In this document: in pieces, positions 1 to 64,000 of the stretch
Layout of the letters: every line of letters begins with the position of its first letter
How positions within the stretch are numbered: the first letter of the stretch is position 1
Assembly: GCA_016930435.1 (NCBI GenBank)
Contig: JAFGGQ010000096.1
Location: 2,662 to 66,661 of the forward strand
DNA: 64,000 bases
Origin: a bacterium
GTDB taxonomy: Bacteria; UBP14; UBA6098; JAFGQG01
Direction of reading: 5' to 3'
Notes under the pieces: generated by a model
What the model saw: the letters and a program-made list of their open reading frames with translations, nothing else
What the model was told of the DNA's origin: nothing
The model's database searches: none
Translations under genes and position numbers: made by a program

Positions 1-501
1 AAAGAGATTCATGGGGAAGCGCCTAACCATCTGGTTGAAGCCCTTCACTATCTCATTGTATCTCATGCGTTCTACGGCTATCCGGTTCTCGGTCCCGGCC
101 AGTTCATCCTGCAAACGGATAAAATTCTGGTTGGCTTTCAGTTCGGGGTAATTCTCAACTACCACCATTAAACGGCTGAGTGCTGCGGAAAGTTCCTGGT
201 TTGCCTCGATCTTCTCCGGGATGGTCGAAGCGCCGCCTACTTTCGATCTGGCTTCGGTTACCTGGATGAATACCTCCTTCTCGTGCTCGGCGTATCCCTT
301 TACCGTTTCCACGTAATTGGGGATCAGGTCAAAGCGCCGCTGAAGCTGATTCTCAACCTGTGCCCAGGCTCCCTTCACCTCTTCATCCGCGGTAACCAAA
401 CGGTTGTACATCCCAATACCAATTACTACTGCTATCAAACCAACGATCAGGACAATAGCCAGGATGATAAGAACGATCAACCCTGCTCCACCTCTTCTCA
501 T
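1..501 (-). CDS. lemA: LemA family protein (gene continues past window start; C-terminus missing)
   Basis: Reverse-strand translation from ATG at 501 gives MRRGGAGLIVLIILAIVLIVGLIAVVIGIGMYNRLVTADEEVKGAWAQVENQLQRRFDLIPNYVETVKGYAEHEKEVFIQVTEARSK..., typical LemA N-terminal TM helix plus conserved core; strong SD (AAGGAGG) upstream; not in ORF track because it runs off the window edge. Confidence 0.8.
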   Translation of the reverse strand, partial: MRRGGAGLIVLIILAIVLIVGLIAVVIGIGMYNRLVTADEEVKGAWAQVENQLQRRFDLIPNYVETVKGYAEHEKEVFIQVTEARSKVGGASTIPEKIEANQELSAALSRLMVVVENYPELKANQNFIRLQDELAGTENRIAVERMRYNEIVKGFNQMVRRFPMNLF

Positions 502-523
502 ATCTAACCTCCTTATTATTACA

Positions 524-1258
524 TTAATTATTGATCTTGTCAATCATATCTACCAGGTCTGCGATCTGGTGGATGTAAGTCTCCACCATACCCCGGGCTT
601 GTTCAGTTGATGGTTTAAGCTCACCTCTCTTAACGGCAAGTAAATTTTTAAAAAACTCGGTTTCGATCTGCGAGAACTCATCACAGGTTCGGGTAATCAC
701 CTCGTTATCATTAGAGGGAATCCCTATCCCCCGGTAAAAGAGCAATCCTCGGAATATTGAAGTGAAGGTACTCACCGAGTCCGAAATAAGCTGGAGTAAG
801 CGGCGCTTTTTTCCTCTGGTCTCCAGATAGTATTGGCGGAGCTTAAGCAATTTGCCCTTCAGTTCCCGTTCCAGTTGTAAACGCAGATCATTTTTATTAA
901 TGGTAATATCCTTCAGGATGTCCTCTCCGTAAATTAGCTGGTAATGGGCCTTGATGTTCAGAAACTCCAGTGGGAAGCTGTCCAGCGAATGGAGCACGTA
1001 AAATTTAGTAAAGAACAGGGGCATCGCCACCTTTTTTTTTCGCCAATTTTTAATGGTATCTATGATGGTATCCAGTTTTTCCATTCCTTTTCCGGTCAGG
1101 ACGATCATGAAGTTAATGTCCGATTTCCCCTTGATGTATTGTCCCCGGGCGGCGCTGCCGTAAAGGACAATAGAGACCAGTTCATCCCCGAATGCTTTTT
1201 TTAAATCCAGGGTAAATTCTTCCTTGATATGTTCTACTTTATCCGGTATTTTTGCCAT
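524..1258 (-). CDS. nucleotidyltransferase-fold domain protein (Pol-beta/MNT/KNTase-like)
   Basis: N-terminal ...VLYGSAARGQYIKGKSDINFMIV... = GS-x(9-12)-D-x-(D/N) minimal nucleotidyltransferase signature, followed by a helical C-terminal half; second acidic residue of DxD is Asn here. Confidence 0.55.
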   Translation of the reverse strand: MAKIPDKVEHIKEEFTLDLKKAFGDELVSIVLYGSAARGQYIKGKSDINFMIVLTGKGMEKLDTIIDTIKNWRKKKVAMPLFFTKFYVLHSLDSFPLEFLNIKAHYQLIYGEDILKDITINKNDLRLQLERELKGKLLKLRQYYLETRGKKRRLLQLISDSVSTFTSIFRGLLFYRGIGIPSNDNEVITRTCDEFSQIETEFFKNLLAVKRGELKPSTEQARGMVETYIHQIADLVDMIDKINN

Positions 1259-1295
1259 TATTTCACCTCTTTTATAGGGTAGTTATGTTTTCGGT

Positions 1296-2057
1296 TTAGT
1301 AGCTTCTGAATGACCCTCCGCCGCCGGACATTCCTCCGCCGAACCCGCCGAACCCGCCGGAGAACCCACCGCTGCTGAATCCGCCTCGTCCCCCGCTGCT
1401 CATTACTCCCAGGAGCAGCCATGGTAAAGCCCTTCCCCTGGTAACTATCATGATGATAATAAAAAGGATAATTATTGGGCAGCATCGCAGCCAGCTTCCC
1501 GGCGATGGATCGGAGCGGACCTCCGAAGGGGTCAGAGGCTCCGCCGCCTGACCGGTCAGTGTTACGCCCTGGTCCTCAGCAATCACCGTGGCCAGTGCCC
1601 TCATTCCCTGGTACAAACCATTGCCATAATCATCGTTTCGAAGGTAAGGGATCATATAGCGATCCTGGATTTCTCCGGTCAGCCCGTCTGGAAGTATCCC
1701 CTCCAGTCCATAGCCCACCTCGATACCGACACGCCGTGCTTGGATCACATCCAGGATCAATACGCCGTTGTCCTTGCCCTTTTCGCCGATGCCCCAGTGG
1801 GAAAAAAGCCGGTTGACATATTCCTCGGGAACATATCCGTCCACATTATCAATAGTCACCACGGCGATCTCGGCACCGGTTTTGCTCTTTAATTCGTTAG
1901 CCAGCGCCTCTATCCGTGTCTCGAAATCGGCCGGGATGACATTGGCAAAATCATTTACATAGCCCCGGTATTGTGGAAAATCCTGGCCCCTTAGCGTACT
2001 CAGCCAAATTAAAGCAAAGCAGAGTGTTATATACGGTAATAAATATCCTTTTTTCAC
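1296..2057 (-). CDS. TPM domain (YgcG-like) protein with C-terminal TM and Gly-rich tail
   Basis: Signal peptide, TPM-phosphatase-like core (YVNDFANVI...AEIAVVTI...GVLILD...GYGLEGILPD), TM helix, then GGFSSGGFSGGFGGFGGG tail; classic LemA-TPM neighbourhood. Confidence 0.8.
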   Translation of the reverse strand: MKKGYLLPYITLCFALIWLSTLRGQDFPQYRGYVNDFANVIPADFETRIEALANELKSKTGAEIAVVTIDNVDGYVPEEYVNRLFSHWGIGEKGKDNGVLILDVIQARRVGIEVGYGLEGILPDGLTGEIQDRYMIPYLRNDDYGNGLYQGMRALATVIAEDQGVTLTGQAAEPLTPSEVRSDPSPGSWLRCCPIIILFIIIMIVTRGRALPWLLLGVMSSGGRGGFSSGGFSGGFGGFGGGMSGGGGSFRSY

Positions 2058-2154
2058 CTTTAAGCTCCCAATTTAATAATACTATTTGTAAGACTAAACT
2101 ATATTTTATGCAATTTTACAGGATTTGCAAGATAAAATTTGGGCAAAAATAAGC

Positions 2155-3846
2155 TTAGGTTTCAATCTTGCTGACCGCGGCCAGTCCCAGCCTGAGGGGA
2201 ACAATGGTAGCCACAGCGTTTATGAGGACGGTAGCGATTATCCCGAAGATGATGGCGTGGCCGGGGTATTTGCCCTGAAAGATCAGGTAAAGGCCGTATT
2301 TGTGGGTTGGGATAGCCAGAACAACAACGATGAGGCCCACATAAACCAGGCTGATCAGGGCGGCGATCATTCCCCCGCCTGATGAAGCGATCTTGCCGGG
2401 GTTGTCCTCCTCGAAGCTGGGGAATAATATCCCCAGGCCTACCGAGAGGGATGTCAGGGAAATACTCATCAAAAAGATGCCGATGGCTGTCAGGGCAGTC
2501 ATGAAGCCGCTTTGGGCCAGCATAACGTTGGATAATATTGCTACGAATTCGGCCAGAAGAAAGAAGATCAGGAATGCTACCCAAAATTTTTCCCAGAAGA
2601 GCCTGCGGGGCGACATTGGGGAGGAAAGAATTGACCAGAAACTCTTCCCCTCCAGGCTGATTGACGGATAAACGAAACGCACCGATAGCGTAGCCAGGAT
2701 ATATCCGCAGAATGCAAAATTCCCAAAGGTGGTAATGGTCTGCCAGAAACGGTCATCGATACGTCGTGGAACTATTCGCAGATTGACCAGGTAGAGTATC
2801 AGGAGCACCATCAGGATTGTAAACTGTGACCACTGGTTGGGGCTGCGCAGGAACAGTCGGATGTCCTTGACCATTAATACCCTCATATCCTTTGGGAAAG
2901 GGAACAGGATAGTCCAGAGGAATCCCCTTTGAGGCTTAAGTTTTTTAGCCCGTTTGTTTTTTCTTGAGATAATCTCGGCGGCGGCCAGCCAACTGGGGAA
3001 GTAGATCTTTTTTACTGCTTCACGGAGCAGTACCCATCCCGCCGCAGCGGTGCTTATCAGGCAGAGGGAATAGAAGACCAGATCGGGTACAGAGCTGTTC
3101 CGGGCCGCTTTGAGGGCTTCTGAGATCCAGACATTGGGCAGATAGGGAAAAGAAGAGCTACCCAATTGCCTCAGGTAATAATTCAGCACGTAGAGGTTCC
3201 CCTCTACATTCAGGAGCAGTTGACTTGATAGGCCGGTTTTCAGGTAGAATACAGCGGCAGCAGCGCCCAGCAGTATAAAAAGAAAGACGGTCCAGCCCAT
3301 CTTGATCTTCCGGGTGGTAAGGAAAAGCAACATGCTGAAGAAGGAGCCCAGATAGGCGGGGATAAGCAGAAAAGGGATGAAGATGATCAATCCCATAAGG
3401 GGATAGTAGAACCAGGCCAGGTTATGGACTACGCAATAAGCTACAAAGAGGGGTACTCCCACTACCAGTGTAGCCCAGGAACTGTAAAACAGATTATCCA
3501 TGAATTTTATTCGGAACACATGTTCGCGGGTCATCGGTGTGGAAAGCAGGTACTGGGTTTCGGGTGACCGGAAAAGGGTAGAAATAGAGCTGATGATGTT
3601 GCTGATTATTAGCATGATCCCGAAGGCCAGGAATCCCAGGGAAAGGGCTTTGTCGATGAGCAGTAACCCTATGTCCTCCACGGTCACCAGGTAGTTAAAT
3701 ATGGAATGGAAGAACCAGTAACTCCCGGCAAGGAAGAGTCCAAGAACGATGAATCCTACGATGATCTTTGCCGTTTGGCCCTTTTCCTTCTTGAAAATTG
3801 CCCGAAAGAGCAGCTTTGATTTGGTTTTCATTATATGGTCAAACAT
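2155..3846 (-). CDS. ABC-2-type transporter permease (polytopic membrane protein)
   Basis: 563 aa, about 12 hydrophobic helices, start overlaps stop of upstream ABC ATPase (3846/3848), so translationally coupled. Confidence 0.6.
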   Translation of the reverse strand: MFDHIMKTKSKLLFRAIFKKEKGQTAKIIVGFIVLGLFLAGSYWFFHSIFNYLVTVEDIGLLLIDKALSLGFLAFGIMLIISNIISSISTLFRSPETQYLLSTPMTREHVFRIKFMDNLFYSSWATLVVGVPLFVAYCVVHNLAWFYYPLMGLIIFIPFLLIPAYLGSFFSMLLFLTTRKIKMGWTVFLFILLGAAAAVFYLKTGLSSQLLLNVEGNLYVLNYYLRQLGSSSFPYLPNVWISEALKAARNSSVPDLVFYSLCLISTAAAGWVLLREAVKKIYFPSWLAAAEIISRKNKRAKKLKPQRGFLWTILFPFPKDMRVLMVKDIRLFLRSPNQWSQFTILMVLLILYLVNLRIVPRRIDDRFWQTITTFGNFAFCGYILATLSVRFVYPSISLEGKSFWSILSSPMSPRRLFWEKFWVAFLIFFLLAEFVAILSNVMLAQSGFMTALTAIGIFLMSISLTSLSVGLGILFPSFEEDNPGKIASSGGGMIAALISLVYVGLIVVVLAIPTHKYGLYLIFQGKYPGHAIIFGIIATVLINAVATIVPLRLGLAAVSKIET

Positions 3847-3847
3847 A

Positions 3848-4630
3848 TTAATCCGCTATTTGTGGTTGGAAATTATCTTCACCGGGTTCCGGGAACCATA
3901 CTTCCCGTTGCCCCCCTGTCAGGGAAAGGAACAGGTCTTCCAGGTTTTTCCCTTCCATTCGGGCCTCTTTCCGGATTTCGTCGAGAGTTCCCAGCTTCAA
4001 CAATTTACCATGATTAATGACCCCGATGCGGGTACATATCTCCTGCGCTACCGCCAGGGTGTGGGTGGACATGAACACGGTGATTCCCCGTTCGGCAAGT
4101 TTCCGGAGCACTTCCTTTACCAGTTTTTGGCTCTGGGGGTCCAGTCCTACCATGGGTTCATCGATGACGATGATCTCAGGGTCATGCACCAAGGCGGAGG
4201 CAAAGACCACCTTTTGCTTCATACCGTGCGAATATTCGGCGGCAATAAAATCCCGCCATTCATCTATACCAAAGAGGTCAAAAAGCCATTCCATTCTGGC
4301 TTCAATGGTTTTCCTGTCCATTTTGTACAGCCCTCCCACCAGGTGCAAAAACTCCCGGCCGGTCAGGCGCTCATAAATAAAGGGACTGTCCGGGATGTAG
4401 CCTACCAATTGTTTGGCCCGTTCCGGCTCCTGTTGAACATTTATGCCCTTCAGAAATACCTTGCCCCGGGTGGGTTTGATCAGCCCCGTGATCATCTTGA
4501 TAGTTGTTGTTTTTCCCGCGCCGTTAGGCCCGATAAAACCGAATAGCTCCCCGGGTGAGATCTCGAGATCAAGATCCTTGACCGCAATTACATCACCGTA
4601 ATTCTTGGTAACATTCTTAAAGCTTATCAT
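3848..4630 (-). CDS. ABC transporter ATP-binding protein
   Basis: Walker A GPNGAGKTT, Q-loop, signature/Walker B ...VIVIDEPMVGLD, H-loop. Confidence 0.9.
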   Translation of the reverse strand: MISFKNVTKNYGDVIAVKDLDLEISPGELFGFIGPNGAGKTTTIKMITGLIKPTRGKVFLKGINVQQEPERAKQLVGYIPDSPFIYERLTGREFLHLVGGLYKMDRKTIEARMEWLFDLFGIDEWRDFIAAEYSHGMKQKVVFASALVHDPEIIVIDEPMVGLDPQSQKLVKEVLRKLAERGITVFMSTHTLAVAQEICTRIGVINHGKLLKLGTLDEIRKEARMEGKNLEDLFLSLTGGQREVWFPEPGEDNFQPQIAD

Positions 4631-4713
4631 AAGTCATTGTTCCCTGTGTTTATATTTGATATTATCAACTCTATAAAATAATGCTATTTTACTAAGTATT
4701 GTTTCGTGTTTTA

Positions 4714-6201
4714 TTACTGCTGGTGATAGGACAGTTTGAATTCAGGGTCAGTGCTGAATTCCAATACACTGATCTTAATCACTCCGATCCGCAATAATTG
4801 GATCTGTTTCTGAAGGTTACCGGATACCAGTTTAATGTGGGTTGCATCGGCTGGATTCTGGCGGAGGGTGGCGTCGAAGGTATGCCAGCTCCCGTTGGCA
4901 TAGGCCTGGTTCCACATGTGGTAGAAGAACTTTTCTTCCATGTAGAGCACCCCGGTATTCAGGGTGGTGGGGATGCCCAGCGACCGTGCAAGGGCGGTGA
5001 AAAGAATAGCATGCTCATTACAATCCCCCTTGCGTTTATTCAGGATCTCCACGGCATAGGGAATGGAAAGGGTATAGGATTTTTCGATGTTTTCAAAAAG
5101 CCAGTTATTGATTGCCCGGAGCATCTCCAGAGTATCTGTAATTCCGGCGGTGATCTCCCGGGCACTTGAGTGTATGCGTTGGTCTTCCACCTGTATAAAG
5201 GGGTCGGTGGCCAGGTAGGTAGAATCCGGTGCCGCACCCCCTTCAAACCCGGGACTGTAAATCTCCAGTGTCCCGCTTTGTGAATCGTATCTCTGGTTAA
5301 AATCATTCAGTTCGAAAAGGGTATGCTGAAGCTTTTCTACCTTCAGCTTCAGATAGACCACCTCCCGGGGTTCGGGGATAAGGCTGTCGGCAGGAATGGC
5401 AAAATCCCGGAGGAGATCGTCGGAACCCTTTTTATTCATGGTAAAAGAAAGAGCATCGTCCCGGGTGGTGCGGTAGAGCGAGAACCCCTCGCCGGCCTTC
5501 TCGATGATAAGGTCGCCATCCTCTTCGATCCACATCTCGCTCATGAATCCGCTGAAATAAAGGTAAACATGGTAAACCGGCAGTTCCGTGCCGAACTTCT
5601 GGGGATCATATTTCCGGAAGACCTGAACCAGATAAGTAGAGGGGGCCATCGTGAACGGGTCGAAGGTATTGATCCGGAATTCGGTTGGGATAAATTTATG
5701 CATGGCTAAGAATTCGGGGATAAGCGCCGGGGCAAAAAGCTCACCATCCACTGGGATTGTAAGATGATCATCCTTCTCCCCGGAGGTAACACCCAATTTC
5801 AGTTCATTACCCCGTTTCACTCCATTAGTCATGACCTCGTAGTCCTCGGAAGAAAAGGTAAAGTTGAAGGTTCTGATGGAAAAGGCGGAATCCACGGTAT
5901 AGATACCCTCCATCAGGATTTCCTGAAGCACTCCGCCCACGGGGAGGCGGAGGTATGTGGTTTCATTGACCAGAAATAGGTTCCCGGTGGCCTGTATAAC
6001 CTTGTTGGAATAGCCTATTTTTTCGTCTTTAAGGGTGATGGAATGCCATTCCTCCTTTTGGATCTGCCCTACTTCCACTACGTTGAGCCCGGTAGAGAGA
6101 GGGAGATCTGCCCGGTTGGTCCGCTGGTTCAGCAGTATCATCATGCTTACCCACCAGAGTACAAGGGCTATCGAGAATGCTTTCGTGATTACTTTTTTCA
6201 A
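4714..6201 (-). CDS. transglutaminase-like domain protein (membrane-anchored)
   Basis: N-terminal TM; C-terminal Cys-His-Asp triad region ...RKGDCNEHAILFTALARSLGIP...YHMWNQAY...WHTFDAT typical of transglutaminase-like cysteine peptidase superfamily. Confidence 0.75.
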   Translation of the reverse strand: MKKVITKAFSIALVLWWVSMMILLNQRTNRADLPLSTGLNVVEVGQIQKEEWHSITLKDEKIGYSNKVIQATGNLFLVNETTYLRLPVGGVLQEILMEGIYTVDSAFSIRTFNFTFSSEDYEVMTNGVKRGNELKLGVTSGEKDDHLTIPVDGELFAPALIPEFLAMHKFIPTEFRINTFDPFTMAPSTYLVQVFRKYDPQKFGTELPVYHVYLYFSGFMSEMWIEEDGDLIIEKAGEGFSLYRTTRDDALSFTMNKKGSDDLLRDFAIPADSLIPEPREVVYLKLKVEKLQHTLFELNDFNQRYDSQSGTLEIYSPGFEGGAAPDSTYLATDPFIQVEDQRIHSSAREITAGITDTLEMLRAINNWLFENIEKSYTLSIPYAVEILNKRKGDCNEHAILFTALARSLGIPTTLNTGVLYMEEKFFYHMWNQAYANGSWHTFDATLRQNPADATHIKLVSGNLQKQIQLLRIGVIKISVLEFSTDPEFKLSYHQQ

Positions 6202-6213
6202 GTACAGTTTCCT

Positions 6214-6621
6214 TTAGTTGCTTACATCATCCACGATATTAGTGAGTTTCCCGTTATGGTCGATACGCCAGACATCTTCAGTAATATCATTGTCAATGTT
6301 GCCCCTGGCTTCAGCGATAAAAGCATCGGCTGTGGCCGACCTGACGGTGAGCTCATAGTACCTTCCGCTGAGCATATAAGAGAGCTCTCCGATATCGTCG
6401 GTGTAGGCACCGTTCATAGCATGATAGGCGGCTTCTTTTTGATATAGCGCCTGAAGCATGGTTTTGGCTTCTATCTGGATAGTCCGAACCGCGCCCTTCT
6501 GCATGGGCTGCTCGTATATCAAGTCCTCCGCCTTTTCAGCCTTTTCCTGGGGCTTAAAAAAAATAAAATATGCAGCAATAAAAAGCGCTATAATTATTGT
6601 AAAGTATATAACCGCCCTCAT
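6214..6621 (-). CDS. hypothetical membrane-anchored protein (pilin-fold-like?)
   Basis: ORF 6214..6660; preferred start is internal ATG at 6621 (MRAVIYFTIIIALF...) which has AGGAGG 6 nt upstream; single N-terminal TM then soluble domain. Confidence 0.5.
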   Translation of the reverse strand: MRAVIYFTIIIALFIAAYFIFFKPQEKAEKAEDLIYEQPMQKGAVRTIQIEAKTMLQALYQKEAAYHAMNGAYTDDIGELSYMLSGRYYELTVRSATADAFIAEARGNIDNDITEDVWRIDHNGKLTNIVDDVSN

Positions 6622-7106
6622 CTTTGACCTCCTGGTTAAAGGCTGAACTGTTTTGCGCACTATAATTATACAAAAAACATCCTTTATGTCAATTTATGTA
6701 TTGAAATATCTGCGGGAATAAATAATCAGGGGACAGAAAAGGATGAATTTATAAAACGGGAACGTTTTTTTCAAGTCGGAAGCGATATCCGGATATTCAA
6801 CAATCAAACCGCCCGGTTTGTTATTGGTAAACCCCATTAACCACTGGTGATAATACAATACCAGGCTGTTGCCCCGCATAGGTTTATCTATATATACGTT
6901 ATGGAGGGAGGGGTCCCAAAAAACTGGCCTGTTGGGGGGCACAATATTCCCTGAAAGCTTTTAAATAACGCATAGCGGCAGAACTATCTACACTAATGGT
7001 CATCCGGTCCGGGGGGCTGCCGCACCCCTGGCCACTATTCCCTTGACTTCAGGGAAAAATATAATAAAATGTACTTTTTAAATATTTTACGATTAAAAGG
7101 AATCTA

Positions 7107-8411
7107 ATGCGCAATGCCGGTCTTAAAATAATCATTCTGCTCCTTTTTTGGGGGATACTGGTAATCCCTTCGCGGGGGGATACCGACTCAAACTGGGTTT
7201 ATACCGACGGAAATAAGCTATTCCAGATTCACCAGCCCTTTCAGAACATCTCCCCGGCGCGGAGGGCCATGATCGCCAATACCAAACTTGCCAAGATCAT
7301 CCAGGACCCCCATCAACCCCTCGACCAGCTTATCCTGGAGGTCACCGATTCATTTCATACTATAATCATCGGCCCCGCTAAAGTGCTCACCATAGGCGAT
7401 GCGGATACCCTGGGCACAGGACTGACCTCCGAACAGATCGCCCGGGATTGGCATAATAAGATACGGGAAGGTGTACTGGCCGCACGGGGAAAATATACGT
7501 CCTGGCAAACATGGTCCAAGATGATCATGGCTGTCTTGCTACCCTTTATATTCATTATTGTAATATGGCTACTTCATCTGGTCTTTAAAAAGGCATCCCG
7601 TAAACTGGTGAATATGGAAGGTGGAAAAATCAAGGGGGTGAGGTTCAAGGAAAAAATCCTGATCTCCGGAAAAAACATGGTGATCTTCATAATAAAGGCA
7701 CTACGGGTCGTCAAATGGATACTATACCTGATTACCTTCTATACCTTCCTGATCATATTCTTCAATATATTCTCGCCCACAAAGACTTATACCCAGACAC
7801 TCATCCAGTTGACCGGTGGGTTAATCCGGGATATCGGGAATTTCCTGCTGGACTTCTCAAAGCCCTTTCTGGGGGCCATATTACTGCTCCTTATAGGCCG
7901 CTATCTCTTCAAACTGGTAAATTACCTCTTTCACCGGGTGAAGGATAATCAGATAGAAGTGGAGCAGGTCCCCCCGGAATTGCTTACCCCCCTTCGCCGG
8001 CTGATCAAAGGGATCATCGCCTTCCTGATCATTATCGGGATTCTCCTGCTTATACCCGGCTTCGAAGGGCCTTTCGCATGCACCTTCTTCGGATTACTGG
8101 TAGCCTTCTTTCTTTTAATTGCCGCCCGGCCGACTATGAGTATCCTGGCCTGTTTTACCCTCCTCCTTCTGGAGGAGATCAAACTGAACGACATCATCGA
8201 GTTCGAGGGAATGAAGGGCAAGATTGTAGGTGTAAACATTCTTTTCATCAGGCTTGAACTGAGGGACCCCGAGATAACAGCAGACATGAACCAGGAGACC
8301 AGGACAACCCACAGCATCTTGATACCCAACTATAGATTATTGAAGGGGGCATTCTCCCGAAAACGAACCGAGGTCATTGATGTTATCAGTAAAAATGAGA
8401 GAAATAGTTAA
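7107..8411 (+). CDS. mechanosensitive ion channel (MscS family) protein
   Basis: Multiple TM helices then MscS beta-domain motif ...EGMKGKIVGVNILFIRLELRDPEITADMNQETRTTHSILIPN... Confidence 0.75.
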   Translation: MRNAGLKIIILLLFWGILVIPSRGDTDSNWVYTDGNKLFQIHQPFQNISPARRAMIANTKLAKIIQDPHQPLDQLILEVTDSFHTIIIGPAKVLTIGDADTLGTGLTSEQIARDWHNKIREGVLAARGKYTSWQTWSKMIMAVLLPFIFIIVIWLLHLVFKKASRKLVNMEGGKIKGVRFKEKILISGKNMVIFIIKALRVVKWILYLITFYTFLIIFFNIFSPTKTYTQTLIQLTGGLIRDIGNFLLDFSKPFLGAILLLLIGRYLFKLVNYLFHRVKDNQIEVEQVPPELLTPLRRLIKGIIAFLIIIGILLLIPGFEGPFACTFFGLLVAFFLLIAARPTMSILACFTLLLLEEIKLNDIIEFEGMKGKIVGVNILFIRLELRDPEITADMNQETRTTHSILIPNYRLLKGAFSRKRTEVIDVISKNERNS

Positions 8412-10257
8412 TTATAAGCGCTTGCTGGGCAGCGCCCTGTTGGCTGTGCTTTTGAGTTGTTCGCTGGTCTATTCAAATCAGTCGAAATACTGGGTCTTTT
8501 TCCGGGATAAAGGCCATCAAGGCGCTGCGGAATTGGAGGCTGCCCTGGCTGAATATGTCCATCAGCTTCCCGAACGGACCATCCGGCGGCTGGAAAAAGT
8601 GCGCAGTCAGGAAAACCTGGTGACCTATGAGGACCTTCCCCCATACCTGGAATATGTGAAAGCCATCGGAAATTCAGGGGCTGTTATTCATAGGCGCTCC
8701 CGCTGGTTCAACGGGGTTAGCGTTTCGGCCAGTGCTGCCCTGCTTAATGATATAGCTCAGTTTTCATTTGTAAGGGAAATTACCCCGGTAGTTTTTTATG
8801 GCCTCGGGGAGAGGCAGGAGGAGGCCGCCCCGCCAGGGTTATACCGGACCATCTTCACCCATTTTCTGGACTACGGGGTTTCCCTGGACCAGCTAAACCA
8901 GATCAATGTGCCTCCCCTCCACGAGCTTGGAATAAACGGGCAATCGGTACTGGTCTGCATGATGGATACCGGTTACAGAACATCCCACCGGGCATTCGAT
9001 TCCGCGGAAGTATTTGCCGCTTATGATTTTATCGATTCTGACAGCATAGTTTATGAGGAAGAGGGGGACTGGCCCAATCAGATGAACCATGGGACTATGA
9101 CCTGGTCCGCCCTTTGCGGCATCTTCCCCGGATATCTCTATGGACCCGCCTATGGGGCATCCTTCCTGCTGGCCAGGACGGAGGACCTCAGTCAGGAGAT
9201 GCCTATTGAGGAGGACAACTGGATTGCGGCAATGGAATGGGCGGACAGCCTGGGCGCCGAAGTGATCAACAGCTCACTGGGCTACCTCCGCTGGGATGAT
9301 GCTACCGGTTATGAATATTCCGATTTGGACGGTAATACTGCGCGAATCACCGTGGCTTCGGACATGGCTGCCGAGCGGGGAATAATAGTATGCACTTCAG
9401 CGGGTAATTCCGGCTCTGCCCCGGGCAGCCTGGTTACACCCGCCGATGCGGACAGCACCATTGCAGTAGGAGCAGTAGGAAGCAACGACTCCATAATGAC
9501 CTTCAGTTCCAGGGGCCCCACCGCGGACGGTAGGATAAAACCTACCTTGGTAGCCCGTGGTTCCGGTACCGCCTGCGCTACCGCATGGTCAGATGATGCA
9601 CTCGGCTCTGCGGGTGGAACCTCACTTTCCAGTCCACTGATCGCCGGCGGCTGCGCCCTTATATTGCAGGTTCATCCCGGCTGGACGCCCATGCAGGTTA
9701 TCGAAGCCCTTACCGCCACAGCCAATCTTTCCACCACTCCGAATAACGCCTATGGATGGGGTTTGCCCGATCTGCTGGGGGCTATCAGCTACCCACAAAA
9801 CGATTCCTGTACAATTTCCCTTTTTGAGGGGTGGAACATGATCGCACTACCCATTTCCGAGCCCATAAGCCCAGCGGAAAGCATCCTCCCCGAAGCCATC
9901 GGAGGGCTCTTCCACTATGACCCGGAACTTCATTCGTACTACCTGACGGATACCCTCTACCCGGGTAAGGCTTATTTTATACTTTATCCCGACGACCGGT
10001 TGATTACGTTGGAGTGTGCTATAGCCGATTCAATAGAAATTCACCTTCAGGAGGGGTGGAACATGATCGGGGGTATCCGGGCCCGGGTACCATGGGAGTC
10101 ATTCGAAACCCTGCCCCCTCATTCGCTGCTGCCCGGAAGCCTGTTCGATTTTAATCCCCTAACACTGCGATATGAATTAAAAAACGCGGTTCAGCCCGGA
10201 AGAGGATTCTGGGTTTTTGCTTTAAACGAATGCCGCTTAATAATCCACTTACCATAG
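8380..10257 (+). CDS. S8 family (subtilisin-like) serine peptidase, secreted
   Basis: Catalytic Asp (VCMMDTGY), His (NHGTMTWS), Ser (GGTSLSSPLIAGG); signal peptide; ATG at 8380 preceded by GAGG; ORF track start 8377 is TTG. Confidence 0.9.
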   Translation: MLSVKMREIVNYKRLLGSALLAVLLSCSLVYSNQSKYWVFFRDKGHQGAAELEAALAEYVHQLPERTIRRLEKVRSQENLVTYEDLPPYLEYVKAIGNSGAVIHRRSRWFNGVSVSASAALLNDIAQFSFVREITPVVFYGLGERQEEAAPPGLYRTIFTHFLDYGVSLDQLNQINVPPLHELGINGQSVLVCMMDTGYRTSHRAFDSAEVFAAYDFIDSDSIVYEEEGDWPNQMNHGTMTWSALCGIFPGYLYGPAYGASFLLARTEDLSQEMPIEEDNWIAAMEWADSLGAEVINSSLGYLRWDDATGYEYSDLDGNTARITVASDMAAERGIIVCTSAGNSGSAPGSLVTPADADSTIAVGAVGSNDSIMTFSSRGPTADGRIKPTLVARGSGTACATAWSDDALGSAGGTSLSSPLIAGGCALILQVHPGWTPMQVIEALTATANLSTTPNNAYGWGLPDLLGAISYPQNDSCTISLFEGWNMIALPISEPISPAESILPEAIGGLFHYDPELHSYYLTDTLYPGKAYFILYPDDRLITLECAIADSIEIHLQEGWNMIGGIRARVPWESFETLPPHSLLPGSLFDFNPLTLRYELKNAVQPGRGFWVFALNECRLIIHLP

Positions 10258-10266
10258 TAAAATAAG

Positions 10267-11553
10267 ATGAAAAAAATATTTAAGATTACCATACTGGTAG
10301 CCCTATTTGCATTGCTCGGCGCTGGTTGTGGTAAAGCCCCTTCGGCTTCTGTAGAACCCCTGAACTGGGATTTCGGCAGTGTATTGCCACGCACAGAGGC
10401 GGAACAGACCATCTCCCTGGAGAATACCGGGGAAGCCACCCTCAATCTTGATAGCCTTACTACCTCTACCTCATCTCTAAGGGTACTGGAATCACCCCAG
10501 GCCATTTTGCCCCTGGAAAAAAAATACCTGAAAATCGAATTTAAAGCTCCCGCAGATACCGGAAGCTTCGCGGAAACACTCTATATCTTTACTGACGACC
10601 CCCAAAAAAAACGGATACCAATAATCGTTTTTGGCGAGGTACTTGCCGGAAAACTCACCCCGGATAACCAGAAAATTGTCCTGATCCCTACTCAGACTAC
10701 CTCCAAGCTGGAGGAAGATATCCTTTTTGTGCAAGCCCTTACAAAACAGCTGCTGATCGAGCTGGATTCCCGTGATGACCTGCAACTGGTACCCGCTGAC
10801 GAGATAATCAAGGGGCTTACACAGGATCCCCAGTATATGCAGAGAGAAACCCACGAATTATTTCGTAAATGGGCAAATATTCTGGGTATCAGGTTTGTGC
10901 TATTTACCCAATTGGAAAGGACAAACAGCGAACTTTACGTAATCCTTAATTTGACAGATGGTTATTTCAAGTACCCGATTGCCCGGAAGATCCCCTTCAA
11001 AGGCGACCCTGATCCGGGATTGATCACTGCAACCTTCAAGCAGCTCTATGCCAACCTTGGGGGCGAACAGCAGAAGATTATGCAGATGGCCCTGCAGAAG
11101 GAGTGGATGGATAAGCGATCTGCTCTTCTTAATAAACCCGCTCCCGATTTTAAGCTAATAGACATTCGGGAGAAAAAAATGGTGCGGCTTAAGGATTTTC
11201 TCGGGAAAACCGTGGTACTCCACTTTTTCAGTCTGGAATGCGATGCCTGCGAAAAGGAAATGGTCTGGATGGAACGAATAATGAACTCAGGGGATAACGT
11301 GATAGTACTTGGGATATGCATAGATATCGGGCTTAAGGAAGAGGTGCTCCGGTTCATTGCGGACAAGGATATCTCCTATCCTGTTCTGCTTCCAATGAGC
11401 GCTGATGAGGATGGACAATTGGAGCCCTATTACGGTGGCGGAACACCGATAACGGTGGTTATCGACAAGACGGGTACGGTGAGGGAATCCCTGGTTGGAT
11501 TTTCCCAGAAGGGTCTGGACGCGATCGAAAAAATGGTGAAGGAACTCAATTAG
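10267..11553 (+). CDS. lipoprotein with DUF1573-like N-terminal domain and C-terminal TlpA/redoxin-like thioredoxin domain
   Basis: Lipobox LLGAGCGK; C-terminal ...VVLHFFSLECDACEKEM... (CxxC in thioredoxin-fold context) ...GGGTPITVVIDKTGTV. Confidence 0.7.
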   Translation: MKKIFKITILVALFALLGAGCGKAPSASVEPLNWDFGSVLPRTEAEQTISLENTGEATLNLDSLTTSTSSLRVLESPQAILPLEKKYLKIEFKAPADTGSFAETLYIFTDDPQKKRIPIIVFGEVLAGKLTPDNQKIVLIPTQTTSKLEEDILFVQALTKQLLIELDSRDDLQLVPADEIIKGLTQDPQYMQRETHELFRKWANILGIRFVLFTQLERTNSELYVILNLTDGYFKYPIARKIPFKGDPDPGLITATFKQLYANLGGEQQKIMQMALQKEWMDKRSALLNKPAPDFKLIDIREKKMVRLKDFLGKTVVLHFFSLECDACEKEMVWMERIMNSGDNVIVLGICIDIGLKEEVLRFIADKDISYPVLLPMSADEDGQLEPYYGGGTPITVVIDKTGTVRESLVGFSQKGLDAIEKMVKELN

Positions 11554-11574
11554 AGCATTCCGGTCGGAATTAGA

Positions 11575-11946
11575 ATGGCTATGGCAAAACGAAAGATTCA
11601 CATATACTGGCTTCAGTTCCTTGTATTGGCGATCTGGGTAGGGGTAATGGAGGTAATTATACCCGCCGGATTTTACCCGGAATTAAAACGCTTTATCATC
11701 AATTTCCTGGTGGTTATGACCGGGATTCTGGCCTTTGAGCCGATAGCCGCGTACGTTTGGAAATATGTTGTGGTTTCCCTTGTGGCCAGCATGCTAATCG
11801 AGGCACTGCGCAAGGTGGGCATCTGGTATATGAGGAGCGGGATTTCCCTTCATCGTATCGGCGGCCCGGTACTTACCCTCCTGGTCATTACTATTGTGGC
11901 GTTCATGATTGCCCGGGCCCTGCAAAAAGATAAATTTAAGGTATGA
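11575..11946 (+). CDS. hypothetical small membrane protein
   Basis: 123 aa, 3-4 predicted TM helices, follows TlpA-like gene on same strand. Confidence 0.4.
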   Translation: MAMAKRKIHIYWLQFLVLAIWVGVMEVIIPAGFYPELKRFIINFLVVMTGILAFEPIAAYVWKYVVVSLVASMLIEALRKVGIWYMRSGISLHRIGGPVLTLLVITIVAFMIARALQKDKFKV

Positions 11947-12018
11947 AACTTATAATATACGATATAAACCGTTGATACCAGCGGTTTTTCAGGGGAACCA
12001 AAAAAATTATTTTTTTCC

Positions 12019-12046
12019 TTGCCAAAGCGTTATTTTTTTATAAAAT
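12019..12046 (+). promoter_or_regulatory. candidate sigma70-type promoter of groES-groEL (TTGCCA-N16-TAAAAT)
   Basis: Hexamers read directly; about 75 nt upstream of groES ATG; no CIRCE inverted repeat recognisable. Confidence 0.35.
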
Positions 12047-12121
12047 TATATGGCTTTATTAAAATGGACTACTATTCATACTTAGCAACATTATAAACTA
12101 TTTAAACTTAAGGAGGGATAA

Positions 12122-12409
12122 ATGAAGATAAAACCCTTATCTGACCGCATTCTGGTAAAACCCAAAGAGGTGGAAGAGGTGAAGAAGGGAGGTATAATCA
12201 TCCCTGATACTGCCAAGGAAAAGCCTCAGGAGGGTTTGGTTATCGAGGTCGGTACTGGTCGAATTACAGATGATGGGAAATCCGTCCCGATAAGCGTAAA
12301 AAAGGGCGATAAAGTACTCTACGGAAAGTATTCAGGTACCGAGATCACCATCGATGAAGAAGAATACCTGATAATGCGCGAGAGTGACATTCTGGCGATT
12401 GTGGGTTAA
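12122..12409 (+). CDS. groS: co-chaperonin GroES
   Basis: 95 aa, [14 protein letters not shown]...[16 protein letters not shown]...; SD AAGGAGGG 6 nt upstream. Confidence 0.95.
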
Positions 12410-12446
12410 TAACTGTATTCAAGGAATATTAAGGAGGTTGAAGTAA

Positions 12447-14066
<1,620 letters not shown>

Positions 14067-14082
14067 TCCTGATTACAATACT

Positions 14083-14116
14083 GATACTTATGCGCCCCCT
14101 TCGGTCTTGCCGGAGG
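14083..14116 (+). terminator. intrinsic terminator of groESL
   Basis: 12-bp GC-rich stem (CGCCCCCTTCGG / CCGGAGGGGGCG), 5-nt loop, followed by TTTCT, 17 nt after groEL stop. Confidence 0.7.
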
Positions 14117-14130
14117 GGGCGTTTCTATTA

Positions 14131-14450
14131 CCTGTATTCAGCGTTAACTGTAAAAAAACAATGGCGAAACCTCCTAAGTTTGTTGTAAACCAAGCTTTAG
14201 AAAAACATCATCAAACAAGGAGGTTTCACCTAAATTGTGAAAATAAAATGTGAAATACCAGATAAAAAAGTAATCGAAATTTTATTAGTGAAAAGATAAA
14301 GAAGAATTTAGGCCAAAGTATTTATTATTATTATTCTAATTCAAATAGGTTAACTAATTATTTTTAGATACTTACTTCGTATTATTCTGTCTTTCTAAAG
14401 TCTCTGAGTATCAGGTTTACCTCGCCGCCTTACCGAAATTCTATGAATTA
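14131..14450 (+). repeat. noncoding dispersed element Rep-A, copy 1 (core 14131-14311; weaker similarity continues to about 14450)
   Basis: About 80% identical to 32138-32490; contains long hairpin with arms GAAACCTCCT (14165-14174) and AGGAGGTTTC (14217-14226), i.e. an anti-SD-like and an SD-like arm; the spurious ORF 13951..14253 lies on top of it. Confidence 0.6.
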
Positions 14451-14470
14451 AATAATATAATGATCAACGC

Positions 14471-14512
14471 GGATTACGCGCGGCTATAAGCCGTCGCCTG
14501 CAACCCGTTGTT
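14471..14512 (-). repeat. about 42-nt structured element R, copy A (immediately 3' of GNAT gene)
   Basis: cgcgcgGCTATAAGCCGTCGCCTGCAACCCGTTGTT aligns with 15330-15371 (about 33/42 identical); imperfect hairpin CGGCT-tat-AGCCG extended by GCG/CGC with a bulged A. Confidence 0.5.
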
Positions 14513-14518
14513 ATGTGC

Positions 14519-15283
14519 CTATCGCTTGCCGACGATTTTATCGAACCGACTCTCCATGCATACGCTTATGTCTGTAGTGATGAACTTCCCATCCAAGAAA
14601 AGGCTGAATATCGTTGCCGGAGATGGACACATCTGAGCCTCTTCCATGGTTTCGAGCTTAATTGCTTTGAGCGAAAGACCCCGATTCTTAGCAGTCTCAA
14701 CGAGTGAGTTCTCTACGTGGTATTCGGAATACGGGCAACGGTTTGAATAATAGACAACAATACCGTTTTGATCCGGGCATGTGCCGCTTCGCACCGATTG
14801 GTTGAAATAGGGTTGGGCGACTGATGACTCAAAGTCAATGGATATGAGACTGAAACCCGACGGTACACTCTCAATTACCTCAAACCCTTGCCTCAGCAAC
14901 CATTTCGTATCACTCATGAAATGGTATTTCTTCGTGCCTACAACGGTCACAAGACCACTTTTGCCCTGGTTCTTTGCTGCTTCAATTGCCTCGTTTAGCA
15001 AGGCTTTGCCATGGCCGTGGCCTTTGAACTTCCCGGAAACCCAAAAACACCCGATCATTATATAATTCGGTGCCGTTACTGGAACCCAGGATTTTTCAGC
15101 CGGGCCATACTCGATAAACACTTTTGCCCGTTCATCAAGTCGGCGAAACACGTATCCGTTTTCAAATTGCGCTCTGAGCCATTGTTTCTTTAGCTCGTAG
15201 CTCTTAGCACATTTCTTGTCGGAAAAGGCACAACAAATGTGTTCATCCTTGATGTTCTCTTTTGTTAACGTCACATACGTCAT
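14519..15283 (-). CDS. GNAT family N-acetyltransferase with C-terminal YoaP-like domain
   Basis: GNAT core (...IMIGCFWVSGKFKGHGHGKALLNEAIEAA...) followed by Cys-rich YoaP-like C-terminal domain (...GIVVYYSNRCPYSEYHV...). Confidence 0.7.
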   Translation of the reverse strand: MTYVTLTKENIKDEHICCAFSDKKCAKSYELKKQWLRAQFENGYVFRRLDERAKVFIEYGPAEKSWVPVTAPNYIMIGCFWVSGKFKGHGHGKALLNEAIEAAKNQGKSGLVTVVGTKKYHFMSDTKWLLRQGFEVIESVPSGFSLISIDFESSVAQPYFNQSVRSGTCPDQNGIVVYYSNRCPYSEYHVENSLVETAKNRGLSLKAIKLETMEEAQMCPSPATIFSLFLDGKFITTDISVCMESRFDKIVGKR

Positions 15284-15329
15284 TTCTCATCTCCCCTAAC
15301 GTGCCGCCCAAAGCGGGGCGAAGGGTTAA

Positions 15330-15371
15330 GTATCACACGCAGCTATCAGCCGTCGCGTGCATCCGGCTTGT
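15330..15371 (-). repeat. about 42-nt structured element R, copy B (overlaps last 8 codons and stop of DUF1835 gene)
   Basis: cacgcaGCTATCAGCCGTCGCGTGCATCCGGCTTGTT; same hairpin architecture as copy A; followed on the gene strand by ACTTAAC...small hairpin...GTTAGGG just before the GNAT start. Confidence 0.5.
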
Positions 15372-16257
15372 TCGGCAATGCTGTGATTCTGAAGTCCCCA
15401 AGTGACAGTTCACTTTCCCATTGGGGCAATCTATCTGCTGGGCCCTGGATTTGCACGAGTGGAGGCGTACGGCCTGCAAGTCCGTTGATCTTGGCCCACA
15501 ACGTCGTGTCACCCCAGAACTGTGGCGGTGTATCAGCGGATGCAACGGATGCAAGGATGCTGCCAGGCGTTTCGTTACCTTCCCGGATTGCTGTGAGGGC
15601 AAGGCTTTCAAGTCGTCCCAATCCACCTTTCTGGTCGGGTTGTTCCTGTATCCATCGTGCCACGGCGGCGGGAACCCAGGGCAAGGGAGCCTTGATAATC
15701 TCCGACAGTTTTTCGAACAAGGCAGCATCCTGTGTTGCGAATGCCTTATCGACTACCTTGGCGAATCTGAATTGCTCCTCGGTAACAGCGCTTCGCCTGC
15801 CATAGAGCGATGCAAGTTGGTCGGGCCGCAGTTGCCCGAGCCCGTTGAACGGTACTATTCCGGGGAATGTATCTACGCAGATGAGTTCCACGTTGACGGC
15901 GTCCTTTAGGTGCAGGCATGTCATAATATGGGCGAGCATGGACTGGTCAAAAAGGCATGCATCGAACCACAGGACGATATGCTCTCGGGTGGTGGATTCC
16001 GCCAGCCTTCGGTACTGATTCCGCAGTGTCTCAAGAACAAGCTGCTTGTCCAATCCACCTGCGGTAGCTTCTTCCAGAAAGACCGCCCGGGCATTAAGAA
16101 TATCCTCATCAGGCCATCCGGGATGTCGAGGCCCCTCATACATAATGTCGTGCCAAACGAACACTTCCCCGGGAAGCCCGGCCCTTGCAAGGCTTCCTCC
16201 TGCGCTGTCACCACTTGTGATGTGAAGAGTGTTCTCCATTTCTTCCTCAGCCAACAT
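15346..16257 (-). CDS. DUF1835(/DUF3658)-type protein
   Basis: N-terminal LHITSGDSAGGSL motif characteristic of DUF1835; GC and GC3 clearly higher than neighbours; TGA stop. Confidence 0.6.
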   Translation of the reverse strand: MLAEEEMENTLHITSGDSAGGSLARAGLPGEVFVWHDIMYEGPRHPGWPDEDILNARAVFLEEATAGGLDKQLVLETLRNQYRRLAESTTREHIVLWFDACLFDQSMLAHIMTCLHLKDAVNVELICVDTFPGIVPFNGLGQLRPDQLASLYGRRSAVTEEQFRFAKVVDKAFATQDAALFEKLSEIIKAPLPWVPAAVARWIQEQPDQKGGLGRLESLALTAIREGNETPGSILASVASADTPPQFWGDTTLWAKINGLAGRTPPLVQIQGPADRLPQWESELSLGDFRITALPNKPDARDG

Positions 16258-16413
16258 CTCCGAGTATCACTTGCCTCGAAGGCTTTCGGAAATTAGTTGC
16301 TCTTGTTACTGACATTAAATATCTCATATCTTGCCATATTTGTTTATCATAAAATACCATTGTTGTCAATGTGGAAACTCTGGTTAGAAGGCAATTATAG
16401 CAATGTTATGAAT

Positions 16414-16764
16414 TCAATTACCATAGTTCAAGTAATCTTCCAAAACAAATATTTCTATCTCTTTAATTGACTTAAGATTCCTATCGTTTGTAATAAAAAG
16501 ACTAGCACTGTTTTCGATACACGTAGCAATTTGTATTGCATCAGGGGTTCATACCCCATATTGTGCCCTGATTTCCGCAGCCTTCTCTGCAATAATCGGG
16601 TCAATTGAGAAAATGACAAAATTAGCTGAATTAAGAAGAAAATGTTTGTATTTTTCTACTAGCTTCGTTCTAGATTGTCTCAGAGGCAGTGAAAGAACTT
16701 CTAACAAAGTAATTACTGATGAAAAGGCAAGATAATTGGAATCATCCTTTATTATTTTTCCCAA
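16414..16764 (-). pseudogene. PIN-domain (VapC-like) toxin gene interrupted by in-frame TGA at 16546-16548
   Basis: TTG start overlapping antitoxin stop; N-part ...FSIDPIIAEKAAEIRAQYGV then TGA, then same frame continues TPDAIQIATCIENSASLFITNDRNLKSIKEIEIFVLEDYLNYGN (canonical PIN C-terminus); TGA is used as a genuine stop elsewhere in the window (e.g. 26171, 15346). Confidence 0.6.
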
Positions 16765-16867
16765 TGACTATTGATATTTCCGAAATTAATTTTGAAAAAA
16801 GAACTAGTTTTTCATTATCGTTAAGTTTTGATATCTTTTTATAGATTGTTTCAGTTGCATTGTTCAT
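16742..16867 (-). CDS. DUF2281-like antitoxin (41 aa)
   Basis: MNNATETIYKKISKLNDNEKLVLFSKLISEISIVIGKNNKG; stop overlaps start of the PIN gene (GATGA junction); not in ORF track (too short). Confidence 0.5.
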   Translation of the reverse strand: MNNATETIYKKISKLNDNEKLVLFSKLISEISIVIGKNNKG

Positions 16868-16920
16868 ATTAAATCATCTCCGATTTTATCCCGAAGTCTA
16901 TATTCTTTGAACGGAAAGAC

Positions 16921-18426
16921 TTATCTTAATAGAATTACTTTCTGGGTAGTCTCATACTGGTTTACCCGGAAGTAGCAAAAGTATATCCCGGAGCCAAATT
17001 CCGGTGTAGCTTCCCACTTTAACTTGTAATTCCCGGGCAGTAGATATTCCAGTGGGTAAGATTTGGCCACCCTACCGGAAAGGTCGTAGAAAATCCTCTT
17101 TACCCAGGAGCCGCGGGTGATCTGGTAGTCAATGGAAACATTGGAATTAAACGGATTGGGATAAGCGTTGATATTTATGATCAGTATTTCCCGATTAATA
17201 GCACCGGGGATGTATTCATCGGCGCCAATGTCCCAACCCCTTCCGAAAGGCCTGGTGTCCCCCTCAATATCGATATATGGGGCCATCAATGTATCACCCC
17301 AGGGGGAAAAAATGTATTGGGATCCGGTGTTTATACAGCGCGAGCTGTCAGAGAGATGATAGAGAGTATCCCGGAAATAGGGATCCGTTCGAAAAATTCC
17401 CCGCTCCCAGATAAAAATACCCGCAAAGGTTTCCCGAAAACACTTGGTGCTGTCCAGATTAGTATGACTGACGTAAACTGTGCATGGATATACATTCTCA
17501 CCGTAAGCATAATAGCGAAGATAGATTTCGTCACCCCGTAAAGCCTGATTCCCCCACATTATGTTATTGAAGCTTTCAATATTCACCTTCTGGTAACAAT
17601 AAACAGCGCCTCCCACTGAATCGGCGCAATTGTCGGCGATGGTATTATTGATCATGGTTGGATAGCAGTTCCATTCACAAGAAATTCCCCCGCCCGATTT
17701 TACCGAATGATTTGATACTATCATATTATTTACAATCCGGGCAGAAGACCTGTAGCATGCGATCCCACCGCCATCTTTGGAAGCCGTGCTATGAGCGATG
17801 TAATTATCTGAGATCACCGGATCGCACTGATTACGGCAACAGATAGCCCCGCCTTCCCCATTATCAGCAACGTTAAAATAGAATCGGCAGCCTTTTATAA
17901 TTGGACTCGATAGATTTAAACAACAGATAGCCCCACCCTTGTCCGCATAGCAATTTCTGAAAGTGCAGTTGATGATAGAGGGGCTGCTCTCATAGCAGTA
18001 GATAGCCCCTCCGAAACGCTCTGTAGATGTCCCAAGGGCATTCCCGTACTCGAAATCGCAGTAAACAAGGCTGCAGAGTTCGGCATTCCGTTCAAAACGG
18101 ATACCCTGAAACCCGCCACTGGTATCGGTTAATACGGTATCCTCCACCTTGAAAAGGATGTGCTCCCAATAGGTACCCTGTGCGTTTATCACCGCTTCAT
18201 CCCTGACCAGTATCCTGTAATGCCCCCGGAAAATTACTTCCACACCCGGCCCTATATTCAGTGTGCTGTCGTTTGGAATGGCTAAATCCCCAATAACCAC
18301 GTAGGGAGAACCGGGAGCCTCCCATTGCCCTGAAACATTACCCGTTACAAAGGTGCTGTCCCCATAAAGGAAATTTATTGAGAAAAAAATGGCTATAATT
18401 AAAATTAACCATCCCTTTTTATTCAT
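16921..18426 (-). CDS. right-handed parallel beta-helix repeat protein with T9SS C-terminal sorting domain
   Basis: Signal peptide; repeated GGAIYC/GGAICC beta-helix rungs; C-terminal ...AYPNPFNSNVSIDYQI...GIYFCYF... Por-type CTD. Confidence 0.75.
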   Translation of the reverse strand: MNKKGWLILIIAIFFSINFLYGDSTFVTGNVSGQWEAPGSPYVVIGDLAIPNDSTLNIGPGVEVIFRGHYRILVRDEAVINAQGTYWEHILFKVEDTVLTDTSGGFQGIRFERNAELCSLVYCDFEYGNALGTSTERFGGAIYCYESSPSIINCTFRNCYADKGGAICCLNLSSPIIKGCRFYFNVADNGEGGAICCRNQCDPVISDNYIAHSTASKDGGGIACYRSSARIVNNMIVSNHSVKSGGGISCEWNCYPTMINNTIADNCADSVGGAVYCYQKVNIESFNNIMWGNQALRGDEIYLRYYAYGENVYPCTVYVSHTNLDSTKCFRETFAGIFIWERGIFRTDPYFRDTLYHLSDSSRCINTGSQYIFSPWGDTLMAPYIDIEGDTRPFGRGWDIGADEYIPGAINREILIININAYPNPFNSNVSIDYQITRGSWVKRIFYDLSGRVAKSYPLEYLLPGNYKLKWEATPEFGSGIYFCYFRVNQYETTQKVILLR

Positions 18427-18628
18427 AAAGAACGCCCCTTTCCGGCTAAATCATCATTAACTTCACAAACAACAAAGGAATACTTCTCTATTTATGTTAT
18501 ATCATAATATAAATATAAAGAAAACGCAATAAAAAAAGTATATTTATTATTTTGGAGAGCCTAACCCTGAAAAGAGCTTCATAGATTTTTGGAAACCAGC
18601 AGCCTTTTTACCTGAGGATTTCAGGAAC

Positions 18629-19834
18629 CTACAGGTTATCCGCTAAAACCTTGACAATATTTTCTCTATTTGTTAAACTATTATTAAGAATAATGGCGAA
18701 GCACAGGGTTTTCCCGAGATTGCTTGAATCGAAATAACCGGCCAGGGTATTCACATTGTTGAGGGTTCCGGTCTTTGCGTAGATCCCTTCATTCATGGGA
18801 AGCAGCTCCCTGTAGGGGAAGAAGGATCGCAGGAGAGTACACATCTGGAGGGCGGTTATCTGGTTCTGACGGGAAATACCGGATCCCTCGGTAATGGAAA
18901 AGGTTTCATCTTGAAATTTCTCGCGGAGGTATTCAGTAAGGGCATCCGTCCCCTTGCGCAGTGTAGCCGGGGGACCGTATTTCCGGGCGCCGAGGTAAAG
19001 TAAAAGCTGGTTAGCTATGAGATTGTTGGAATATTTAAAGAGACCCTGCAATACATCCTCCAGATCTTTCGATGATTCATGAACATAAAAGACACTTAGG
19101 TATTCAGGCACTTTCCGTTTCTGTATCCCGCCTTGAAATCTAATTCCATTCTGTTTGAATATCGCCTGTAGCAATTCCCCCGCGTATTTAAGCTGTAGTT
19201 CGGTGTCCGAAGCCAAATTGATCCTGAAAGTACCCTTTTTCCCCTGTGCCAGGGCTAACCTTTCCGCGGTATCGGTCAGGGGGGTTTGCTCCTCGGCGCT
19301 GCTCACCTTGTTTACGGAGGAGACGGATACAAAGATTGTATTGAAATTGACCAGCAAAGCCCCGTTCAGGGCATCATAGGGATTGAGACTATGTGAAATG
19401 CCGGGGATCACGATATGCGGTGCAAAGTAAGTATCATCCAGAAAGAGACCATTAAGCGGCTTCTCCTCTAGCAGGGGTGCTATTTCCTGGGCTATCAGGG
19501 AAATTTCCTCGGAGACAAAGTAAGGATCGCCATAACCTTTGACATAGAGGTTTCGAAGGCTGTCCAGATAAAATTGGGTTGGAAATCTAAATTGCGTGGA
19601 ACCGATTTCATGGATAAAAGCCTCAGCAGTGGCTATTTTCAGGATTGAGGCAGGTACCAGGAGTTTGTTTTCCCGAAGGGAATACAGGATGTTCCCATCC
19701 AGGTCGGTGACGCATACAGCGCCATCTCCGGCTAATTTCTCTACCTGGTTTTCCCATTCTTCCCGGCCGTTTGATCGACCCCAAAAAAGAAAAAGAAAGA
19801 TAAGGGCTGTAAGCAGCCTAAAGCAGTTTAACAT
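18629..19834 (-). CDS. D-alanyl-D-alanine carboxypeptidase/endopeptidase (PBP4/S13-like serine hydrolase)
   Basis: Signal peptide; SxxK active-site motif (PASILKIATA); overall PBP4-like length and composition. Confidence 0.7.
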   Translation of the reverse strand: MLNCFRLLTALIFLFLFWGRSNGREEWENQVEKLAGDGAVCVTDLDGNILYSLRENKLLVPASILKIATAEAFIHEIGSTQFRFPTQFYLDSLRNLYVKGYGDPYFVSEEISLIAQEIAPLLEEKPLNGLFLDDTYFAPHIVIPGISHSLNPYDALNGALLVNFNTIFVSVSSVNKVSSAEEQTPLTDTAERLALAQGKKGTFRINLASDTELQLKYAGELLQAIFKQNGIRFQGGIQKRKVPEYLSVFYVHESSKDLEDVLQGLFKYSNNLIANQLLLYLGARKYGPPATLRKGTDALTEYLREKFQDETFSITEGSGISRQNQITALQMCTLLRSFFPYRELLPMNEGIYAKTGTLNNVNTLAGYFDSSNLGKTLCFAIILNNSLTNRENIVKVLADNL

Positions 19835-19861
19835 GGAAATTTTTCTGCAATAAATTGACGT

Positions 19862-20734
19862 TTATCTAACCTGGGTCAGTTTATAGCCTTTATCCTGCAG
19901 GAGTTTTATTACCCCTTCTGAGCCGCCCAGATGACCAGCGCCGACCGCAACAAAGACATTGCCTTGCCGGATAAATTTCTCCATTCTGGAAGCCATCACA
20001 TAATTGCGCCGGGTAATCAAATTATCATAAAAATCCTGGTAATCTTCCTCCACCAGTTCCTGGTTCATGAACCTGGTCAGGGCTTCTACATCACCCCGGA
20101 GGTAAAGCTCAATCATCTTTTCCAGGACAACTTCAAACTGCTCGTATTCGTTCACGGACTGTTCCAGCATAATGATCTGTTCCTCCAGGCTAAGCCCGTC
20201 GAAAACGACGATCTGTTCTTTGATGGTTTCCAATCCTCCGGTTTCCTTTTCCATTTCCTGCGCTTTTTTATAAAGCATCTGGTCCATGGGGTCACCCGCA
20301 TCGGGCGGCAGGGCGATAAGACTGAACAATACCCAGGGTTTCAGGCTCTCAAACATCATAATATCCTGCCCCTTCTCCGTGAGAATATCGCTTACCTGTT
20401 GGTAGAGTTCGGGGGTCATCAGATCGCTTAGGGTTTTACCATCCGGGAGGAGCATCAGGGTTCCCAGCTCGGCCATGTTCACATCTCCAAGGTCCACTTC
20501 CATTACATACGCCGAAGCCTCATCGAAAACACGGGTAACCGATTCGGGCAGTTCGGTGACCCTGGGATCGGGCAGATGGATGGTACCGAAAAGGTAGGTT
20601 GGTTTATCTCCATCGATTTTCCATAGCAAAGGACCGGGTTCCCTTGTCAGTTGGCCTTTGGTAGAGCAACCCCCTAAAATCAGCAGTACCAGAAATAACC
20701 AAATTATCCATTTTGGGTATTTTGTTTTTAACAC
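19862..20734 (-). CDS. TraB/GumN family protein
   Basis: Lipoprotein-like N-terminus; C-terminal ...VFVAVGAGHLGGSEGVIKLL... TraB/GumN hallmark. Confidence 0.7.
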   Translation of the reverse strand: MLKTKYPKWIIWLFLVLLILGGCSTKGQLTREPGPLLWKIDGDKPTYLFGTIHLPDPRVTELPESVTRVFDEASAYVMEVDLGDVNMAELGTLMLLPDGKTLSDLMTPELYQQVSDILTEKGQDIMMFESLKPWVLFSLIALPPDAGDPMDQMLYKKAQEMEKETGGLETIKEQIVVFDGLSLEEQIIMLEQSVNEYEQFEVVLEKMIELYLRGDVEALTRFMNQELVEEDYQDFYDNLITRRNYVMASRMEKFIRQGNVFVAVGAGHLGGSEGVIKLLQDKGYKLTQVR

Positions 20735-20777
20735 TATGCCTCCATAAATTTTTTAGAATTTTGATAGAAAAGAACAT

Positions 20778-21428
20778 TTACATTTTCTTGCCGGCATTTC
20801 GCCAATCGGCCAGAAATTTTTCGATGCCTATATCGGTTAGGGGATGTTTGAACATTTGTTTTAGCACCTTGAATGGTATTGTAGCGACATCGGCGCCCAT
20901 CAGGGCGGCCTCCAGTACATGGAGTGGATGGCGTACGCTAGCCACAAGGACTTCAGTTTCAAAAATATAATTATCATAAATAGTGACGATGTCGTTCACG
21001 ATGTCCATTCCCTGGTGGCTGATATCGTCCAGGCGGCCGACGAATGGGGACACGAACCGGGCACCTGCCTTAGCCGCCATCAGGGCCTGAAGCGGCGAAA
21101 AGATCAGGGTCACATTCACCCCGATACCCTCTCCCGAAAGGGTCTTGGTTACCCTCAAGCCATCCGGGGTAAAGGGCACCTTTATAACGATATTGCTGTG
21201 AATACCGGCCAGATCACGGGCCTCCCGGAGCATCCCGTCCACCTCCTCGGAAACTACCTCCGCACTGATTGGACCGTCAACGATCTCCACAATCTGGTTC
21301 AGCAGTTCCTTATAGTCCCTGGACTCTTTGGCTACCAGGGAAGGATTGGTGGTAACGCCATCCAATACTCCCCACGAAGCCGCAGCTTTTATCTGCTCAA
21401 TATTTGCGGTGTCGATAAAAAATTTCAT
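20778..21428 (-). CDS. tal: transaldolase / fructose-6-phosphate aldolase family (short form)
   Basis: [16 protein letters not shown]...GVTTNPSLV...; 216 aa TIM-barrel short transaldolase. Confidence 0.85.
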
Positions 21429-21521
21429 GAAAAATCCTCCCTTCGTTAATTTACCTGGTGACTGAATATATTTATATAAATATTCCGCTATTTTTCAAAG
21501 TCAATAATAATCCACGTATAT

Positions 21522-22250
21522 TCAATAATTAACCTTAACCAGGGTCAAGCCTTGGGGTGGAGCAAATCCGAAATGAACCTTTCGCTCTCCGGTGTACAGT
21601 GTTTCTTCGAACTGCTCAGGGGATATCTTACCCCGGGCAACCTCGATCATTGCTCCGACCAATCCGCGCACAAGACCATGCAAGAAGCGGTCGCCCTCGA
21701 TCTCATAAACTACCGAGTCCTGTTCCAGTATCCAGATCGACCGGTAAATACTGCAGTTCCGATTTTCTTTTTCCCTGATGTTTTTTGCAAAGCCACCCAT
21801 ATCATGTGAACCCGTCATTTTCTGTGCCAGGAGTGGAAGGAGGTCATAATCGATCTTCCACTTTAGGTACCAGCTATAATCACGCAGGAGCGGAAATTTA
21901 GTCAGGTTTATGCTATAGCGGTATAGTTTGCTTAAAGCTGAAAACCGTGCATTGAAGTCTTCCTTCACGTATTCCGCGTTTCGAATAGCGATATCTTCGG
22001 GGAGGAAGGCGTTGAGACGTTGCATCAGATTTATGGGGGAGGTTCGACGTTCGGTGAGGAAGTTTGCTACCTGCCCCTGGGCATGAACGCCTGCATCGGT
22101 GCGCGATGCGCCGGTTAACCTTAGCTGCGTTCCCATAAGCAGCGATAATTTTTCCTCGATAATCCCCTGAACGGTCCTGTGGTGAGGTTGTTTTTGCCAT
22201 CCCTGATAGGCAGCTCCGTCATATTCTATGGTCAATTTAAGGTTATACAT
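21522..22250 (-). CDS. truA: tRNA pseudouridine(38-40) synthase TruA
   Basis: ...LTGASRTDAGVHAQGQVANF... catalytic Asp motif; 242 aa. Confidence 0.9.
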   Translation of the reverse strand: MYNLKLTIEYDGAAYQGWQKQPHHRTVQGIIEEKLSLLMGTQLRLTGASRTDAGVHAQGQVANFLTERRTSPINLMQRLNAFLPEDIAIRNAEYVKEDFNARFSALSKLYRYSINLTKFPLLRDYSWYLKWKIDYDLLPLLAQKMTGSHDMGGFAKNIREKENRNCSIYRSIWILEQDSVVYEIEGDRFLHGLVRGLVGAMIEVARGKISPEQFEETLYTGERKVHFGFAPPQGLTLVKVNY

Positions 22251-22256
22251 TGCGCT

Positions 22257-23051
22257 TTAGAAGGTCATTTTAAAATAAACCAATCCGGTCAGCAAGGATC
22301 CGGTAAGTAAGGTGAGTATCCAGTCGCCGGTATGGTATTTGAGGGGTTTATAATAAGTACGGGGATGGTCGGGGGTGTATGCTCTGACCTCCAGGGCAAG
22401 TGACAGGGTTTCTGCTCTTCTGAAGGATTGAGCAAAGAGGGGGATAATCAGGGGGAGCAATGCTTTGATGCGCTTGAGCAAGCCCCCTCCAAACCGTGCT
22501 CCCCGGGCCAACTGGGCCTTGCGGGTGTTCTCAATCTCATCTATCATGGTAGGGATGAACCGGAGGGCGATCATCATCATCAGGGTAAAATTGCGGACCG
22601 GTATCCCCCTTCTGTTAAGGGGCTCCAGAAACCTTTCCAGGGCATTTGTAAATTCGATGGGTTGCGTAGTCCAGGTTAAAAGCGCTCCGGAAAATACCAG
22701 TAGAAACAGACGCAGAGAAAACAGCAACCCGTTCCAGGCACCCTCCAGTGAAACGGAGAACCAGTGCCATTGATAACCCCCTTCTGCCGGTGTAAATATG
22801 AGATGCACTAAAAAGGTTATATAGAAGAACAACCGGAAGGTACGAACCAGGGTCAAAAGATTCACAAGATGCAGTTTCGCCATGATCATCAATATGAAAA
22901 GGACCAATAAACCCGCCAGATGGGTTTCAATACTGTTGAAGAGAATAAAAAAGCTGACTAATACCAGAAAAAACAGGAATTTGCTCCGGGGATCCAGGCG
23001 GTGAATTACGGAATCACGGGGAAGATATTGTCCCAAAGTAAGGTTTCTCAT
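22257..23051 (-). CDS. ecfT: energy-coupling factor transporter transmembrane component EcfT (CbiQ family)
   Basis: Polytopic; conserved ...ARGARFGGG...RIKALLPLIIPLFAQSFRRAETLSLALEVRAY... EcfT C-terminal motif; classic ecfT-truA adjacency. Confidence 0.8.
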   Translation of the reverse strand: MRNLTLGQYLPRDSVIHRLDPRSKFLFFLVLVSFFILFNSIETHLAGLLVLFILMIMAKLHLVNLLTLVRTFRLFFYITFLVHLIFTPAEGGYQWHWFSVSLEGAWNGLLFSLRLFLLVFSGALLTWTTQPIEFTNALERFLEPLNRRGIPVRNFTLMMMIALRFIPTMIDEIENTRKAQLARGARFGGGLLKRIKALLPLIIPLFAQSFRRAETLSLALEVRAYTPDHPRTYYKPLKYHTGDWILTLLTGSLLTGLVYFKMTF

Positions 23052-23298
23052 AGAATTTATCTTAAAAAGGATAAAGTATTCATACTGTTCTTAAGAAACA
23101 AGGAATTTTAAATATATCTTAACTCAACAAATTGCCAACATAATTTTACTGAAATTTAGGTCTGTCAATTTATTATATTTTGGAATCAATACTTTCTTTT
23201 TTAAAAAACTTAGAAAAGTGATATTATGGTTTGTTTTTGTTTATACTCAAATTCCTTCTTTTCTTGACATGCCGGCGGTTTATATTTAATTATTTTTT

Positions 23299-24039
23299 AT
23301 GACCACTTTCGATGAAAGGCGCACACTGGAGGAGCAATTATCCGTTGCCTTGGAGCGTCATCTTTTCAAGAATGACGGTAATCCGTTTTACATTTGCCCG
23401 ACGGGTATTGAATTCGTGCTGGAACATTCTGAAGGGAGGGAGTTTCTCAGTCGATTACGGGGGCATACAGATGCGACCGATCCCACAGGTACCTCATTTA
23501 TTTACTTTCCGGACCGCATTGTGATAGATACGGTAGGCAGGAGGGCTTTCTGGTTGGAGCTGAAGGTAATGAAGCGCAGCCCCCGGGTGAGCACAAAGAT
23601 GATCCTTAAGCGGTCTCATCCCCGGTATGACAATATTCATCCGGAGAAGTGGGTGAAACTTCAGCCCTTCCTGATCCCGGAGTACTGGGGAGTAATTGAG
23701 CGCCGCGCTCTGGATAATTACCGGCGGCTTTGTCGCTCTATTGGTGACCGCTCACTGATGCTGATCGTTTACGCCGACTTTCATCCCCACAGACTGATCG
23801 CTATCTGGGAGCAGGATATGGTCAAGCTTTATGAGCAGGACCGTGAGCTGTTCCCGGACAGTAACCGGGAAAACGTTCAAAGTACCCGTGGTTCGGGAAC
23901 CCCCTGGGCGAATGTATCGCTTGGCAATTTTCTGCCCCTGGAAAGTTTTTTGGTCAAAAATACCGCCAACAAGGAGTACTGGAAAAGAAATCAACCGGGT
24001 GAAAAGATGCGTATGATTTTGGGAGAATTGGGGGGATAG
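23299..24039 (+). CDS. hypothetical protein, possible PD-(D/E)xK nuclease fold
   Basis: ...FIYFPDRIVIDTVGRRAFWLELKVMK... contains hPD...(14 aa)...ELK arrangement; no other recognisable domain. Confidence 0.4.
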   Translation: MTTFDERRTLEEQLSVALERHLFKNDGNPFYICPTGIEFVLEHSEGREFLSRLRGHTDATDPTGTSFIYFPDRIVIDTVGRRAFWLELKVMKRSPRVSTKMILKRSHPRYDNIHPEKWVKLQPFLIPEYWGVIERRALDNYRRLCRSIGDRSLMLIVYADFHPHRLIAIWEQDMVKLYEQDRELFPDSNRENVQSTRGSGTPWANVSLGNFLPLESFLVKNTANKEYWKRNQPGEKMRMILGELGG

Positions 24040-24067
24040 ACCGGACCCCCGCAAGGGAGCCCGGCCA

Positions 24068-24179
24068 CCGTTTAAACCGGTTTAATTTAGCCGAAATTAA
24101 CTATAATGCCTGAAATATCGAAAAACAGGTTCCTCAAATATATAACTCATATTCAACATTATCAACTGCATTTTACGGG
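24068..24179 (+). mobile_element. MITE-like dispersed repeat, family B copy 1
   Basis: Shares CCGTTTAAT...CTATAATGCCTGAAATATCGAAAAACAGG...TTCATCAAATATATAACTCATATTCAACATTATCAACTGCATTTTACGGG with 29884-29986 and 49318-49499; imperfect terminal inverted repeats CCCGTTTAAT / ATTTTACGGG. Confidence 0.55.
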
Positions 24180-24186
24180 TAAAAAG

Positions 24187-26109
24187 CTACTTCAATAGGA
24201 CCATCTTCCGGTTGAGCGTCCCGCCGGCTGACTCCAGCCTGTAAAAATAAATACCTCCTGTAACATCGTTCCCGGATTGATCCAGGCCATCCCAGAGTAT
24301 CTCGCCATTATAATTTTTGAGGTCGAACATACGCACGGTCTGACCATCGATTGCGTAAATGGTCAGCTTGCCGTCCTGAAACCGGGGATGTTCATAGATG
24401 ATCCGTGTAGCGGCATTGAATGGGTTGGGAACATTATAGAGCAGGCTATAATCAGAGGGTAATGCTGCCCTTTCTCCAATAGTCTCCATGCTCAGGTCGC
24501 ATTCAGCTGCCTGCCAGATGAGATAATTGTTATCATCCTGGATAAATGCTACGATGATTATTTCATCCTCATCCCAGGCGGATTCAATCGTAAAGCTAAA
24601 CTCATATTCCCGGGATTCGTCCCGAACCAGGTCCAGCTCCGTTCCCTCGAAATCGGTTACCACGTCGCGAACTGTATGATATAAATGGGTTTGGGGAACA
24701 TCGCCAGGATTCCAGCTATAGGCTATCTCACTCTCGATCACTGCCAACCGGAGAAACTGGTTATTCAGGGCCGGCGGATCATTGTCCATCGTGACGTTAA
24801 CCGTAAAATGGACGTCTCTGCCCTCGATGGAATTCACCGAAAGGTTGAGCATATAAGGACTGCTTAGTTCCTGTATATCCCGGAAAGCCCCTAAGTACTG
24901 GGGATAGCCGTAATCGTATGATTCGGGGTATCCGCCGCTGAACTCTATTATCCCGTTTACCCATACATCGGGGTAGCCGGAGACATCGTAGTAGTCTGCA
25001 GCCGGCACGGCATCAATCAGGTAATATGGATCTGAACCGAAAGACAGGGTGGTATGGTAAACAATTATTATCACTGAATCCTCCAGGTCTTCATAAAGCA
25101 TGTGCAGTCCTTCGGATGCCCGTGGGCAATAATAGCATCCCACCGCAGTAAATTCCTGGAAGATGGGTTGCATGTAATTGGTATATGCATACAGAGAGAC
25201 CTGCTGGGTATCGTTACCCGCAAATTCATCTGTTGTCAGATCCGTGAATGCTTTAATCTCGTATGCATCACCGGGATTGGCCATGAAACTGGCGAATTCA
25301 ACACTTCTTGAAGCCCCCGGGGCTAATGCGGAAATAGTCTGTGTATCAGCCATCACAACCGTTCCGAACCTTTCCACCAGGCAGATCACATCGAATGTCT
25401 CGGTATTTATCCCGGGATTCATGAATACCGCCTCCGGGGCGAGGTATTCACCAGGGCTGATAAAAATATCATCGTATATGATCTCATTGCAGGATACATC
25501 ATGATCCAATGGAACCATGATGGCAACGTCGTCGATATACCAAACATCGCCGTCGGCGCCTTCATATTTAAAAGCCACATAGATGGTGCCTGAATGCCCG
25601 GTGATAGTTATAGGAGGAACCGGGTTCCATTCGTAATCAGAGAAGGTATCGATCTCGGCAATCTCTACAAAATCACCGTCTCCGGGGTTCCCGGAACCGT
25701 CAGACACCCACACTCCATGATAACGGTAATCAAATGTATAGAGAGTGTACTGGAAAAAGTTCAGAATAGGATTTATTCCCAACGGAACGGTCAGTGGAGG
25801 TGAAACCAACCATCCTTCAAGATTGGAGATATTCCAATTGTGAACATAGGAATAATCGCCCGTATTCGCTTCGTAGTTAGTAGGTTCCCATTCCACGGCA
25901 GTAGCGCCAAGGACATAAACACTCCAGTCATCACGCTCAGATGCAGTCTCAAAACTGGTGATATAAGGCAGGGTTTCATCGAGAGGAGCAAAACTACGAT
26001 CTGGTTCAGGATGGTTAACCAGGCTGCTTGAACCCACCGTAAGCTTATCGGCCCATAACAAGCCGACCAGGAATATTACAATTACCATCACAAAAATCAG
26101 CTTTTTCAT
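24187..26109 (-). CDS. secreted hypothetical protein with T9SS C-terminal sorting domain
   Basis: Start chosen at MKKLIFVMV (AAGGAG 8 nt upstream) rather than ORF-track 26154; C-terminal ...YNVPNPFNAATRIIYE...GGIYFYRL... CTD. Confidence 0.6.
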   Translation of the reverse strand: MKKLIFVMVIVIFLVGLLWADKLTVGSSSLVNHPEPDRSFAPLDETLPYITSFETASERDDWSVYVLGATAVEWEPTNYEANTGDYSYVHNWNISNLEGWLVSPPLTVPLGINPILNFFQYTLYTFDYRYHGVWVSDGSGNPGDGDFVEIAEIDTFSDYEWNPVPPITITGHSGTIYVAFKYEGADGDVWYIDDVAIMVPLDHDVSCNEIIYDDIFISPGEYLAPEAVFMNPGINTETFDVICLVERFGTVVMADTQTISALAPGASRSVEFASFMANPGDAYEIKAFTDLTTDEFAGNDTQQVSLYAYTNYMQPIFQEFTAVGCYYCPRASEGLHMLYEDLEDSVIIIVYHTTLSFGSDPYYLIDAVPAADYYDVSGYPDVWVNGIIEFSGGYPESYDYGYPQYLGAFRDIQELSSPYMLNLSVNSIEGRDVHFTVNVTMDNDPPALNNQFLRLAVIESEIAYSWNPGDVPQTHLYHTVRDVVTDFEGTELDLVRDESREYEFSFTIESAWDEDEIIIVAFIQDDNNYLIWQAAECDLSMETIGERAALPSDYSLLYNVPNPFNAATRIIYEHPRFQDGKLTIYAIDGQTVRMFDLKNYNGEILWDGLDQSGNDVTGGIYFYRLESAGGTLNRKMVLLK

Positions 26110-26170
26110 ACAAAACTCCTTCTTTAAATGTTGTTGCCCCTCTCTGAACACCAATGGGCATTATAACTCA

Positions 26171-26653
26171 TCAAAATTTCATTATAAACTCAGCATCGTA
26201 GGCAACGATCTGGACATTCCCATCCCGGTTAGCCAGGACAAATTTCTCGGAATGGGAACCATTGACCTTTTGGCCTGTTCTATATTCAATGACCTCGCTC
26301 TTGGCAATATGAACGTTCGCTTGCTCCCCTTGAATCTCTATTTTCTGCTCCTCGATAGTGTAATGATAAGAATCAATAGCCATGAAAATCATGGACATTT
26401 GCTGGTTGAACTGGCCCTTGGTGAATTTCATCTGCTGCTCACCCATCTTAAGATTAACCTGTATTCCATCTGCCATGGCGCCGGTAATGAAACCGGCATT
26501 CTTTTGTGCATAAGCCTCATTGAGGTCTTTGATAAAACGATGTATCCCCCTTTCGGTAAAGGGGTAACTGGTCTTATCACCGGAACAGGTTAGTGTTAAT
26601 AGCCCCAATCCAAGCAACAGCAATAGCGATTTGGTATAGTACTTTCTTAACAT
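26171..26653 (-). CDS. hypothetical lipoprotein (NTF2/SnoaL-like fold suspected)
   Basis: Lipobox LLTLTCSG; 160 aa. Confidence 0.45.
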   Translation of the reverse strand: MLRKYYTKSLLLLLGLGLLTLTCSGDKTSYPFTERGIHRFIKDLNEAYAQKNAGFITGAMADGIQVNLKMGEQQMKFTKGQFNQQMSMIFMAIDSYHYTIEEQKIEIQGEQANVHIAKSEVIEYRTGQKVNGSHSEKFVLANRDGNVQIVAYDAEFIMKF

Positions 26654-26974
26654 ACTTATCTCGCTTTGTTTGTTATTTTTATTAAAATTGATGCCCTCTT
26701 AAAAAGCCGTAATTTCATAGACCTAATTTATTGGAGTAAGTTATTTTGAATTTAATAGTTGGCAAGTTAAATTTTCTTCTTTTCCTTGGCACCATTATTT
26801 TGCAATCGATGTTCGTATTTTTGGTACTTTTACAACAGTGATTGACAGCTTGAATCCCTATTTAGCTCCGATATCAGCAGACTCCCATCCGGGGAATATA
26901 ATTTTATTGTCAAATTCCAAGTTGTTTCTATATTATCGGGATAATAAACAACCTTAATCTAAAAGTGAAATAAA

Positions 26975-28879
26975 ATGCAACTTATCAAATTAGCTTTATT
27001 GACTATAGTGCTACTATCGACCTTTTGTTTTTCTTATACCCAGTACACCGAAATGGTTCCGATGAGGGACGGTGTTCATCTGGCTACCGAGGTCTATCTC
27101 CCCAGTTATATGCCCGAACCCTTTCCGGTGATCCTGGAACGAACCCCTTATAACCGTCACATTGACACCCTTCAGGTAGGGATTATTACCGATTACTACC
27201 GTTATATTTATGTTGTGCAGAATCTGAGGGGGCGCTACGAGTCTGAGGGGGAGCCTCAAATTTTTCTATCGGATGCCTGGGGCGACCTTAAGGATGGTTA
27301 CGATTGCCTGGAGTGGGTGGAGGCTCAGGAGTGGTGTGATGGGAATATTGGAATGTTTGGGGCTTCTGCTCCTGGGATGACCCAGTATATGGCCGCCGGC
27401 GCGCTACATCCTGCCCTGAAGTGCATGGCTCCGCTTTTTGCAGGGCCGTCTATCTATCATTATGTAGCCTATAACGCCGGCTGTTTCCGCAAAGCCCTGG
27501 TGGAAACCTGGCTCTCATCGGTCTCCGAGACCGGACTCATAGATACCGTCGCTGCCTATTATAATTACGGACCCTTTTGGGAGTTTACCAATCTCGCCGA
27601 ACGCTACGACTCGGTTAATGTACCCGCATTCCATGCCACCGGATGGTACGACATGTACACGGACGGGCAGCTGGAGGTCTTTACCGAACTGCAGAGCCGG
27701 TGGGGCAACCAGAAGATCCTTATCACCCCTTATGGCCATTCTAATATTGGTAACCGGCATCAGGGAGACCTCCTGTTCCCCCTCAACGCGGAACGGGACG
27801 AGCTCGAACTTGCCCTGGTAGCAGTGCGCTGGTATGATTATTGGCTTCAAGGCGATTCCACCGAGATTATGGACGAGGACCCGGTAATCTATTACCTTAC
27901 CGGCGACTGTGATACCGACGACACAACCCAATGGAATAAATGGCTCACTGCAGTATCCTGGCCGGTTCCCGGGATGGAATACGTTACCTATTACCTCCTT
28001 GATGAGGGATCCCTGGATACCCTGATGCCCTTCAGCGATGGAGCCGATACTATTTTCTATGACCCGGCTAACCCCTGCCCGACTATCGGCGGTAGAGAAT
28101 ATATCGGCCTGACCAGCGGTTATGGCCCCAAAGACCAACAGCCAATCGAGGGCAGACCGGACGTCTTGATCTATACTACACCAACGCTTCTTAACCCCGT
28201 TAAGATGATTGGTAAGATTACCATGTCCCTTTATGCCTCCTCTAACTGCCTTGATACCGATTTTACGGTCAGAATTACCGATGTTTACCCTGATGGCCGC
28301 TCAATTTTAATGACCGATAACATAGTCAAGGCCAGGCACCGCAACGGTCTGGATATAGAAGAGCCGCTTACACCGGGTGAAATATATGCTTTCGATATTG
28401 ACGTCTGGAGCCTTGCCCACGTTTTTAATGCCGGACACCGGATCCGGGTGATTATCTCATCCTCTAATTACCCCCGCTTCGAGAAAAATCCCAACACAGG
28501 CGCGCCACCTGTCAGGAATGACCCGAATATGCTGATAGCTATCAATTCCATCTACCGCTCCCAACTATACCCATCCCGGATCCGTTTCCCTATAATATCC
28601 ACCGATACATCTCTGGTGGTCGATTACCGAAATCTGCCCTCAAACCTGAAAGTAAAATGCTTCCCGAACCCATTTAATTCCTCTTTGATGATCGATGCCC
28701 CGGCGCTGGGGAAAATAAGGATTTACGATTTAAAGGGTAAATTGATCGAAGAAATTAATAGCGGATTATCCGGGGTGAAATTATGGAAACCAAAGGACCA
28801 TGTGCCTACAGGCTTATACCTGATAAATGTCCTGACTGAAAGGGGAATTGGAAATCATAAAGTCCTCTATTTAAAATAA
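26975..28879 (+). CDS. CocE/NonD family hydrolase (S15 Xaa-Pro dipeptidyl-peptidase-like) with T9SS C-terminal domain
   Basis: ...MVPMRDGVHLATEVYLP...ERTPYNR...; C-terminal ...CFPNPFNSSLMIDAP...GLYLINV... CTD. Confidence 0.8.
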   Translation: MQLIKLALLTIVLLSTFCFSYTQYTEMVPMRDGVHLATEVYLPSYMPEPFPVILERTPYNRHIDTLQVGIITDYYRYIYVVQNLRGRYESEGEPQIFLSDAWGDLKDGYDCLEWVEAQEWCDGNIGMFGASAPGMTQYMAAGALHPALKCMAPLFAGPSIYHYVAYNAGCFRKALVETWLSSVSETGLIDTVAAYYNYGPFWEFTNLAERYDSVNVPAFHATGWYDMYTDGQLEVFTELQSRWGNQKILITPYGHSNIGNRHQGDLLFPLNAERDELELALVAVRWYDYWLQGDSTEIMDEDPVIYYLTGDCDTDDTTQWNKWLTAVSWPVPGMEYVTYYLLDEGSLDTLMPFSDGADTIFYDPANPCPTIGGREYIGLTSGYGPKDQQPIEGRPDVLIYTTPTLLNPVKMIGKITMSLYASSNCLDTDFTVRITDVYPDGRSILMTDNIVKARHRNGLDIEEPLTPGEIYAFDIDVWSLAHVFNAGHRIRVIISSSNYPRFEKNPNTGAPPVRNDPNMLIAINSIYRSQLYPSRIRFPIISTDTSLVVDYRNLPSNLKVKCFPNPFNSSLMIDAPALGKIRIYDLKGKLIEEINSGLSGVKLWKPKDHVPTGLYLINVLTERGIGNHKVLYLK

Positions 28880-29078
28880 TCCTTCGAATTTTCTAAGCTA
28901 AAATGATGTGACAACCAAATTGCTATACATTATATTAACTATTCTACTGACATTATATTAAAAAAAGTCGTACAGGTATTCCATAGACCATCTGTTTAAG
29001 CCTATTGCACCTTATTTATTCTTGACAACAATCTGATACCCTATAAATTACTAATTAACCTTTTGAAAAGGAGTTGCA

Positions 29079-29879
29079 ATGAATAAGATAGGTTTTTATC
29101 TTCTGTCTGTTTTACTGATTGCGTCCATTTTGGGCTGCGCAAAGGAGGAAGATCCCAATCCCCCCTCTTTGCCCGGAACCGAGAGCTTCACCATAAATCT
29201 GACCACCTTCACCGAGGCTGCTCTATCCAAGCATTCCCCGCAATTATTTTGCGATGATTTTGATACTGCGGCAGTCCTGGTAGCGGTTTGGGGGACCATG
29301 ACCAATCTGGCATTCGCCCTTCCCCGCCTGGCTTTCGTGGTTGCTGTCACCCAGGACCCTGAGTACCTGGGCGACCTGACATGGACCTGGACCTTCGGCG
29401 CGGAATCCAATAATATCCAGTTACGCGGACAGGCGATCGACGAAGAGGACAGCGTGAACTGGGAAATGTATATAACCAATGCCGAACTGGATCATTTTCT
29501 CTGGTATGACGGGCGTTGTGATTACCATGCTACCGGAGGCTGGTGGCAGTTTTATAAGGATGACCTTCCCGCGGATTCAAACCACTTCATCAGGCTCAGC
29601 TGGCAGAAAAACGAAGGTGATACAACCGCTAACCTGCTGATAACAAACAATAACCTGTTCAGCGCCGAATATGGTGACAGCCTCAGTTATGAGATTGATG
29701 GAAATATGGGAACAGTCTGGCTGCGGGACGTTGACGGCGGCCGGCCCGGACGCTGGAATATCACCTGGGATATCAATCAGCATTTTGGCCGTATAGACTA
29801 TCCCGAAGGCGCATTCGGATGCTGGGATAATGACCTGGCATGCATAGAGTGTGATAGCCTGGATTGGCCTACCTATTGA
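29079..29879 (+). CDS. hypothetical lipoprotein
   Basis: Lipobox ILGCAKEE; SD AAAGGAG upstream; no recognisable domain. Confidence 0.45.
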   Translation: MNKIGFYLLSVLLIASILGCAKEEDPNPPSLPGTESFTINLTTFTEAALSKHSPQLFCDDFDTAAVLVAVWGTMTNLAFALPRLAFVVAVTQDPEYLGDLTWTWTFGAESNNIQLRGQAIDEEDSVNWEMYITNAELDHFLWYDGRCDYHATGGWWQFYKDDLPADSNHFIRLSWQKNEGDTTANLLITNNNLFSAEYGDSLSYEIDGNMGTVWLRDVDGGRPGRWNITWDINQHFGRIDYPEGAFGCWDNDLACIECDSLDWPTY

Positions 29880-29883
29880 TAAT

Positions 29884-29986
29884 CCCGTTTAATTCAGTTG
29901 AAGTTTACTATAATGCCTGAAATATCGAAAAATAGGTTCATCAAATATTTAACTTATATTCAACAATATTAACTGCATTTTACGGG
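29884..29986 (+). mobile_element. MITE-like dispersed repeat, family B copy 2
   Basis: 103 bp, see copy 1. Confidence 0.55.
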
Positions 29987-30024
29987 ATAATTACCCAAAC
30001 AACCCCTAAAAGCAAGGGAACATT

Positions 30025-38192: not shown

Positions 38193-41100
38193 ATGATTCC
38201 GAAAAAAAACATGCCCATTATAAAGCTCTTTTGGGGGATTCTGTTTTGTCTAATAACCTCATTGATTTTGCCAGCCCTGCTGTTTTCCCGTGATCTGCCT
38301 GGCGGGGAATTCCCGGAAGGGATAGCCCGATCAATGGAGGCCTTAAGCGCGACCGGAGCACGTTATCTGATCATAACCCCGGACACTTATGCCGATGAGA
38401 TACAGCCCCTCGCCGAGTGGAAACACAAAAAAGGGATGCAATGCCGTATCGTTACACTATCCGAAGTAGGGGGATCCGATACCGCATCCATCCATAATTA
38501 TATCCGGAATGCCTATAATAACTGGGAGGTCCGTCCGGAATTTTTATTGCTGGTGGGAAATGGCCCTGCCCTGCCCTATAAATACGGTTGCTGCACCTCA
38601 TACGGTGGCTATTACGGGGACTGGTATTACGCCAATATTGACGCCGATATCGAAGCCGAAATATATGTCGGACGCTTTTCATCGGAAACCTCCGGTGATG
38701 TGACCATACAGGTAAATAAAACCCTGGGTTACGAACGCACACCCCTGATGTCCGAAACAAACTGGTACCTTAAGGGGACAGTGATCGTCAGGTACGATGG
38801 GGACTGGGATGATACCATCTATGTCAATGATATTAACTTCGCAGCTTCCCAGATGCGTTCTTACGGGTACACCCATATTGATACTTTCAATAGTTCCGAT
38901 GATGACCGGGCCGATGTGGAGGCGGCAGTTCAGAACGGGAGAACCTTTGTACTTTTTCGGGGTCAGGGCACCAGCAACTGGTGGAACCCCTTTAATGTCA
39001 TTTATGATAATACCAATAACGGTTACAAGCTGCCCATAGTTATTTCACCGACCTGCCACATGATCAATTCGGGAAGTTACGAAGAGGCTGGAGAGTATTG
39101 GATGCGCGCTTGTGACGGAACTACCCCTGAGGGCTCGGTTGGCTTTCTGGGCACAACCAGTACTATGTCCAATGCGGCGCATCTTCGGTCCCGGATTGCC
39201 CGGGGATTTTTTCAGGGGGCTTTTGCCGATAACATACTTCATTACGGAGCGGCCTGTGAAGCCGCCAGGCTAAGGACACTTTACGAATGGGGGGATACCG
39301 CGGATTATGAGAGTTTTATCACCCTCGGTGATCCGGAACTCAATATGTGGACTGCGGTTCCCCGTACTATGGTGGTGACACATGCTGCGGAGGTACCTAT
39401 CGGTCCCAGCAGTTTCAATATTAATGTTACCGTGGGCGGCAGCCCGGTTAATAACGCCCTGGTCTGTGTGCTGATGGACACCGTCGTCTATGAATACGGT
39501 TATACCAATGCCAGCGGGAACCTGAATCTGAGCATCAATCCCGCGGCGCCCGGAACTCTCTGGGTTACGGTTACCGCGCGGAATTGCCATCCCTATGAGG
39601 GCTTTGCCCAGACCATCCTTGCCGGGGTTTTTCTCACCTATGAATCACATATTTTATACGATAGTGATTTCGGCAACGGCGACGGATTAGTAAATCCCGG
39701 AGAGACTATTGAAATAACCCTGGGGCTTCGCAATATAGGTACTTCAACAGCAGAGGGCGTGCAGGCCAAGTTGCGTTGCTCCGATCCATACGTAACCCTG
39801 ATCGATAGCAATTCCACCTTCCCAAATATCCCTCCCGATGCATCACGGAACTCCAATTCCCGCTATTCGTTTCTGCTATCACCTGACTGTCCCGGCGGGC
39901 ACCTGTTGCCCTTCACGGTACATGCCCGGAACGGTTCCGATGAAACATGGAACTCCTCCCAGCCCAATATCCTGGTATCCACCGCCGAATTCGCCTACCT
40001 AAGTGAAACTATCGACGATTCTCCGCCTGCTGGTAATAACAACGGAAACCTTAATCCCGGAGAGTTCATCACCTTCACGGTCAACCTGGAAAATAACGGC
40101 CAGAGCCGCTTCGATAATGTTCGGGCGACGCTGACCACTGAGGATAGCTTTATTGTAATAGTGGATCCCACGGCGGAATACGGTCAGATACTGGCTGGTA
40201 ATTCGCGCGAGAATACAGATGATCCATTCAGGTTCAGCGTATATGGAGGCACTCCGGCAGGCTATGGGGTTACACTTATTCTGGAGTTGTTGGGCGAATG
40301 CGGTACCTACTCCGTTGATGATACCTTCGAGATCATTTTAACCATTGCCAACCTGGGCACCGGATTGCCCACAGGACCCGATTCATACGGATATTGGGCT
40401 TTCGATAATACGGATACCGCCTTTTCCGAAGCGCCAGTATATAACTGGATGGAGATCGGAAGCGGGGGATCCGGAACGACTATCGCTGCAATTACCAACG
40501 CCGACGATCAGATTACCAATATTTCCATACCCTTCTGGTTCAAATATTACGGTGTTTGGTATAATACTATCAGTGTTTGCTCCAATGGTTTCGCCGCATT
40601 AGGCTCGGAATCCTGGTCCGGAGGTGGCGCTGCTGGTCATGAAAGACCGATTCCCAACGTGGGAGAAGCGAGCAAAATCCTTGCCGGATACTGGGACGAC
40701 CTTAACCCGTCCGCTGAGGGAGATATTTACCAGTACCATGATGAAACCAACCACCGGTTTATCATTGAGTATGACGGCGTTTGCCATTATGGTTATCCAT
40801 CATATCTGGAAAGCTTTCAAATCATCCTTTACGACCCCAGTCACCACCCCACACCGACGGGGGATGGACTAATCGTTTTTCAGTATCAGGATCTGGACGC
40901 CACAAATGATTGTACTGTGGGTATCGAAGATCATACTGAAGCGGACGGCATAGAGTATGTTTACCGGGGCGATTATGATGTCCATGCCGCCGTGCTTACA
41001 AATGGCCGGGCTATTAAATTCACCACCTCCCCACCCTCCGGCGGAGAAGCGCCCTGGCTCTTCTACTTAGATAAAGATATTAACGATAATTCCGGGGGGA

Positions 41101-41708
41101 ATAACAACGGCTTTGCCGAGGTAGGAGAGGATATCCAGCTCACGGTTCACCTCGAAAATCTTGGGGAAGCTGCAGCCTCATTGACCACCGGGACCCTGCG
41201 AGTGAACAGCTCCATGGTAACCATTATAGACTCTACGGCTAATTTCGGTAATATCCCGGCAGATGCAATCAACTCCAACTCCGATAATCCCTTCATCATC
41301 CATGTCAACAATATTCCCGCAGATACCTTCATTGTTCTCAACCTATATATTACGGCCAATCTGGGTAGCTATCATACACTTGTTTATTTCGACCTGCCCC
41401 TTTATATAGCCGTGGGTATCGGCGAAGGAGAAATCAAACTGCCGGAAAGCTATTGTTTAGACCAGAATTACCCCAATCCCTTCAATTCCCAGACATCTTT
41501 CTCCTATGCAATCCCTGTAAGCTCTAAGGTCACCATCACTATTTACAATCTGCTCGGGGAGACTATTGAAGAGACGATTATAAAGGAGCAACCGGCCGGG
41601 CGATACGGTTACCAGTGGAACGCAGCGGAATTGCCGACCGGGATATACTATTACCGGCTATCAGCCCGTAATTTCTCCGAAACCCGAAGAATGTTGTTGA
41701 TGAAATAA
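38193..41708 (+). CDS. C25 (gingipain-like) cysteine peptidase family protein with T9SS C-terminal sorting domain
   Basis: N-terminal ...YLIITPDTYADEIQPLAEWKHKKGMQC...PEFLLLVGNG... gingipain propeptide/catalytic-domain pattern; 1171 aa; C-terminal ...NYPNPFNSQTSFSYAIP...GIYYYRL... CTD. Confidence 0.75.
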   Translation: MIPKKNMPIIKLFWGILFCLITSLILPALLFSRDLPGGEFPEGIARSMEALSATGARYLIITPDTYADEIQPLAEWKHKKGMQCRIVTLSEVGGSDTASIHNYIRNAYNNWEVRPEFLLLVGNGPALPYKYGCCTSYGGYYGDWYYANIDADIEAEIYVGRFSSETSGDVTIQVNKTLGYERTPLMSETNWYLKGTVIVRYDGDWDDTIYVNDINFAASQMRSYGYTHIDTFNSSDDDRADVEAAVQNGRTFVLFRGQGTSNWWNPFNVIYDNTNNGYKLPIVISPTCHMINSGSYEEAGEYWMRACDGTTPEGSVGFLGTTSTMSNAAHLRSRIARGFFQGAFADNILHYGAACEAARLRTLYEWGDTADYESFITLGDPELNMWTAVPRTMVVTHAAEVPIGPSSFNINVTVGGSPVNNALVCVLMDTVVYEYGYTNASGNLNLSINPAAPGTLWVTVTARNCHPYEGFAQTILAGVFLTYESHILYDSDFGNGDGLVNPGETIEITLGLRNIGTSTAEGVQAKLRCSDPYVTLIDSNSTFPNIPPDASRNSNSRYSFLLSPDCPGGHLLPFTVHARNGSDETWNSSQPNILVSTAEFAYLSETIDDSPPAGNNNGNLNPGEFITFTVNLENNGQSRFDNVRATLTTEDSFIVIVDPTAEYGQILAGNSRENTDDPFRFSVYGGTPAGYGVTLILELLGECGTYSVDDTFEIILTIANLGTGLPTGPDSYGYWAFDNTDTAFSEAPVYNWMEIGSGGSGTTIAAITNADDQITNISIPFWFKYYGVWYNTISVCSNGFAALGSESWSGGGAAGHERPIPNVGEASKILAGYWDDLNPSAEGDIYQYHDETNHRFIIEYDGVCHYGYPSYLESFQIILYDPSHHPTPTGDGLIVFQYQDLDATNDCTVGIEDHTEADGIEYVYRGDYDVHAAVLTNGRAIKFTTSPPSGGEAPWLFYLDKDINDNSGGNNNGFAEVGEDIQLTVHLENLGEAAASLTTGTLRVNSSMVTIIDSTANFGNIPADAINSNSDNPFIIHVNNIPADTFIVLNLYITANLGSYHTLVYFDLPLYIAVGIGEGEIKLPESYCLDQNYPNPFNSQTSFSYAIPVSSKVTITIYNLLGETIEETIIKEQPAGRYGYQWNAAELPTGIYYYRLSARNFSETRRMLLMK

Positions 41709-41800
41709 AAGATATACATTATAATAAAATTAGTTTAAAACTTGAGCTTTATATTTATCTTTAGACAAGGAACTTCTTTTCACTAATCAAGGAGCGGGAT

Positions 41801-42328
41801 ATGAATAAAAACTATTTGACTTCGTCTTTGCTGGGGGGATTGGTGCTTGGCCTGTTATCTTCAATTCCCTATTTGAACATGGGAAACATCTTTTGTTGCT
41901 TATGGGTGGTCCTTGGTGGCGCTTTGGCCGCCTATCTTTTCTGGGGAGAATCCAAGCGGATCACATCCGGCCAGGGTGCCTTTGCTGGATTTTTAGCGGG
42001 TATGTGGGGTGCGCTGGTATCTGCCATACTTAACACTGTGATGTGGACCTTTCTTTCCGAAACCTATATGTCCAAAATGTTCCGGATCTTCCAGGACCAG
42101 GACATTCCCGCAGAAAGTATGGAAATTATCAACCGTATATTCCAGGGCAACCCCGTGATCATTGGGGCTATAACCTTAGTTTCTAATCTTATCATAAATG
42201 CAATTTTCGCCACACTTGGGGGATTGATCTGTGCGGCAATCTTGAAAAAGAAGAATCCCCCTGTAGTTATTAACGTACAGCAACCGCCTCAACCTCCCCA
42301 ATTTCCTACAGAACCCCCCAGGGAATAA
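41801..42328 (+). CDS. hypothetical membrane protein (DUF4199-like)
   Basis: 4 hydrophobic helices, Pro/Gln-rich C-terminal tail. Confidence 0.45.
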   Translation: MNKNYLTSSLLGGLVLGLLSSIPYLNMGNIFCCLWVVLGGALAAYLFWGESKRITSGQGAFAGFLAGMWGALVSAILNTVMWTFLSETYMSKMFRIFQDQDIPAESMEIINRIFQGNPVIIGAITLVSNLIINAIFATLGGLICAAILKKKNPPVVINVQQPPQPPQFPTEPPRE

Positions 42329-42379
42329 GGATAATGTAAAACGGGCAAGGATCAGCAATTAGCAGGAATGCTTTTTAGG

Positions 42380-42600
42380 GAAAATTTCAAGAACCAATTG
42401 TCTCATAAGGATTCTAATGTTAATTCATAGATGAGGGGGTTGGCGGGATTTTTGATGCGTTAGCGGTCGAAAATCGTGCCAACCCGGGGTGCGGGTTGAA
42501 ATTAGGATATGTTTGTTCCCAGCAATTCGTGGGGGGGATATGTCCTACTCAACTGAAGAGTTGAGGTTAGGCAAAAGGGGGAGGGAATAGTAATAATTCA
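42380..42600. repeat. G-tract-rich hairpin cluster upstream of DUF559 gene
   Basis: Long imperfect hairpin GGTTGGCGGGATTTT...AAAATCGTGCCAACC; perfect hairpin CTCAACT-gaag-AGTTGAG; G runs GAGGGGG, GTGGGGGGG, AAGGGGGAGGGAA. Confidence 0.5.
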
Positions 42601-42709
42601 AAAAAACCTTGCAATTAATAAAAATTTGAATAATAATTTTAGTAAATAAGCATATTATTTTCCCAACCAACCTCATACACAGTTGAAGGAACAAAGGTGA
42701 TAAAAACCA

Positions 42710-43063
42710 ATGAAACCCCGCTCAACTGAAGAACACAAAAAAGTTCGAAGGGAATTTCGAAAAAATCCAACACCTGCAGAAGAAGAACTCTGGAAGCACC
42801 TACGTAAAAAACAATTAAAAGGGTATAAGTTCAGGAGGCAACATCCAGTAAAGGGTAAGTTCATCCTCGATTTTTACTGTCCTATAAAAAAACTTGCAAT
42901 TGGACTTGATGGTCCGATACATAGATTTACAAAGAAAGAAGATAAGGAACGGCAAGAACTAATCGAGTCGATTGGTATCAAAGTAGTAAGGTTTAAAAAC
43001 CGGGATGTCTTTGATAGGGTGGAATGGATTTTGGAGAAGATTGTGAATGCTTTAGAGGGGTGA
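42710..43063 (+). CDS. DUF559 endonuclease-domain protein (Vsr-like fold)
   Basis: ...GYKFRRQHPVKGKFILDFYCP...KLAIGLDGPIH... DUF559 pattern. Confidence 0.7.
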   Translation: MKPRSTEEHKKVRREFRKNPTPAEEELWKHLRKKQLKGYKFRRQHPVKGKFILDFYCPIKKLAIGLDGPIHRFTKKEDKERQELIESIGIKVVRFKNRDVFDRVEWILEKIVNALEG

Positions 43064-43494
43064 AGTGTGTTTTACCCCCCCCCTTCGTAACGTATTACTG
43101 CTTCAGTCCTTACACCTTGACCCCCACTACCCCGTGAGATAAATAAAATATAATTGGTGTGATCTGTTTACTATTTTGTTTCCAGATTATCTTTATCAAC
43201 TTTTCGAGAACAAATCTATCTCACAGGGCAAGTTAGGGGGGGAGGGAAGGAGATTGATGTTAGAATTGTTTTTGGGGTTTCTTTCTGTTTACCCCCCTTC
43301 CGTCTCCGATATTCATCGGAGCCACCTTCCCCCACGGATTGTGGGAGGGGAAAGAAGTTGGGATATTTATTACATTAAGTATATTGATTTTATTTACTGG
43401 GAATCCTTGTTTCCCCCAATGCGTGGGGGAAAATGCCCGAAGGGCAAAAGGGGGGAGAAAAAACAAATAAACACACAAAATACTACATTTTTTC
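43064..43494. repeat. C-tract/G-tract-rich, hairpin-dense noncoding region
   Basis: Runs C9 (43075-43083), G7, C6, C5, G5; 31-bp imperfect inverted repeat 43111-43141 / 43220-43250; perfect hairpins CTCCGAT-attc-ATCGGAG and TTTCCCCCA-atgcg-TGGGGGAAA; GCAAAAGGGGGGAG (43463) is a direct repeat of GCAAAAGGGGGAG (42569). Confidence 0.5.
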
Positions 43495-43524
43495 TTGATC
43501 TTGTCCCCAAAATCTTATATTATT
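43495..43524 (+). promoter_or_regulatory. candidate promoter of the DUF2281-mazF operon (TTGATC-N15-TATATT)
   Basis: Hexamers read from sequence; GGAGG at 43538-43542, ATG at 43550. Confidence 0.3.
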
Positions 43525-43549
43525 ATTTTTACAGCATGGAGGTAACATA

Positions 43550-43777
43550 ATGAAAATAAAAGAGAAAATTAGTGAAAACATCGATAAACTACCTGAAAAT
43601 TTCCAATCAGAAGTATTAGATTTTGTTGAATACCTTTTAAGCAAATCCACGGGCAATATGATCTTGGAACAAAATAATGATTGGTCGAACTTCTCTCTTG
43701 CTTCCGCAATGCGTGGGATGGAAGATGAAAAAACTCCTGATTATAGTGAAGAAGACATCAAGGTGAAGTTCACATGA
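43550..43777 (+). CDS. DUF2281-like antitoxin
   Basis: MKIKEKISENIDKLPENFQSEVLDFVEYLLSK... ; 4-nt ATGA overlap with downstream toxin gene. Confidence 0.55.
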   Translation: MKIKEKISENIDKLPENFQSEVLDFVEYLLSKSTGNMILEQNNDWSNFSLASAMRGMEDEKTPDYSEEDIKVKFT

Positions 43778-44118
43778 AAAAACCCGGTCAGGTTATACTA
43801 TTCGAATTTCCACAAACCAATCTCAAACAAGGGAATCTTCGCCCCGCTTTATTAGTAAGCAAATTACCGGGGCAATATGATGACTGGTTAATGTGTATGA
43901 TTTCGACACAAACCCAGCATTATATTAAGGACTTCGATGAATTAATACAATTTGATGATCCTGATTATAAGCTATCGGGCTTGAAAGATCCAAGTATAAT
44001 CAGGGTCGAACGGCTTGCAGTCGTTAATGCTGATATTCTTCTGGGCGCAATTGGGGAAATTAGCGCAGAAAGACTTCGGCGTGTCAAAACACATCTTTCC
44101 GAATGGATCATGCAATAA
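43774..44118 (+). CDS. type II toxin, PemK/MazF family
   Basis: ...GQVILFEFPQTNLKQGNLRPALLVSKL...CMISTQTQ... MazF/PemK core. Confidence 0.8.
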   Translation: MKKPGQVILFEFPQTNLKQGNLRPALLVSKLPGQYDDWLMCMISTQTQHYIKDFDELIQFDDPDYKLSGLKDPSIIRVERLAVVNADILLGAIGEISAERLRRVKTHLSEWIMQ

Positions 44119-44317
44119 CAAAAATATATACGATATTTTGTGCTGTGGTTTTTATTACTATTTCAGTAATTGTTCTTTTACCCTCCCCCTCAGACAACTT
44201 CCCACCTTATTACTTGAGAAATCTTATATAAATCGAGTAGATTTTACTTATTTTCCAATTCACTAAGGCGTTGCAATCAATATTTGAGATTGATTTTATA
44301 TTTTCAATTTGATTCTA

Positions 44318-47300
44318 TTATCTTTCCAATAAGCGGTAGAGCACCGGTACAACGATCAGGGTAAGGAGGGTGGAGGTGGTCAATCCCCCGATAATAGCCC
44401 AGCCCATAGGTGCCCAGATACTGCCTCCCTGAAGGGTCAGTGGAAGCAACCCCCCAATGGTGGTGGCGGTAGTTAGCAATATGGGCGTGAACCGAGTTTC
44501 CCCGGCGCTCTTTAAAGCAGCCTCGATATTCATTCCAGTCCTACGGAGTTGATTTGTATAATCAACAAGAATAATTGAATTATTAACTACGATCCCCACC
44601 AATGAGGTCAGTCCCACGAATGCCATGAAGGAAAAGCTATTTCCGGTTACCAGCAGGGCCAGAATAGACCCAATCAACGCCAGGGGAACCGCCATGAAAA
44701 CGATTAACGGCTGCCTGAAAGAGCGAAACTGCAGCACCAGGATAGCAAAGATCGCTATTATAGCGATTATAATGGCCTTAAATAATCCTCCAAATGAGGC
44801 AATTCGCTCCTCCATCTCTCCACCCATAGAATAGCGATACCCGTCCGGCCAGGGATATTCATCCAATTCCCGGATGATATTCCGGGTTAACAAATCCGTT
44901 GAGAATCCCCGGGCTACATCTGCAGTTATAGCCACATTCCGCTCACTGAAGTAATGGGATATCTCCAGTGGACTTTCCGAAAATTCAATAGTAGCCAATT
45001 GAGAAATTGGAATGAGCCGCCCTGCCAGGGAAGTAACATAAACCCTCTTCAGATTTTCGATGTTAAGCGCGCTATCAGGGGAAGATTTTACTATCAGTGG
45101 ATAGGACTTACCGTTGCGGTCCCGGAATTCGGTGATTGGCAATCCCACCAGGCTTAACCTTACCGTCCTGTCAATTTCGGAAAGAGGCACCCCAAGCATC
45201 CCAGCTTTCTCCCTGTTAATATTGATTTTTAGATCGGTGCGGCCGGAGCTGAGTGGATTCTGAACGTTTATAGTTCCCTCTTGCCCGGCCACAATCCCCT
45301 CGATTTCCGTGGAGATTCTTTTGAGCACGGCATAATCATCACCCAGCAGGCGGACATGGATAGGGGCGATAATAGGTGGGCCTTGTTCCAATTCCCGTAC
45401 CCGTATCCGGGCTCCGGGAAGTGCCCGGTAAGTATCACGCAGGGAAACCACCAGCCTTTCGTAAACCCCCTTATCACGGGTGTTCAACTCCACAAATAGC
45501 TGCGCATGAGAGCTTTTCTTCCTCGATGTCATAATGTTATAGTATAACCGTGGATTGCCATGGCCGATGTTGGCAGCCACCGTCTTGATCTCAGGCCTTG
45601 CAAGCAGGTCAGCTTCAATCTCCCGTGCCAGGGAATCGGTTTGAGCCATACTGCTTCCCTGAGGAAGATCGATGTTCACAAAAAATTGGGGCTTTTCAGC
45701 CTTAGGGAAAAAACTAACCCCCACCAGTGGAGATAAACCCAAACTGGTCAGAAACAAAAACAGGGCAATTAGTATCGTTCGCCAGGGATGATCCAAAGAA
45801 TAACCCAGAACCTGGCGATACCTTTTCTCTATAAAAATATTCAGTTTTTTCCTGAACCATGTTTCCCTTGTTGCTCCGGTAACCCGGACGTATTTCTGGG
45901 TAAGAAACGGGGTAAGAACCAGGGATATTAAAAGCGAGGCGGAGAGGGTATAGACTACGGTAACGGGGAGACTGCGAATAAAATCACCGGTCTTATCGCT
46001 GATAAGAATGATTGGTATGAAGGCAAATACCGTGGTGGCGGTTGCGGATGCTAACGCCCAGGCTACTTCCGAGGTCCCGGCGATAACCGCTTCTTTGGGA
46101 CCTGATCCCAGGCGCATGAAGCGGGTAGAATTCTCGGTCACCACAATAGCATTATCCACCAGCAGGCCCAGGGCGATCACCAACCCGGCAATGGAAACCT
46201 GCTGCAGTCCGTATCCGGTGAGATCCACGAATCCTATAGCGATCAATATGGATGTGGGAATAGCGGTCATAACCACAGAGGATGCCCGAACCCCCACGGC
46301 CAAGAAAATCACAACGCCCACCAGAATAATACCCTGAATAAGATTCCAGAAAAAACCCTGAATCCGGTATGATACACTTTGGGACTGGTCGAATACAACC
46401 TGAAGGGCCATCGACGAAGGAAGGTTTTTCTCAAATCTACCGATCACCGGTCTCAACCCCCGAAATATCTTGAAGATATTGCTACCCGGTTTCTGGGCAG
46501 CCGTAATGAAAACGCAACGCTGGCCATTTAGTCGGGCATGATAGGGATCGGACTCGTAGCCCATACTGACCTTTGCAACTTCTTTGAGCTGGACTATCTT
46601 TGCTCCCCCGGCTTGAATCACCGTATTTTCGATCTCCTCCAAAGATCGATAAGGGCCACTGGTCTCCACATTGAACCGCTTGGAACCCAATTCAACATAA
46701 CCCCCTGGTATATTGGCATTAGCCTCCTGAATAGCGCCCAAAACCTGGTTCAGTGGGATTTTTAACACCCCTAATTTGGGGAGATCTAAAAATACCTGAA
46801 CCTGCTGCTCCGGTATGGCCCAAAGGCCCACTTTCATCACACCCGGTACCTTTTCCATTTCCCTTTTTATCGTCTCCGCCTTTTTTTCAAGTTCACGGTA
46901 TGAAGCCGATTCCGAACATAGAGCCAGTTGCAGAATATGAACGTCGGAAATTGTCCAGGCTATTATTTCCAGGTGAGACAAATCATCAGGCAATTCGGAG
47001 CGAACCCCATTTACCTTCTGGGAAACCTCATCATATTTTTCGTTGGCGTCAGTTTTTGATTCAAACTCAACATTTATATAGGCTAATCCGTCAAAGGCAT
47101 AAGACTCCAGATGATTGATATCCTCAAGTTCATTGATAGCGGATTCAAGGGGTTCCAGTACTAATTGCTCCAGATCAAAGGAATTTGCCCCGGGGTACAC
47201 TACTATCACCGTTGTTCCCGGAGGCTGAACCATAGGGTCCTCACTCTTGGGCATTGTTATAAATGAGGCTATCCCCGAAAATAGCAGGATACAGATGAAA

Positions 47301-47347
47301 ATAATGGTGAACTGACGGTTCTCAATAGCGAATCGGGGTATGTTCAT
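44318..47347 (-). CDS. efflux RND transporter permease subunit (AcrB/CzcA-like)
   Basis: 1009 aa, 12 TM with two large periplasmic loops, conserved RND motifs. Confidence 0.9.
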   Translation of the reverse strand: MNIPRFAIENRQFTIIFICILLFSGIASFITMPKSEDPMVQPPGTTVIVVYPGANSFDLEQLVLEPLESAINELEDINHLESYAFDGLAYINVEFESKTDANEKYDEVSQKVNGVRSELPDDLSHLEIIAWTISDVHILQLALCSESASYRELEKKAETIKREMEKVPGVMKVGLWAIPEQQVQVFLDLPKLGVLKIPLNQVLGAIQEANANIPGGYVELGSKRFNVETSGPYRSLEEIENTVIQAGGAKIVQLKEVAKVSMGYESDPYHARLNGQRCVFITAAQKPGSNIFKIFRGLRPVIGRFEKNLPSSMALQVVFDQSQSVSYRIQGFFWNLIQGIILVGVVIFLAVGVRASSVVMTAIPTSILIAIGFVDLTGYGLQQVSIAGLVIALGLLVDNAIVVTENSTRFMRLGSGPKEAVIAGTSEVAWALASATATTVFAFIPIILISDKTGDFIRSLPVTVVYTLSASLLISLVLTPFLTQKYVRVTGATRETWFRKKLNIFIEKRYRQVLGYSLDHPWRTILIALFLFLTSLGLSPLVGVSFFPKAEKPQFFVNIDLPQGSSMAQTDSLAREIEADLLARPEIKTVAANIGHGNPRLYYNIMTSRKKSSHAQLFVELNTRDKGVYERLVVSLRDTYRALPGARIRVRELEQGPPIIAPIHVRLLGDDYAVLKRISTEIEGIVAGQEGTINVQNPLSSGRTDLKININREKAGMLGVPLSEIDRTVRLSLVGLPITEFRDRNGKSYPLIVKSSPDSALNIENLKRVYVTSLAGRLIPISQLATIEFSESPLEISHYFSERNVAITADVARGFSTDLLTRNIIRELDEYPWPDGYRYSMGGEMEERIASFGGLFKAIIIAIIAIFAILVLQFRSFRQPLIVFMAVPLALIGSILALLVTGNSFSFMAFVGLTSLVGIVVNNSIILVDYTNQLRRTGMNIEAALKSAGETRFTPILLTTATTIGGLLPLTLQGGSIWAPMGWAIIGGLTTSTLLTLIVVPVLYRLLER

Positions 47348-47358
47348 TCCCTTCCCCT

Positions 47359-48393
47359 TTATTGGGAGATAACCTGTATTCTGGAGCCTTCCTGAAGATA
47401 TGGCGCTCCGCTGGACACTATTCCGCTTTGTTCTGGCAATGAGGTGCTGATCGCTACCCGGCCATCAAGTATGGCAATGATCTCGACATGGTTTTTCACC
47501 GCACGGGAATCGGAAGACAGGGTGTATATAAAACCCTCAGACCCCTCCGCTTCAACCAATGCTGCAATGGGGATTACCAGGTGAGAGACAGGAGAGGACG
47601 GAAATATGATGATCCTTCCGATCATGCCCGTGGAGAGCCTTGGGGGAGTCTCACTAAACTGTGCTTCCAGCTCGAATAGCCCTGTCTCTGGTTCAGGAAC
47701 CTCATTTATACGGGTGACCCGGGCCCGGTATTCCGCCGAGGGATAAGCATCTACCATTATTAATGCCGTATCACCAATACTTGTGCGGATCATGTCCCGG
47801 TCGGATATGCCAACCCTTATCACCCAGTTCTCTTCTGTGGAACCAAATACCATGACCGGCATTCCCGGAGCTACTAATTCCCCCTCCTCGAATAAACACT
47901 TCATTATCACTCCATCCGAAGGAGCCCTGATTTCAGCATGTTTGCGGTTAAAAGCCGCTAATGAAGAATCCGCCCGTGCTACCTCCAAAGCAGTTCGGGC
48001 ATTTTCATAAAGCTCCGTAGTAATAATCCCTTCACTATATAGCCTTTCCGCACGGCTGAAATCCCGGCTGGATTTTTCCAAAGCCTCCATAGCCTTACGA
48101 TAATGAGCATCGATCTCGGACAGGTCCAGTCGCCCTAAAACCTGCCCCCTTAAAACCCTTTCACCACCTTGAACATTGAGCTCGCGAAGTATGCCCCCAA
48201 TCTTGAAACCCAGTTTAACGGTCTTCTCTGAAGCAATTATACCAACCGCATGATATGGAATAACGACATCCTCCCTTTCCAAAGGGGTTAGTTTTACAGC
48301 AACTATGCCGTCCTGATCCCTCCCCGGATCCTGCCTTCCGCATCCCCAAAGCAAAACGATAGCCAATAAAAAATATAACCTTCTTTTCATCAT
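47359..48393 (-). CDS. efflux RND transporter periplasmic adaptor subunit
   Basis: Lipoprotein-like N-terminus (LLWGCG), coiled-coil/biotinyl-like/beta-barrel pattern of the HlyD/MFP family. Confidence 0.8.
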   Translation of the reverse strand: MMKRRLYFLLAIVLLWGCGRQDPGRDQDGIVAVKLTPLEREDVVIPYHAVGIIASEKTVKLGFKIGGILRELNVQGGERVLRGQVLGRLDLSEIDAHYRKAMEALEKSSRDFSRAERLYSEGIITTELYENARTALEVARADSSLAAFNRKHAEIRAPSDGVIMKCLFEEGELVAPGMPVMVFGSTEENWVIRVGISDRDMIRTSIGDTALIMVDAYPSAEYRARVTRINEVPEPETGLFELEAQFSETPPRLSTGMIGRIIIFPSSPVSHLVIPIAALVEAEGSEGFIYTLSSDSRAVKNHVEIIAILDGRVAISTSLPEQSGIVSSGAPYLQEGSRIQVISQ

Positions 48394-48432
48394 CAGGACT
48401 TCCCAGGCCCTTTATTCTATTAAGAGAACCAT

Positions 48433-49095
48433 CTATTTCTTAATCTTCCCAATAACTCCATAGAGAAACAGCTCGGCGATCTCCCGGGCGTAAGACTGGT
48501 AGAATAACTCCCCCGCCTTACCCGGAAAATCATCTGACAGGACCGGCTTGAATAAAAAGTGCGAATAGATCATGCTGATCAACACGGGACCGATTATCTC
48601 ATATCGAAGAGAATCCACATCTTCACCTTTGAATAGTCTCTTTAAGGCGGGTTCTACCACCTCCCGGATCTGGGATAAGCGTTTGGATTTAAACCTGGCG
48701 ATCTCAGGCACCCGGTATGGGACCTCTTTAAATACAATGGTCGCCATTTTTTCGTCGTGATGGATCAGATCAATGATGGCGGCAATGCCCTGCCGGATCT
48801 TGTCTTCGGGACTTAAAGCGCTTTCTTTGAGTGCATTCAAGATCTCAAGGCTTTTTTCACTGAATTCAGAAATTATCTCCTTTAAAATCCCCAGCTTGGA
48901 CCCGAAATAATAGGAGATCATGGCCAGGTTGACGCCTGCTTTCCGGGCAATTTCCCTTACCCCGGTATCGGCATAACCCTTTTCGGCGAAGAGTTTTACG
49001 GCTACTTCTAAAATTCGCTCTTTGGGCTTCAGGGTGTTGTTCTTCCCGGCCATTTCAAGGTACTCAAATAAATACAAAGTTAAACAAACGTTCAA
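48433..49095 (-). CDS. TetR/AcrR family transcriptional regulator
   Basis: N-terminal HTH ...ILEVAVKLFAEKGYADTGVREIARKAGVNLAMISYYFGSK... Confidence 0.85.
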   Translation of the reverse strand: MNVCLTLYLFEYLEMAGKNNTLKPKERILEVAVKLFAEKGYADTGVREIARKAGVNLAMISYYFGSKLGILKEIISEFSEKSLEILNALKESALSPEDKIRQGIAAIIDLIHHDEKMATIVFKEVPYRVPEIARFKSKRLSQIREVVEPALKRLFKGEDVDSLRYEIIGPVLISMIYSHFLFKPVLSDDFPGKAGELFYQSYAREIAELFLYGVIGKIKK

Positions 49096-49317
49096 TTAAT
49101 AAGACGAATCTAAGTTATACTCTAAAATTTGTCAAGAAGAAATACTAATTGCAGATCGAAAACACCAAAATAAACATTCATTGTGATTCTATCCAGTCAC
49201 TCCATCCTCCGTAGGGCGGTACAAACTTTCAGCACATGAAAACTCTCTCTGCACACCGGGTTCAATCATGAGGAGTAGGGTTTGTCTGGCTTTTTCCCCG
49301 ATAATCCATCGTTCAAC

Positions 49318-49499
49318 CCGTTTAATGCAGTTGCAATTATCTATAATGCCTGAAATATCGAAAAACAGGATATTAGAATATAAACTTCAGAATAAAATTT
49401 GCATTTTTTTATACAATTCGTAATACTCATAAATACATGTTCATCAAATATATAACTCATATTCAACATTATCAACTGCATTTTACGGGTTCAATATCA
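49318..49499 (+). mobile_element. MITE-like dispersed repeat, family B copy 3 (carries an extra internal insertion of about 70 bp)
   Basis: Same termini and core as copies 1-2; internal extra segment 49376-49446. Confidence 0.55.
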
Positions 49500-49507
49500 A
49501 GTGCTCT

Positions 49508-51604
49508 TTATCCTACTTCCTTTAAACTAAGGCTGACCCTTCCCCGTTCCCTATCAATCTCAATCACTTTTACCCTTAAGGCCTCTCCAACCGTCACGAC
49601 TTCATGGGGGTCTTTAATAAAACGGTTTGCCAACTGTGAGATATGGATCAATCCCTCGCTCTTTAATCCAATATCAACAAATGCCCCAAATTGAGTGATA
49701 TTCCTCACTATCCCCTCTACAATATCACCCTCCCGGAGATCCTCCACTTTGTAGCTGCTTTGCAGCTTTAAATTACCTTCAAACTGGCGGATTTCCCTTC
49801 CGGCATTGCGAAAATTTTGCAGGATATCCCGAACCACTTCCGTGGTGATCCCATGATAAAGCCCCTCCATTATCTCCCTGTGATTATTAAAAATATTCTC
49901 CTCATTCTGATGATCGATAATGAACCTGGCGACTTCATACTGCTCGGGATGAATAGCCGTGTGGTCGAAAAAGTTATCGCTTTCGGGCACCCGAAGAAAT
50001 CCCACCGATTGCTCGTATGCCTTGGGAGTGAGTACCGCCAGAAGGTCTTCCCTTGAATTATATGGCCTGTTCTCGAATATCTTACTGGCCGAACGGCGGT
50101 TCAGACCCGAAACATACGCCAACAGATAAACTGAAGCAGTATTTAAATTAATTCCCACCAGATTGACCACATCCTCGACCACCTCGCTGAGCTTATTCTC
50201 CAGCTCCTTCTGGTTCATATCATGCTGGTACATCCCCACCCCAATACTGATTACCGGCACCTTCACCAATTCGGACAAGCAATCAATATACCTCCGTCCA
50301 ATGGATATTGTACCCCGATCAGTGGCATCCAACTCCGGGAATTCTTCCTGACCAGCCTCTGAAACGGAATATACCGAAGCTCCCGATTCATTCACAAGTA
50401 CCAGTTTGTGGTCAGTATTGGCGCTTAACAGATCAAATACCTCTCCGGAACCTGTTCCGTTACCGATCACAATAACCTCGCTCTTGAAATCTGCTATTAG
50501 ATTCTCCATCAAATCCAAAGCCCCGGTTTGGTTATCCAGGAAGAACTTTGTGAAGTGAAGGGGCTGACCACCCTTATCCAGAACACAAACCTTGCAACCG
50601 GTGCGGTACCCGGGATCAATCGCCAGGACGGATTCCCCGTAATGTGGCTTAAGCATCAAAAGCTCTTTCAGATTCCGCTGAAAAGCATTTACTGCATCAA
50701 CCTGCGCCCTTTCGGTAAGGGCATTTCTCATTTCCCGTTCAATAGCATAATATAACTTTAAATAGCCCTCCCTTATACATTTACCCAGCCGCTCTGAATT
50801 TTCCTCCCTGAATACCAAACGATCCCTAAAATGACTGTAAAAATCCTCGTCATGCTCCAATTTAACCTTCAGAATGCCCAGGTTCTCACCACGGTTAAGG
50901 GCAAGGATCTGGTAGCTTTTGAGTTTTCCGAAAGAAGCATTGAAATCCCCATATATCTTAAATTTGTGAGCCTCTTTCTGCTGCTTATCATCAAATTTGT
51001 CAGGGTTTTTATAGGCCGATGAAATAACACCATGCCTGAGATAATTCTGGCGAACCTGGTCCTTGAGATCGGGATTATCAGCAATATCCTGACTGACAAT
51101 GTCCATTCCCCCCTGGAGTATTTCCTCCTCCGTGAAATTTTCCAGCAAGCTTGCCGGGATATTCAAGGACTCCTGATTCCGGATCTGCTGAGCGACCACT
51201 TCAAAACCCTTTTCCCGGGCTATATCGGCTTTAGTCTTTCTTTTACGCCGATAAGGAGCATAAAGGTCATCTACCTCGGTCAGGGTAGTTGCCATCTCCA
51301 ATCTCAGCCGAAGCTCCTCGGTTAGCTTGCCCTGCTCCTCGATATTCTTCAAAGCGCTGATCTGAGCCGTGTATAAATTTATCAGATGCTTCTTCTGCTC
51401 AATTATATCCCGGATCTGATTCTCGTCCAGGTTGCCCGTTCGCTCCTTCCGGTAACGGGCGATGAAATGAACGGTATTGTCCTCACCAGCGAGGGCGAGA
51501 ACGCTCTCCACCTGCCATTCTCCAAGGCCCAATTTTGCGGCGATCAGCAGATCGTATTGGGGTTCATTCATAAATTTAACCGTAATCCTTTCTCTCCAAA
51601 CCAT
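49508..51604 (-). CDS. tex: Tex-like RNA-binding transcription accessory protein (YqgF/HhH/S1 domains)
   Basis: ...EDNTVHFIARYRKERTGNLDENQIR...; C-terminal S1 domain ...DLREGDIVEGIVRNITQFGAFVDIG...; true start possibly Met12 (51571). Confidence 0.9.
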   Translation of the reverse strand: MVWRERITVKFMNEPQYDLLIAAKLGLGEWQVESVLALAGEDNTVHFIARYRKERTGNLDENQIRDIIEQKKHLINLYTAQISALKNIEEQGKLTEELRLRLEMATTLTEVDDLYAPYRRKRKTKADIAREKGFEVVAQQIRNQESLNIPASLLENFTEEEILQGGMDIVSQDIADNPDLKDQVRQNYLRHGVISSAYKNPDKFDDKQQKEAHKFKIYGDFNASFGKLKSYQILALNRGENLGILKVKLEHDEDFYSHFRDRLVFREENSERLGKCIREGYLKLYYAIEREMRNALTERAQVDAVNAFQRNLKELLMLKPHYGESVLAIDPGYRTGCKVCVLDKGGQPLHFTKFFLDNQTGALDLMENLIADFKSEVIVIGNGTGSGEVFDLLSANTDHKLVLVNESGASVYSVSEAGQEEFPELDATDRGTISIGRRYIDCLSELVKVPVISIGVGMYQHDMNQKELENKLSEVVEDVVNLVGINLNTASVYLLAYVSGLNRRSASKIFENRPYNSREDLLAVLTPKAYEQSVGFLRVPESDNFFDHTAIHPEQYEVARFIIDHQNEENIFNNHREIMEGLYHGITTEVVRDILQNFRNAGREIRQFEGNLKLQSSYKVEDLREGDIVEGIVRNITQFGAFVDIGLKSEGLIHISQLANRFIKDPHEVVTVGEALRVKVIEIDRERGRVSLSLKEVG

Positions 51605-51640
51605 TCACACCTTTTAATGATGTAAAAGCTTGTTTCGGAT

Positions 51641-53773
51641 TTATTTTTCCACCTTCAGTGTCTTTAGGATGAAGGCATATTTCAGGGCCATTTCGGAGGC
51701 CGATTCCTCTGGTTGTTCGTCCATATCGGTTAACAGAAGCAATGGATTACTGGGATTTGAAACCGCCCTTAATTTTGCTACCCATTTAACCGTTGTCCAA
51801 TAGGGGAGCCGTATATTGTAGTAATCGGCGAATGCCAATATAGGAGGATAATCCTGAGCCTTTATATTCTGGTAAGGGCAATAGGACCGGATATAGTCGA
51901 AATCCCCCTTAATATGGGGAATTCCGTATTCGTTATAAATCCAGTCGGAGCCGTATTCCAGCACGAAATTCAGGTGGTCCATGGGTGGGTTATCCAAAAC
52001 CATGCTGCGGAAGAGATGTGGCCTATGATTAGCGACATAGCCCAGAATCAGGCCACCCTCATTTTCGGAGTAACCGGCGATCCTGTTCGGGGCGCATATC
52101 ATCTGCTGGATAAGGAAATCCGCGCAGGACAGAAAATCGGTAAAGGTTTTCTTTTTGTTAAGGCCTTTACCCTTATCGTACCATTTGGGCCCGGCAAACC
52201 CTCCGCCGCGCACATGGGCGATAGCGAAGACCACTCCACGATCCAGGAGGCTTATCCTTGCGCCCTCAAAAACCGGATCCAGAAAGCCCCCGTAAGCGCC
52301 ATAAGCGGTTAACAACAGGGGATTGGTGCCATCCGCGGTAAACAGGTCCTCCCTGTAAACCAGCGAGACCGGTATCCAGTCGCCATCCTGTGCCTGGGCA
52401 TAAACACGCTGAGTTTGATAGGCCGATGGATCATAATCCAATCCCACTTCCAGCTCTTTCAGCTTTTCCAAACGTTTGGTTCTTACCTCATATTCATAGA
52501 GGGTTTGGGGACGAGTCATCGATTCGTACACAAAACGGAATGATGGAGAATCAAATTCTGCGCCGCCAACGGTATAAACCGAATAAATGGGTTCCGGCAG
52601 ATCCAGACGGTAGTCGAGCCCTGAAATCAGGTCGATTATCCATAGGTATTTCAGGCCATACTCCTGTTCCTCTACTACAAGATAATCCCGGAATACCTGC
52701 AATCCCTGGTGATAAGGATCACAAGCCAGGGTAACATTGGTCTGGGGGACTATAAAATCCGCCCAGTGCTCCCTGGCTGGTTGCTCGACTGTGGTTATCA
52801 TTATCTTGAAGGTTTCCCCATCATCGGCATTGGTAAGTATAAAGAAGCGTCCGGTATGGGAGTGCGGATAATACTGCATCCCAGTTTCCCGGGGGTGGAT
52901 AATTGTAAACCCGGATAGTGGATCATCGGCCGGCATAAATCGAAATTCATTGCTCTGCCCATTAGTGATATTAAGGAATAGGTATTGGCCATCTTTACTA
53001 CGGGAGATATCCAGCCAGAATCCGGGTGTATCATCCCAGAAGACGCGTTTATCATCCCAGGGATCGGTACCCAGCTTATGTTTGTAGAGTTCATTTTGCC
53101 TGGCATAAAAGAGGGTGCGGCTGTCATTCGCCCATGCTATGGCGCTCTGGAAACCCAGCACCGGAGCGATCTGTTCCGTCAAAATCCGGTTCTGTTCCAG
53201 ATCCTTGATCCTTAGTGTATAATACTGCTCGCGGCTTGAGGTTAAAAAAGCAAGATAACGGTGGTCAGGACTGATCTCCATTTGGGCTAATTTGAGACCG
53301 GGCTCCCGGGCCGCCAGGTCATTGGGGTCCAGAATGATCTGCTCATCTCCCTCCAGACCGCCCGGCTTCCTGCAGTAAACCATATAACCTTTTTGGGGGT
53401 CGCTTTTAGTATAATAATAATAATCACCCAACGCACTTGGATAACTCAAATCGTTCCATGGAGTATGTGCCCGGATCTCCTTCTCAAGAACATTTTTCAA
53501 TGAATCCATTGTTTCCAGATAGGCTGAAGCGTAACTGTTTTCCGCCCCCAGATAAGCCAGGACTTCGGGATTACTGCGGGTCGTATCCTTCAGCCAGTAA
53601 TAATCATCCTTAAGCTCTTCCCCGTGAATTTGGAGCAAGTGGGTCTCCGCCTTTGCCAGCGGAGGCTTTTGGGCTATTTCTCCGGTTGCGGAGATGCTGA
53701 TGATCAGAACAGGAAAGACTACCCGTAGGGGCCACCAGAAAAACCTTTTTGGCATATTTCTCTTCCTCGTCAA
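51641..53773 (-). CDS. S9 family serine peptidase (prolyl oligopeptidase / oligopeptidase B-like), secreted
   Basis: Signal peptide; N-terminal beta-propeller, C-terminal alpha/beta hydrolase region ...NRIAGYSENEGGLILGYVANHRPHLF... (region around the expected nucleophile is atypical). Confidence 0.75.
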   Translation of the reverse strand: MTRKRNMPKRFFWWPLRVVFPVLIISISATGEIAQKPPLAKAETHLLQIHGEELKDDYYWLKDTTRSNPEVLAYLGAENSYASAYLETMDSLKNVLEKEIRAHTPWNDLSYPSALGDYYYYTKSDPQKGYMVYCRKPGGLEGDEQIILDPNDLAAREPGLKLAQMEISPDHRYLAFLTSSREQYYTLRIKDLEQNRILTEQIAPVLGFQSAIAWANDSRTLFYARQNELYKHKLGTDPWDDKRVFWDDTPGFWLDISRSKDGQYLFLNITNGQSNEFRFMPADDPLSGFTIIHPRETGMQYYPHSHTGRFFILTNADDGETFKIMITTVEQPAREHWADFIVPQTNVTLACDPYHQGLQVFRDYLVVEEQEYGLKYLWIIDLISGLDYRLDLPEPIYSVYTVGGAEFDSPSFRFVYESMTRPQTLYEYEVRTKRLEKLKELEVGLDYDPSAYQTQRVYAQAQDGDWIPVSLVYREDLFTADGTNPLLLTAYGAYGGFLDPVFEGARISLLDRGVVFAIAHVRGGGFAGPKWYDKGKGLNKKKTFTDFLSCADFLIQQMICAPNRIAGYSENEGGLILGYVANHRPHLFRSMVLDNPPMDHLNFVLEYGSDWIYNEYGIPHIKGDFDYIRSYCPYQNIKAQDYPPILAFADYYNIRLPYWTTVKWVAKLRAVSNPSNPLLLLTDMDEQPEESASEMALKYAFILKTLKVEK

Positions 53774-53805
53774 ATAAATTTAAATTCTATCTTATTATGA
53801 TTTGT

Positions 53806-55296
53806 TTATTTTCTAAATTCGAACCGGGCTTTGAAATGCCGGATCGGCAAGTTCCGGCCATAGGTTACATTCACAGCGGGGATTATATCCCGGTGCCGGT
53901 GCAGTATTTTTACAGCTTCGGCTACCGACTCCAGATCATCCTGTTCATAACGCAGCCGGGGTACGGCAAAGCGCACGAAATTGATTTCCGGGAACAGGTC
54001 CTTCCCGGTCTGGGGATCCATTTTACCGAAGGCAAAATAGCCCAATTCACAGGCTCGGTGCCCGTAAGCGGCCAGGAGAACAGCAGTAAAAGCGATCCCT
54101 CCGAAGTCTTGAGCCTGCATTGAGGTGCCCTCAAAAAAACGGTTAACATCGAGGTAAACGGCATGGCCTCCCACCGGGGTCAAAACTGGCAATCCCAACC
54201 CCGCCATTCTCTCCCCGAAGCGCTGTACCTGTTGGATCCGGTAGGTTAAATAGTCATCCCGGGTAACCGTTTTTAAGCCAACGTACAGGGCCATTATATC
54301 CCGGCCGGAAAGCCCCCCGTAGGTGGGATGGCCCTCTTTGGTAACCTGATAATTAACCAGGGCATCAGGGATTTCCGGATAGTTTTCTATGAACAATCCA
54401 TTATCTCTCAAGAATAGCCCTCCACCCATATTCACCAGGCCATCCTTTTTAAAGCTGATAGTGAAACCATCCACCGGCGCGAACATCTCTCTGACTATGT
54501 CCCTTATGGACAGGTCCCGGTATGATGACTCATATTTCTGAATGAACCAGGCATTTTCGGCGAAGCGGCAAGCATCCAGGAAGAGGGGTTTCCCGAAGCG
54601 ATGGGCGATCCGGGCAGTATGATTGATGTTTTCCAGCGATACCGGCTGGCCGGCAGCAGTATTGTTAGTGACCGTGAGATAGACCAAGGGTACCTTTTCG
54701 CCCTCCCTCTCAAGCATTTGCTCCAGCCGCTCCAGATCCATATTTCCCTTGAACCGGAAATCCGGATTCCCTCTTTTTATTTCAGGGGAGAACAGGTTTA
54801 TAGCCTGGATCTGGTTAGCTTCGATATTGGCCATTGTGGTATCGAAATGGCCGTTAGAAGGGATGATCATTCCGCTGCCGGTTTTTCCCAATAGTGAGAA
54901 TAGGGCATCTTCGGCTGCCCGGCCCTGGTGGAAGATAAAAGCGTTGGGCCGGCGAGCGTCGGGTTTATTGAAGAAAACTTCGCCAAAAAGCTCCCGTACC
55001 TGCTCCATGAGTAAGAAATAACCCCGGTTCGAACCATAAGCCTCATCGCCCAAATGAAGGGCGGCCCATTGCTCATTGGTCATGGAAGTTGTTCCTGAAT
55101 CAGAAAGGAAATCACAGCCGGTTATCATCTCCGAGGGAAAGAAAAAAACATTAAGTCCCACAGCTTCCAGCATTTCCGCCCTGTCCTTAACATTGAAAAC
55201 ACCCTTGAACTCGACGGAATGATTGATATAGGGCCGCGGCCGGGCAGTAAGTGTTGTTTCTCCCGGGAAACTGCCTATTAGTTCCGAAAATCGCAT
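53806..55296 (-). CDS. tryptophanase / tyrosine phenol-lyase family beta-eliminating lyase (PLP-dependent)
   Basis: ...SFKKDGLVNMGGGLF... PLP-lysine region and overall collinearity with TnaA/TPL. Confidence 0.85.
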   Translation of the reverse strand: MRFSELIGSFPGETTLTARPRPYINHSVEFKGVFNVKDRAEMLEAVGLNVFFFPSEMITGCDFLSDSGTTSMTNEQWAALHLGDEAYGSNRGYFLLMEQVRELFGEVFFNKPDARRPNAFIFHQGRAAEDALFSLLGKTGSGMIIPSNGHFDTTMANIEANQIQAINLFSPEIKRGNPDFRFKGNMDLERLEQMLEREGEKVPLVYLTVTNNTAAGQPVSLENINHTARIAHRFGKPLFLDACRFAENAWFIQKYESSYRDLSIRDIVREMFAPVDGFTISFKKDGLVNMGGGLFLRDNGLFIENYPEIPDALVNYQVTKEGHPTYGGLSGRDIMALYVGLKTVTRDDYLTYRIQQVQRFGERMAGLGLPVLTPVGGHAVYLDVNRFFEGTSMQAQDFGGIAFTAVLLAAYGHRACELGYFAFGKMDPQTGKDLFPEINFVRFAVPRLRYEQDDLESVAEAVKILHRHRDIIPAVNVTYGRNLPIRHFKARFEFRK

Positions 55297-55494
55297 TTTG
55301 GATTCTCCCCGTTTATATTTAATTGATCAGCGTTCTATTATGCCTTTTCAACAGCAAGCACTATTATAAATAATCTTCATTAAATAACAAGAAAAAAAGG
55401 GATGTTTTCCACGGTCAACCGAAACGTTTGCGACCGGAAAAAAAAGACCCCGGACATTTGCCTGCCCGGGGTCTGAAATCAAAATAATGAGTTT

Positions 55495-57744
55495 TTAATC
55501 CAGGACGATAAACTCGATCCTGCGATTCATGCTGCGGCCTTCCTCATTATCGTTAGATGCGATGGGATAGCCTTCTCCCATACCTATGGATTGTATCCTG
55601 CTGGCATCGATATTCCCCTGGGTAACCAGGTACGATTTTACCGAGTCTGCCCTGCGCTGAGAGAGACCCATATTATAATCATCTGAACCCTGGGAATCGG
55701 TATGGCCTTCGATCTTCACCCGTATATCCGGATTATCCTTCAGTATCTTGATGGCTTCATCAAGGGTGGGCCGGCTTTCAGGCTTGATTGTGGCCTTATC
55801 CAGATCGAAGTAAATGCCCCGAAGGGTTAACTTCTCCCCGCTCTTTATCAGTTCAAAGTTCTGAACCGCGGTCTCATCTTCTTTGATTACCACCGGGAAA
55901 GCCTGTTTGATAAAGTCAGGAAATTCCGCGGTAACAGTATAGGTACCCGGTTTCAGATTGGCCTTGTAAATACCGTTCTCATCGCAAAGGATCGGTTCCA
56001 AACCGGAATCCTGAATGTTAATAGTGGCCTCTATGGGCATTTTGTCCTTGACATTGGTGACCTTGCCGGTGATCATCCCCATTGGCTTCGGCTTGATCGC
56101 AATATCCTGAACGGTAGTCTTCTCAACCTCAACCACAATAGTCTGGGTAGCAGTAATATAATCATCCTTTTCCACTATCAGATTATAGGTTCCGGCGGGA
56201 AGCACGAATTTGTAGGAACCTGTTTTGGAATCGGTTATCACCGGTGCGAAGTTTTCGTCCGCTACATTTACCCGGGCTTCCAGCAGGGCGCCGGTCTTCT
56301 GGTCGGTTACTATACCGGTAACGGTTCCATCAATGGGTGTGAACAGGGGCCTCAGGGAAATATCCTTCTGAGTGGCTTTATCCTTCTCGATTACAACCAC
56401 TTCCGTGATCTTGTGATATTCAGGAACCTCCAGTTCGATGGTGTAGGTTCCTACGGGCAACTGAGTCTTAAAAACCCCGGTTTTAGGATCCACTATCAGC
56501 GGTTCAACCTCATCATCCGGGAACATTATTGTGCCGGATAGAACCTCCCCGGTATTGGCATCGGAGACCTTGCCGGTGAGGGTTCCGTATTTAACAAGCG
56601 GATTGAGGGATACATCGAGGGGTATCCCCATAGAATCTTCTACAACGATGGACTTGGTGAATTTTTCATAGCCATCCGCATCGAAGATCACATTATGCGC
56701 TCCCGATGAGAGGATCACCCTGTAAAAACCATCTTCAGAGGTGATTATTGGTCCGGGGAAGGTGGTGTCGTCGGTAGATACGGTTGCGATCAACGCCTTG
56801 CCATTATCGGCGTCTATTATCCTGCCGGTGACCTCAGCGTAAATGGGTTTTGGCAGTTCCTTGATAATCCTTGTAATAAAGGAAAAACCCGCAACTACTT
56901 TCCAATCCATTGCGTCAAAATTCCTAACGCCGTCAACGCCGGTATTGCCCAAACCTATCTCCACGCCCAGATCAAATGAGCCCGTAGGTGAATCGAAGCG
57001 CACTCCCGGGGTCAAACGCATGGGATTATCCGAGAATTCAATTCCTTCCAGTGAGGATATCTCGGTGGAGTAATCGGCGAAAATGGTGAAATTACCTGCT
57101 GGTACTTCCATACCCACACGGGCCAACATTAAATTGTAATCATTCTCGGTTCCCGGAATCTTAAATCCGGTGTGCATACCGGCATTAAGGTGAATGCGTA
57201 CCGGAACGGGCATATGAGCCCCCGGATCCGTGAGATCAAAGGTTACCGCCCCCAATCCTCCAAAGGTGGTTTCCTGGCCGGTATAATACTCATTTTTCAA
57301 TTCGGAGCTTCCGGTGGGGAAGACCATGAAACCATATCCTCCCACTGAGAACCACCAGATCGGGTTATATGATAGCTTCAAACCAGTATAGGCATCGCCG
57401 AATCCGAACTTGGTGGGATTATCATTTCCGTAAACGGAATTATCGGAAACAAGCAATCCCCATACGCCCCCGGATAATTCAATAAATTTAAAGGGGGCAA
57501 ATGCGGCAGATAGGTAACCGTTGCTATGTCTCTGTTTATAGTCGGTGGGAGTGCCCTCAACGATGTCCTGGGTGACACCGGTCTGAAAGTAATTCCCGTG
57601 AAGGGCGATGGAGAGGAACCCCCTGCCCTGGTTATCCGCAGCCATAGTCCTGAGCAAACCCCTTGTACCCCAATAGTTCGCCTGGGCAAATAGAGCGCCG
57701 GACAGCAAAAAAATAATCAACAGACTCAACCCCAACTTACGCAT
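55495..57744 (-). CDS. OmpA family protein with multiple carboxypeptidase-regulatory-like (CarbopepD_reg) beta-sandwich domains
   Basis: C-terminal OmpA peptidoglycan-binding domain ...GHTDSQGSDDYNMGLSQRRADSVKSYL...; at least 5 repeated GxVxDxxTGxxL modules. Confidence 0.8.
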   Translation of the reverse strand: MRKLGLSLLIIFLLSGALFAQANYWGTRGLLRTMAADNQGRGFLSIALHGNYFQTGVTQDIVEGTPTDYKQRHSNGYLSAAFAPFKFIELSGGVWGLLVSDNSVYGNDNPTKFGFGDAYTGLKLSYNPIWWFSVGGYGFMVFPTGSSELKNEYYTGQETTFGGLGAVTFDLTDPGAHMPVPVRIHLNAGMHTGFKIPGTENDYNLMLARVGMEVPAGNFTIFADYSTEISSLEGIEFSDNPMRLTPGVRFDSPTGSFDLGVEIGLGNTGVDGVRNFDAMDWKVVAGFSFITRIIKELPKPIYAEVTGRIIDADNGKALIATVSTDDTTFPGPIITSEDGFYRVILSSGAHNVIFDADGYEKFTKSIVVEDSMGIPLDVSLNPLVKYGTLTGKVSDANTGEVLSGTIMFPDDEVEPLIVDPKTGVFKTQLPVGTYTIELEVPEYHKITEVVVIEKDKATQKDISLRPLFTPIDGTVTGIVTDQKTGALLEARVNVADENFAPVITDSKTGSYKFVLPAGTYNLIVEKDDYITATQTIVVEVEKTTVQDIAIKPKPMGMITGKVTNVKDKMPIEATINIQDSGLEPILCDENGIYKANLKPGTYTVTAEFPDFIKQAFPVVIKEDETAVQNFELIKSGEKLTLRGIYFDLDKATIKPESRPTLDEAIKILKDNPDIRVKIEGHTDSQGSDDYNMGLSQRRADSVKSYLVTQGNIDASRIQSIGMGEGYPIASNDNEEGRSMNRRIEFIVLD

Positions 57745-57851
57745 CTTGCCTCCTTCTCAGTTATTTTATTATTAGTTGATTTAAACAATTAAACAATCTA
57801 TTAGTAAAATTATGATTTGTCAAGTATAAATCCTACAGGTCAGTAATGTTT

Positions 57852-60542
57852 TTAATCCGTCAGGTCTATTTCATTTATGTCATCCTGAATATCGATTCCC
57901 TCGTTACCAGGGGTGAGAAGATCAATCTCCTCGGCTTTGAAATTATCTTCCAGGTCGATAGAAAAGGCCTCATTCTCGGTTTTAATGTAATAGAAATTGG
58001 TTATTGCAGGGGCATGTATTTCCCTCCGTTCATCTCCCACGAAGAAGACCGTGCTGGTGCCTGCATTGAAGTAGCTGTTGTTGGTCCAGTTACCGTGAAC
58101 GAACAGTTTTCCACTGCCGCCGTTGAGTGTCCCATCGATGACCACATTATGACATACGCATGAACCGTCGGATGTATTGATGGTTGGGAAGCGGCCGTAG
58201 GCGGGAACTGCCGGAATGGAGACGTCTGTACTGGCGGTAGGCAGGAGGCATCCTCCCCAGTTCTGTGGATTACTCCAGTTGTTATCGGCATAACCGGTCC
58301 AGATGCCCTCGCCATAGTTATTGTAAACGGTGACGGTAACCGAGCCGCAGCCGGTGGACAAGCATCCAGCACCTGTTTGGGCTTTTGCATAATAGGTAGT
58401 AGTTGCAGCAGGGGATACGGGGAGAGGACTTCCTGAACCGATGTAGGTTCCGCCGCAGGATCCGGTGTACCAATAGATAGTAGCGCCGCTGACGGTTGCG
58501 GTTAAATTGGTTGAGGAGCCATAGCAAACCGATGTTGGCGTTGCTGATGGGGATGGATTATTAGGGATCTCATTAACGGTAACGGTAACACTTCCGCAGC
58601 CGGGCGACCACATGTCATAGCCGGCGTGATAGGAGCGGATATAGTAAGTACCCGAAGCATTTGCGGTATAGTTCACTCCGGAGCCCAGGTCAGTGCGGGT
58701 ACCGCAGGTAGTGCCCTGCCAGTACCAGGTCTCGCCGGAGGGAACCGAGCCCACCCTGGTAAGGGTTTGCGGCCCACAGGGATTGGCAGTCGTGGTAGGA
58801 TTGGGAGGGTTATTTATAACGATGGCTTCCGTGATGCTGAGGTTAAAATCAAAACAGTCATAGGTCAAGAATAATGCCCACATGGGGTCACAATCTATCA
58901 TTATATAATAGGTTCCCACTGAAGCAAGCAGAGTAATACCATATAGACCATGAGCATCATCACCACTTTCGGTAGAGGTATCTATACACACTGCTCCTAG
59001 TGGACAGTCGTAGGAGATAGCAATAGAACTCCCTTCTACCAGAAAGGGAAAGAAGAGAGTATTTAGAGGCTCTAATTCAATATCAACCACCACATCTGAG
59101 GTTACACTCAGTCTATAGATGATATCCTGTCCCTGATCATAATAGTTTAAGAAAACGCCTTCTCCCTCAATATGCAGGCAAGTGTTTTCGTCATCACCGT
59201 AATCATTAGTCATTTCGCAGGTTGTCTGGTAGCTATCATAATAGGGCAATTCACCGGGGATAGATACCGGAATGGGATTGGAGCAGGTAGCGCCGGTAAT
59301 TCCCTCGGTGATAGTTAAATTAAAGTCAGGGATGCAATCAGCGGATTGCTCGTCGCTATCTACCATAATATAATATGTTCCGGCACCCAGGCGGACATTA
59401 TAAAGTCCATAAACTCCGGGCAGAAGATTGGTCGCATAATCAATACAATCTCCGGAGGGGGGGCATTCTTCATCCAATGCAAAACCGGTGCCCGGGGTGC
59501 CATCAGAGAATATTCCGCCAGGATCCAGTTCAATATTTACTACCACCGATTCCGTAACAGTGATCCGGTAAAAGAGGTCCTCCCCGCTATCGTAGTCAAA
59601 GAGCACTCCGTCCAGGCAGCTTTCATCGCCGTGGTTCAACCTCCCGCAGGTGAATTGATTTGAGCTGGTGTAGGGCAGATCAGCGGGAAGAGTAACGTTG
59701 ATAGGTTCGCTGCAGTCGCGGGGGGAGGTGATGATCAGGTCAAAATTGGGGATACCGCCCGTAGCAATAGCCGGATTGTAATCTACCATAATATAATAAG
59801 TTCCGGCGCTGAGGGAGATATCGGTGACGCTGTGGCTTCCGGCGCCGGGATTCGTACTCATGGCCAGGCAGGAGCCGTCGGGAGGGCAGGCATTATCCAG
59901 GCAGAATCCGGTTCCGGCGGTACCATGCGGATCAAGGGTTATATCGATTACCATCGGACGATCCACATTAAGCTGATAGAATACGTCTTCCCCTTCGTCA
60001 TAAGCCTCCAGGCAGGAGTTGTTCCAGTCGTTCACCCTTCCGGTAGTCCACTGACTATAGTCGTTATAAGCCATATCTTCGGGGAGTTCCACGACTATCG
60101 GAGTGGAGCAGTTATTTCCCACATTACAATCCACCCATGTTACTGTGAGGTCCCAGCCCCAGTATGTGTACCCAACCTCCTCGATCATTACCCGCCAGTT
60201 TTCAGCAGCCGCTCCGCAGGTAGAGGTCGGGTCATAATCGACAGGATTGTAAGGTCCGCATGTTTCATCCCACCCACCGGAACGGTCTGGGCGACAGTCA
60301 TAAACCGAGCAATCAGTGCGTGTGGGGAAATATACATAAAGATCATAATCGTCATCTTCGGTATCATCAATATCCAGATCGAAGAGAACATAACGGGCGC
60401 CGGCCGGGATGCTAATTACCGTACAGGGATAATCACCATCCCCGGAAGTGGTCCATTCGCCACACCATAACGCGGACATCATAAGAAGCAAAACACTACC
60501 CGATAATACTAAATATCTTATATCTTTCATACTCATTTTCAC
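57852..60542 (-). CDS. large secreted protein with at least 4 tandem PPC (pre-peptidase C-terminal)-like domains followed by Ig-like modules
   Basis: Repeated approximately 150-aa units each with C..PI.V.LP..LPY...DLY..., G.GF.LD..CPP.G.C, GTYYIMVD; overlaps upstream gene by 4 nt. Confidence 0.55.
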   Translation of the reverse strand: MKMSMKDIRYLVLSGSVLLLMMSALWCGEWTTSGDGDYPCTVISIPAGARYVLFDLDIDDTEDDDYDLYVYFPTRTDCSVYDCRPDRSGGWDETCGPYNPVDYDPTSTCGAAAENWRVMIEEVGYTYWGWDLTVTWVDCNVGNNCSTPIVVELPEDMAYNDYSQWTTGRVNDWNNSCLEAYDEGEDVFYQLNVDRPMVIDITLDPHGTAGTGFCLDNACPPDGSCLAMSTNPGAGSHSVTDISLSAGTYYIMVDYNPAIATGGIPNFDLIITSPRDCSEPINVTLPADLPYTSSNQFTCGRLNHGDESCLDGVLFDYDSGEDLFYRITVTESVVVNIELDPGGIFSDGTPGTGFALDEECPPSGDCIDYATNLLPGVYGLYNVRLGAGTYYIMVDSDEQSADCIPDFNLTITEGITGATCSNPIPVSIPGELPYYDSYQTTCEMTNDYGDDENTCLHIEGEGVFLNYYDQGQDIIYRLSVTSDVVVDIELEPLNTLFFPFLVEGSSIAISYDCPLGAVCIDTSTESGDDAHGLYGITLLASVGTYYIMIDCDPMWALFLTYDCFDFNLSITEAIVINNPPNPTTTANPCGPQTLTRVGSVPSGETWYWQGTTCGTRTDLGSGVNYTANASGTYYIRSYHAGYDMWSPGCGSVTVTVNEIPNNPSPSATPTSVCYGSSTNLTATVSGATIYWYTGSCGGTYIGSGSPLPVSPAATTTYYAKAQTGAGCLSTGCGSVTVTVYNNYGEGIWTGYADNNWSNPQNWGGCLLPTASTDVSIPAVPAYGRFPTINTSDGSCVCHNVVIDGTLNGGSGKLFVHGNWTNNSYFNAGTSTVFFVGDERREIHAPAITNFYYIKTENEAFSIDLEDNFKAEEIDLLTPGNEGIDIQDDINEIDLTD

Positions 60543-62170
60543 CTGACAGTGCCATCGCGGTTGAATTTATCGGTATCGATAAAGGCTTTGGCGGGATCTT
60601 CCTCCCCTCTTTTGTTAATCTCTTCGGGGGGTGTTGCGGCTTCATCGATCCTTCTCCCGCAGAGCCTGTAGCTGAACCCGGCATTAGGGTCTCCCATCAT
60701 TGCTTTGACGATAAGCACACTTCCTTCCACGCGTGCGGTGAGGTATGCTTCATCCTGGGGAGTTACAAAGGGGAGAATTGTATTTTCAGCGACAACGTTA
60801 TAAAACAGCCAGAGGTCGGAGGCTTCGGGCTGCTGGGCAATATCTACACGGAAAATCCCATTTTCTAATTGCGCTTCACCGATAACTTCCACCCACAGAC
60901 CGATGTTTTCTGCCATCCAGGTAGCATACTGCTGTTCCCTTATCTGGAATACCGGGTCTATATAGTTGGCGTCGATCTTTCCCGGCTTAGCCACACCGGG
61001 CCTGTCTTTGTAGATACGAACCCCGGCACAGGAATCCGCTTCAATGTAATTGCCGTAGTCTTGCCACGAACCTATTTCACCACCACTATCGGCATGAATA
61101 ACTATAAAGTTCCCGTATTGAGTCAAAGTTATGTTATCACCAGCAGTAATAATTGCATCATCGTAAAGCCAAGCGCCTGATTCTGATTTTATTCTCGTGA
61201 ATCCCACATCGTCGCCGTCCTCGAAGCCGGGTGGAACACCTGAGATCGAATCCCAGTGCACATGTCCCGCCCAGGAGGCGGAATCCGCCCAGTTCGCATG
61301 GCCGGTAAACCCTATGGAATCAATATATCCGATGGAATCAATGAATGAAATGAAATCCACGAAGGAAATAGAATCGATAGCCCGAATACTGTCAATATAG
61401 GAAATAAAATCAATATAGGCTATTGAATCGATAAGCCTTATGCTCTCGATGTGAACGATAGAGTCGATATAGGAGATAAAATCTATGAAACTGACCGTAT
61501 CGATGTAGGAAATGCTGTCAATATATGAAATGAACTCGATAAAGGAAATTGAATCAATGACATTTATACTGTCAATAAAAACAATAGAGTCAATTATTCC
61601 GATGGAATCTATAAATGAGATGAAGTTGATGTAGGAAATAGAGTCGATGTGGGTAATGCTGTCAATATAGGATATATAATCGATGAAGGCAACGGAATCG
61701 ATGTAATTAACACTATCGATATAGGTAACGGAATCGACGAAGTTGATGTAGTTCACCCCTTCCACGCTATCGGTGAGTATGCTGCGGAAGGCGTATGGGA
61801 CTGCCGAGAAGGGGTCCCGGGGGAGCAATATCTCATCTGAAAGGTCGGTAACGTCGCCGTCGTCGTTCTGGTCCACCTTGAGCTGCATCCAATAGGGTTG
61901 ATCGAAGGGCAGCGCGAGTGGGTGAACGGTTCCCAACCTGACATCGAAAAGTCCCTTGACAATATTAACGGAGAGTGTTTCCGCCCACATCAGGCTTCCG
62001 CTGAGACCAGCATCGTAGAGCTCGAACGCAATCAACCGGTCGGGATCATTGATCGCTACCCCGTCGCTGGCCGTAAGTTTGCCCTGATAGTTGAGGGTAC
62101 GGGGTATTTGGGCCAGTGCGCTTAAGGAAAAAAATGTTAATATTAAAAAAACCGCTATCTTTATGTTCAT
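60539..62170 (-). CDS. secreted hexapeptide-repeat protein (predicted left-handed beta-helix / beta-solenoid)
   Basis: Signal peptide MNIKIAVFLILTFFSLSALA; residues about 141-288 = about 24 consecutive hexads [YF]ID[SF]I[SG] (e.g. SISYID SIVHIE SIRLID SIAYID FISYID) fitting the [LIV]-[GAED]-x2-[STAV]-x hexapeptide rule. Confidence 0.55.
   Translation of the reverse strand: MNIKIAVFLILTFFSLSALAQIPRTLNYQGKLTASDGVAINDPDRLIAFELYDAGLSGSLMWAETLSVNIVKGLFDVRLGTVHPLALPFDQPYWMQLKVDQNDDGDVTDLSDEILLPRDPFSAVPYAFRSILTDSVEGVNYINFVDSVTYIDSVNYIDSVAFIDYISYIDSITHIDSISYINFISFIDSIGIIDSIVFIDSINVIDSISFIEFISYIDSISYIDTVSFIDFISYIDSIVHIESIRLIDSIAYIDFISYIDSIRAIDSISFVDFISFIDSIGYIDSIGFTGHANWADSASWAGHVHWDSISGVPPGFEDGDDVGFTRIKSESGAWLYDDAIITAGDNITLTQYGNFIVIHADSGGEIGSWQDYGNYIEADSCAGVRIYKDRPGVAKPGKIDANYIDPVFQIREQQYATWMAENIGLWVEVIGEAQLENGIFRVDIAQQPEASDLWLFYNVVAENTILPFVTPQDEAYLTARVEGSVLIVKAMMGDPNAGFSYRLCGRRIDEAATPPEEINKRGEEDPAKAFIDTDKFNRDGTVR
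61307..61750 (-). repeat. coding tandem repeat (18-nt / hexapeptide periodicity) inside 60539..62170
   Basis: Visible nucleotide periodicity ...aatagaatcgatgtaggaaatgctgtcaatata...; it is not a CRISPR array (no unique spacers, in-frame throughout). Confidence 0.7.
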
Positions 62171-62460
62171 AAGATCCCTCCGGGTAGTTGAAAGTGGTAT
62201 AGCAGAATAATTGAATGTAAATTATATTATATGTTGATAAAATATTAACAGTGTCTTTAAAAAGTCAAGGAAAATAAGCTAATGTTAATAACAGTCTTTC
62301 CCGATAAAATTATTAATACTGTTGCAAATTATAAATCCAAATTCTGCTTAGGTTTTGCTTTTCTGTTATCAGATTTGCATCCTGATATTATGCTGATATA
62401 TCAAATTTTATCTTTCACCAAATTCTTAAATCCAATTTGTTTATGTACTATAGAGAGAAA

Positions 62461-64000
62461 CTATTTGATATACAGGACTTTGGTAAACAGAGAAGTCGTG
62501 CTATTCGAAGCCCTAACAAGGTACAAGCCCGTAGCGCAATTCTCTGCCGGCCGCCAGCAAATAGTCCTGATAGCAGATTTATCATGAGCCCTCCCATCCG
62601 GGGAAAAAACTTCAACCAGCTTCCCGTCCAGGTTGTATATTTCTACATTTGATAAATAGGGCACATCAAATCTTGCCTCGCTATTAAAAGGATTTGGATA
62701 TGCCTTGATAAAGAAGTTGGTGGAAGATTTCCGGGAGGCTGGATTGCAGAAAAACGATGTGTCCCATTCCAGCCAATAGAAACCATCGTCCCCTGTGCAG
62801 GAATAAATGAAGGGTGGATCGAACCAAAGCCCATAACCATTTCCATTGCCGTTATGCTGCCAATATGCTCCTGTAATAGTATCCGGATCAGATGGTTCAG
62901 ATAAAGTGAACATATACCAGCCGCCAGTATTATCATAAAAACAGAGAAAGGTGCCTTTCAGTCTGAGATTAACTGCAGCATGGCCGTAAACGGGCCAATC
63001 CACGAAAACGATGGTGTCCTTGTCCACTAAAAGTATAGTGTCCATTGGATTGGTTACATCAAACGTATAGAGCCCATTAAAATTTCCGAGCCAGCCAAAA
63101 TGGCTTATATAAGCAAAGATATTCGAATCCGTCGCTGCCAACTGCAAGGATGTACAGCGCGAAGCTCCGATTAGATCCGCAAGGCCTCCGTAGTAGCCTA
63201 ATTTCACCAGCGAATCGCCCTTTTGAAAAACAGTCAAACCGCTCCATGTTAATACATACAGGCGATCATCAAGTTTTACTATTCTCTCGACATTGTTTGG
63301 CAGATCCCATTCTCCCAATCCGATGGGTGCTGAGGGATTGGAAACATCAAAAAGCTGCAGTTTCCACCAGAACAGGCTCTTTGCGCCCACCCATAGAGAG
63401 CAGCCATCCGCCAGTATCCCCAGTGCGCTGTATGCTGTTATTTCAGTATAATGATGGAGCACCCGGATTGAGTCTTCATCAACGGAAAGTATAAAAAAAC
63501 CATCATCCCCGGCGGTAACGCATAAAATTATCCGGTCATCAACTACTGCTGTATCAATACGGTCCATTACATAAGGGCCGAAGATATATTGCTTCGACTT
63601 CCTAACTGAACCTGCTTCCGGAACAAAATAAACCAGTCCATCGTTAAGGCGGGTTACCAGGAATGAATCGCCCAGCGCAACGATGTCCCGGGTGGCTTCA
63701 CCAAGGTCCAGCCCAGACACGGTTTGAAGTGTATCGGGACTACTATAATCGTAGATAACCAGTCCACCCTCAGTTTGAGCGGTATAAAGAAATCCATTAT
63801 CAGCGATAAGGTCGCAGCACCATCCCTGAATTGGTATAACCGAAAGGGTGAGTACCGAATCATCAAGAATTTTCCCCATACGAATGAATTCCTGATTCGC
63901 CATGAACACCAGGGAGTCGTCCACCCAGCAATCCCAGGCATAGGTATAATCATAGGGTGATTCATCGGGGAAAAACCATAAAGGTATCAATGAGTCTGGC
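62461..64000 (-). CDS. T9SS C-terminal-domain protein with beta-propeller-like repeats (N-terminus lies beyond the window end)
   Basis: Open frame continues past 64000 with no stop (ORF-track start 63990 is TTG, no signal peptide there); C-terminal ...YPNPFNSEARFDVP...GLYLVRA... CTD. Confidence 0.6.
   Translation of the reverse strand, partial: PDSLIPLWFFPDESPYDYTYAWDCWVDDSLVFMANQEFIRMGKILDDSVLTLSVIPIQGWCCDLIADNGFLYTAQTEGGLVIYDYSSPDTLQTVSGLDLGEATRDIVALGDSFLVTRLNDGLVYFVPEAGSVRKSKQYIFGPYVMDRIDTAVVDDRIILCVTAGDDGFFILSVDEDSIRVLHHYTEITAYSALGILADGCSLWVGAKSLFWWKLQLFDVSNPSAPIGLGEWDLPNNVERIVKLDDRLYVLTWSGLTVFQKGDSLVKLGYYGGLADLIGASRCTSLQLAATDSNIFAYISHFGWLGNFNGLYTFDVTNPMDTILLVDKDTIVFVDWPVYGHAAVNLRLKGTFLCFYDNTGGWYMFTLSEPSDPDTITGAYWQHNGNGNGYGLWFDPPFIYSCTGDDGFYWLEWDTSFFCNPASRKSSTNFFIKAYPNPFNSEARFDVPYLSNVEIYNLDGKLVEVFSPDGRAHDKSAIRTICWRPAENCATGLYLVRASNSTTSLFTKVLYIK

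Follow-up and report, generated by a model that had tools for sequence, protein, structure and literature searches.

Genomic setting of the two copies

The stretch of DNA analysed as a whole, 64 kb in length and referred to here as the window, contains a noncoding, AT-rich repeat that is present as two copies in the same orientation. The copies sit in intergenic gaps of 452 and 617 nt, the largest two in the window, most intergenic gaps being shorter than 200 nt in this compact genome. The copies, their most conserved blocks and the nearest features are the following:

14092–14122, plus strand: canonical intrinsic terminator of groEL, 5 nt before copy 1 begins
14127–14312, minus strand: copy 1 of the repeat, 186 nt, 29% GC; found by blastn, repeat finder, local alignment and covariance model R1
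14277–14312, minus strand: most conserved block in copy 1, 35/36 identical, minus-strand 5′ end of the module, predicted to be single-stranded
32133–32405, minus strand: copy 2 of the repeat, 273 nt including an 89-nt insertion; found by blastn, repeat finder, local alignment and R1
32370–32405, minus strand: most conserved block of copy 2, containing TAAAAT (32372–32377 of the plus strand)
32494–32579, minus strand: tRNA-Leu(CAA), separated by 88 nt from copy 2, which follows it on this strand

Copy 1 is flanked by the groEL terminator and by the 3′ end of a GNAT-YoaP gene (14519–15283, minus strand), which lies 206 nt upstream of it on the minus strand, and copy 2 by the start of a DUF2914 gene (32025) and the 3′ end of tRNA-Leu (32494). 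Each copy thus follows a same-strand gene, GNAT-YoaP in the case of copy 1 and tRNA-Leu in that of copy 2. In the minus-strand intervals between these genes and the module, no other strong terminator-like hairpin was found, save for a weak AU-rich one that belongs to a mini-repeat within copy 2. The original prediction had placed copy 1 directly after groEL, in agreement with its start 5 nt past the terminator, and had described copy 2 as abutting tRNA-Leu, from which it is in fact separated by 88 nt.

To the right of copy 1 lies an islet consisting of GNAT-YoaP, DUF1835 and a T9SS protein, which had been taken for the only obvious foreign islet of the window. However, copy 2 also adjoins a low-GC stretch of orphan genes (GC 0.385–0.40), among them a split DeoC-like ORF and the DUF2914 gene, itself almost an orphan. 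T9SS sorting domains are found among the neighbouring ORFs and fit an assignment to the FCB group.

Extent and conservation of the repeat

Comparison of the two copies by blastn yielded 79% identity over 143 nt (14132–14273 versus 32138–32280; E 1.6e-29) and 97% identity over a further 36 nt (14277–14312 versus 32370–32405), and the repeat finder returned the same three blocks with the start at 14127/32133. Local alignment of the copies scored 136 versus 22 ± 2.8 in shuffles. The sequences GCGAAACCTCCTAAG, CAAACAAGGAGGYTTCACC and ATTTTATTAGTGAAAAGATAAAG occur exactly twice each in the window, with approximately zero occurrences expected for the two longer ones, so that the conserved blocks originally noticed are indeed shared by the copies.

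The edges of the repeat are sharp. On the right, similarity ends at 14312/32405; the adjoining tails, 14313–14450 and 32406–32490, show no significant likeness (score 22 versus 16.4 ± 2.5, equalled in 19 of 500 shuffles), the sole match between them being a T-rich run, and the upstream flanks of both copies are unrelated in local alignment as well. The earlier description of copies about 80% identical in the same orientation thus holds for the 79% measured over 143 nt, whereas the spans of 320 and 353 nt given at the time reduce to units of about 186 and 273 nt. With a GC content of 29% for copy 1 and 28% for copy 2, these units fall below the 46.6% of the whole window.

Conservation is distributed unevenly over the module. 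The arms of the hairpin stem described below are identical in 12 of 13 positions each and the block at the minus-strand 5′ end in 35 of 36, compared with 26 of 32 for the 5′ flank as read on the plus strand and 31 of 42, plus indels, for the interior of the hairpin. A conserved stem with a variable loop fits what would be expected for a structural element.

Coding potential

Six-frame comparison of the copies (blastx, tblastx) gave similarly low amino-acid identity throughout and no favoured frame. A small ORF following an SD-like site on the plus strand occupies the same frame in both copies (MVEIKYEKVDKK.. and.VKIKCEIPDKK..); it starts with ATG in copy 2 and with ATT in copy 1, differs between the copies by about 8 nonsynonymous versus 1 synonymous change, and its peptide ends differently in copy 2 owing to the insertion. 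A 100-aa ORF at 13951–14253 overlaps groEL and is not kept in copy 2, in line with the earlier remark that the apparent ORF of copy 1 is not conserved. The proposal that neither copy is coding is borne out by the six-frame comparison together with the nonsynonymous excess. A coding element was rejected, as no frame is favoured and nearly all differences in the small ORF are nonsynonymous, and so was the remnant of a pseudogene, since the repeat shows no similarity to any ORF of the window. The element is noncoding.

Hairpin structure and strand

Each copy contains a long hairpin, which is followed on the minus strand by a run of seven uridines and a further conserved segment:

14159–14237, minus strand: copy 1 hairpin, 13-bp stem 14163–14175/14218–14230, 42-nt interior
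14152–14158, minus strand: U7 tract of copy 1 (plus strand: A7), immediately following the 3′ end of the extended hairpin
14132–14150, minus strand: conserved 12-mer CTGTATTCAGCG and small 4-bp hairpin of copy 1, 3′ of the U7 tract
32169–32237, minus strand: copy 2 hairpin, 13-bp stem 32169–32181/32225–32237, 43-nt loop
32158–32164, minus strand: U7 tract of copy 2, 4 nt after the stem in the minimum-energy fold
32138–32156, minus strand: conserved 12-mer CTGTATTCAGCG and small 4-bp hairpin of copy 2

The long hairpin reported earlier is present in both copies; its arms extend to 13 nt and its loop measures 42 nt in copy 1 and 43 nt in copy 2. The stem, read on the minus strand, is GGUGAARCCUCCU/AGGAGGUUUCGCY, and in copy 1 it is extended by CAAU/AUUG (14159–14162/14234–14237); the interior of 42–43 nt is only partly paired. 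The stems differ between the copies by two substitutions, both of them one-sided transitions that keep G·U pairs on the minus strand and produce A·C on the plus strand. Altogether, three G·U pairs on the minus strand of copy 2 correspond to A·C mismatches on its plus strand. Single-sequence folding of copy 1 gave −29.1 kcal/mol (z −4.76) for the minus and −25.1 kcal/mol (z −5.46) for the plus strand; for copy 2 the values were −24.5 kcal/mol (z −3.47) and −16.9 kcal/mol (z −0.78), respectively, the plus-strand fold of this copy being no better than that of shuffled sequence. The consensus fold of a hand-built alignment showed the same asymmetry (−23.05 on the minus versus −15.15 on the plus strand), with the 36-nt block unpaired on the minus strand. 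As only two sequences are compared, the stem offers no true compensatory covariation; the two G·U-preserving changes correspond to an estimated p of about 0.1 for the main stem. Judging from these folding models, the hairpin is probably maintained as RNA on the minus strand only.

Originally, the hairpin had been read on the plus strand, as an anti-SD-like sequence pairing with an SD-like one. In such an RNA, the anti-SD arm (CCUCCU) would sequester the SD (AAGGAGG) of the small ORF of 16–21 aa, and the element would represent either a thermometer-like switch or a gene for a small peptide that is gated at translation. The genome does use AAGGAGG as an SD, namely for groES and groEL with a spacing of 5–9 nt, and strong SD sequences precede 8 of 47 genes versus a background of 2.7%. 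Furthermore, the ATG of copy 2 follows the motif by 10 nt, the frame is the same in both copies, and the plus-strand hairpin of copy 1 is stable (z −5.46). These points are opposed by the ATT found in copy 1 in place of the ATG, by the ratio of about 8 nonsynonymous to 1 synonymous difference, by the peptide end altered through the insertion in copy 2 and by the lack of any reading frame that stands out. In addition, the copies share no plus-strand promoter, their upstream flanks being unrelated, there is no downstream gene on the plus strand to be regulated, and the plus-strand hairpin of copy 2 carries three A·C mismatches (−16.9 kcal/mol, z −0.8), while the minus-strand hairpin is stable in both copies. 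Since the hairpin is kept on the minus strand only, the SD/anti-SD reading is unsupported, and we consider it very improbable.

Nested insertion and other repeat families

The indel between the copies, put at roughly 95 nt in the original prediction, measures 89 nt and is explained by the nested insertion of another repeat into copy 2:

32281–32369, no strand assigned: insertion in copy 2, 89 nt, holding a 54-nt mini-repeat at 32292–32345
44207–44260, no strand assigned: second 54-nt hairpin mini-repeat, inverted, 93% identity to 32292–32345

The insertion is flanked by an approximate direct repeat (TAAAAAAGCAAGCA/TAAAAAACAGGCA), whereas the corresponding sequence is single in copy 1. The mini-repeat within it forms the weak AU-rich hairpin mentioned above, and its second representative lies where a MazF-like gene and an efflux-pump gene face each other with their 3′ ends. 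A third noncoding family of approximately 105 nt (D2) has copies at 24073, 29880 and 49313–49489. The genome thus carries several small intergenic repeat families.

Homology searches and comparison with the nearest relative

A covariance model built from the two copies (R1), run with filters off, recovered them on the minus strand with 180 bits (copy 1) and 176 bits (copy 2), and no third copy was found by it in the window, in the loci of relatives or in the outgroup. A further match of R1 was copy 2 itself, in the Logan assembly of the same sample. Two Logan contigs stop at 32230 and at approximately 14351, which does not prove the existence of extra copies.

At the gathering threshold, a search of the whole window against Rfam 15 detected tRNA alone, and at E ≤ 10 both regions gave only chance-level scores of 13–19 bits versus gathering scores of 40–70. 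This agrees with the earlier statement that the element resembles neither tmRNA nor SRP RNA, RNase P RNA or 6S RNA, as no Rfam family was matched. Exact-pattern scans for the hairpin yielded no hit in GTDB genomes, none in JGI metagenomes and one unrelated hairpin (L017) in IMG/VR. Exact scans for a conserved 20-mer yielded none in GTDB genomes or IMG/VR and 12 matches in metagenomes, which comprise the seed only and are hence attributed to chance. A blastn search of the element against phages and plasmids did not produce any match. Homologs elsewhere or in related genomes, the lack of which had been named beforehand as pointing to a lineage-specific segmental duplication, were accordingly not found within the exact-pattern scans and about 60 kb of related loci. 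This absence of homologs is weak evidence, because the scans demanded exact matches, the relatives' loci cover only about 60 kb and the lineage is barely sampled.

Judged by its GroEL, the organism belongs to an uncultivated lineage. The nearest relative is GCA_016935765.1 (86% identical); the remaining matches are at about 75%, with Zixibacteria as the commonest named source. In GCA_016935765.1, groEL is directly followed by the block CbiQ-truA-TAL-TraB-S13, which in the window is inverted and located at 18.6–23.1 kb, beyond the GNAT-YoaP/DUF1835/T9SS islet. The PfkB-NadC-BirA-PASTA-tRNA-Leu region of this relative is syntenic with the window up to the tRNA, beyond which an unrelated AT-rich noncoding segment of 420 nt leads to an HTH_3 gene at a contig end; the Smith–Waterman score of this segment against the element equals that of shuffled sequence. 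The element is therefore absent from GCA_016935765.1 at both syntenic sites, downstream of groEL and of tRNA-Leu, and both copies lie at synteny breakpoints relative to this genome. As nothing similar is present at its tRNA-Leu or groEL sites, the nearest relative gives no sign of evolutionary constraint on the element. The outgroup (L020) has a wholly different neighbourhood downstream of groEL and is uninformative for polarising the rearrangement.

These findings bear on the possibility that the copies arose by neutral or selfish duplication, be it a lineage-specific segmental duplication or a low-copy intergenic repeat of the BOX/ERIC/REP kind without dedicated function. The hairpin would then be conserved through recency alone, and any terminator activity would be incidental. 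In line with such an origin, no homolog was found in the scans, by blastn, at the loci of the nearest relative or with the covariance model, and the copies coincide with synteny breakpoints versus that relative. Moreover, the 64 kb contain no fewer than two further families of noncoding repeats, namely the 54-nt mini-repeat and the D2 family of about 105 nt, and one of them has inserted into copy 2, which implies that the genome tolerates the spread of repeats. The conservation of the stem (24/26) is likewise not significantly above the 79% background (p of about 0.07, an estimate). A transposing element in particular is difficult to reconcile with the lack of terminal inverted repeats (ends matching in 7–8 of 11 positions) and of target-site duplications (flanks that differ). 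Beyond this, the 35/36 block is unlikely versus the 79% background (p of about 0.002 before correction for window choice), the substitutions in the stem are strand-consistent, and the retention of two AT-rich inserts of 186 nt in a compact genome hints at some use. Taken together, we regard duplication without function as a serious alternative, though a somewhat doubtful one, and judge the view that the hairpin persists merely through recency to be just as doubtful.

Tests for mobility and site-specific integration

The element had also been suggested to mark an integration or hitch-hiking site. Pfam scans of 20 neighbouring ORFs (14–36 kb) detected no integrase, transposase or excisionase. 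The 25-mer at the 3′ end of tRNA-Leu occurs a single time in the window with up to 3 mismatches allowed, so that no duplicated tRNA end is present, and the tRNA itself lies outside the repeat. Terminal inverted repeats were not evident, the ends CTGTATTCAGC and CCTAAATTCTKC matching in 7–8 of 11 positions, which is estimated not to be significant, and no target-site duplication was found, as the flanks of the two copies differ. Sequence reading revealed no conserved GTTRRRY/RYYYAAC pair of an integron attC site common to both copies, and the 62-nt gap after the DUF1835 ORF contains no repeat. The islets are situated on opposite sides of the copies (on the right for copy 1, on the left for copy 2), and the intervening 18 kb contain core genes syntenic with groESL in GCA_016935765.1. 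The suggestion of an integration site is thus not upheld. A MITE or other non-autonomous transposon was dismissed for want of terminal inverted repeats or a target-site duplication, and an integron attC site for want of the core sites. A tRNA-targeting integration site was rejected as well, given that neither an integrase nor a tRNA fragment was found and that a bracketing palindrome occurs at copy 2 only.

This palindrome, a 14-nt near-palindrome GGCATTT(T)AAATTGC, overlaps the last 4–5 bases of the tRNA and recurs at 32105–32118, so that it brackets copy 2; it is absent near copy 1. At copy 2 it constitutes an unexplained detail.

At the level of DNA, the module could be what is left of the end, or of an arm-type region for recombinase binding, of integrative elements directed at tRNA-Leu and a second site, or else a different protein-binding or recombination site that promoted the local rearrangements. 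Such a role could account for the presence of low-GC orphan genes (GC 0.385–0.40) and a tRNA gene beside copy 2, for the genes bordering copy 1 that are missing from the syntenic region of the relative and for the recurrence of RTGAAAA-like motifs within the module, as seen by sequence reading. The tRNA-Leu of the nearest relative also precedes AT-rich noncoding DNA (420 nt) and an HTH_3 gene, and the near-palindrome at the tRNA 3′ end and at 32105–32118 would likewise be in keeping with it. Nevertheless, the absence of an integrase, transposase or excisionase at 14–36 kb, the unduplicated tRNA 3′ end, the distance of 88 nt between repeat and tRNA and the absence of the palindrome near copy 1 all speak against a DNA-level site, as do the islets on opposite sides of the copies, the core genes in the 18 kb between them and the lack of matches in phages, plasmids and IMG/VR. 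A DNA-level site is therefore considered very unlikely.

A candidate 3′ trailer module on the minus strand

Among the readings considered, we tentatively favour a 3′ trailer or small-RNA-like module that is encoded on the minus strand and would end in a Rho-independent terminator, although its chances are put at somewhat below even. In 5′ to 3′ order, such an RNA would comprise the single-stranded 36-nt block, a U-rich linker (carrying the 89-nt insertion in copy 2), the 13-bp hairpin and the U7 tract. The hairpin together with U7 may terminate the upstream transcription unit in a Rho-independent manner, and the conserved trailer in front of the hairpin may give rise to a small RNA of about 125–330 nt. 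Processing of the tRNA or mRNA precursor could release this RNA, or it could be transcribed from a weak promoter of its own, for which the −10-like TAAAAT would be a candidate. We infer from this arrangement that the trailer may be transcribed, that transcription may terminate at the hairpin and that the trailer may have a regulatory role. With similar reservation, the two copies can be seen as paralogous versions of one noncoding module that is specific to the lineage and acts on the minus strand. A small-RNA family, as contemplated in the original prediction, is possible, then on the opposite strand to the one first proposed.

As to the promoter, sigma-70-type promoters are present in the genome, and TAAAAT serves as the −10 element in a promoter-like site before groES. 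The same motif lies inside the conserved block (14279–14284 of the plus strand in copy 1), where the candidate promoter has a −10-like TAAAAT but a weak −35; a consensus promoter scan detected no promoter common to both copies. As to the terminator, canonical intrinsic terminators are used in this genome, for example after groEL and at 55474–55445. A simple terminator scan had a loop limit of 8 nt and therefore did not report the hairpin of the module. The hairpin combines a stable stem with an upstream gene on the same strand, as intrinsic terminators do, but lacks their short loop of 3–8 nt. Against a terminator also stand the interior of 42–43 nt, far above a textbook terminator loop, and the 4-nt gap between stem and U7 in copy 2. 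Moreover, a plain terminator does not account for the conservation found over some 30 nt beyond the U7 run (26/32). The position of a tRNA 3′ external transcribed spacer is occupied by copy 2 only, 32158–32493 lying between the tRNA 3′ end and the hairpin with its U7.

A more specific version of the minus-strand trailer would make the copies paralogous regulatory RNAs, one being the 3′ trailer of tRNA-Leu and the other that of the acetyltransferase mRNA, in which the 36-nt block might act as a seed or sponge and the stem embeds the anti-SD-like ACCUCCUU. Such RNAs, without relatives in Rfam or public assemblies, would belong to an uncultivated, Zixibacteria-related FCB lineage; we consider this version unlikely.

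If the minus-strand reading were true, the element would be among very few candidate small RNAs or terminator modules in a poorly sampled candidate-phylum lineage and would join the regulatory RNAs that stem from tRNA trailers or 3′ UTRs. No long-standing question hinges on it, and it may be seen as a modest lineage-specific curiosity. Its main value lies in annotation, as the analysis accounts for the window's two largest intergenic gaps, revises the element's strand and boundaries, identifies the indel as a nested repeat and reveals several families of small intergenic repeats in the genome.

Comparison with known systems

Dispersed hairpin repeats are known from several bacteria and include REP/BIME and ERIC in enterobacteria, BOX and RUP in pneumococci and Correia elements in Neisseria. 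Repeats of the REP/ERIC/BOX type are short, noncoding and located in 3′ intergenic positions, and they can be co-transcribed and act as terminators or stabilisers. The module resembles REP/BIME, ERIC, BOX, RUP and Correia elements in being short, noncoding, AT-rich and hairpin-forming, in its 3′ intergenic position and in its occurrence beside other repeat families. In contrast to them, it was found in two copies in 64 kb and shows neither terminal inverted repeats nor target duplications nor sequence similarity to these elements.

Riboregulators that sequester the SD, as well as RNA thermometers, are represented by ROSE and fourU. The plus strand of the module is comparable to them in that its CCUCCU arm pairs with AAGGAGG 10 nt before the AUG in copy 2, but differs in having no downstream gene, no start codon in copy 1, a plus-strand hairpin that is lost in copy 2 and no match in Rfam.

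With intrinsic terminators the module shares a 13-bp stem (hairpin of −24 to −29 kcal/mol) that is followed by U7 and located downstream of a same-strand gene. Unlike in these, its interior measures 42–43 nt instead of a loop of 3–8 nt, a 4-nt spacer precedes U7 in copy 2, and conservation extends beyond the hairpin, by about 110 nt on its upstream and 30 nt on its downstream side.

Two groups of small RNAs come closer to a trailer of this kind. One comprises RNAs derived from the 3′ external transcribed spacer of tRNAs, such as 3′ETS-leuZ (work of 2015, as summarised in PMC8383071), and the other the rrA, rrB and rrF sRNAs, which are near-identical paralogs at the ends of rRNA operons, in front of a terminator (PMC8144298). 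Copy 2 would parallel 3′ETS-leuZ by its place in the 3′ trailer of tRNA-Leu before the first strong terminator-like hairpin, from where it would be co-transcribed and could be released. The parallel to rrA/rrB/rrF lies in the occurrence of paralogs at the ends of transcription units in front of a terminator. The module differs from these RNAs in showing no sequence similarity to them, in that copy 1 follows a protein-coding gene and in the length of the trailer, which at about 330 nt is much greater.

The element may thus be best described, still tentatively and with slightly less than an even chance of being correct, as a lineage-specific terminator-bearing intergenic repeat or a candidate 3′-derived small RNA, the general kind of which is known. 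By analogy, its function would come closest to that of the 3′ETS-leuZ-type RNAs and the rrA/rrB/rrF sRNAs, while its lifestyle resembles that of BOX, ERIC and REP-type repeats.

Surroundings of the Two Element Copies

Comparison of positions 11575-26653 of the window with the groESL region of the nearest relative (locus L001 of GCA_016935765.1) revealed that the neighborhood of the block containing the DMT_6-like gene, groES and groEL differs between the two genomes. While the gene order in the nearest relative is A-groESL-C, in the window groESL is followed by the element (the two-copy noncoding repeat), the islet, the inverted C block and the inverted A block, with A and C being fused at ~23051-23299. 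In an outgroup, the surroundings of groESL are arranged differently again from both.

Two independent Logan contigs from the same organism as the window end within or close to the element copies. L003 (SRR13394437) stops at position 32230, within the hairpin of copy 2, and L004 at ~14351, just beyond copy 1. These stops could reflect low coverage, polymorphism or further copies of the element elsewhere in the genome.

At the tRNA-Leu site, a 14-nt near-palindrome, GGCATTT(T)AAATTGC, was found twice:

32105-32118, near-palindrome
32484-32498, near-palindrome

One occurrence includes the final bases of tRNA-Leu, the other lies ~365 nt away, and copy 2 of the element is therefore bracketed by them. 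A search for an equivalent near copy 1 yielded none there. Possible explanations for the near-palindrome are protein binding, an att-like remnant and chance.

The original prediction regarded the islet beside copy 1 as the only obvious foreign one. This does not hold, as a second, previously unlisted islet of low GC content (0.385-0.40) adjoins tRNA-Leu at 29079-32025. Its DUF2914 gene is nearly an orphan, as 5.8 billion proteins yielded a single, partial homolog, and a 266-aa ORF in the same stretch has no Pfam match. Two neighboring ORFs (30025-30615 and 30622-30855) may represent a split pseudogene, since the second shows a weak DeoC match (E 0.0045, under the gathering score) and the first none. 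Low GC content (0.38-0.40) also marks a small accessory cluster at 42710-44118, which comprises a DUF559 endonuclease-like ORF and a PemK/MazF-like toxin gene preceded by a 75-aa ORF.

In the tRNA-Leu region of the nearest relative (L018), an inserted two-ORF cassette separates the PASTA gene from tRNA-Leu, and ahead of this cassette lies a ~45-nt direct repeat (GTAGCCGCAAKCTTTAGATTGCGCYGTTGAGGATTGAATA; ~9903-9950 and ~10006-10053). The hotspot is the same as in the window, but the intergenic repeat is another one.

Further Repeats in the Window

Noncoding repeats other than the element and the near-palindrome:

32292-32345, hairpin-forming 54-nt mini-repeat, nested in element copy 2
44207-44260, second mini-repeat copy, opposite orientation
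24073-24179, D2 copy 1, ~105-nt noncoding repeat
29880-29986, D2 copy 2, ~105-nt noncoding repeat
49313-49489, D2 copy 3, with a nested 67-nt insert

The mini-repeat occurs twice in the window, with 93% identity over 54 nt, and its second copy is flanked by the convergent 3′ ends of a MazF-like gene and an efflux-pump gene. Because the hairpin and the U-rich run after it are oriented as the upstream gene at both sites, the mini-repeat looks REP-like or terminator-like.

At 61306-61702, a 543-aa ORF (60539-62170) contains an imperfect tandem repeat (period 18 nt; a 127-nt unit in seven registers, with 61-75% identity) that probably encodes a repetitive protein segment.

The third noncoding repeat family of the window, D2, is ~105 nt long, and its copies 1 and 2 are 88% identical. 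A promoter-like site (TTGATA-N17-TATATT) is conserved on its minus strand. The ends of D2 (CCCGTTTAAT...ATTTTACGGG) resemble terminal inverted repeats, and the family may be a MITE with a promoter.

What the first reader, a model, noticed from the sequence alone, without database searches (positions are those of the whole stretch)
14461..16920. GC-rich three-cassette islet after the groEL terminator, with a conserved structured element after each gene (weak attC-like resemblance)
Three minus-strand genes are wedged between the groEL terminator and a T9SS cargo gene, separated from both by very AT-rich spacers. They are GNAT-YoaP, DUF1835 and a DUF2281-PIN toxin-antitoxin pair. The DUF1835 gene is clearly GC- and GC3-richer than its surroundings. 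The GNAT and DUF1835 genes each end in a related element of about 42 nt (14471-14512 and 15330-15371, about 33/42 identical). Both copies fold into the same imperfect hairpin with a bulged A. Two stop codons are each followed 3 nt later by CATAACA (after GNAT and after PIN). The DUF1835-to-GNAT junction reads ACTTAAC, then a 5-bp hairpin, then GTTAGGG, then ATG. The ACTTAAC-hairpin-GTTAGGG pair fits the RYYYAAC / GTTRRRY consensus only loosely, while CATAACA fits it only at the TAAC core, and at 38-55 nt these units are shorter than canonical attC sites, so the cassette-like reading is speculative. GTGATACT also occurs at both junctions flanking the DUF1835 gene. No integrase is present, so at most this would be an attC cluster lacking an integron-integrase (CALIN-like), or a different site-specific recombination scar.
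Basis: partly seen in the sequence, partly recalled or inferred. Interest (0 to 1): 0.6.

Follow-up and report, generated by a model that had tools for sequence, protein, structure and literature searches.

The report
Two decayed integron cassettes, no integrase
Two accessory genes next to groEL are old integron gene cassettes that still carry worn-down copies of their recombination sites but have no integrase nearby, which is a common, already described kind of genomic leftover.

Summary
The GNAT-YoaP and DUF1835 genes are integron-type gene cassettes. Each is followed, on its own strand, by an attC-family site of about 60 nt: 14455-14516 and 15317-15376.

- An attC covariance model built from class 1 resistance cassettes and unrelated environmental attCs gives its best window hit on the DUF1835 site (18.2 bits, E=0.025).
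- A model built from the sites that follow DUF1835 homologues in 17 other genomes hits both sites (E=2.7e-12 and 3e-5).
- Homologues of both genes recur in other genomes, bounded by GTT R' boxes and followed by canonical attCs.

Both window sites are degenerate. The DUF1835 site has CTTCGCC where GTTCGGC is expected. The GNAT site has a 3' arm with non-standard spacing.

No integrase lies in the 64 kb window. The closest relative (GroEL 86%) has neither gene after groEL. This fits a small two-site cluster of attC sites lacking an integrase (CALIN), probably fossil.

The PIN pseudogene is not shown to be a cassette. A 45-nt direct repeat (S1/S2) flanking the two cassettes remains unexplained.

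The parts
14519..15283 (-). GNAT-YoaP acetyltransferase gene, the cargo of cassette 2.
   Evidence: It matches Pfam YoaP (2.6e-17) and Acetyltransf_1. Homologues at 58-85% identity in metagenomes are preceded by GTTATG[CGT] and followed by (G/A)CATAAC plus canonical attCs.
14455..14516 (-). Degenerate attC of the GNAT cassette. R'' is ACATAAC (14510-14516). L'' is GTT[G]CAGGC followed by GAC. The loop stem is GGCTTATAGCC. The R' candidates are GTTGATC (14462-14468) and ATTATAT (14455-14461).
   Evidence: Model R2 scores it 27.9 bits, E=3e-5, full length, with 5 non-standard pairs. The generic attC model R1 gives only a 4.3-bit partial hit. It folds into a hairpin with a bulged A. Compared by eye with the L020-type site, its 3' arm has non-standard spacing: about 3 nt short if R' is GTTGATC, or a 4-nt insertion if R' is ATTATAT.
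15294..15300 (-). GTTAGGG, the R' box at the 5' boundary of the GNAT cassette. It lies 10 nt before the ATG.
   Evidence: GNAT homologues carry GTTATGC, GTTATGT or GTTATGG 18-45 nt upstream of the start codon.
15317..15376 (-). attC of the DUF1835 cassette, 60 nt. R'' is GCCGAAC (15370-15376; the Pro-Asn codons of the ORF's Leu-Pro-Asn motif plus the last base of the Leu codon). L'' is GGAT[G]CACGC followed by GAC. The spacer is TTAACC. R' is CTTCGCC (15317-15323), mutated from the expected GTTCGGC. The site overlaps the last 10 codons of the ORF.
   Evidence: Model R1 scores it 18.2 bits, E=0.025, its best hit in the window. Model R2 scores it 53.7 bits, E=2.7e-12. Homologous sites in other genomes score 22-43 bits with R1. 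Covariation supports the stem.
15346..16239 (-). DUF1835 gene, the cargo of cassette 1. The start is taken as the ATG at 16237-16239, which matches the 297-aa NCBI protein.
   Evidence: It matches Pfam DUF1835. Homologues at 63-87% identity occur in Verrucomicrobiota, Desulfobacterota, Lentisphaerae, Aminicenantes and other groups. GC is 55.6%.
16249..16255 (-). GTTGGCT, the R' box at the 5' boundary of the DUF1835 cassette. It is followed by GAGGAAGAA and then ATG.
   Evidence: Homologues have GTTCGGC/GTTCTGC + AGGAGAA + ATG at the same place. This box is the complement of the cassette's own R'' GCCGAAC.
15301..15316 (-). A 16-nt filler (CCGCTTTGGGCGGCAC) between the two R'-like boxes.
   Evidence: Read from the sequence and its fold. 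That it is a remnant of a lost attC or cassette is inference.
16247..16304 (-). S1, a direct repeat that abuts the 5' boundary of the DUF1835 cassette.
   Evidence: It is about 80% identical to S2 over about 45 nt. No other copy occurs in the window or the fetched loci.
14391..14448 (-). S2, the second copy of the direct repeat. It starts about 6-20 nt downstream of the GNAT attC, depending on which R' box is taken.
   Evidence: It is not hit by either attC model.
16411..16867 (-). PIN toxin pseudogene plus a 41-aa upstream ORF. It is AT-rich, and its link to the cassettes is unproven.
   Evidence: PIN matches in two pieces split by an in-frame TGA at 16549-16551. GC is 33%. No attC model hit lies 3' of it.

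Best explanation
The GNAT-YoaP and DUF1835 genes are two integron-type gene cassettes lying head to tail on the minus strand. Each consists of a promoterless ORF that starts a few bases after a GTT R' box and ends in its own attC recombination site.

In an active integron, an integron integrase binds the folded bottom strand of the attC and cuts at the conserved G|TT. It uses this to excise the cassette as a circle and reinsert it. That mechanism is established knowledge of the family and was not shown here.

No integrase is present in the window, so the pair is a two-site cluster of attC sites lacking an integrase (CALIN). Two origins are possible:
- the pair was inserted as a two-cassette circle at a secondary genomic G|WT site, or
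- it was left behind when an array was broken up.

The locus sits at a synteny breakpoint next to groESL. Both attCs have since decayed. The DUF1835 site has lost the invariant G of its R' box, and the GNAT site has a 3' arm with non-standard spacing. The pair is therefore probably no longer mobilisable, or at best moves as one fused unit (inference). The genes appear intact as open reading frames, and their expression was not tested.
For: **1. A generic attC model finds the DUF1835 site.**
- Model R1 was built from 13 attCs of class 1 resistance cassettes and 6 environmental attCs unrelated to the R repeat.
- Run unfiltered on the whole window, its best hit is full-length at 15317-15376(-), 18.2 bits, E=0.025. 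This lies directly at the end of the DUF1835 ORF.

**2. The same model finds the homologous sites elsewhere.**
- R1 scores the homologous 3' sites of DUF1835 genes in 7 other genomes at 22-43 bits.
- It also finds co-oriented multi-site arrays around them.
- 34 of its 36 hits lie on the gene's strand.

**3. The structure is supported by covariation.**
- Across 17 homologous sites, 73.5% of cells are paired, against 25-43% when partners are slid.
- The covariation score is 0.185, against at most 0.069 for slid versions. 0 of 500 shuffles reached it.
- There are compensatory changes at two L-box pairs.

**4. A family model finds both window sites.**
- Model R2 was built from those 17 foreign sites.
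- It hits both window elements and nothing else significant: E=2.7e-12 and E=3e-5.

**5. The cassette boundaries match.**
- DUF1835 homologues start at G|TTCGGC-AGGAGAA-ATG and end at GCCGAAC...GTTCGGC.
- GNAT-YoaP homologues start after GTTATG[CGT] and are followed by (G/A)CATAAC plus R1-positive attCs in 5 loci.
- The window keeps diverged versions of all four boundary boxes.

**6. The DUF1835 gene looks horizontally acquired.**
- Its closest relatives (86-87% identity) are in Verrucomicrobiota.
- The host's GroEL is nearest to Zixibacteria-like bacteria.
- DUF1835 GC is about 4 sd above neighbouring genes.

**7. The nearest relative lacks the islet.**
- The closest relative (GroEL 86%) has groEL followed directly by cbiQ-truA-tal-traB-S13.
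- In the window that block is inverted, with the islet and the T9SS gene at the junction.

**8. No integrase is present.**
- tblastn with IntI1 found no integron integrase or other tyrosine recombinase in the 64 kb window.
- The query was confirmed 100% identical to plasmid IntI1.
Against: - The generic model R1 detects only one of the two sites, and at a borderline E-value from a shortened calibration.
- The GNAT site passes only the family-specific model R2, with 5 non-standard pairs. Its R' box is ambiguous (GTTGATC or ATTATAT).
- The DUF1835 site has C instead of the invariant G of GTT.
- IntegronFinder's own model could not be run.
- Folding energies alone are not significant.
- No integrase was seen within 10 kb of any of the 85 DUF1835-homologue loci either. 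The link to integrons therefore rests on attC architecture and arrays, not on a linked intI.
- The S1/S2 direct repeat flanking the pair is not predicted by attC x attC or attC x attG recombination.
- Only one relative, at 86% GroEL identity, was available for synteny.
Confidence: 0.8

Rival explanations
1. The cluster is still an active substrate. The two sites, or the pair as one fused cassette bounded by GTTGGCT and the GNAT attC, can still be excised by an integron integrase encoded elsewhere in the genome. On this reading it is a functional reservoir rather than a fossil.
For: - The R'' boxes and the L''/L' stems are largely intact in both sites.
- GTTGATC after the GNAT attC and GTTGGCT before DUF1835 keep the G|TT.
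- CALINs are proposed to be mobilisable in trans (PMC4889954, read).
- Both ORFs are intact.
Against: - The R' of the DUF1835 site reads CTT.
- The GNAT site has non-standard spacing and fails the generic model.
- No integrase lies in the 64 kb window.
- The rest of the genome could not be examined.
Confidence: 0.2
2. The islet was delivered by a different site-specific or homology-driven event that used the 45-nt S sequence, leaving S1 and S2 as attL/attR-like direct repeats. On this reading the attC sites are only passengers from an earlier integron life.
For: - S1 and S2 flank exactly the two-cassette segment.
- They are about 80% identical over about 45 nt and occur nowhere else in the window or the loci.
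- 0 of 100 shuffles gave two matches.
- S1 ends exactly at the DUF1835 cassette boundary.
Against: - The islet and the window contain no recombinase.
- The longest identical stretch is only 8 nt (TGATACTC).
- A simpler reading is that the cassettes were inserted at a G|TT between two units of a pre-existing tandem repeat.
- The similarity does not extend beyond S.
Confidence: 0.1
3. The R elements have nothing to do with integrons. They are gene-end hairpins, such as terminator-like or REP-like elements, and merely resemble attC.
For: - Both sit just after, or across, stop codons.
- There are only two copies in the window.
- No integrase was found near any homologue.
- The generic-model E-value is borderline.
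Against: - Neither hairpin is followed by a T-run.
- The elements travel with their genes across phyla and end at GTT boxes that are complementary to the R'' box.
- A model trained mainly on clinical resistance-cassette attCs recognises the family at up to 43 bits and finds co-oriented arrays around it.
- The layout is canonical: R'' box, 5-nt spacer, L'' box with an extrahelical base, then GAC.
Confidence: 0.05

Closest known systems
[quoted passage not shown] 2016, PMC4889954; IntegronFinder 2)
   Same: - There are two co-oriented attC-family sites 860 nt apart, each 3' of a small accessory ORF.
- No intI lies within more than 10 kb.
- The cargo is not antibiotic resistance.
- The cluster is small. 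According to Loot et al., 1362 of 2961 CALINs have only two cassettes (bioRxiv 10.1101/2022.09.11.507474).
   Different: - Both sites are degenerate, and only one passes a generic attC model here.
- Whether IntegronFinder itself would call two sites is untested.
- The host is an unclassified bacterium near Zixibacteria rather than a proteobacterium.
Cassettes inserted at genomic attG sites, giving SALINs and small CALINs (Loot et al., bioRxiv 10.1101/2022.09.11.507474)
   Same: - The cassettes are isolated in a chromosome, away from any integron platform.
- Both outer junctions read G|TT (GATG|TTGGCT and GCG|TTGATC), which is compatible with the 5'-GWT-3' target.
- The locus is intergenic, next to an essential operon.
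   Different: - No empty-site allele is available to prove an insertion.
- The flanking S1/S2 repeat is not a feature of attG insertion.
Fused or decayed cassettes in mobile and sedentary integrons (from my own knowledge of the cassette literature, not read here)
   Same: Loss of the internal R' box (CTT in place of GTT) would tie DUF1835 and GNAT into one unit.
   Different: Fusion here is inferred from the sequence only.

Membership tests
attC recombination site | Terminal inverted core boxes: R'' RYYYAAC and R' GTTRRRY, with the invariant AAC and GTT. | tested here: inconclusive
   - DUF1835 site: R'' GCCGAAC is acceptable. R' is CTTCGCC, so the invariant G is lost.
- GNAT site: R'' ACATAAC is acceptable. 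R' is either GTTGATC with a spacer that is too short, or ATTATAT with a spacer that is too long.
- Intact homologues in other genomes meet the feature fully, for example L020 GCCGAAC...GTTCGGC.
attC recombination site | Inner L''/L' boxes that pair with an extrahelical base, separated from the R boxes by an unpaired spacer of about 5-6 nt, plus a variable terminal stem-loop. | tested here: met
   - DUF1835 site: a 5-nt spacer, GGAT[G]CACGC pairing with GCGTGTGATAC, and a 6-nt spacer. The model R2 alignment flags no non-standard pair.
- GNAT site: the 5' half is canonical (AACGG, then GTT[G]CAGGC followed by GAC), but the 3' half is imperfect.
- Covariation across 17 homologous sites supports the stem.
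attC recombination site | A significant match to an attC covariance model. | tested here: inconclusive
   - My generic model R1 scores the DUF1835 site 18.2 bits, E=0.025. The GNAT site is not detected.
- The family model R2 detects both sites.
- IntegronFinder's attC_4 model is not available with these tools.
Integron gene cassette | The same ORF plus attC unit is found in unrelated contexts, with homology ending at the G|TT of the R' boxes. | tested here: met
   - DUF1835.
- GNAT-YoaP.
CALIN | At least two attC sites on one strand less than 4 kb apart, with no integron integrase nearby. | tested here: met
   - The two sites are 860 nt apart on the minus strand.
- No IntI or other tyrosine recombinase lies in the window, which extends 14 kb on one side and 47 kb on the other.
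- Caveat: the second site passes only the family-specific model.
Complete integron | An intI gene with an adjacent attI site and Pc promoter upstream of the array. | tested here: not met
   No intI lies in the window. The rest of the genome cannot be tested with these tools.
attC recombination site | Recombination of the folded bottom strand by an integron integrase. | not testable with these tools
   This needs a suicide-conjugation or in vitro recombination assay.

The most novel reading that the evidence does not exclude
The 45-nt S1/S2 direct repeats are not incidental. Either they are the recombination sites of a second, unknown system that moved a fused pair of dead integron cassettes as one module, or they are members of a lineage-specific, non-canonical attC type in this uncultured phylum-level lineage. 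In the first case, cassettes that have lost attC function would have been re-mobilised by a different mechanism.
Probability: 0.08. Interest if true: 0.5.

Novelty: new member of a known kind. Interest (0 to 1): 0.25.

Why it matters
- It adds one example to the already large catalogue of integrase-less cassette clusters.
- It shows that DUF1835 and GNAT-YoaP genes are recurrent integron cassettes spread across several phyla.
- It records cassette decay (loss of an R' box, altered spacing in one arm) in a poorly known lineage near Zixibacteria.
- It does not change how integrons are understood.
- The practical lesson is that weak, by-eye attC resemblances can be settled by comparing the 3' flanks of homologues in other genomes.

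Tried and rejected
- **Rfam scan of 14000-17000:** only chance-level hits, and none to an attC-like family.
- **Rule-based attC finders:** R''/R' and L''/L' complementarity rules, and constrained folding, were barely enriched over shuffled DNA (107 against 63 hits at the strictest setting). I abandoned them for covariance models.
- **RNAalifold on the 17 homologous sites:** it predicted no structure, so I supplied the structure by hand and tested it by pair counts.
- **ACTTAAC-hairpin-GTTAGGG as a 38-nt mini-attC:** rejected. ACTTAAC falls in the spacer of the 60-nt site, and GTTAGGG is the boundary box of the next cassette.
- **PIN as a third cassette:** I considered a long attC running from TTCATAAC to GTTGGCT. 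Neither model hit it.
- **The long hairpin at 14164-14229 as an attC:** model R1 gives only 5.7 bits. It looks like a minus-strand terminator.
- **Extending the S1/S2 homology to the PIN stop region:** not better than shuffles.
- **Synteny through the T9SS protein:** it has no homologue above 40% identity.
- **Exact-protein look-ups:** they returned only 1-2 kb contigs from the same sample.
- **NCBIfam and PADLOC:** no function for either cargo protein.
Full report
**Anatomy**

On the plus strand, groES (12122-12409) and groEL (12447-14066) end in a strong terminator at 14092-14122. A 26%-GC spacer follows. The minus strand then carries:

- GNAT-YoaP (14519-15283)
- DUF1835 (15346-16239/16257)
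- a broken PIN gene (16411-16764, with an in-frame TGA at 16549-16551) and a 41-aa upstream ORF
- a T9SS-sorted beta-helix protein (16921-18426)

Only DUF1835 is compositionally odd: GC is 55.6% against 48.2 +/- 1.9 for other genes, but GC3 is within 1 sd. GNAT is ordinary and the PIN remnant is very AT-rich.

**The observation**

- The R repeat exists.
- There are only two copies in 64 kb, far above chance.
- Both copies fold into a hairpin with a bulged A. The folding energies alone are unremarkable (z -1.3 to -2.0).
S1 (16247-16304) and S2 (14391-14448) are about 80% identical over about 45 nt. They flank the DUF1835-GNAT segment and occur nowhere else.

**Comparative evidence for DUF1835**

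- The protein has more than 1300 relatives. The best 80 genome-collection loci are 63-87% identical and come from Verrucomicrobiota, Desulfobacterota, Lentisphaerae, NC10, Aminicenantes and others.
- The host's GroEL is closest to an unnamed bacterium (86%) and then to Zixibacteria-like sequences (75-78%).
- In many loci the gene is preceded by GTTCGGC or GTTCTGC, then AGGAGAA, then ATG.
- In those loci its Leu-Pro-Asn codons (TTGCCGAAC) begin a hairpin of about 58 nt that ends in GTTCGGC, GTTCAGC or GTTAGGC.
- The 5' box is therefore the reverse complement of the 3' GCCGAAC. This is what a circularisable integron cassette looks like.
- The window keeps a diverged copy of the 5' box: GTTGGCT-GAGGAAGAA-ATG at 16249-16255.

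**Comparative evidence for GNAT-YoaP**

- Homologues from metagenomes (58-85% identity) are preceded by GTTATG[CGT].
- Their stop codon is followed by (G/A)CATAAC and a canonical attC.
- The window has TAG-GC-ACATAAC downstream and GTTAGGG 10 nt upstream of the ATG.

**An independent attC model (R1)**

- I recovered class 1 integron arrays from plasmids using IntI1 as the query. My recalled IntI1 sequence proved 100% identical to the plasmid copies.
- I delineated 13 resistance-cassette attCs: aadA1, aadA2, lnuF, ereA2, aac(6')-Ib4, aac(6')-IIc, psp, dfrB1, oxa2, estX, cmlA1, dfrA27 and dfrA14.
- I added 6 environmental attCs unrelated to the R repeat and built covariance model R1 with the canonical R''/L''/L'/R' pairing. 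An N was inserted into five-base spacers so that the boxes stayed in register.
- Run unfiltered over the whole window, R1's best hit is a full-length match at 15317-15376(-), 18.2 bits, E=0.025.
- That hit reads GCCGAAC-AAGCC-GGAT[G]CACGC-GAC-...-GCGTGTGATAC-TTAACC-CTTCGCC.
- The same model scores the homologous sites after DUF1835 genes in seven other genomes at 22-43 bits.
- It also finds co-oriented arrays in L011, L044, L019, L014, L003 and L038. 34 of its 36 hits lie on the gene's strand, so false positives are rare.
- It hits directly after the stop codon of five GNAT-YoaP homologues.
- In the window, R1 does not detect the GNAT 3' element, S1/S2 or the PIN flank.

**A family model (R2)**

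- I aligned 17 DUF1835-associated sites from other genomes.
- With the structure I supplied, 73.5% of cells pair, against 25-43% when partners are slid. The covariation score is 0.185 against at most 0.069, and 0 of 500 shuffles reached it. There are compensatory changes in the L boxes.
- Model R2, built from these sites, hits the window at 15317-15376 (53.7 bits, E=2.7e-12) and at 14455-14516 (27.9 bits, E=3e-5). The next best hit has E=0.7.
- The two R copies are therefore members of one attC family that behaves as a genuine attC elsewhere.

**State of the sites**

- DUF1835 attC: its R' is CTTCGCC where the family has GTTCGGC. The invariant G at the cleavage point is lost.
- A second R'-like box, GTTAGGG, lies 16 nt further on. 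It is the boundary of the GNAT cassette. The filler between the two boxes may be what remains of a lost cassette or attC (inference).
- GNAT attC: its 5' half is canonical (ACATAAC-AACGG-GTT[G]CAGGC-GAC). Compared by eye with intact relatives, its 3' arm has non-standard spacing before R'. R' is therefore either GTTGATC with too short a spacer, or ATTATAT with too long a spacer.
- I conclude that the sites are degenerate and that the pair is probably fossil or fused.

**Context**

- tblastn found no integron integrase or other tyrosine recombinase in the window, or within 10 kb of any DUF1835 homologue. A motif scan of the window's ORFs agrees.
- In the nearest relative available (GCA_016935765.1), groEL is followed directly by cbiQ-truA-tal-traB-S13.
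- In the window that block is inverted. The islet, the PIN remnant and the T9SS gene sit at the junction.
- This fits acquisition at, or next to, a rearrangement breakpoint. One relative at 86% GroEL identity is thin evidence.

**Comparison with what is known**

- The element matches the published definition of a CALIN: at least two attC sites less than 4 kb apart on one strand, with no integrase (PMC4889954).
- It also fits the recently described route in which IntI inserts cassettes at genomic G|WT sites, producing isolated cassettes and small CALINs (bioRxiv 10.1101/2022.09.11.507474).
- Both outer junctions here read G|TT.
- S1/S2 is not explained by that chemistry. The simplest reading is insertion between two units of a pre-existing repeat. 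A role as recombination sites cannot be excluded.

**Verdict**

This is a real feature whose kind is already known. It is a small, decayed, integrase-less pair of integron cassettes.

Noticed in passing
window 16411-16867 (-): The PIN gene is a pseudogene. An in-frame TGA at 16549-16551 splits the domain (AQYGV*TPDAIQIAT). The first ~28 profile positions, which include the first catalytic Asp, are missing. The upstream 41-aa ORF gives no DUF2281 match.
   Followed up: partly
window 14391-14448 and 16247-16304: A 45-nt imperfect direct repeat (S1/S2, about 80% identical) exactly brackets the two cassettes. It has no other copy in the window or in about 1.5 Mb of fetched loci. Neither attC model recognises it.
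   Followed up: partly
window 14150-14229: On the minus strand, a long imperfect hairpin (GGTGAAACCTCCT...AGGAGGTTTCGCC) is followed by a run of 7 T. It sits back to back with the groEL terminator and looks like the terminator of the minus-strand islet transcript. The simple terminator scan missed it because the loop is long.
   Followed up: no
window 11581-25986 versus L133 (GCA_016935765.1, JAFGQG010000096.1): The order of groESL relative to the cbiQ-truA-tal-traB-S13 block and the h246/Omp28 genes differs by an inversion or transposition between the window and its nearest relative. The islet and the orphan T9SS gene lie at the breakpoint.
   Followed up: partly
window 15349-16239 (-), DUF1835 protein: An AlphaFold model (pLDDT 83.7, pTM 0.74) matches GyrB-GyrA and ParE-ParC cleavage-core fusion chains of type IIA topoisomerases. 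Foldseek gives E down to 1.6e-6 and TM about 0.5 over the query. From the constructs matched, this suggests a Toprim-like domain followed by a winged-helix-like domain. Invariant acidic motifs (SGD, FDACLFDQ) fit that idea. The function of this widely spread cassette protein is unknown.
   Followed up: partly
L001 (Logan SRR13394437, 1021 nt) = window 14349-15369: A unitig from the same sample starts just inside the DUF1835 attC, immediately after the GCCGA of the R'' box. Another (L132) ends inside the PIN gene at about 16612. Assembly-graph breaks at these points might reflect shared attC k-mers or population variants.
   Followed up: no
L002 about 11080-11240, 17850-17960 and 20410-20565: A MITE-like element of about 150 nt with terminal inverted repeats (TAGTGTCCATCCACGAATAGG...) occurs three times, in both orientations, around the cassette region of an unrelated metagenome contig.
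   Followed up: no
L011 4186-9980, L044 90-3888, L019 1212-4543: Co-oriented arrays of 3-6 R1-positive attC sites lie upstream of DUF1835 homologues in Desulfobacterota MAGs, with no integrase within the 10 kb fetched. They are either large CALINs or the distal parts of sedentary integrons.
   Followed up: no

Follow-up and report, generated by a model that had tools for sequence, protein, structure and literature searches.

Three intergenic sites in the chromosome of an uncultured bacterium carry closely similar copies of a short AT-rich sequence, which raises the question of whether the repeat is a transposable element, a family of RNA genes or a fixed module of gene ends. We addressed it within a 64-kb window of chromosomal DNA (the whole stretch analysed), in which groES/groEL, transaldolase, truA, a Tex-like gene and an AcrB-type efflux operon represent the housekeeping genes, and several proteins of which carry a type IX secretion sorting domain. 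MITEs are short, AT-rich, non-coding DNAs that retain no more of an insertion sequence than its two ends. We put the probability that the three-copy repeat is an ordinary MITE family at about three in four; the family is real and previously undescribed, yet it is no new kind of element.

The initial annotation had recognized three copies on the same strand, and alignment, nhmmer and self-BLAST agree that all three belong to the + strand. Two exact words, the left-half 25-mer CTATAATGCCTGAAATATCGAAAAA and a 30-mer taken from the right end, have exactly three matches apiece in the window, where shuffles expect 0; the same three loci, with no fourth copy, emerge from multiple alignment, a repeat finder, a profile search with nhmmer and a comparison of the window with itself by BLAST. 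The shared parts of the copies are 88-98% identical, with five private substitutions in the core of copy 2. At 27-32% GC, the copies differ from the genome (47% GC) and lie in intergenic DNA that is itself AT-rich (34% GC). The limits first proposed for copy 2 stand, while those of the other two are revised (Table 1): copy 1 begins not at 24068 but at 24077 with CCGGTTTAAT, the preceding CCGTTTAAA (24068-24076) being a terminus-like flank, and copy 3, earlier placed at 49318-49499, occupies 49317-49489.

Table 1. Coordinates in the window of the three copies, their ends, flanks and internal features, and of matching contigs from an independent assembly.
Feature	Position	Strand	Description
Copy 1, short form	24077..24179	+	103 nt, 32% GC; left inverted repeat degraded
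Copy 2, short form	29884..29986	+	103 nt, 28% GC; inverted repeat 13/17
Copy 3, long form	49317..49489	+	173 nt, 27% GC; inverted repeats best preserved, 15/17
Left terminal inverted repeat, reference form	49317..49333	+	CCCGTTTAATGCAGTTG
Right terminal inverted repeat	49473..49489	+	CAACTGCATTTTACGGG; copy 1 (24163-24179) identical; copy 2 (29970-29986) 1 base different
Extra internal segment, copy 3 only	49370..49439	+	70 nt, AT-rich, 19% GC
Left-arm local hairpin	49322..49340 (copy 3), 24082-24100 (copy 1), 29889-29907 (copy 2)	+	Element columns 6-24, pairing 6-12 with 17-24
Sigma-70-like promoter match	24137..24165 (copy 1), 49447-49475 (copy 3)	-	TTGATA-17-TATATT, 10/12, right half; consensus match only
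Copy 1 left flanking 5-mer	24072..24076	.	TTAAA; imperfect target-site duplication, 4/5
Copy 1 right flanking 5-mer	24180..24184	.	TAAAA; between element and stop codon (24187-24189) of minus-strand gene
Copy 2 left target-site duplication	29879..29883	.	ATAAT; base 1 is last base of TGA stop of gene 29079..29879
Copy 2 right target-site duplication	29987..29991	.	ATAAT
Copy 3 left target-site duplication	49312..49316	.	TTCAA
Copy 3 right target-site duplication	49490..49494	.	TTCAA
Logan contigs of SRR13394437	L020 = window 98-1337; L021 = 24152-32230; L022 = 22388-24122		100% identity

Exact-protein look-ups with three proteins of the window recovered only short Logan contigs of SRR13394437, which come from an independent short-read assembly, and those with four other proteins recovered nothing. 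The contigs are 100% identical to the window, and this sequencing run therefore contains the source organism. Two of its contigs end inside copy 1, at 24122 and 24152, which is the expected behaviour where a repeat splits the assembly graph. The contig that starts at 24152 also ends within a copy of a second repeat family (see below), and the run holds a second organism with a Tex-like protein 68% identical to that of the window (contig L019).

The terminal inverted repeat, earlier described as imperfect and about 10 bp long, is present on alignment, its length being 17 nt. Agreement between left and right ends is best in copy 3 (15/17 positions), followed by copy 2 (13/17) and copy 1 (10/17), the left repeat of which (CCGGTTTAATTTAGCCG) is degraded. 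A match of 15/17 at fixed positions has P ~1e-6 given the composition of the element, and the limits of homology between copies coincide exactly with the 17-nt inverted repeats. The right repeat is nearly invariant and the left one variable; a repeat-finding tool confirmed the arms of copy 2 and reported nothing for copies 1 and 3.

Immediately outside these ends, each copy is flanked by a 5-bp target-site duplication that differs from copy to copy, a mark that the initial annotation had proposed to look for. Within copies, 14 of 15 flanking positions match (P ~1.6e-7 on an AT-rich background), whereas pairing the left flank of one copy with the right flank of another gives matches at 2-4 of 5. 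The left pentamer of copies 2 and 3 is preceded by a G identical to the last base of the element, and the duplication of these two copies could be 6 bp if this G is counted. Removal of the element together with one repeat leaves plausible short spacers of 39, 37 and 234 nt, the reconstructed empty-site junctions being GCCCGGCCACCGTTTAAAAGCTACTTCAATAGG, GGCCTACCTATTGATAATTACCCAAACAACCCC and GATAATCCATCGTTCAATATCAAGTGCTCTTTA. Copy-specific 5-bp duplications of this kind are the expected mark of cut-and-stagger transposition. We also weighed the idea that the repeat is a non-mobile protein-binding or terminator-like module, or the relic of a recombination site, which was spread by segmental duplication or gene conversion and whose flanking 5-mers match through AT-richness. 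The placement of all three copies in the same orientation at gene ends would suit this idea, AT-rich flanks do raise the number of chance matches, and copies 1 and 3 have left flanks that are similar to one another and to the element terminus CCGTTTAA. However, the excess of matches within over between copies speaks against it, as do the sharp end of homology at the inverted repeats, the mutually unrelated flanking genes and the lack of a terminator-like stem with a T-run in the element, while three copies would share one orientation by chance in 1 case out of 4; we regard the idea as very unlikely.

With regard to position, the earlier placement of the copies between genes and near stop codons holds, at distances of 7, 4 and 18 nt, but not the further detail that two of them lie within 10 nt of a minus-strand stop. 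Copy 1 sits between convergent genes, and 7 nt separate its right end from the stop codon of gene 24187..26154 (minus strand). Copy 2 is placed between two co-directional + genes, originally separated by a spacer of ~37 nt; its left end follows the stop codon of gene 29079..29879 (plus strand) at 4 nt, with the next start codon 38 nt on. Copy 3 is antisense between two minus-strand genes, and the Tex-like gene 49508..51604 has its stop codon 18 nt, rather than <10, from the right end of this copy. The orientation relative to neighbouring genes thus varies among copies. The Tex-like protein is identical to NCBI MBN1755742.1, encoded on a contig of 78,435 bp, with its next relatives at 64-68% identity. 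The flanking genes were also considered as paralogues or as a hidden transposase; they are mutually unrelated and none is transposase-like.

A different reading takes the repeat for a small-RNA gene family or a cis-acting RNA module, with the 79-nt core as a transcript made from a + strand TATAAT or from a minus-strand TTGATA-17-TATATT. The first of these promoters had been suggested by the initial annotation, a suggestion that is not supported: a sigma-70 scan yields no -35 partner for the TATAAT, and there is no terminator on either strand. The minus-strand sigma-70-like match (10/12 in copies 1 and 3) is in keeping with transcription, but it is absent from copy 2, and ~0.7-1.8 such matches are expected per region by chance. 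Conservation of the core, the 79 nt of which differ at one real position when copies 1 and 3 are compared, and a 4-bp central stem (columns 33-36 / 50-53), the pairing of which is kept through a G-C to G-U change, likewise point toward an RNA, and MITE-borne promoters and small RNAs are documented in other systems (PMC10969869). Against this, the short copies fold no better than shuffled sequence (z of -0.1 to -1.9), the lower value of copy 3 (z = -3.2) is due to the terminal inverted repeat alone, and Rfam returns no family, whether searched with gathering thresholds or with E relaxed to 5. Hence, neither a promoter with a terminator, nor a stable conserved fold, nor a match to a described family was found, and an RNA family would leave the copy-specific flanking 5-bp duplications unexplained; we hold it to be very unlikely. 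A Bacteroidetes-type promoter on the minus strand (TTG-N20-TATATTTG) was rejected, as TAnnTTTG lies upstream of only one of 48 window genes.

Comparison of the copies with one another reveals an uneven pattern of change. The additional ~70 bp ascribed earlier to copy 3 are confirmed as exactly 70 nt, sitting between ...AAAAACAGG and TTCATCAAAT... No significant similarity was found between this block and the remainder of the element or any other part of the window, and we rejected its origin as an internal duplication, since 92/500 shuffles align at least as well with the right half. With three sequences, its insertion into copy 3 and its deletion in a short subfamily would be equally parsimonious. 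The short form is common to copies 1 and 2, as are T11 and A18, which hints at what may be two subfamilies. Between copies 1 and 3, substitutions number 7 in the 24 positions of the left arm and 2 in the 79 elsewhere (Fisher p = 4e-4), one of the latter two reflecting an insert cut one base out of register, for a true count of 1. This concentration in the left 24 nt is unlike the even spread predicted by neutral decay. The left arm can fold into a local hairpin in all three copies, with 90% of cells paired; columns 11-18 form a G-C pair in copy 3 and a compensatory T-A pair in copies 1 and 2, and most other variable positions fall in the hairpin loop or a bulge. The covariation is not significant with three sequences, 177/500 shuffles doing as well, and there is no compensation among the three copies in the long-range pairing of the two ends.

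Two further possibilities draw on this hairpin. First, the element might have been co-opted, in the sense that its near-invariant 79-nt core and a left-arm hairpin kept by compensation would serve as a regulatory or RNA module beside stop codons, or would be the substrate of a hairpin-recognizing enzyme that makes 5-bp duplications. The latter combination has, to our knowledge, not been described so far, and we likewise give co-option a very low probability. Second, the repeat could be a single-strand element of the REP or PATE type that depends on a hairpin, with a HUH (Y1) transposase that recognizes the left-arm hairpin instead of the inverted ends. The hairpin at columns 6-24, its G-C/T-A exchange at columns 11-18 and the loop or bulge position of most other variable sites would be compatible with such an enzyme, though this covariation is not significant, as stated above. 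REP/PATE-type elements insert beside a fixed tetra- or pentanucleotide and, as far as we know, make no target duplication, whereas the flanks here are duplicated and different between copies; moreover, the right end has no matching hairpin, and no HUH/RAYT or TnpA-Y1 gene was found in the window. We consider a single-strand element very unlikely. Other classes fail on anatomy, in that CRISPR, prophage or island boundary repeats and integron attC sites do not account for inverted ends and a duplication that each copy has of its own; for attC in particular, the ends GTTTAAT ... ATTTTAC run opposite to RYYYAAC (5′ inverse core) / GTTRRRY (3′ core) and do not fit the consensus, the copies are near-identical as against the diversity of attC sites, which lie at the 3′ ends of gene cassettes, and the neighbours are housekeeping genes, with no integrase in the window.

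We favour the MITE reading because the size, inverted ends, copy-specific duplications, AT-richness, intergenic position and size variation of the repeat match the hallmarks of prokaryotic MITEs, namely small size, inverted repeats, flanking direct repeats, AT-richness, intergenic location and size-variable copies (PMC10969869). The earlier view of the repeat as a non-autonomous miniature element is thereby upheld, with the aligned 17-nt termini and the copy-specific 5-bp duplications as its main support. At 103, 103 and 173 nt, the copies fall within the 50-500 bp of non-coding DNA that defines such elements, the inverted repeats stand at the very limits of homology, and the target-site duplications differ among the three copies seen in 64 kb. 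Stop codons occur in every reading frame of the element. Its sole ATG-led frame (MPEISKNRF...) was rejected as a peptide gene, as it is not conserved as a protein (five of six substitutions are non-synonymous, one of them a stop) and has no ribosome-binding site.

As comparison families we took Correia (Neisseria), RUP (Streptococcus pneumoniae), Chunjie (Geobacter), QMITE1/2 (Coxiella) and BrickBuilt (Porphyromonas) from a review (PMC10969869). In common with prokaryotic MITEs, the repeat is shorter than 500 bp, combines inverted repeats of a length between 4 and 30 bp with direct repeats at its flanks, is AT-rich, intergenic and non-coding, comes in copies of variable size and contains an internal sigma-70-like promoter match. 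Unlike the named families, it has a copy number that is low as seen here (3 in 64 kb) and an uncultured host with type IX secretion proteins and distant nearest sequenced relatives; nor did Rfam, plasmid, phage-like and literature word searches yield a match that would show sequence similarity to any of them. Duplications of ~5 bp are known from the IS701, ISH3 and IS1634 families (PMC2266710), and 5-bp duplications from Tn3-like transposons and from ISEcp1 of the IS1380 family, with Tn3-like insertions flanked by TTATC, ATATA and TTATA and bearing inverted repeats of 38 bp (PMC2887853). A 5-bp AT-rich target duplication is thus a feature that the repeat shares with Tn3-derived miniature elements (TIMEs) and the Tn3 family, but a Tn3-derived miniature element was rejected, since the ends here are 17 nt long and start with CCCG, as against the 38-bp repeats of Tn3. 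Tn3-family inverted repeats begin with GGGG, while the ends of the IS1380 family, which is common in Bacteroides, begin with CC. The IS1380 family would be a reasonable candidate for the source of the repeat. For IS1380 (ISEcp1), IS701, ISH3 and IS1634 alike, the likeness lies in the ~5-bp duplication; a transposase and a full-length element were not found in the searches.

These searches covered the window and several sequence collections. None of 48 window ORFs scanned is a transposase gene, nor did any longer element that shares the ends come to light. Exact-word scans used 17-21-mers, the genome and metagenome collections being scanned with the core word only: this word gave two matches in species-representative genomes and seven in JGI metagenomes, all by chance, with no similarity beyond the word, while the core word, right end and inverted repeat gave 0, 0 and 6 chance matches in viral contigs, with no partner ends. 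A sensitive blastn search of plasmids with copy 3 returned AT-rich noise only, at E of 0.2 or worse. The nhmmer profile of the element detected no copy in ~44 kb from the three nearest available relatives, which show 64-68% identity in the Tex-like protein and are not syntenic with the window. A 96-aa six-frame composite of the open frames of the element had no candidate among 5.8 billion protein clusters, and a literature search with ten-mers of the element ends recovered unrelated primers only.

Several other features of the window deserve a record in their own right. A second intergenic repeat family comprises 14127-14312, downstream of groEL, and 32133-32405, which has tRNA-Leu (32494-32579, minus strand) on one side and the start of a DUF2914 gene on the other; the two copies have the same orientation, are 79-97% identical in blocks and contain a long stem GCGAAACCTCCT ... 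AGGAGGTTTCAC (fold z ~ -2 to -2.5). They have no Rfam match and no clear inverted ends or target duplication. Within an extra piece of the 32-kb copy, a 54-nt segment (32292-32345) recurs, inverted and 92.6% identical, at 44207-44260, between the gene for a MazF-like toxin and the 3′ end of acrB. This segment looks like a case of small repeats nested within one another and parallels the 70-nt block of copy 3 in the MITE-like family. Just upstream of copy 1, 23299-24039 (+) encodes a 246-aa protein that belongs to no Pfam, NCBIfam or PHROGs family and has a D...ELK stretch (IVIDTVGRRAFWLELKV) reminiscent by eye of PD-(D/E)XK nucleases. Adjoining the efflux operon, 42710-44118 holds genes for a DUF559 (endonuclease-like) protein, an uncharacterized 124-aa protein and a PemK/MazF-type toxin, and is possibly a small defence or toxin-antitoxin islet. 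A possible gene fragment, the 82-aa ORF at 6694-6942 (minus strand), has a weak match to the C-terminal region of HsdR of type I restriction systems, which at E = 1e-4 falls far short of the cut-off for the family. Finally, the minus-strand gene 60539-62170, which has a weak LED-repeat match, contains at 61306-61702 a tandem repeat with a period of 18 nt (spacings 18, 36, 54, 72) that is coding and unrelated to the MITE-like family.

On the MITE reading, we infer mobilisation in trans by a DDE-type transposase encoded elsewhere in the genome, which would bind the 17-bp repeats 5′-CCCGTTTAATGCAGTTG ... CAACTGCATTTTACGGG-3′, excise or copy the element and insert it into a target opened by a 5-nt staggered cut. 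Subsequent repair would leave the 5-bp direct repeat at each copy, and the targets would be AT-rich pentamers in short spacers just past stop codons, where insertion would be harmless. Judged from its degraded left end and imperfect duplication, copy 1 is probably immobile now. Effects on neighbouring genes are possible, either via the minus-strand promoter-like site or via a long-range stem, which could form where the two upstream minus-strand genes have their 3′ untranslated regions.

No open question hinges on this repeat family. As MITEs, the three loci are to be annotated as mobile-element remnants and not as candidate RNA genes, and the copies would account for breaks of short-read assemblies at these points in this organism. 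They would also indicate that a 5-bp-duplicating transposase was recently active in a poorly sampled, uncultured lineage, and their 17-bp end sequence offers a ready probe for the partner element, which would be bounded by CCCGTWWAATGCAGTTG in inverted orientation.
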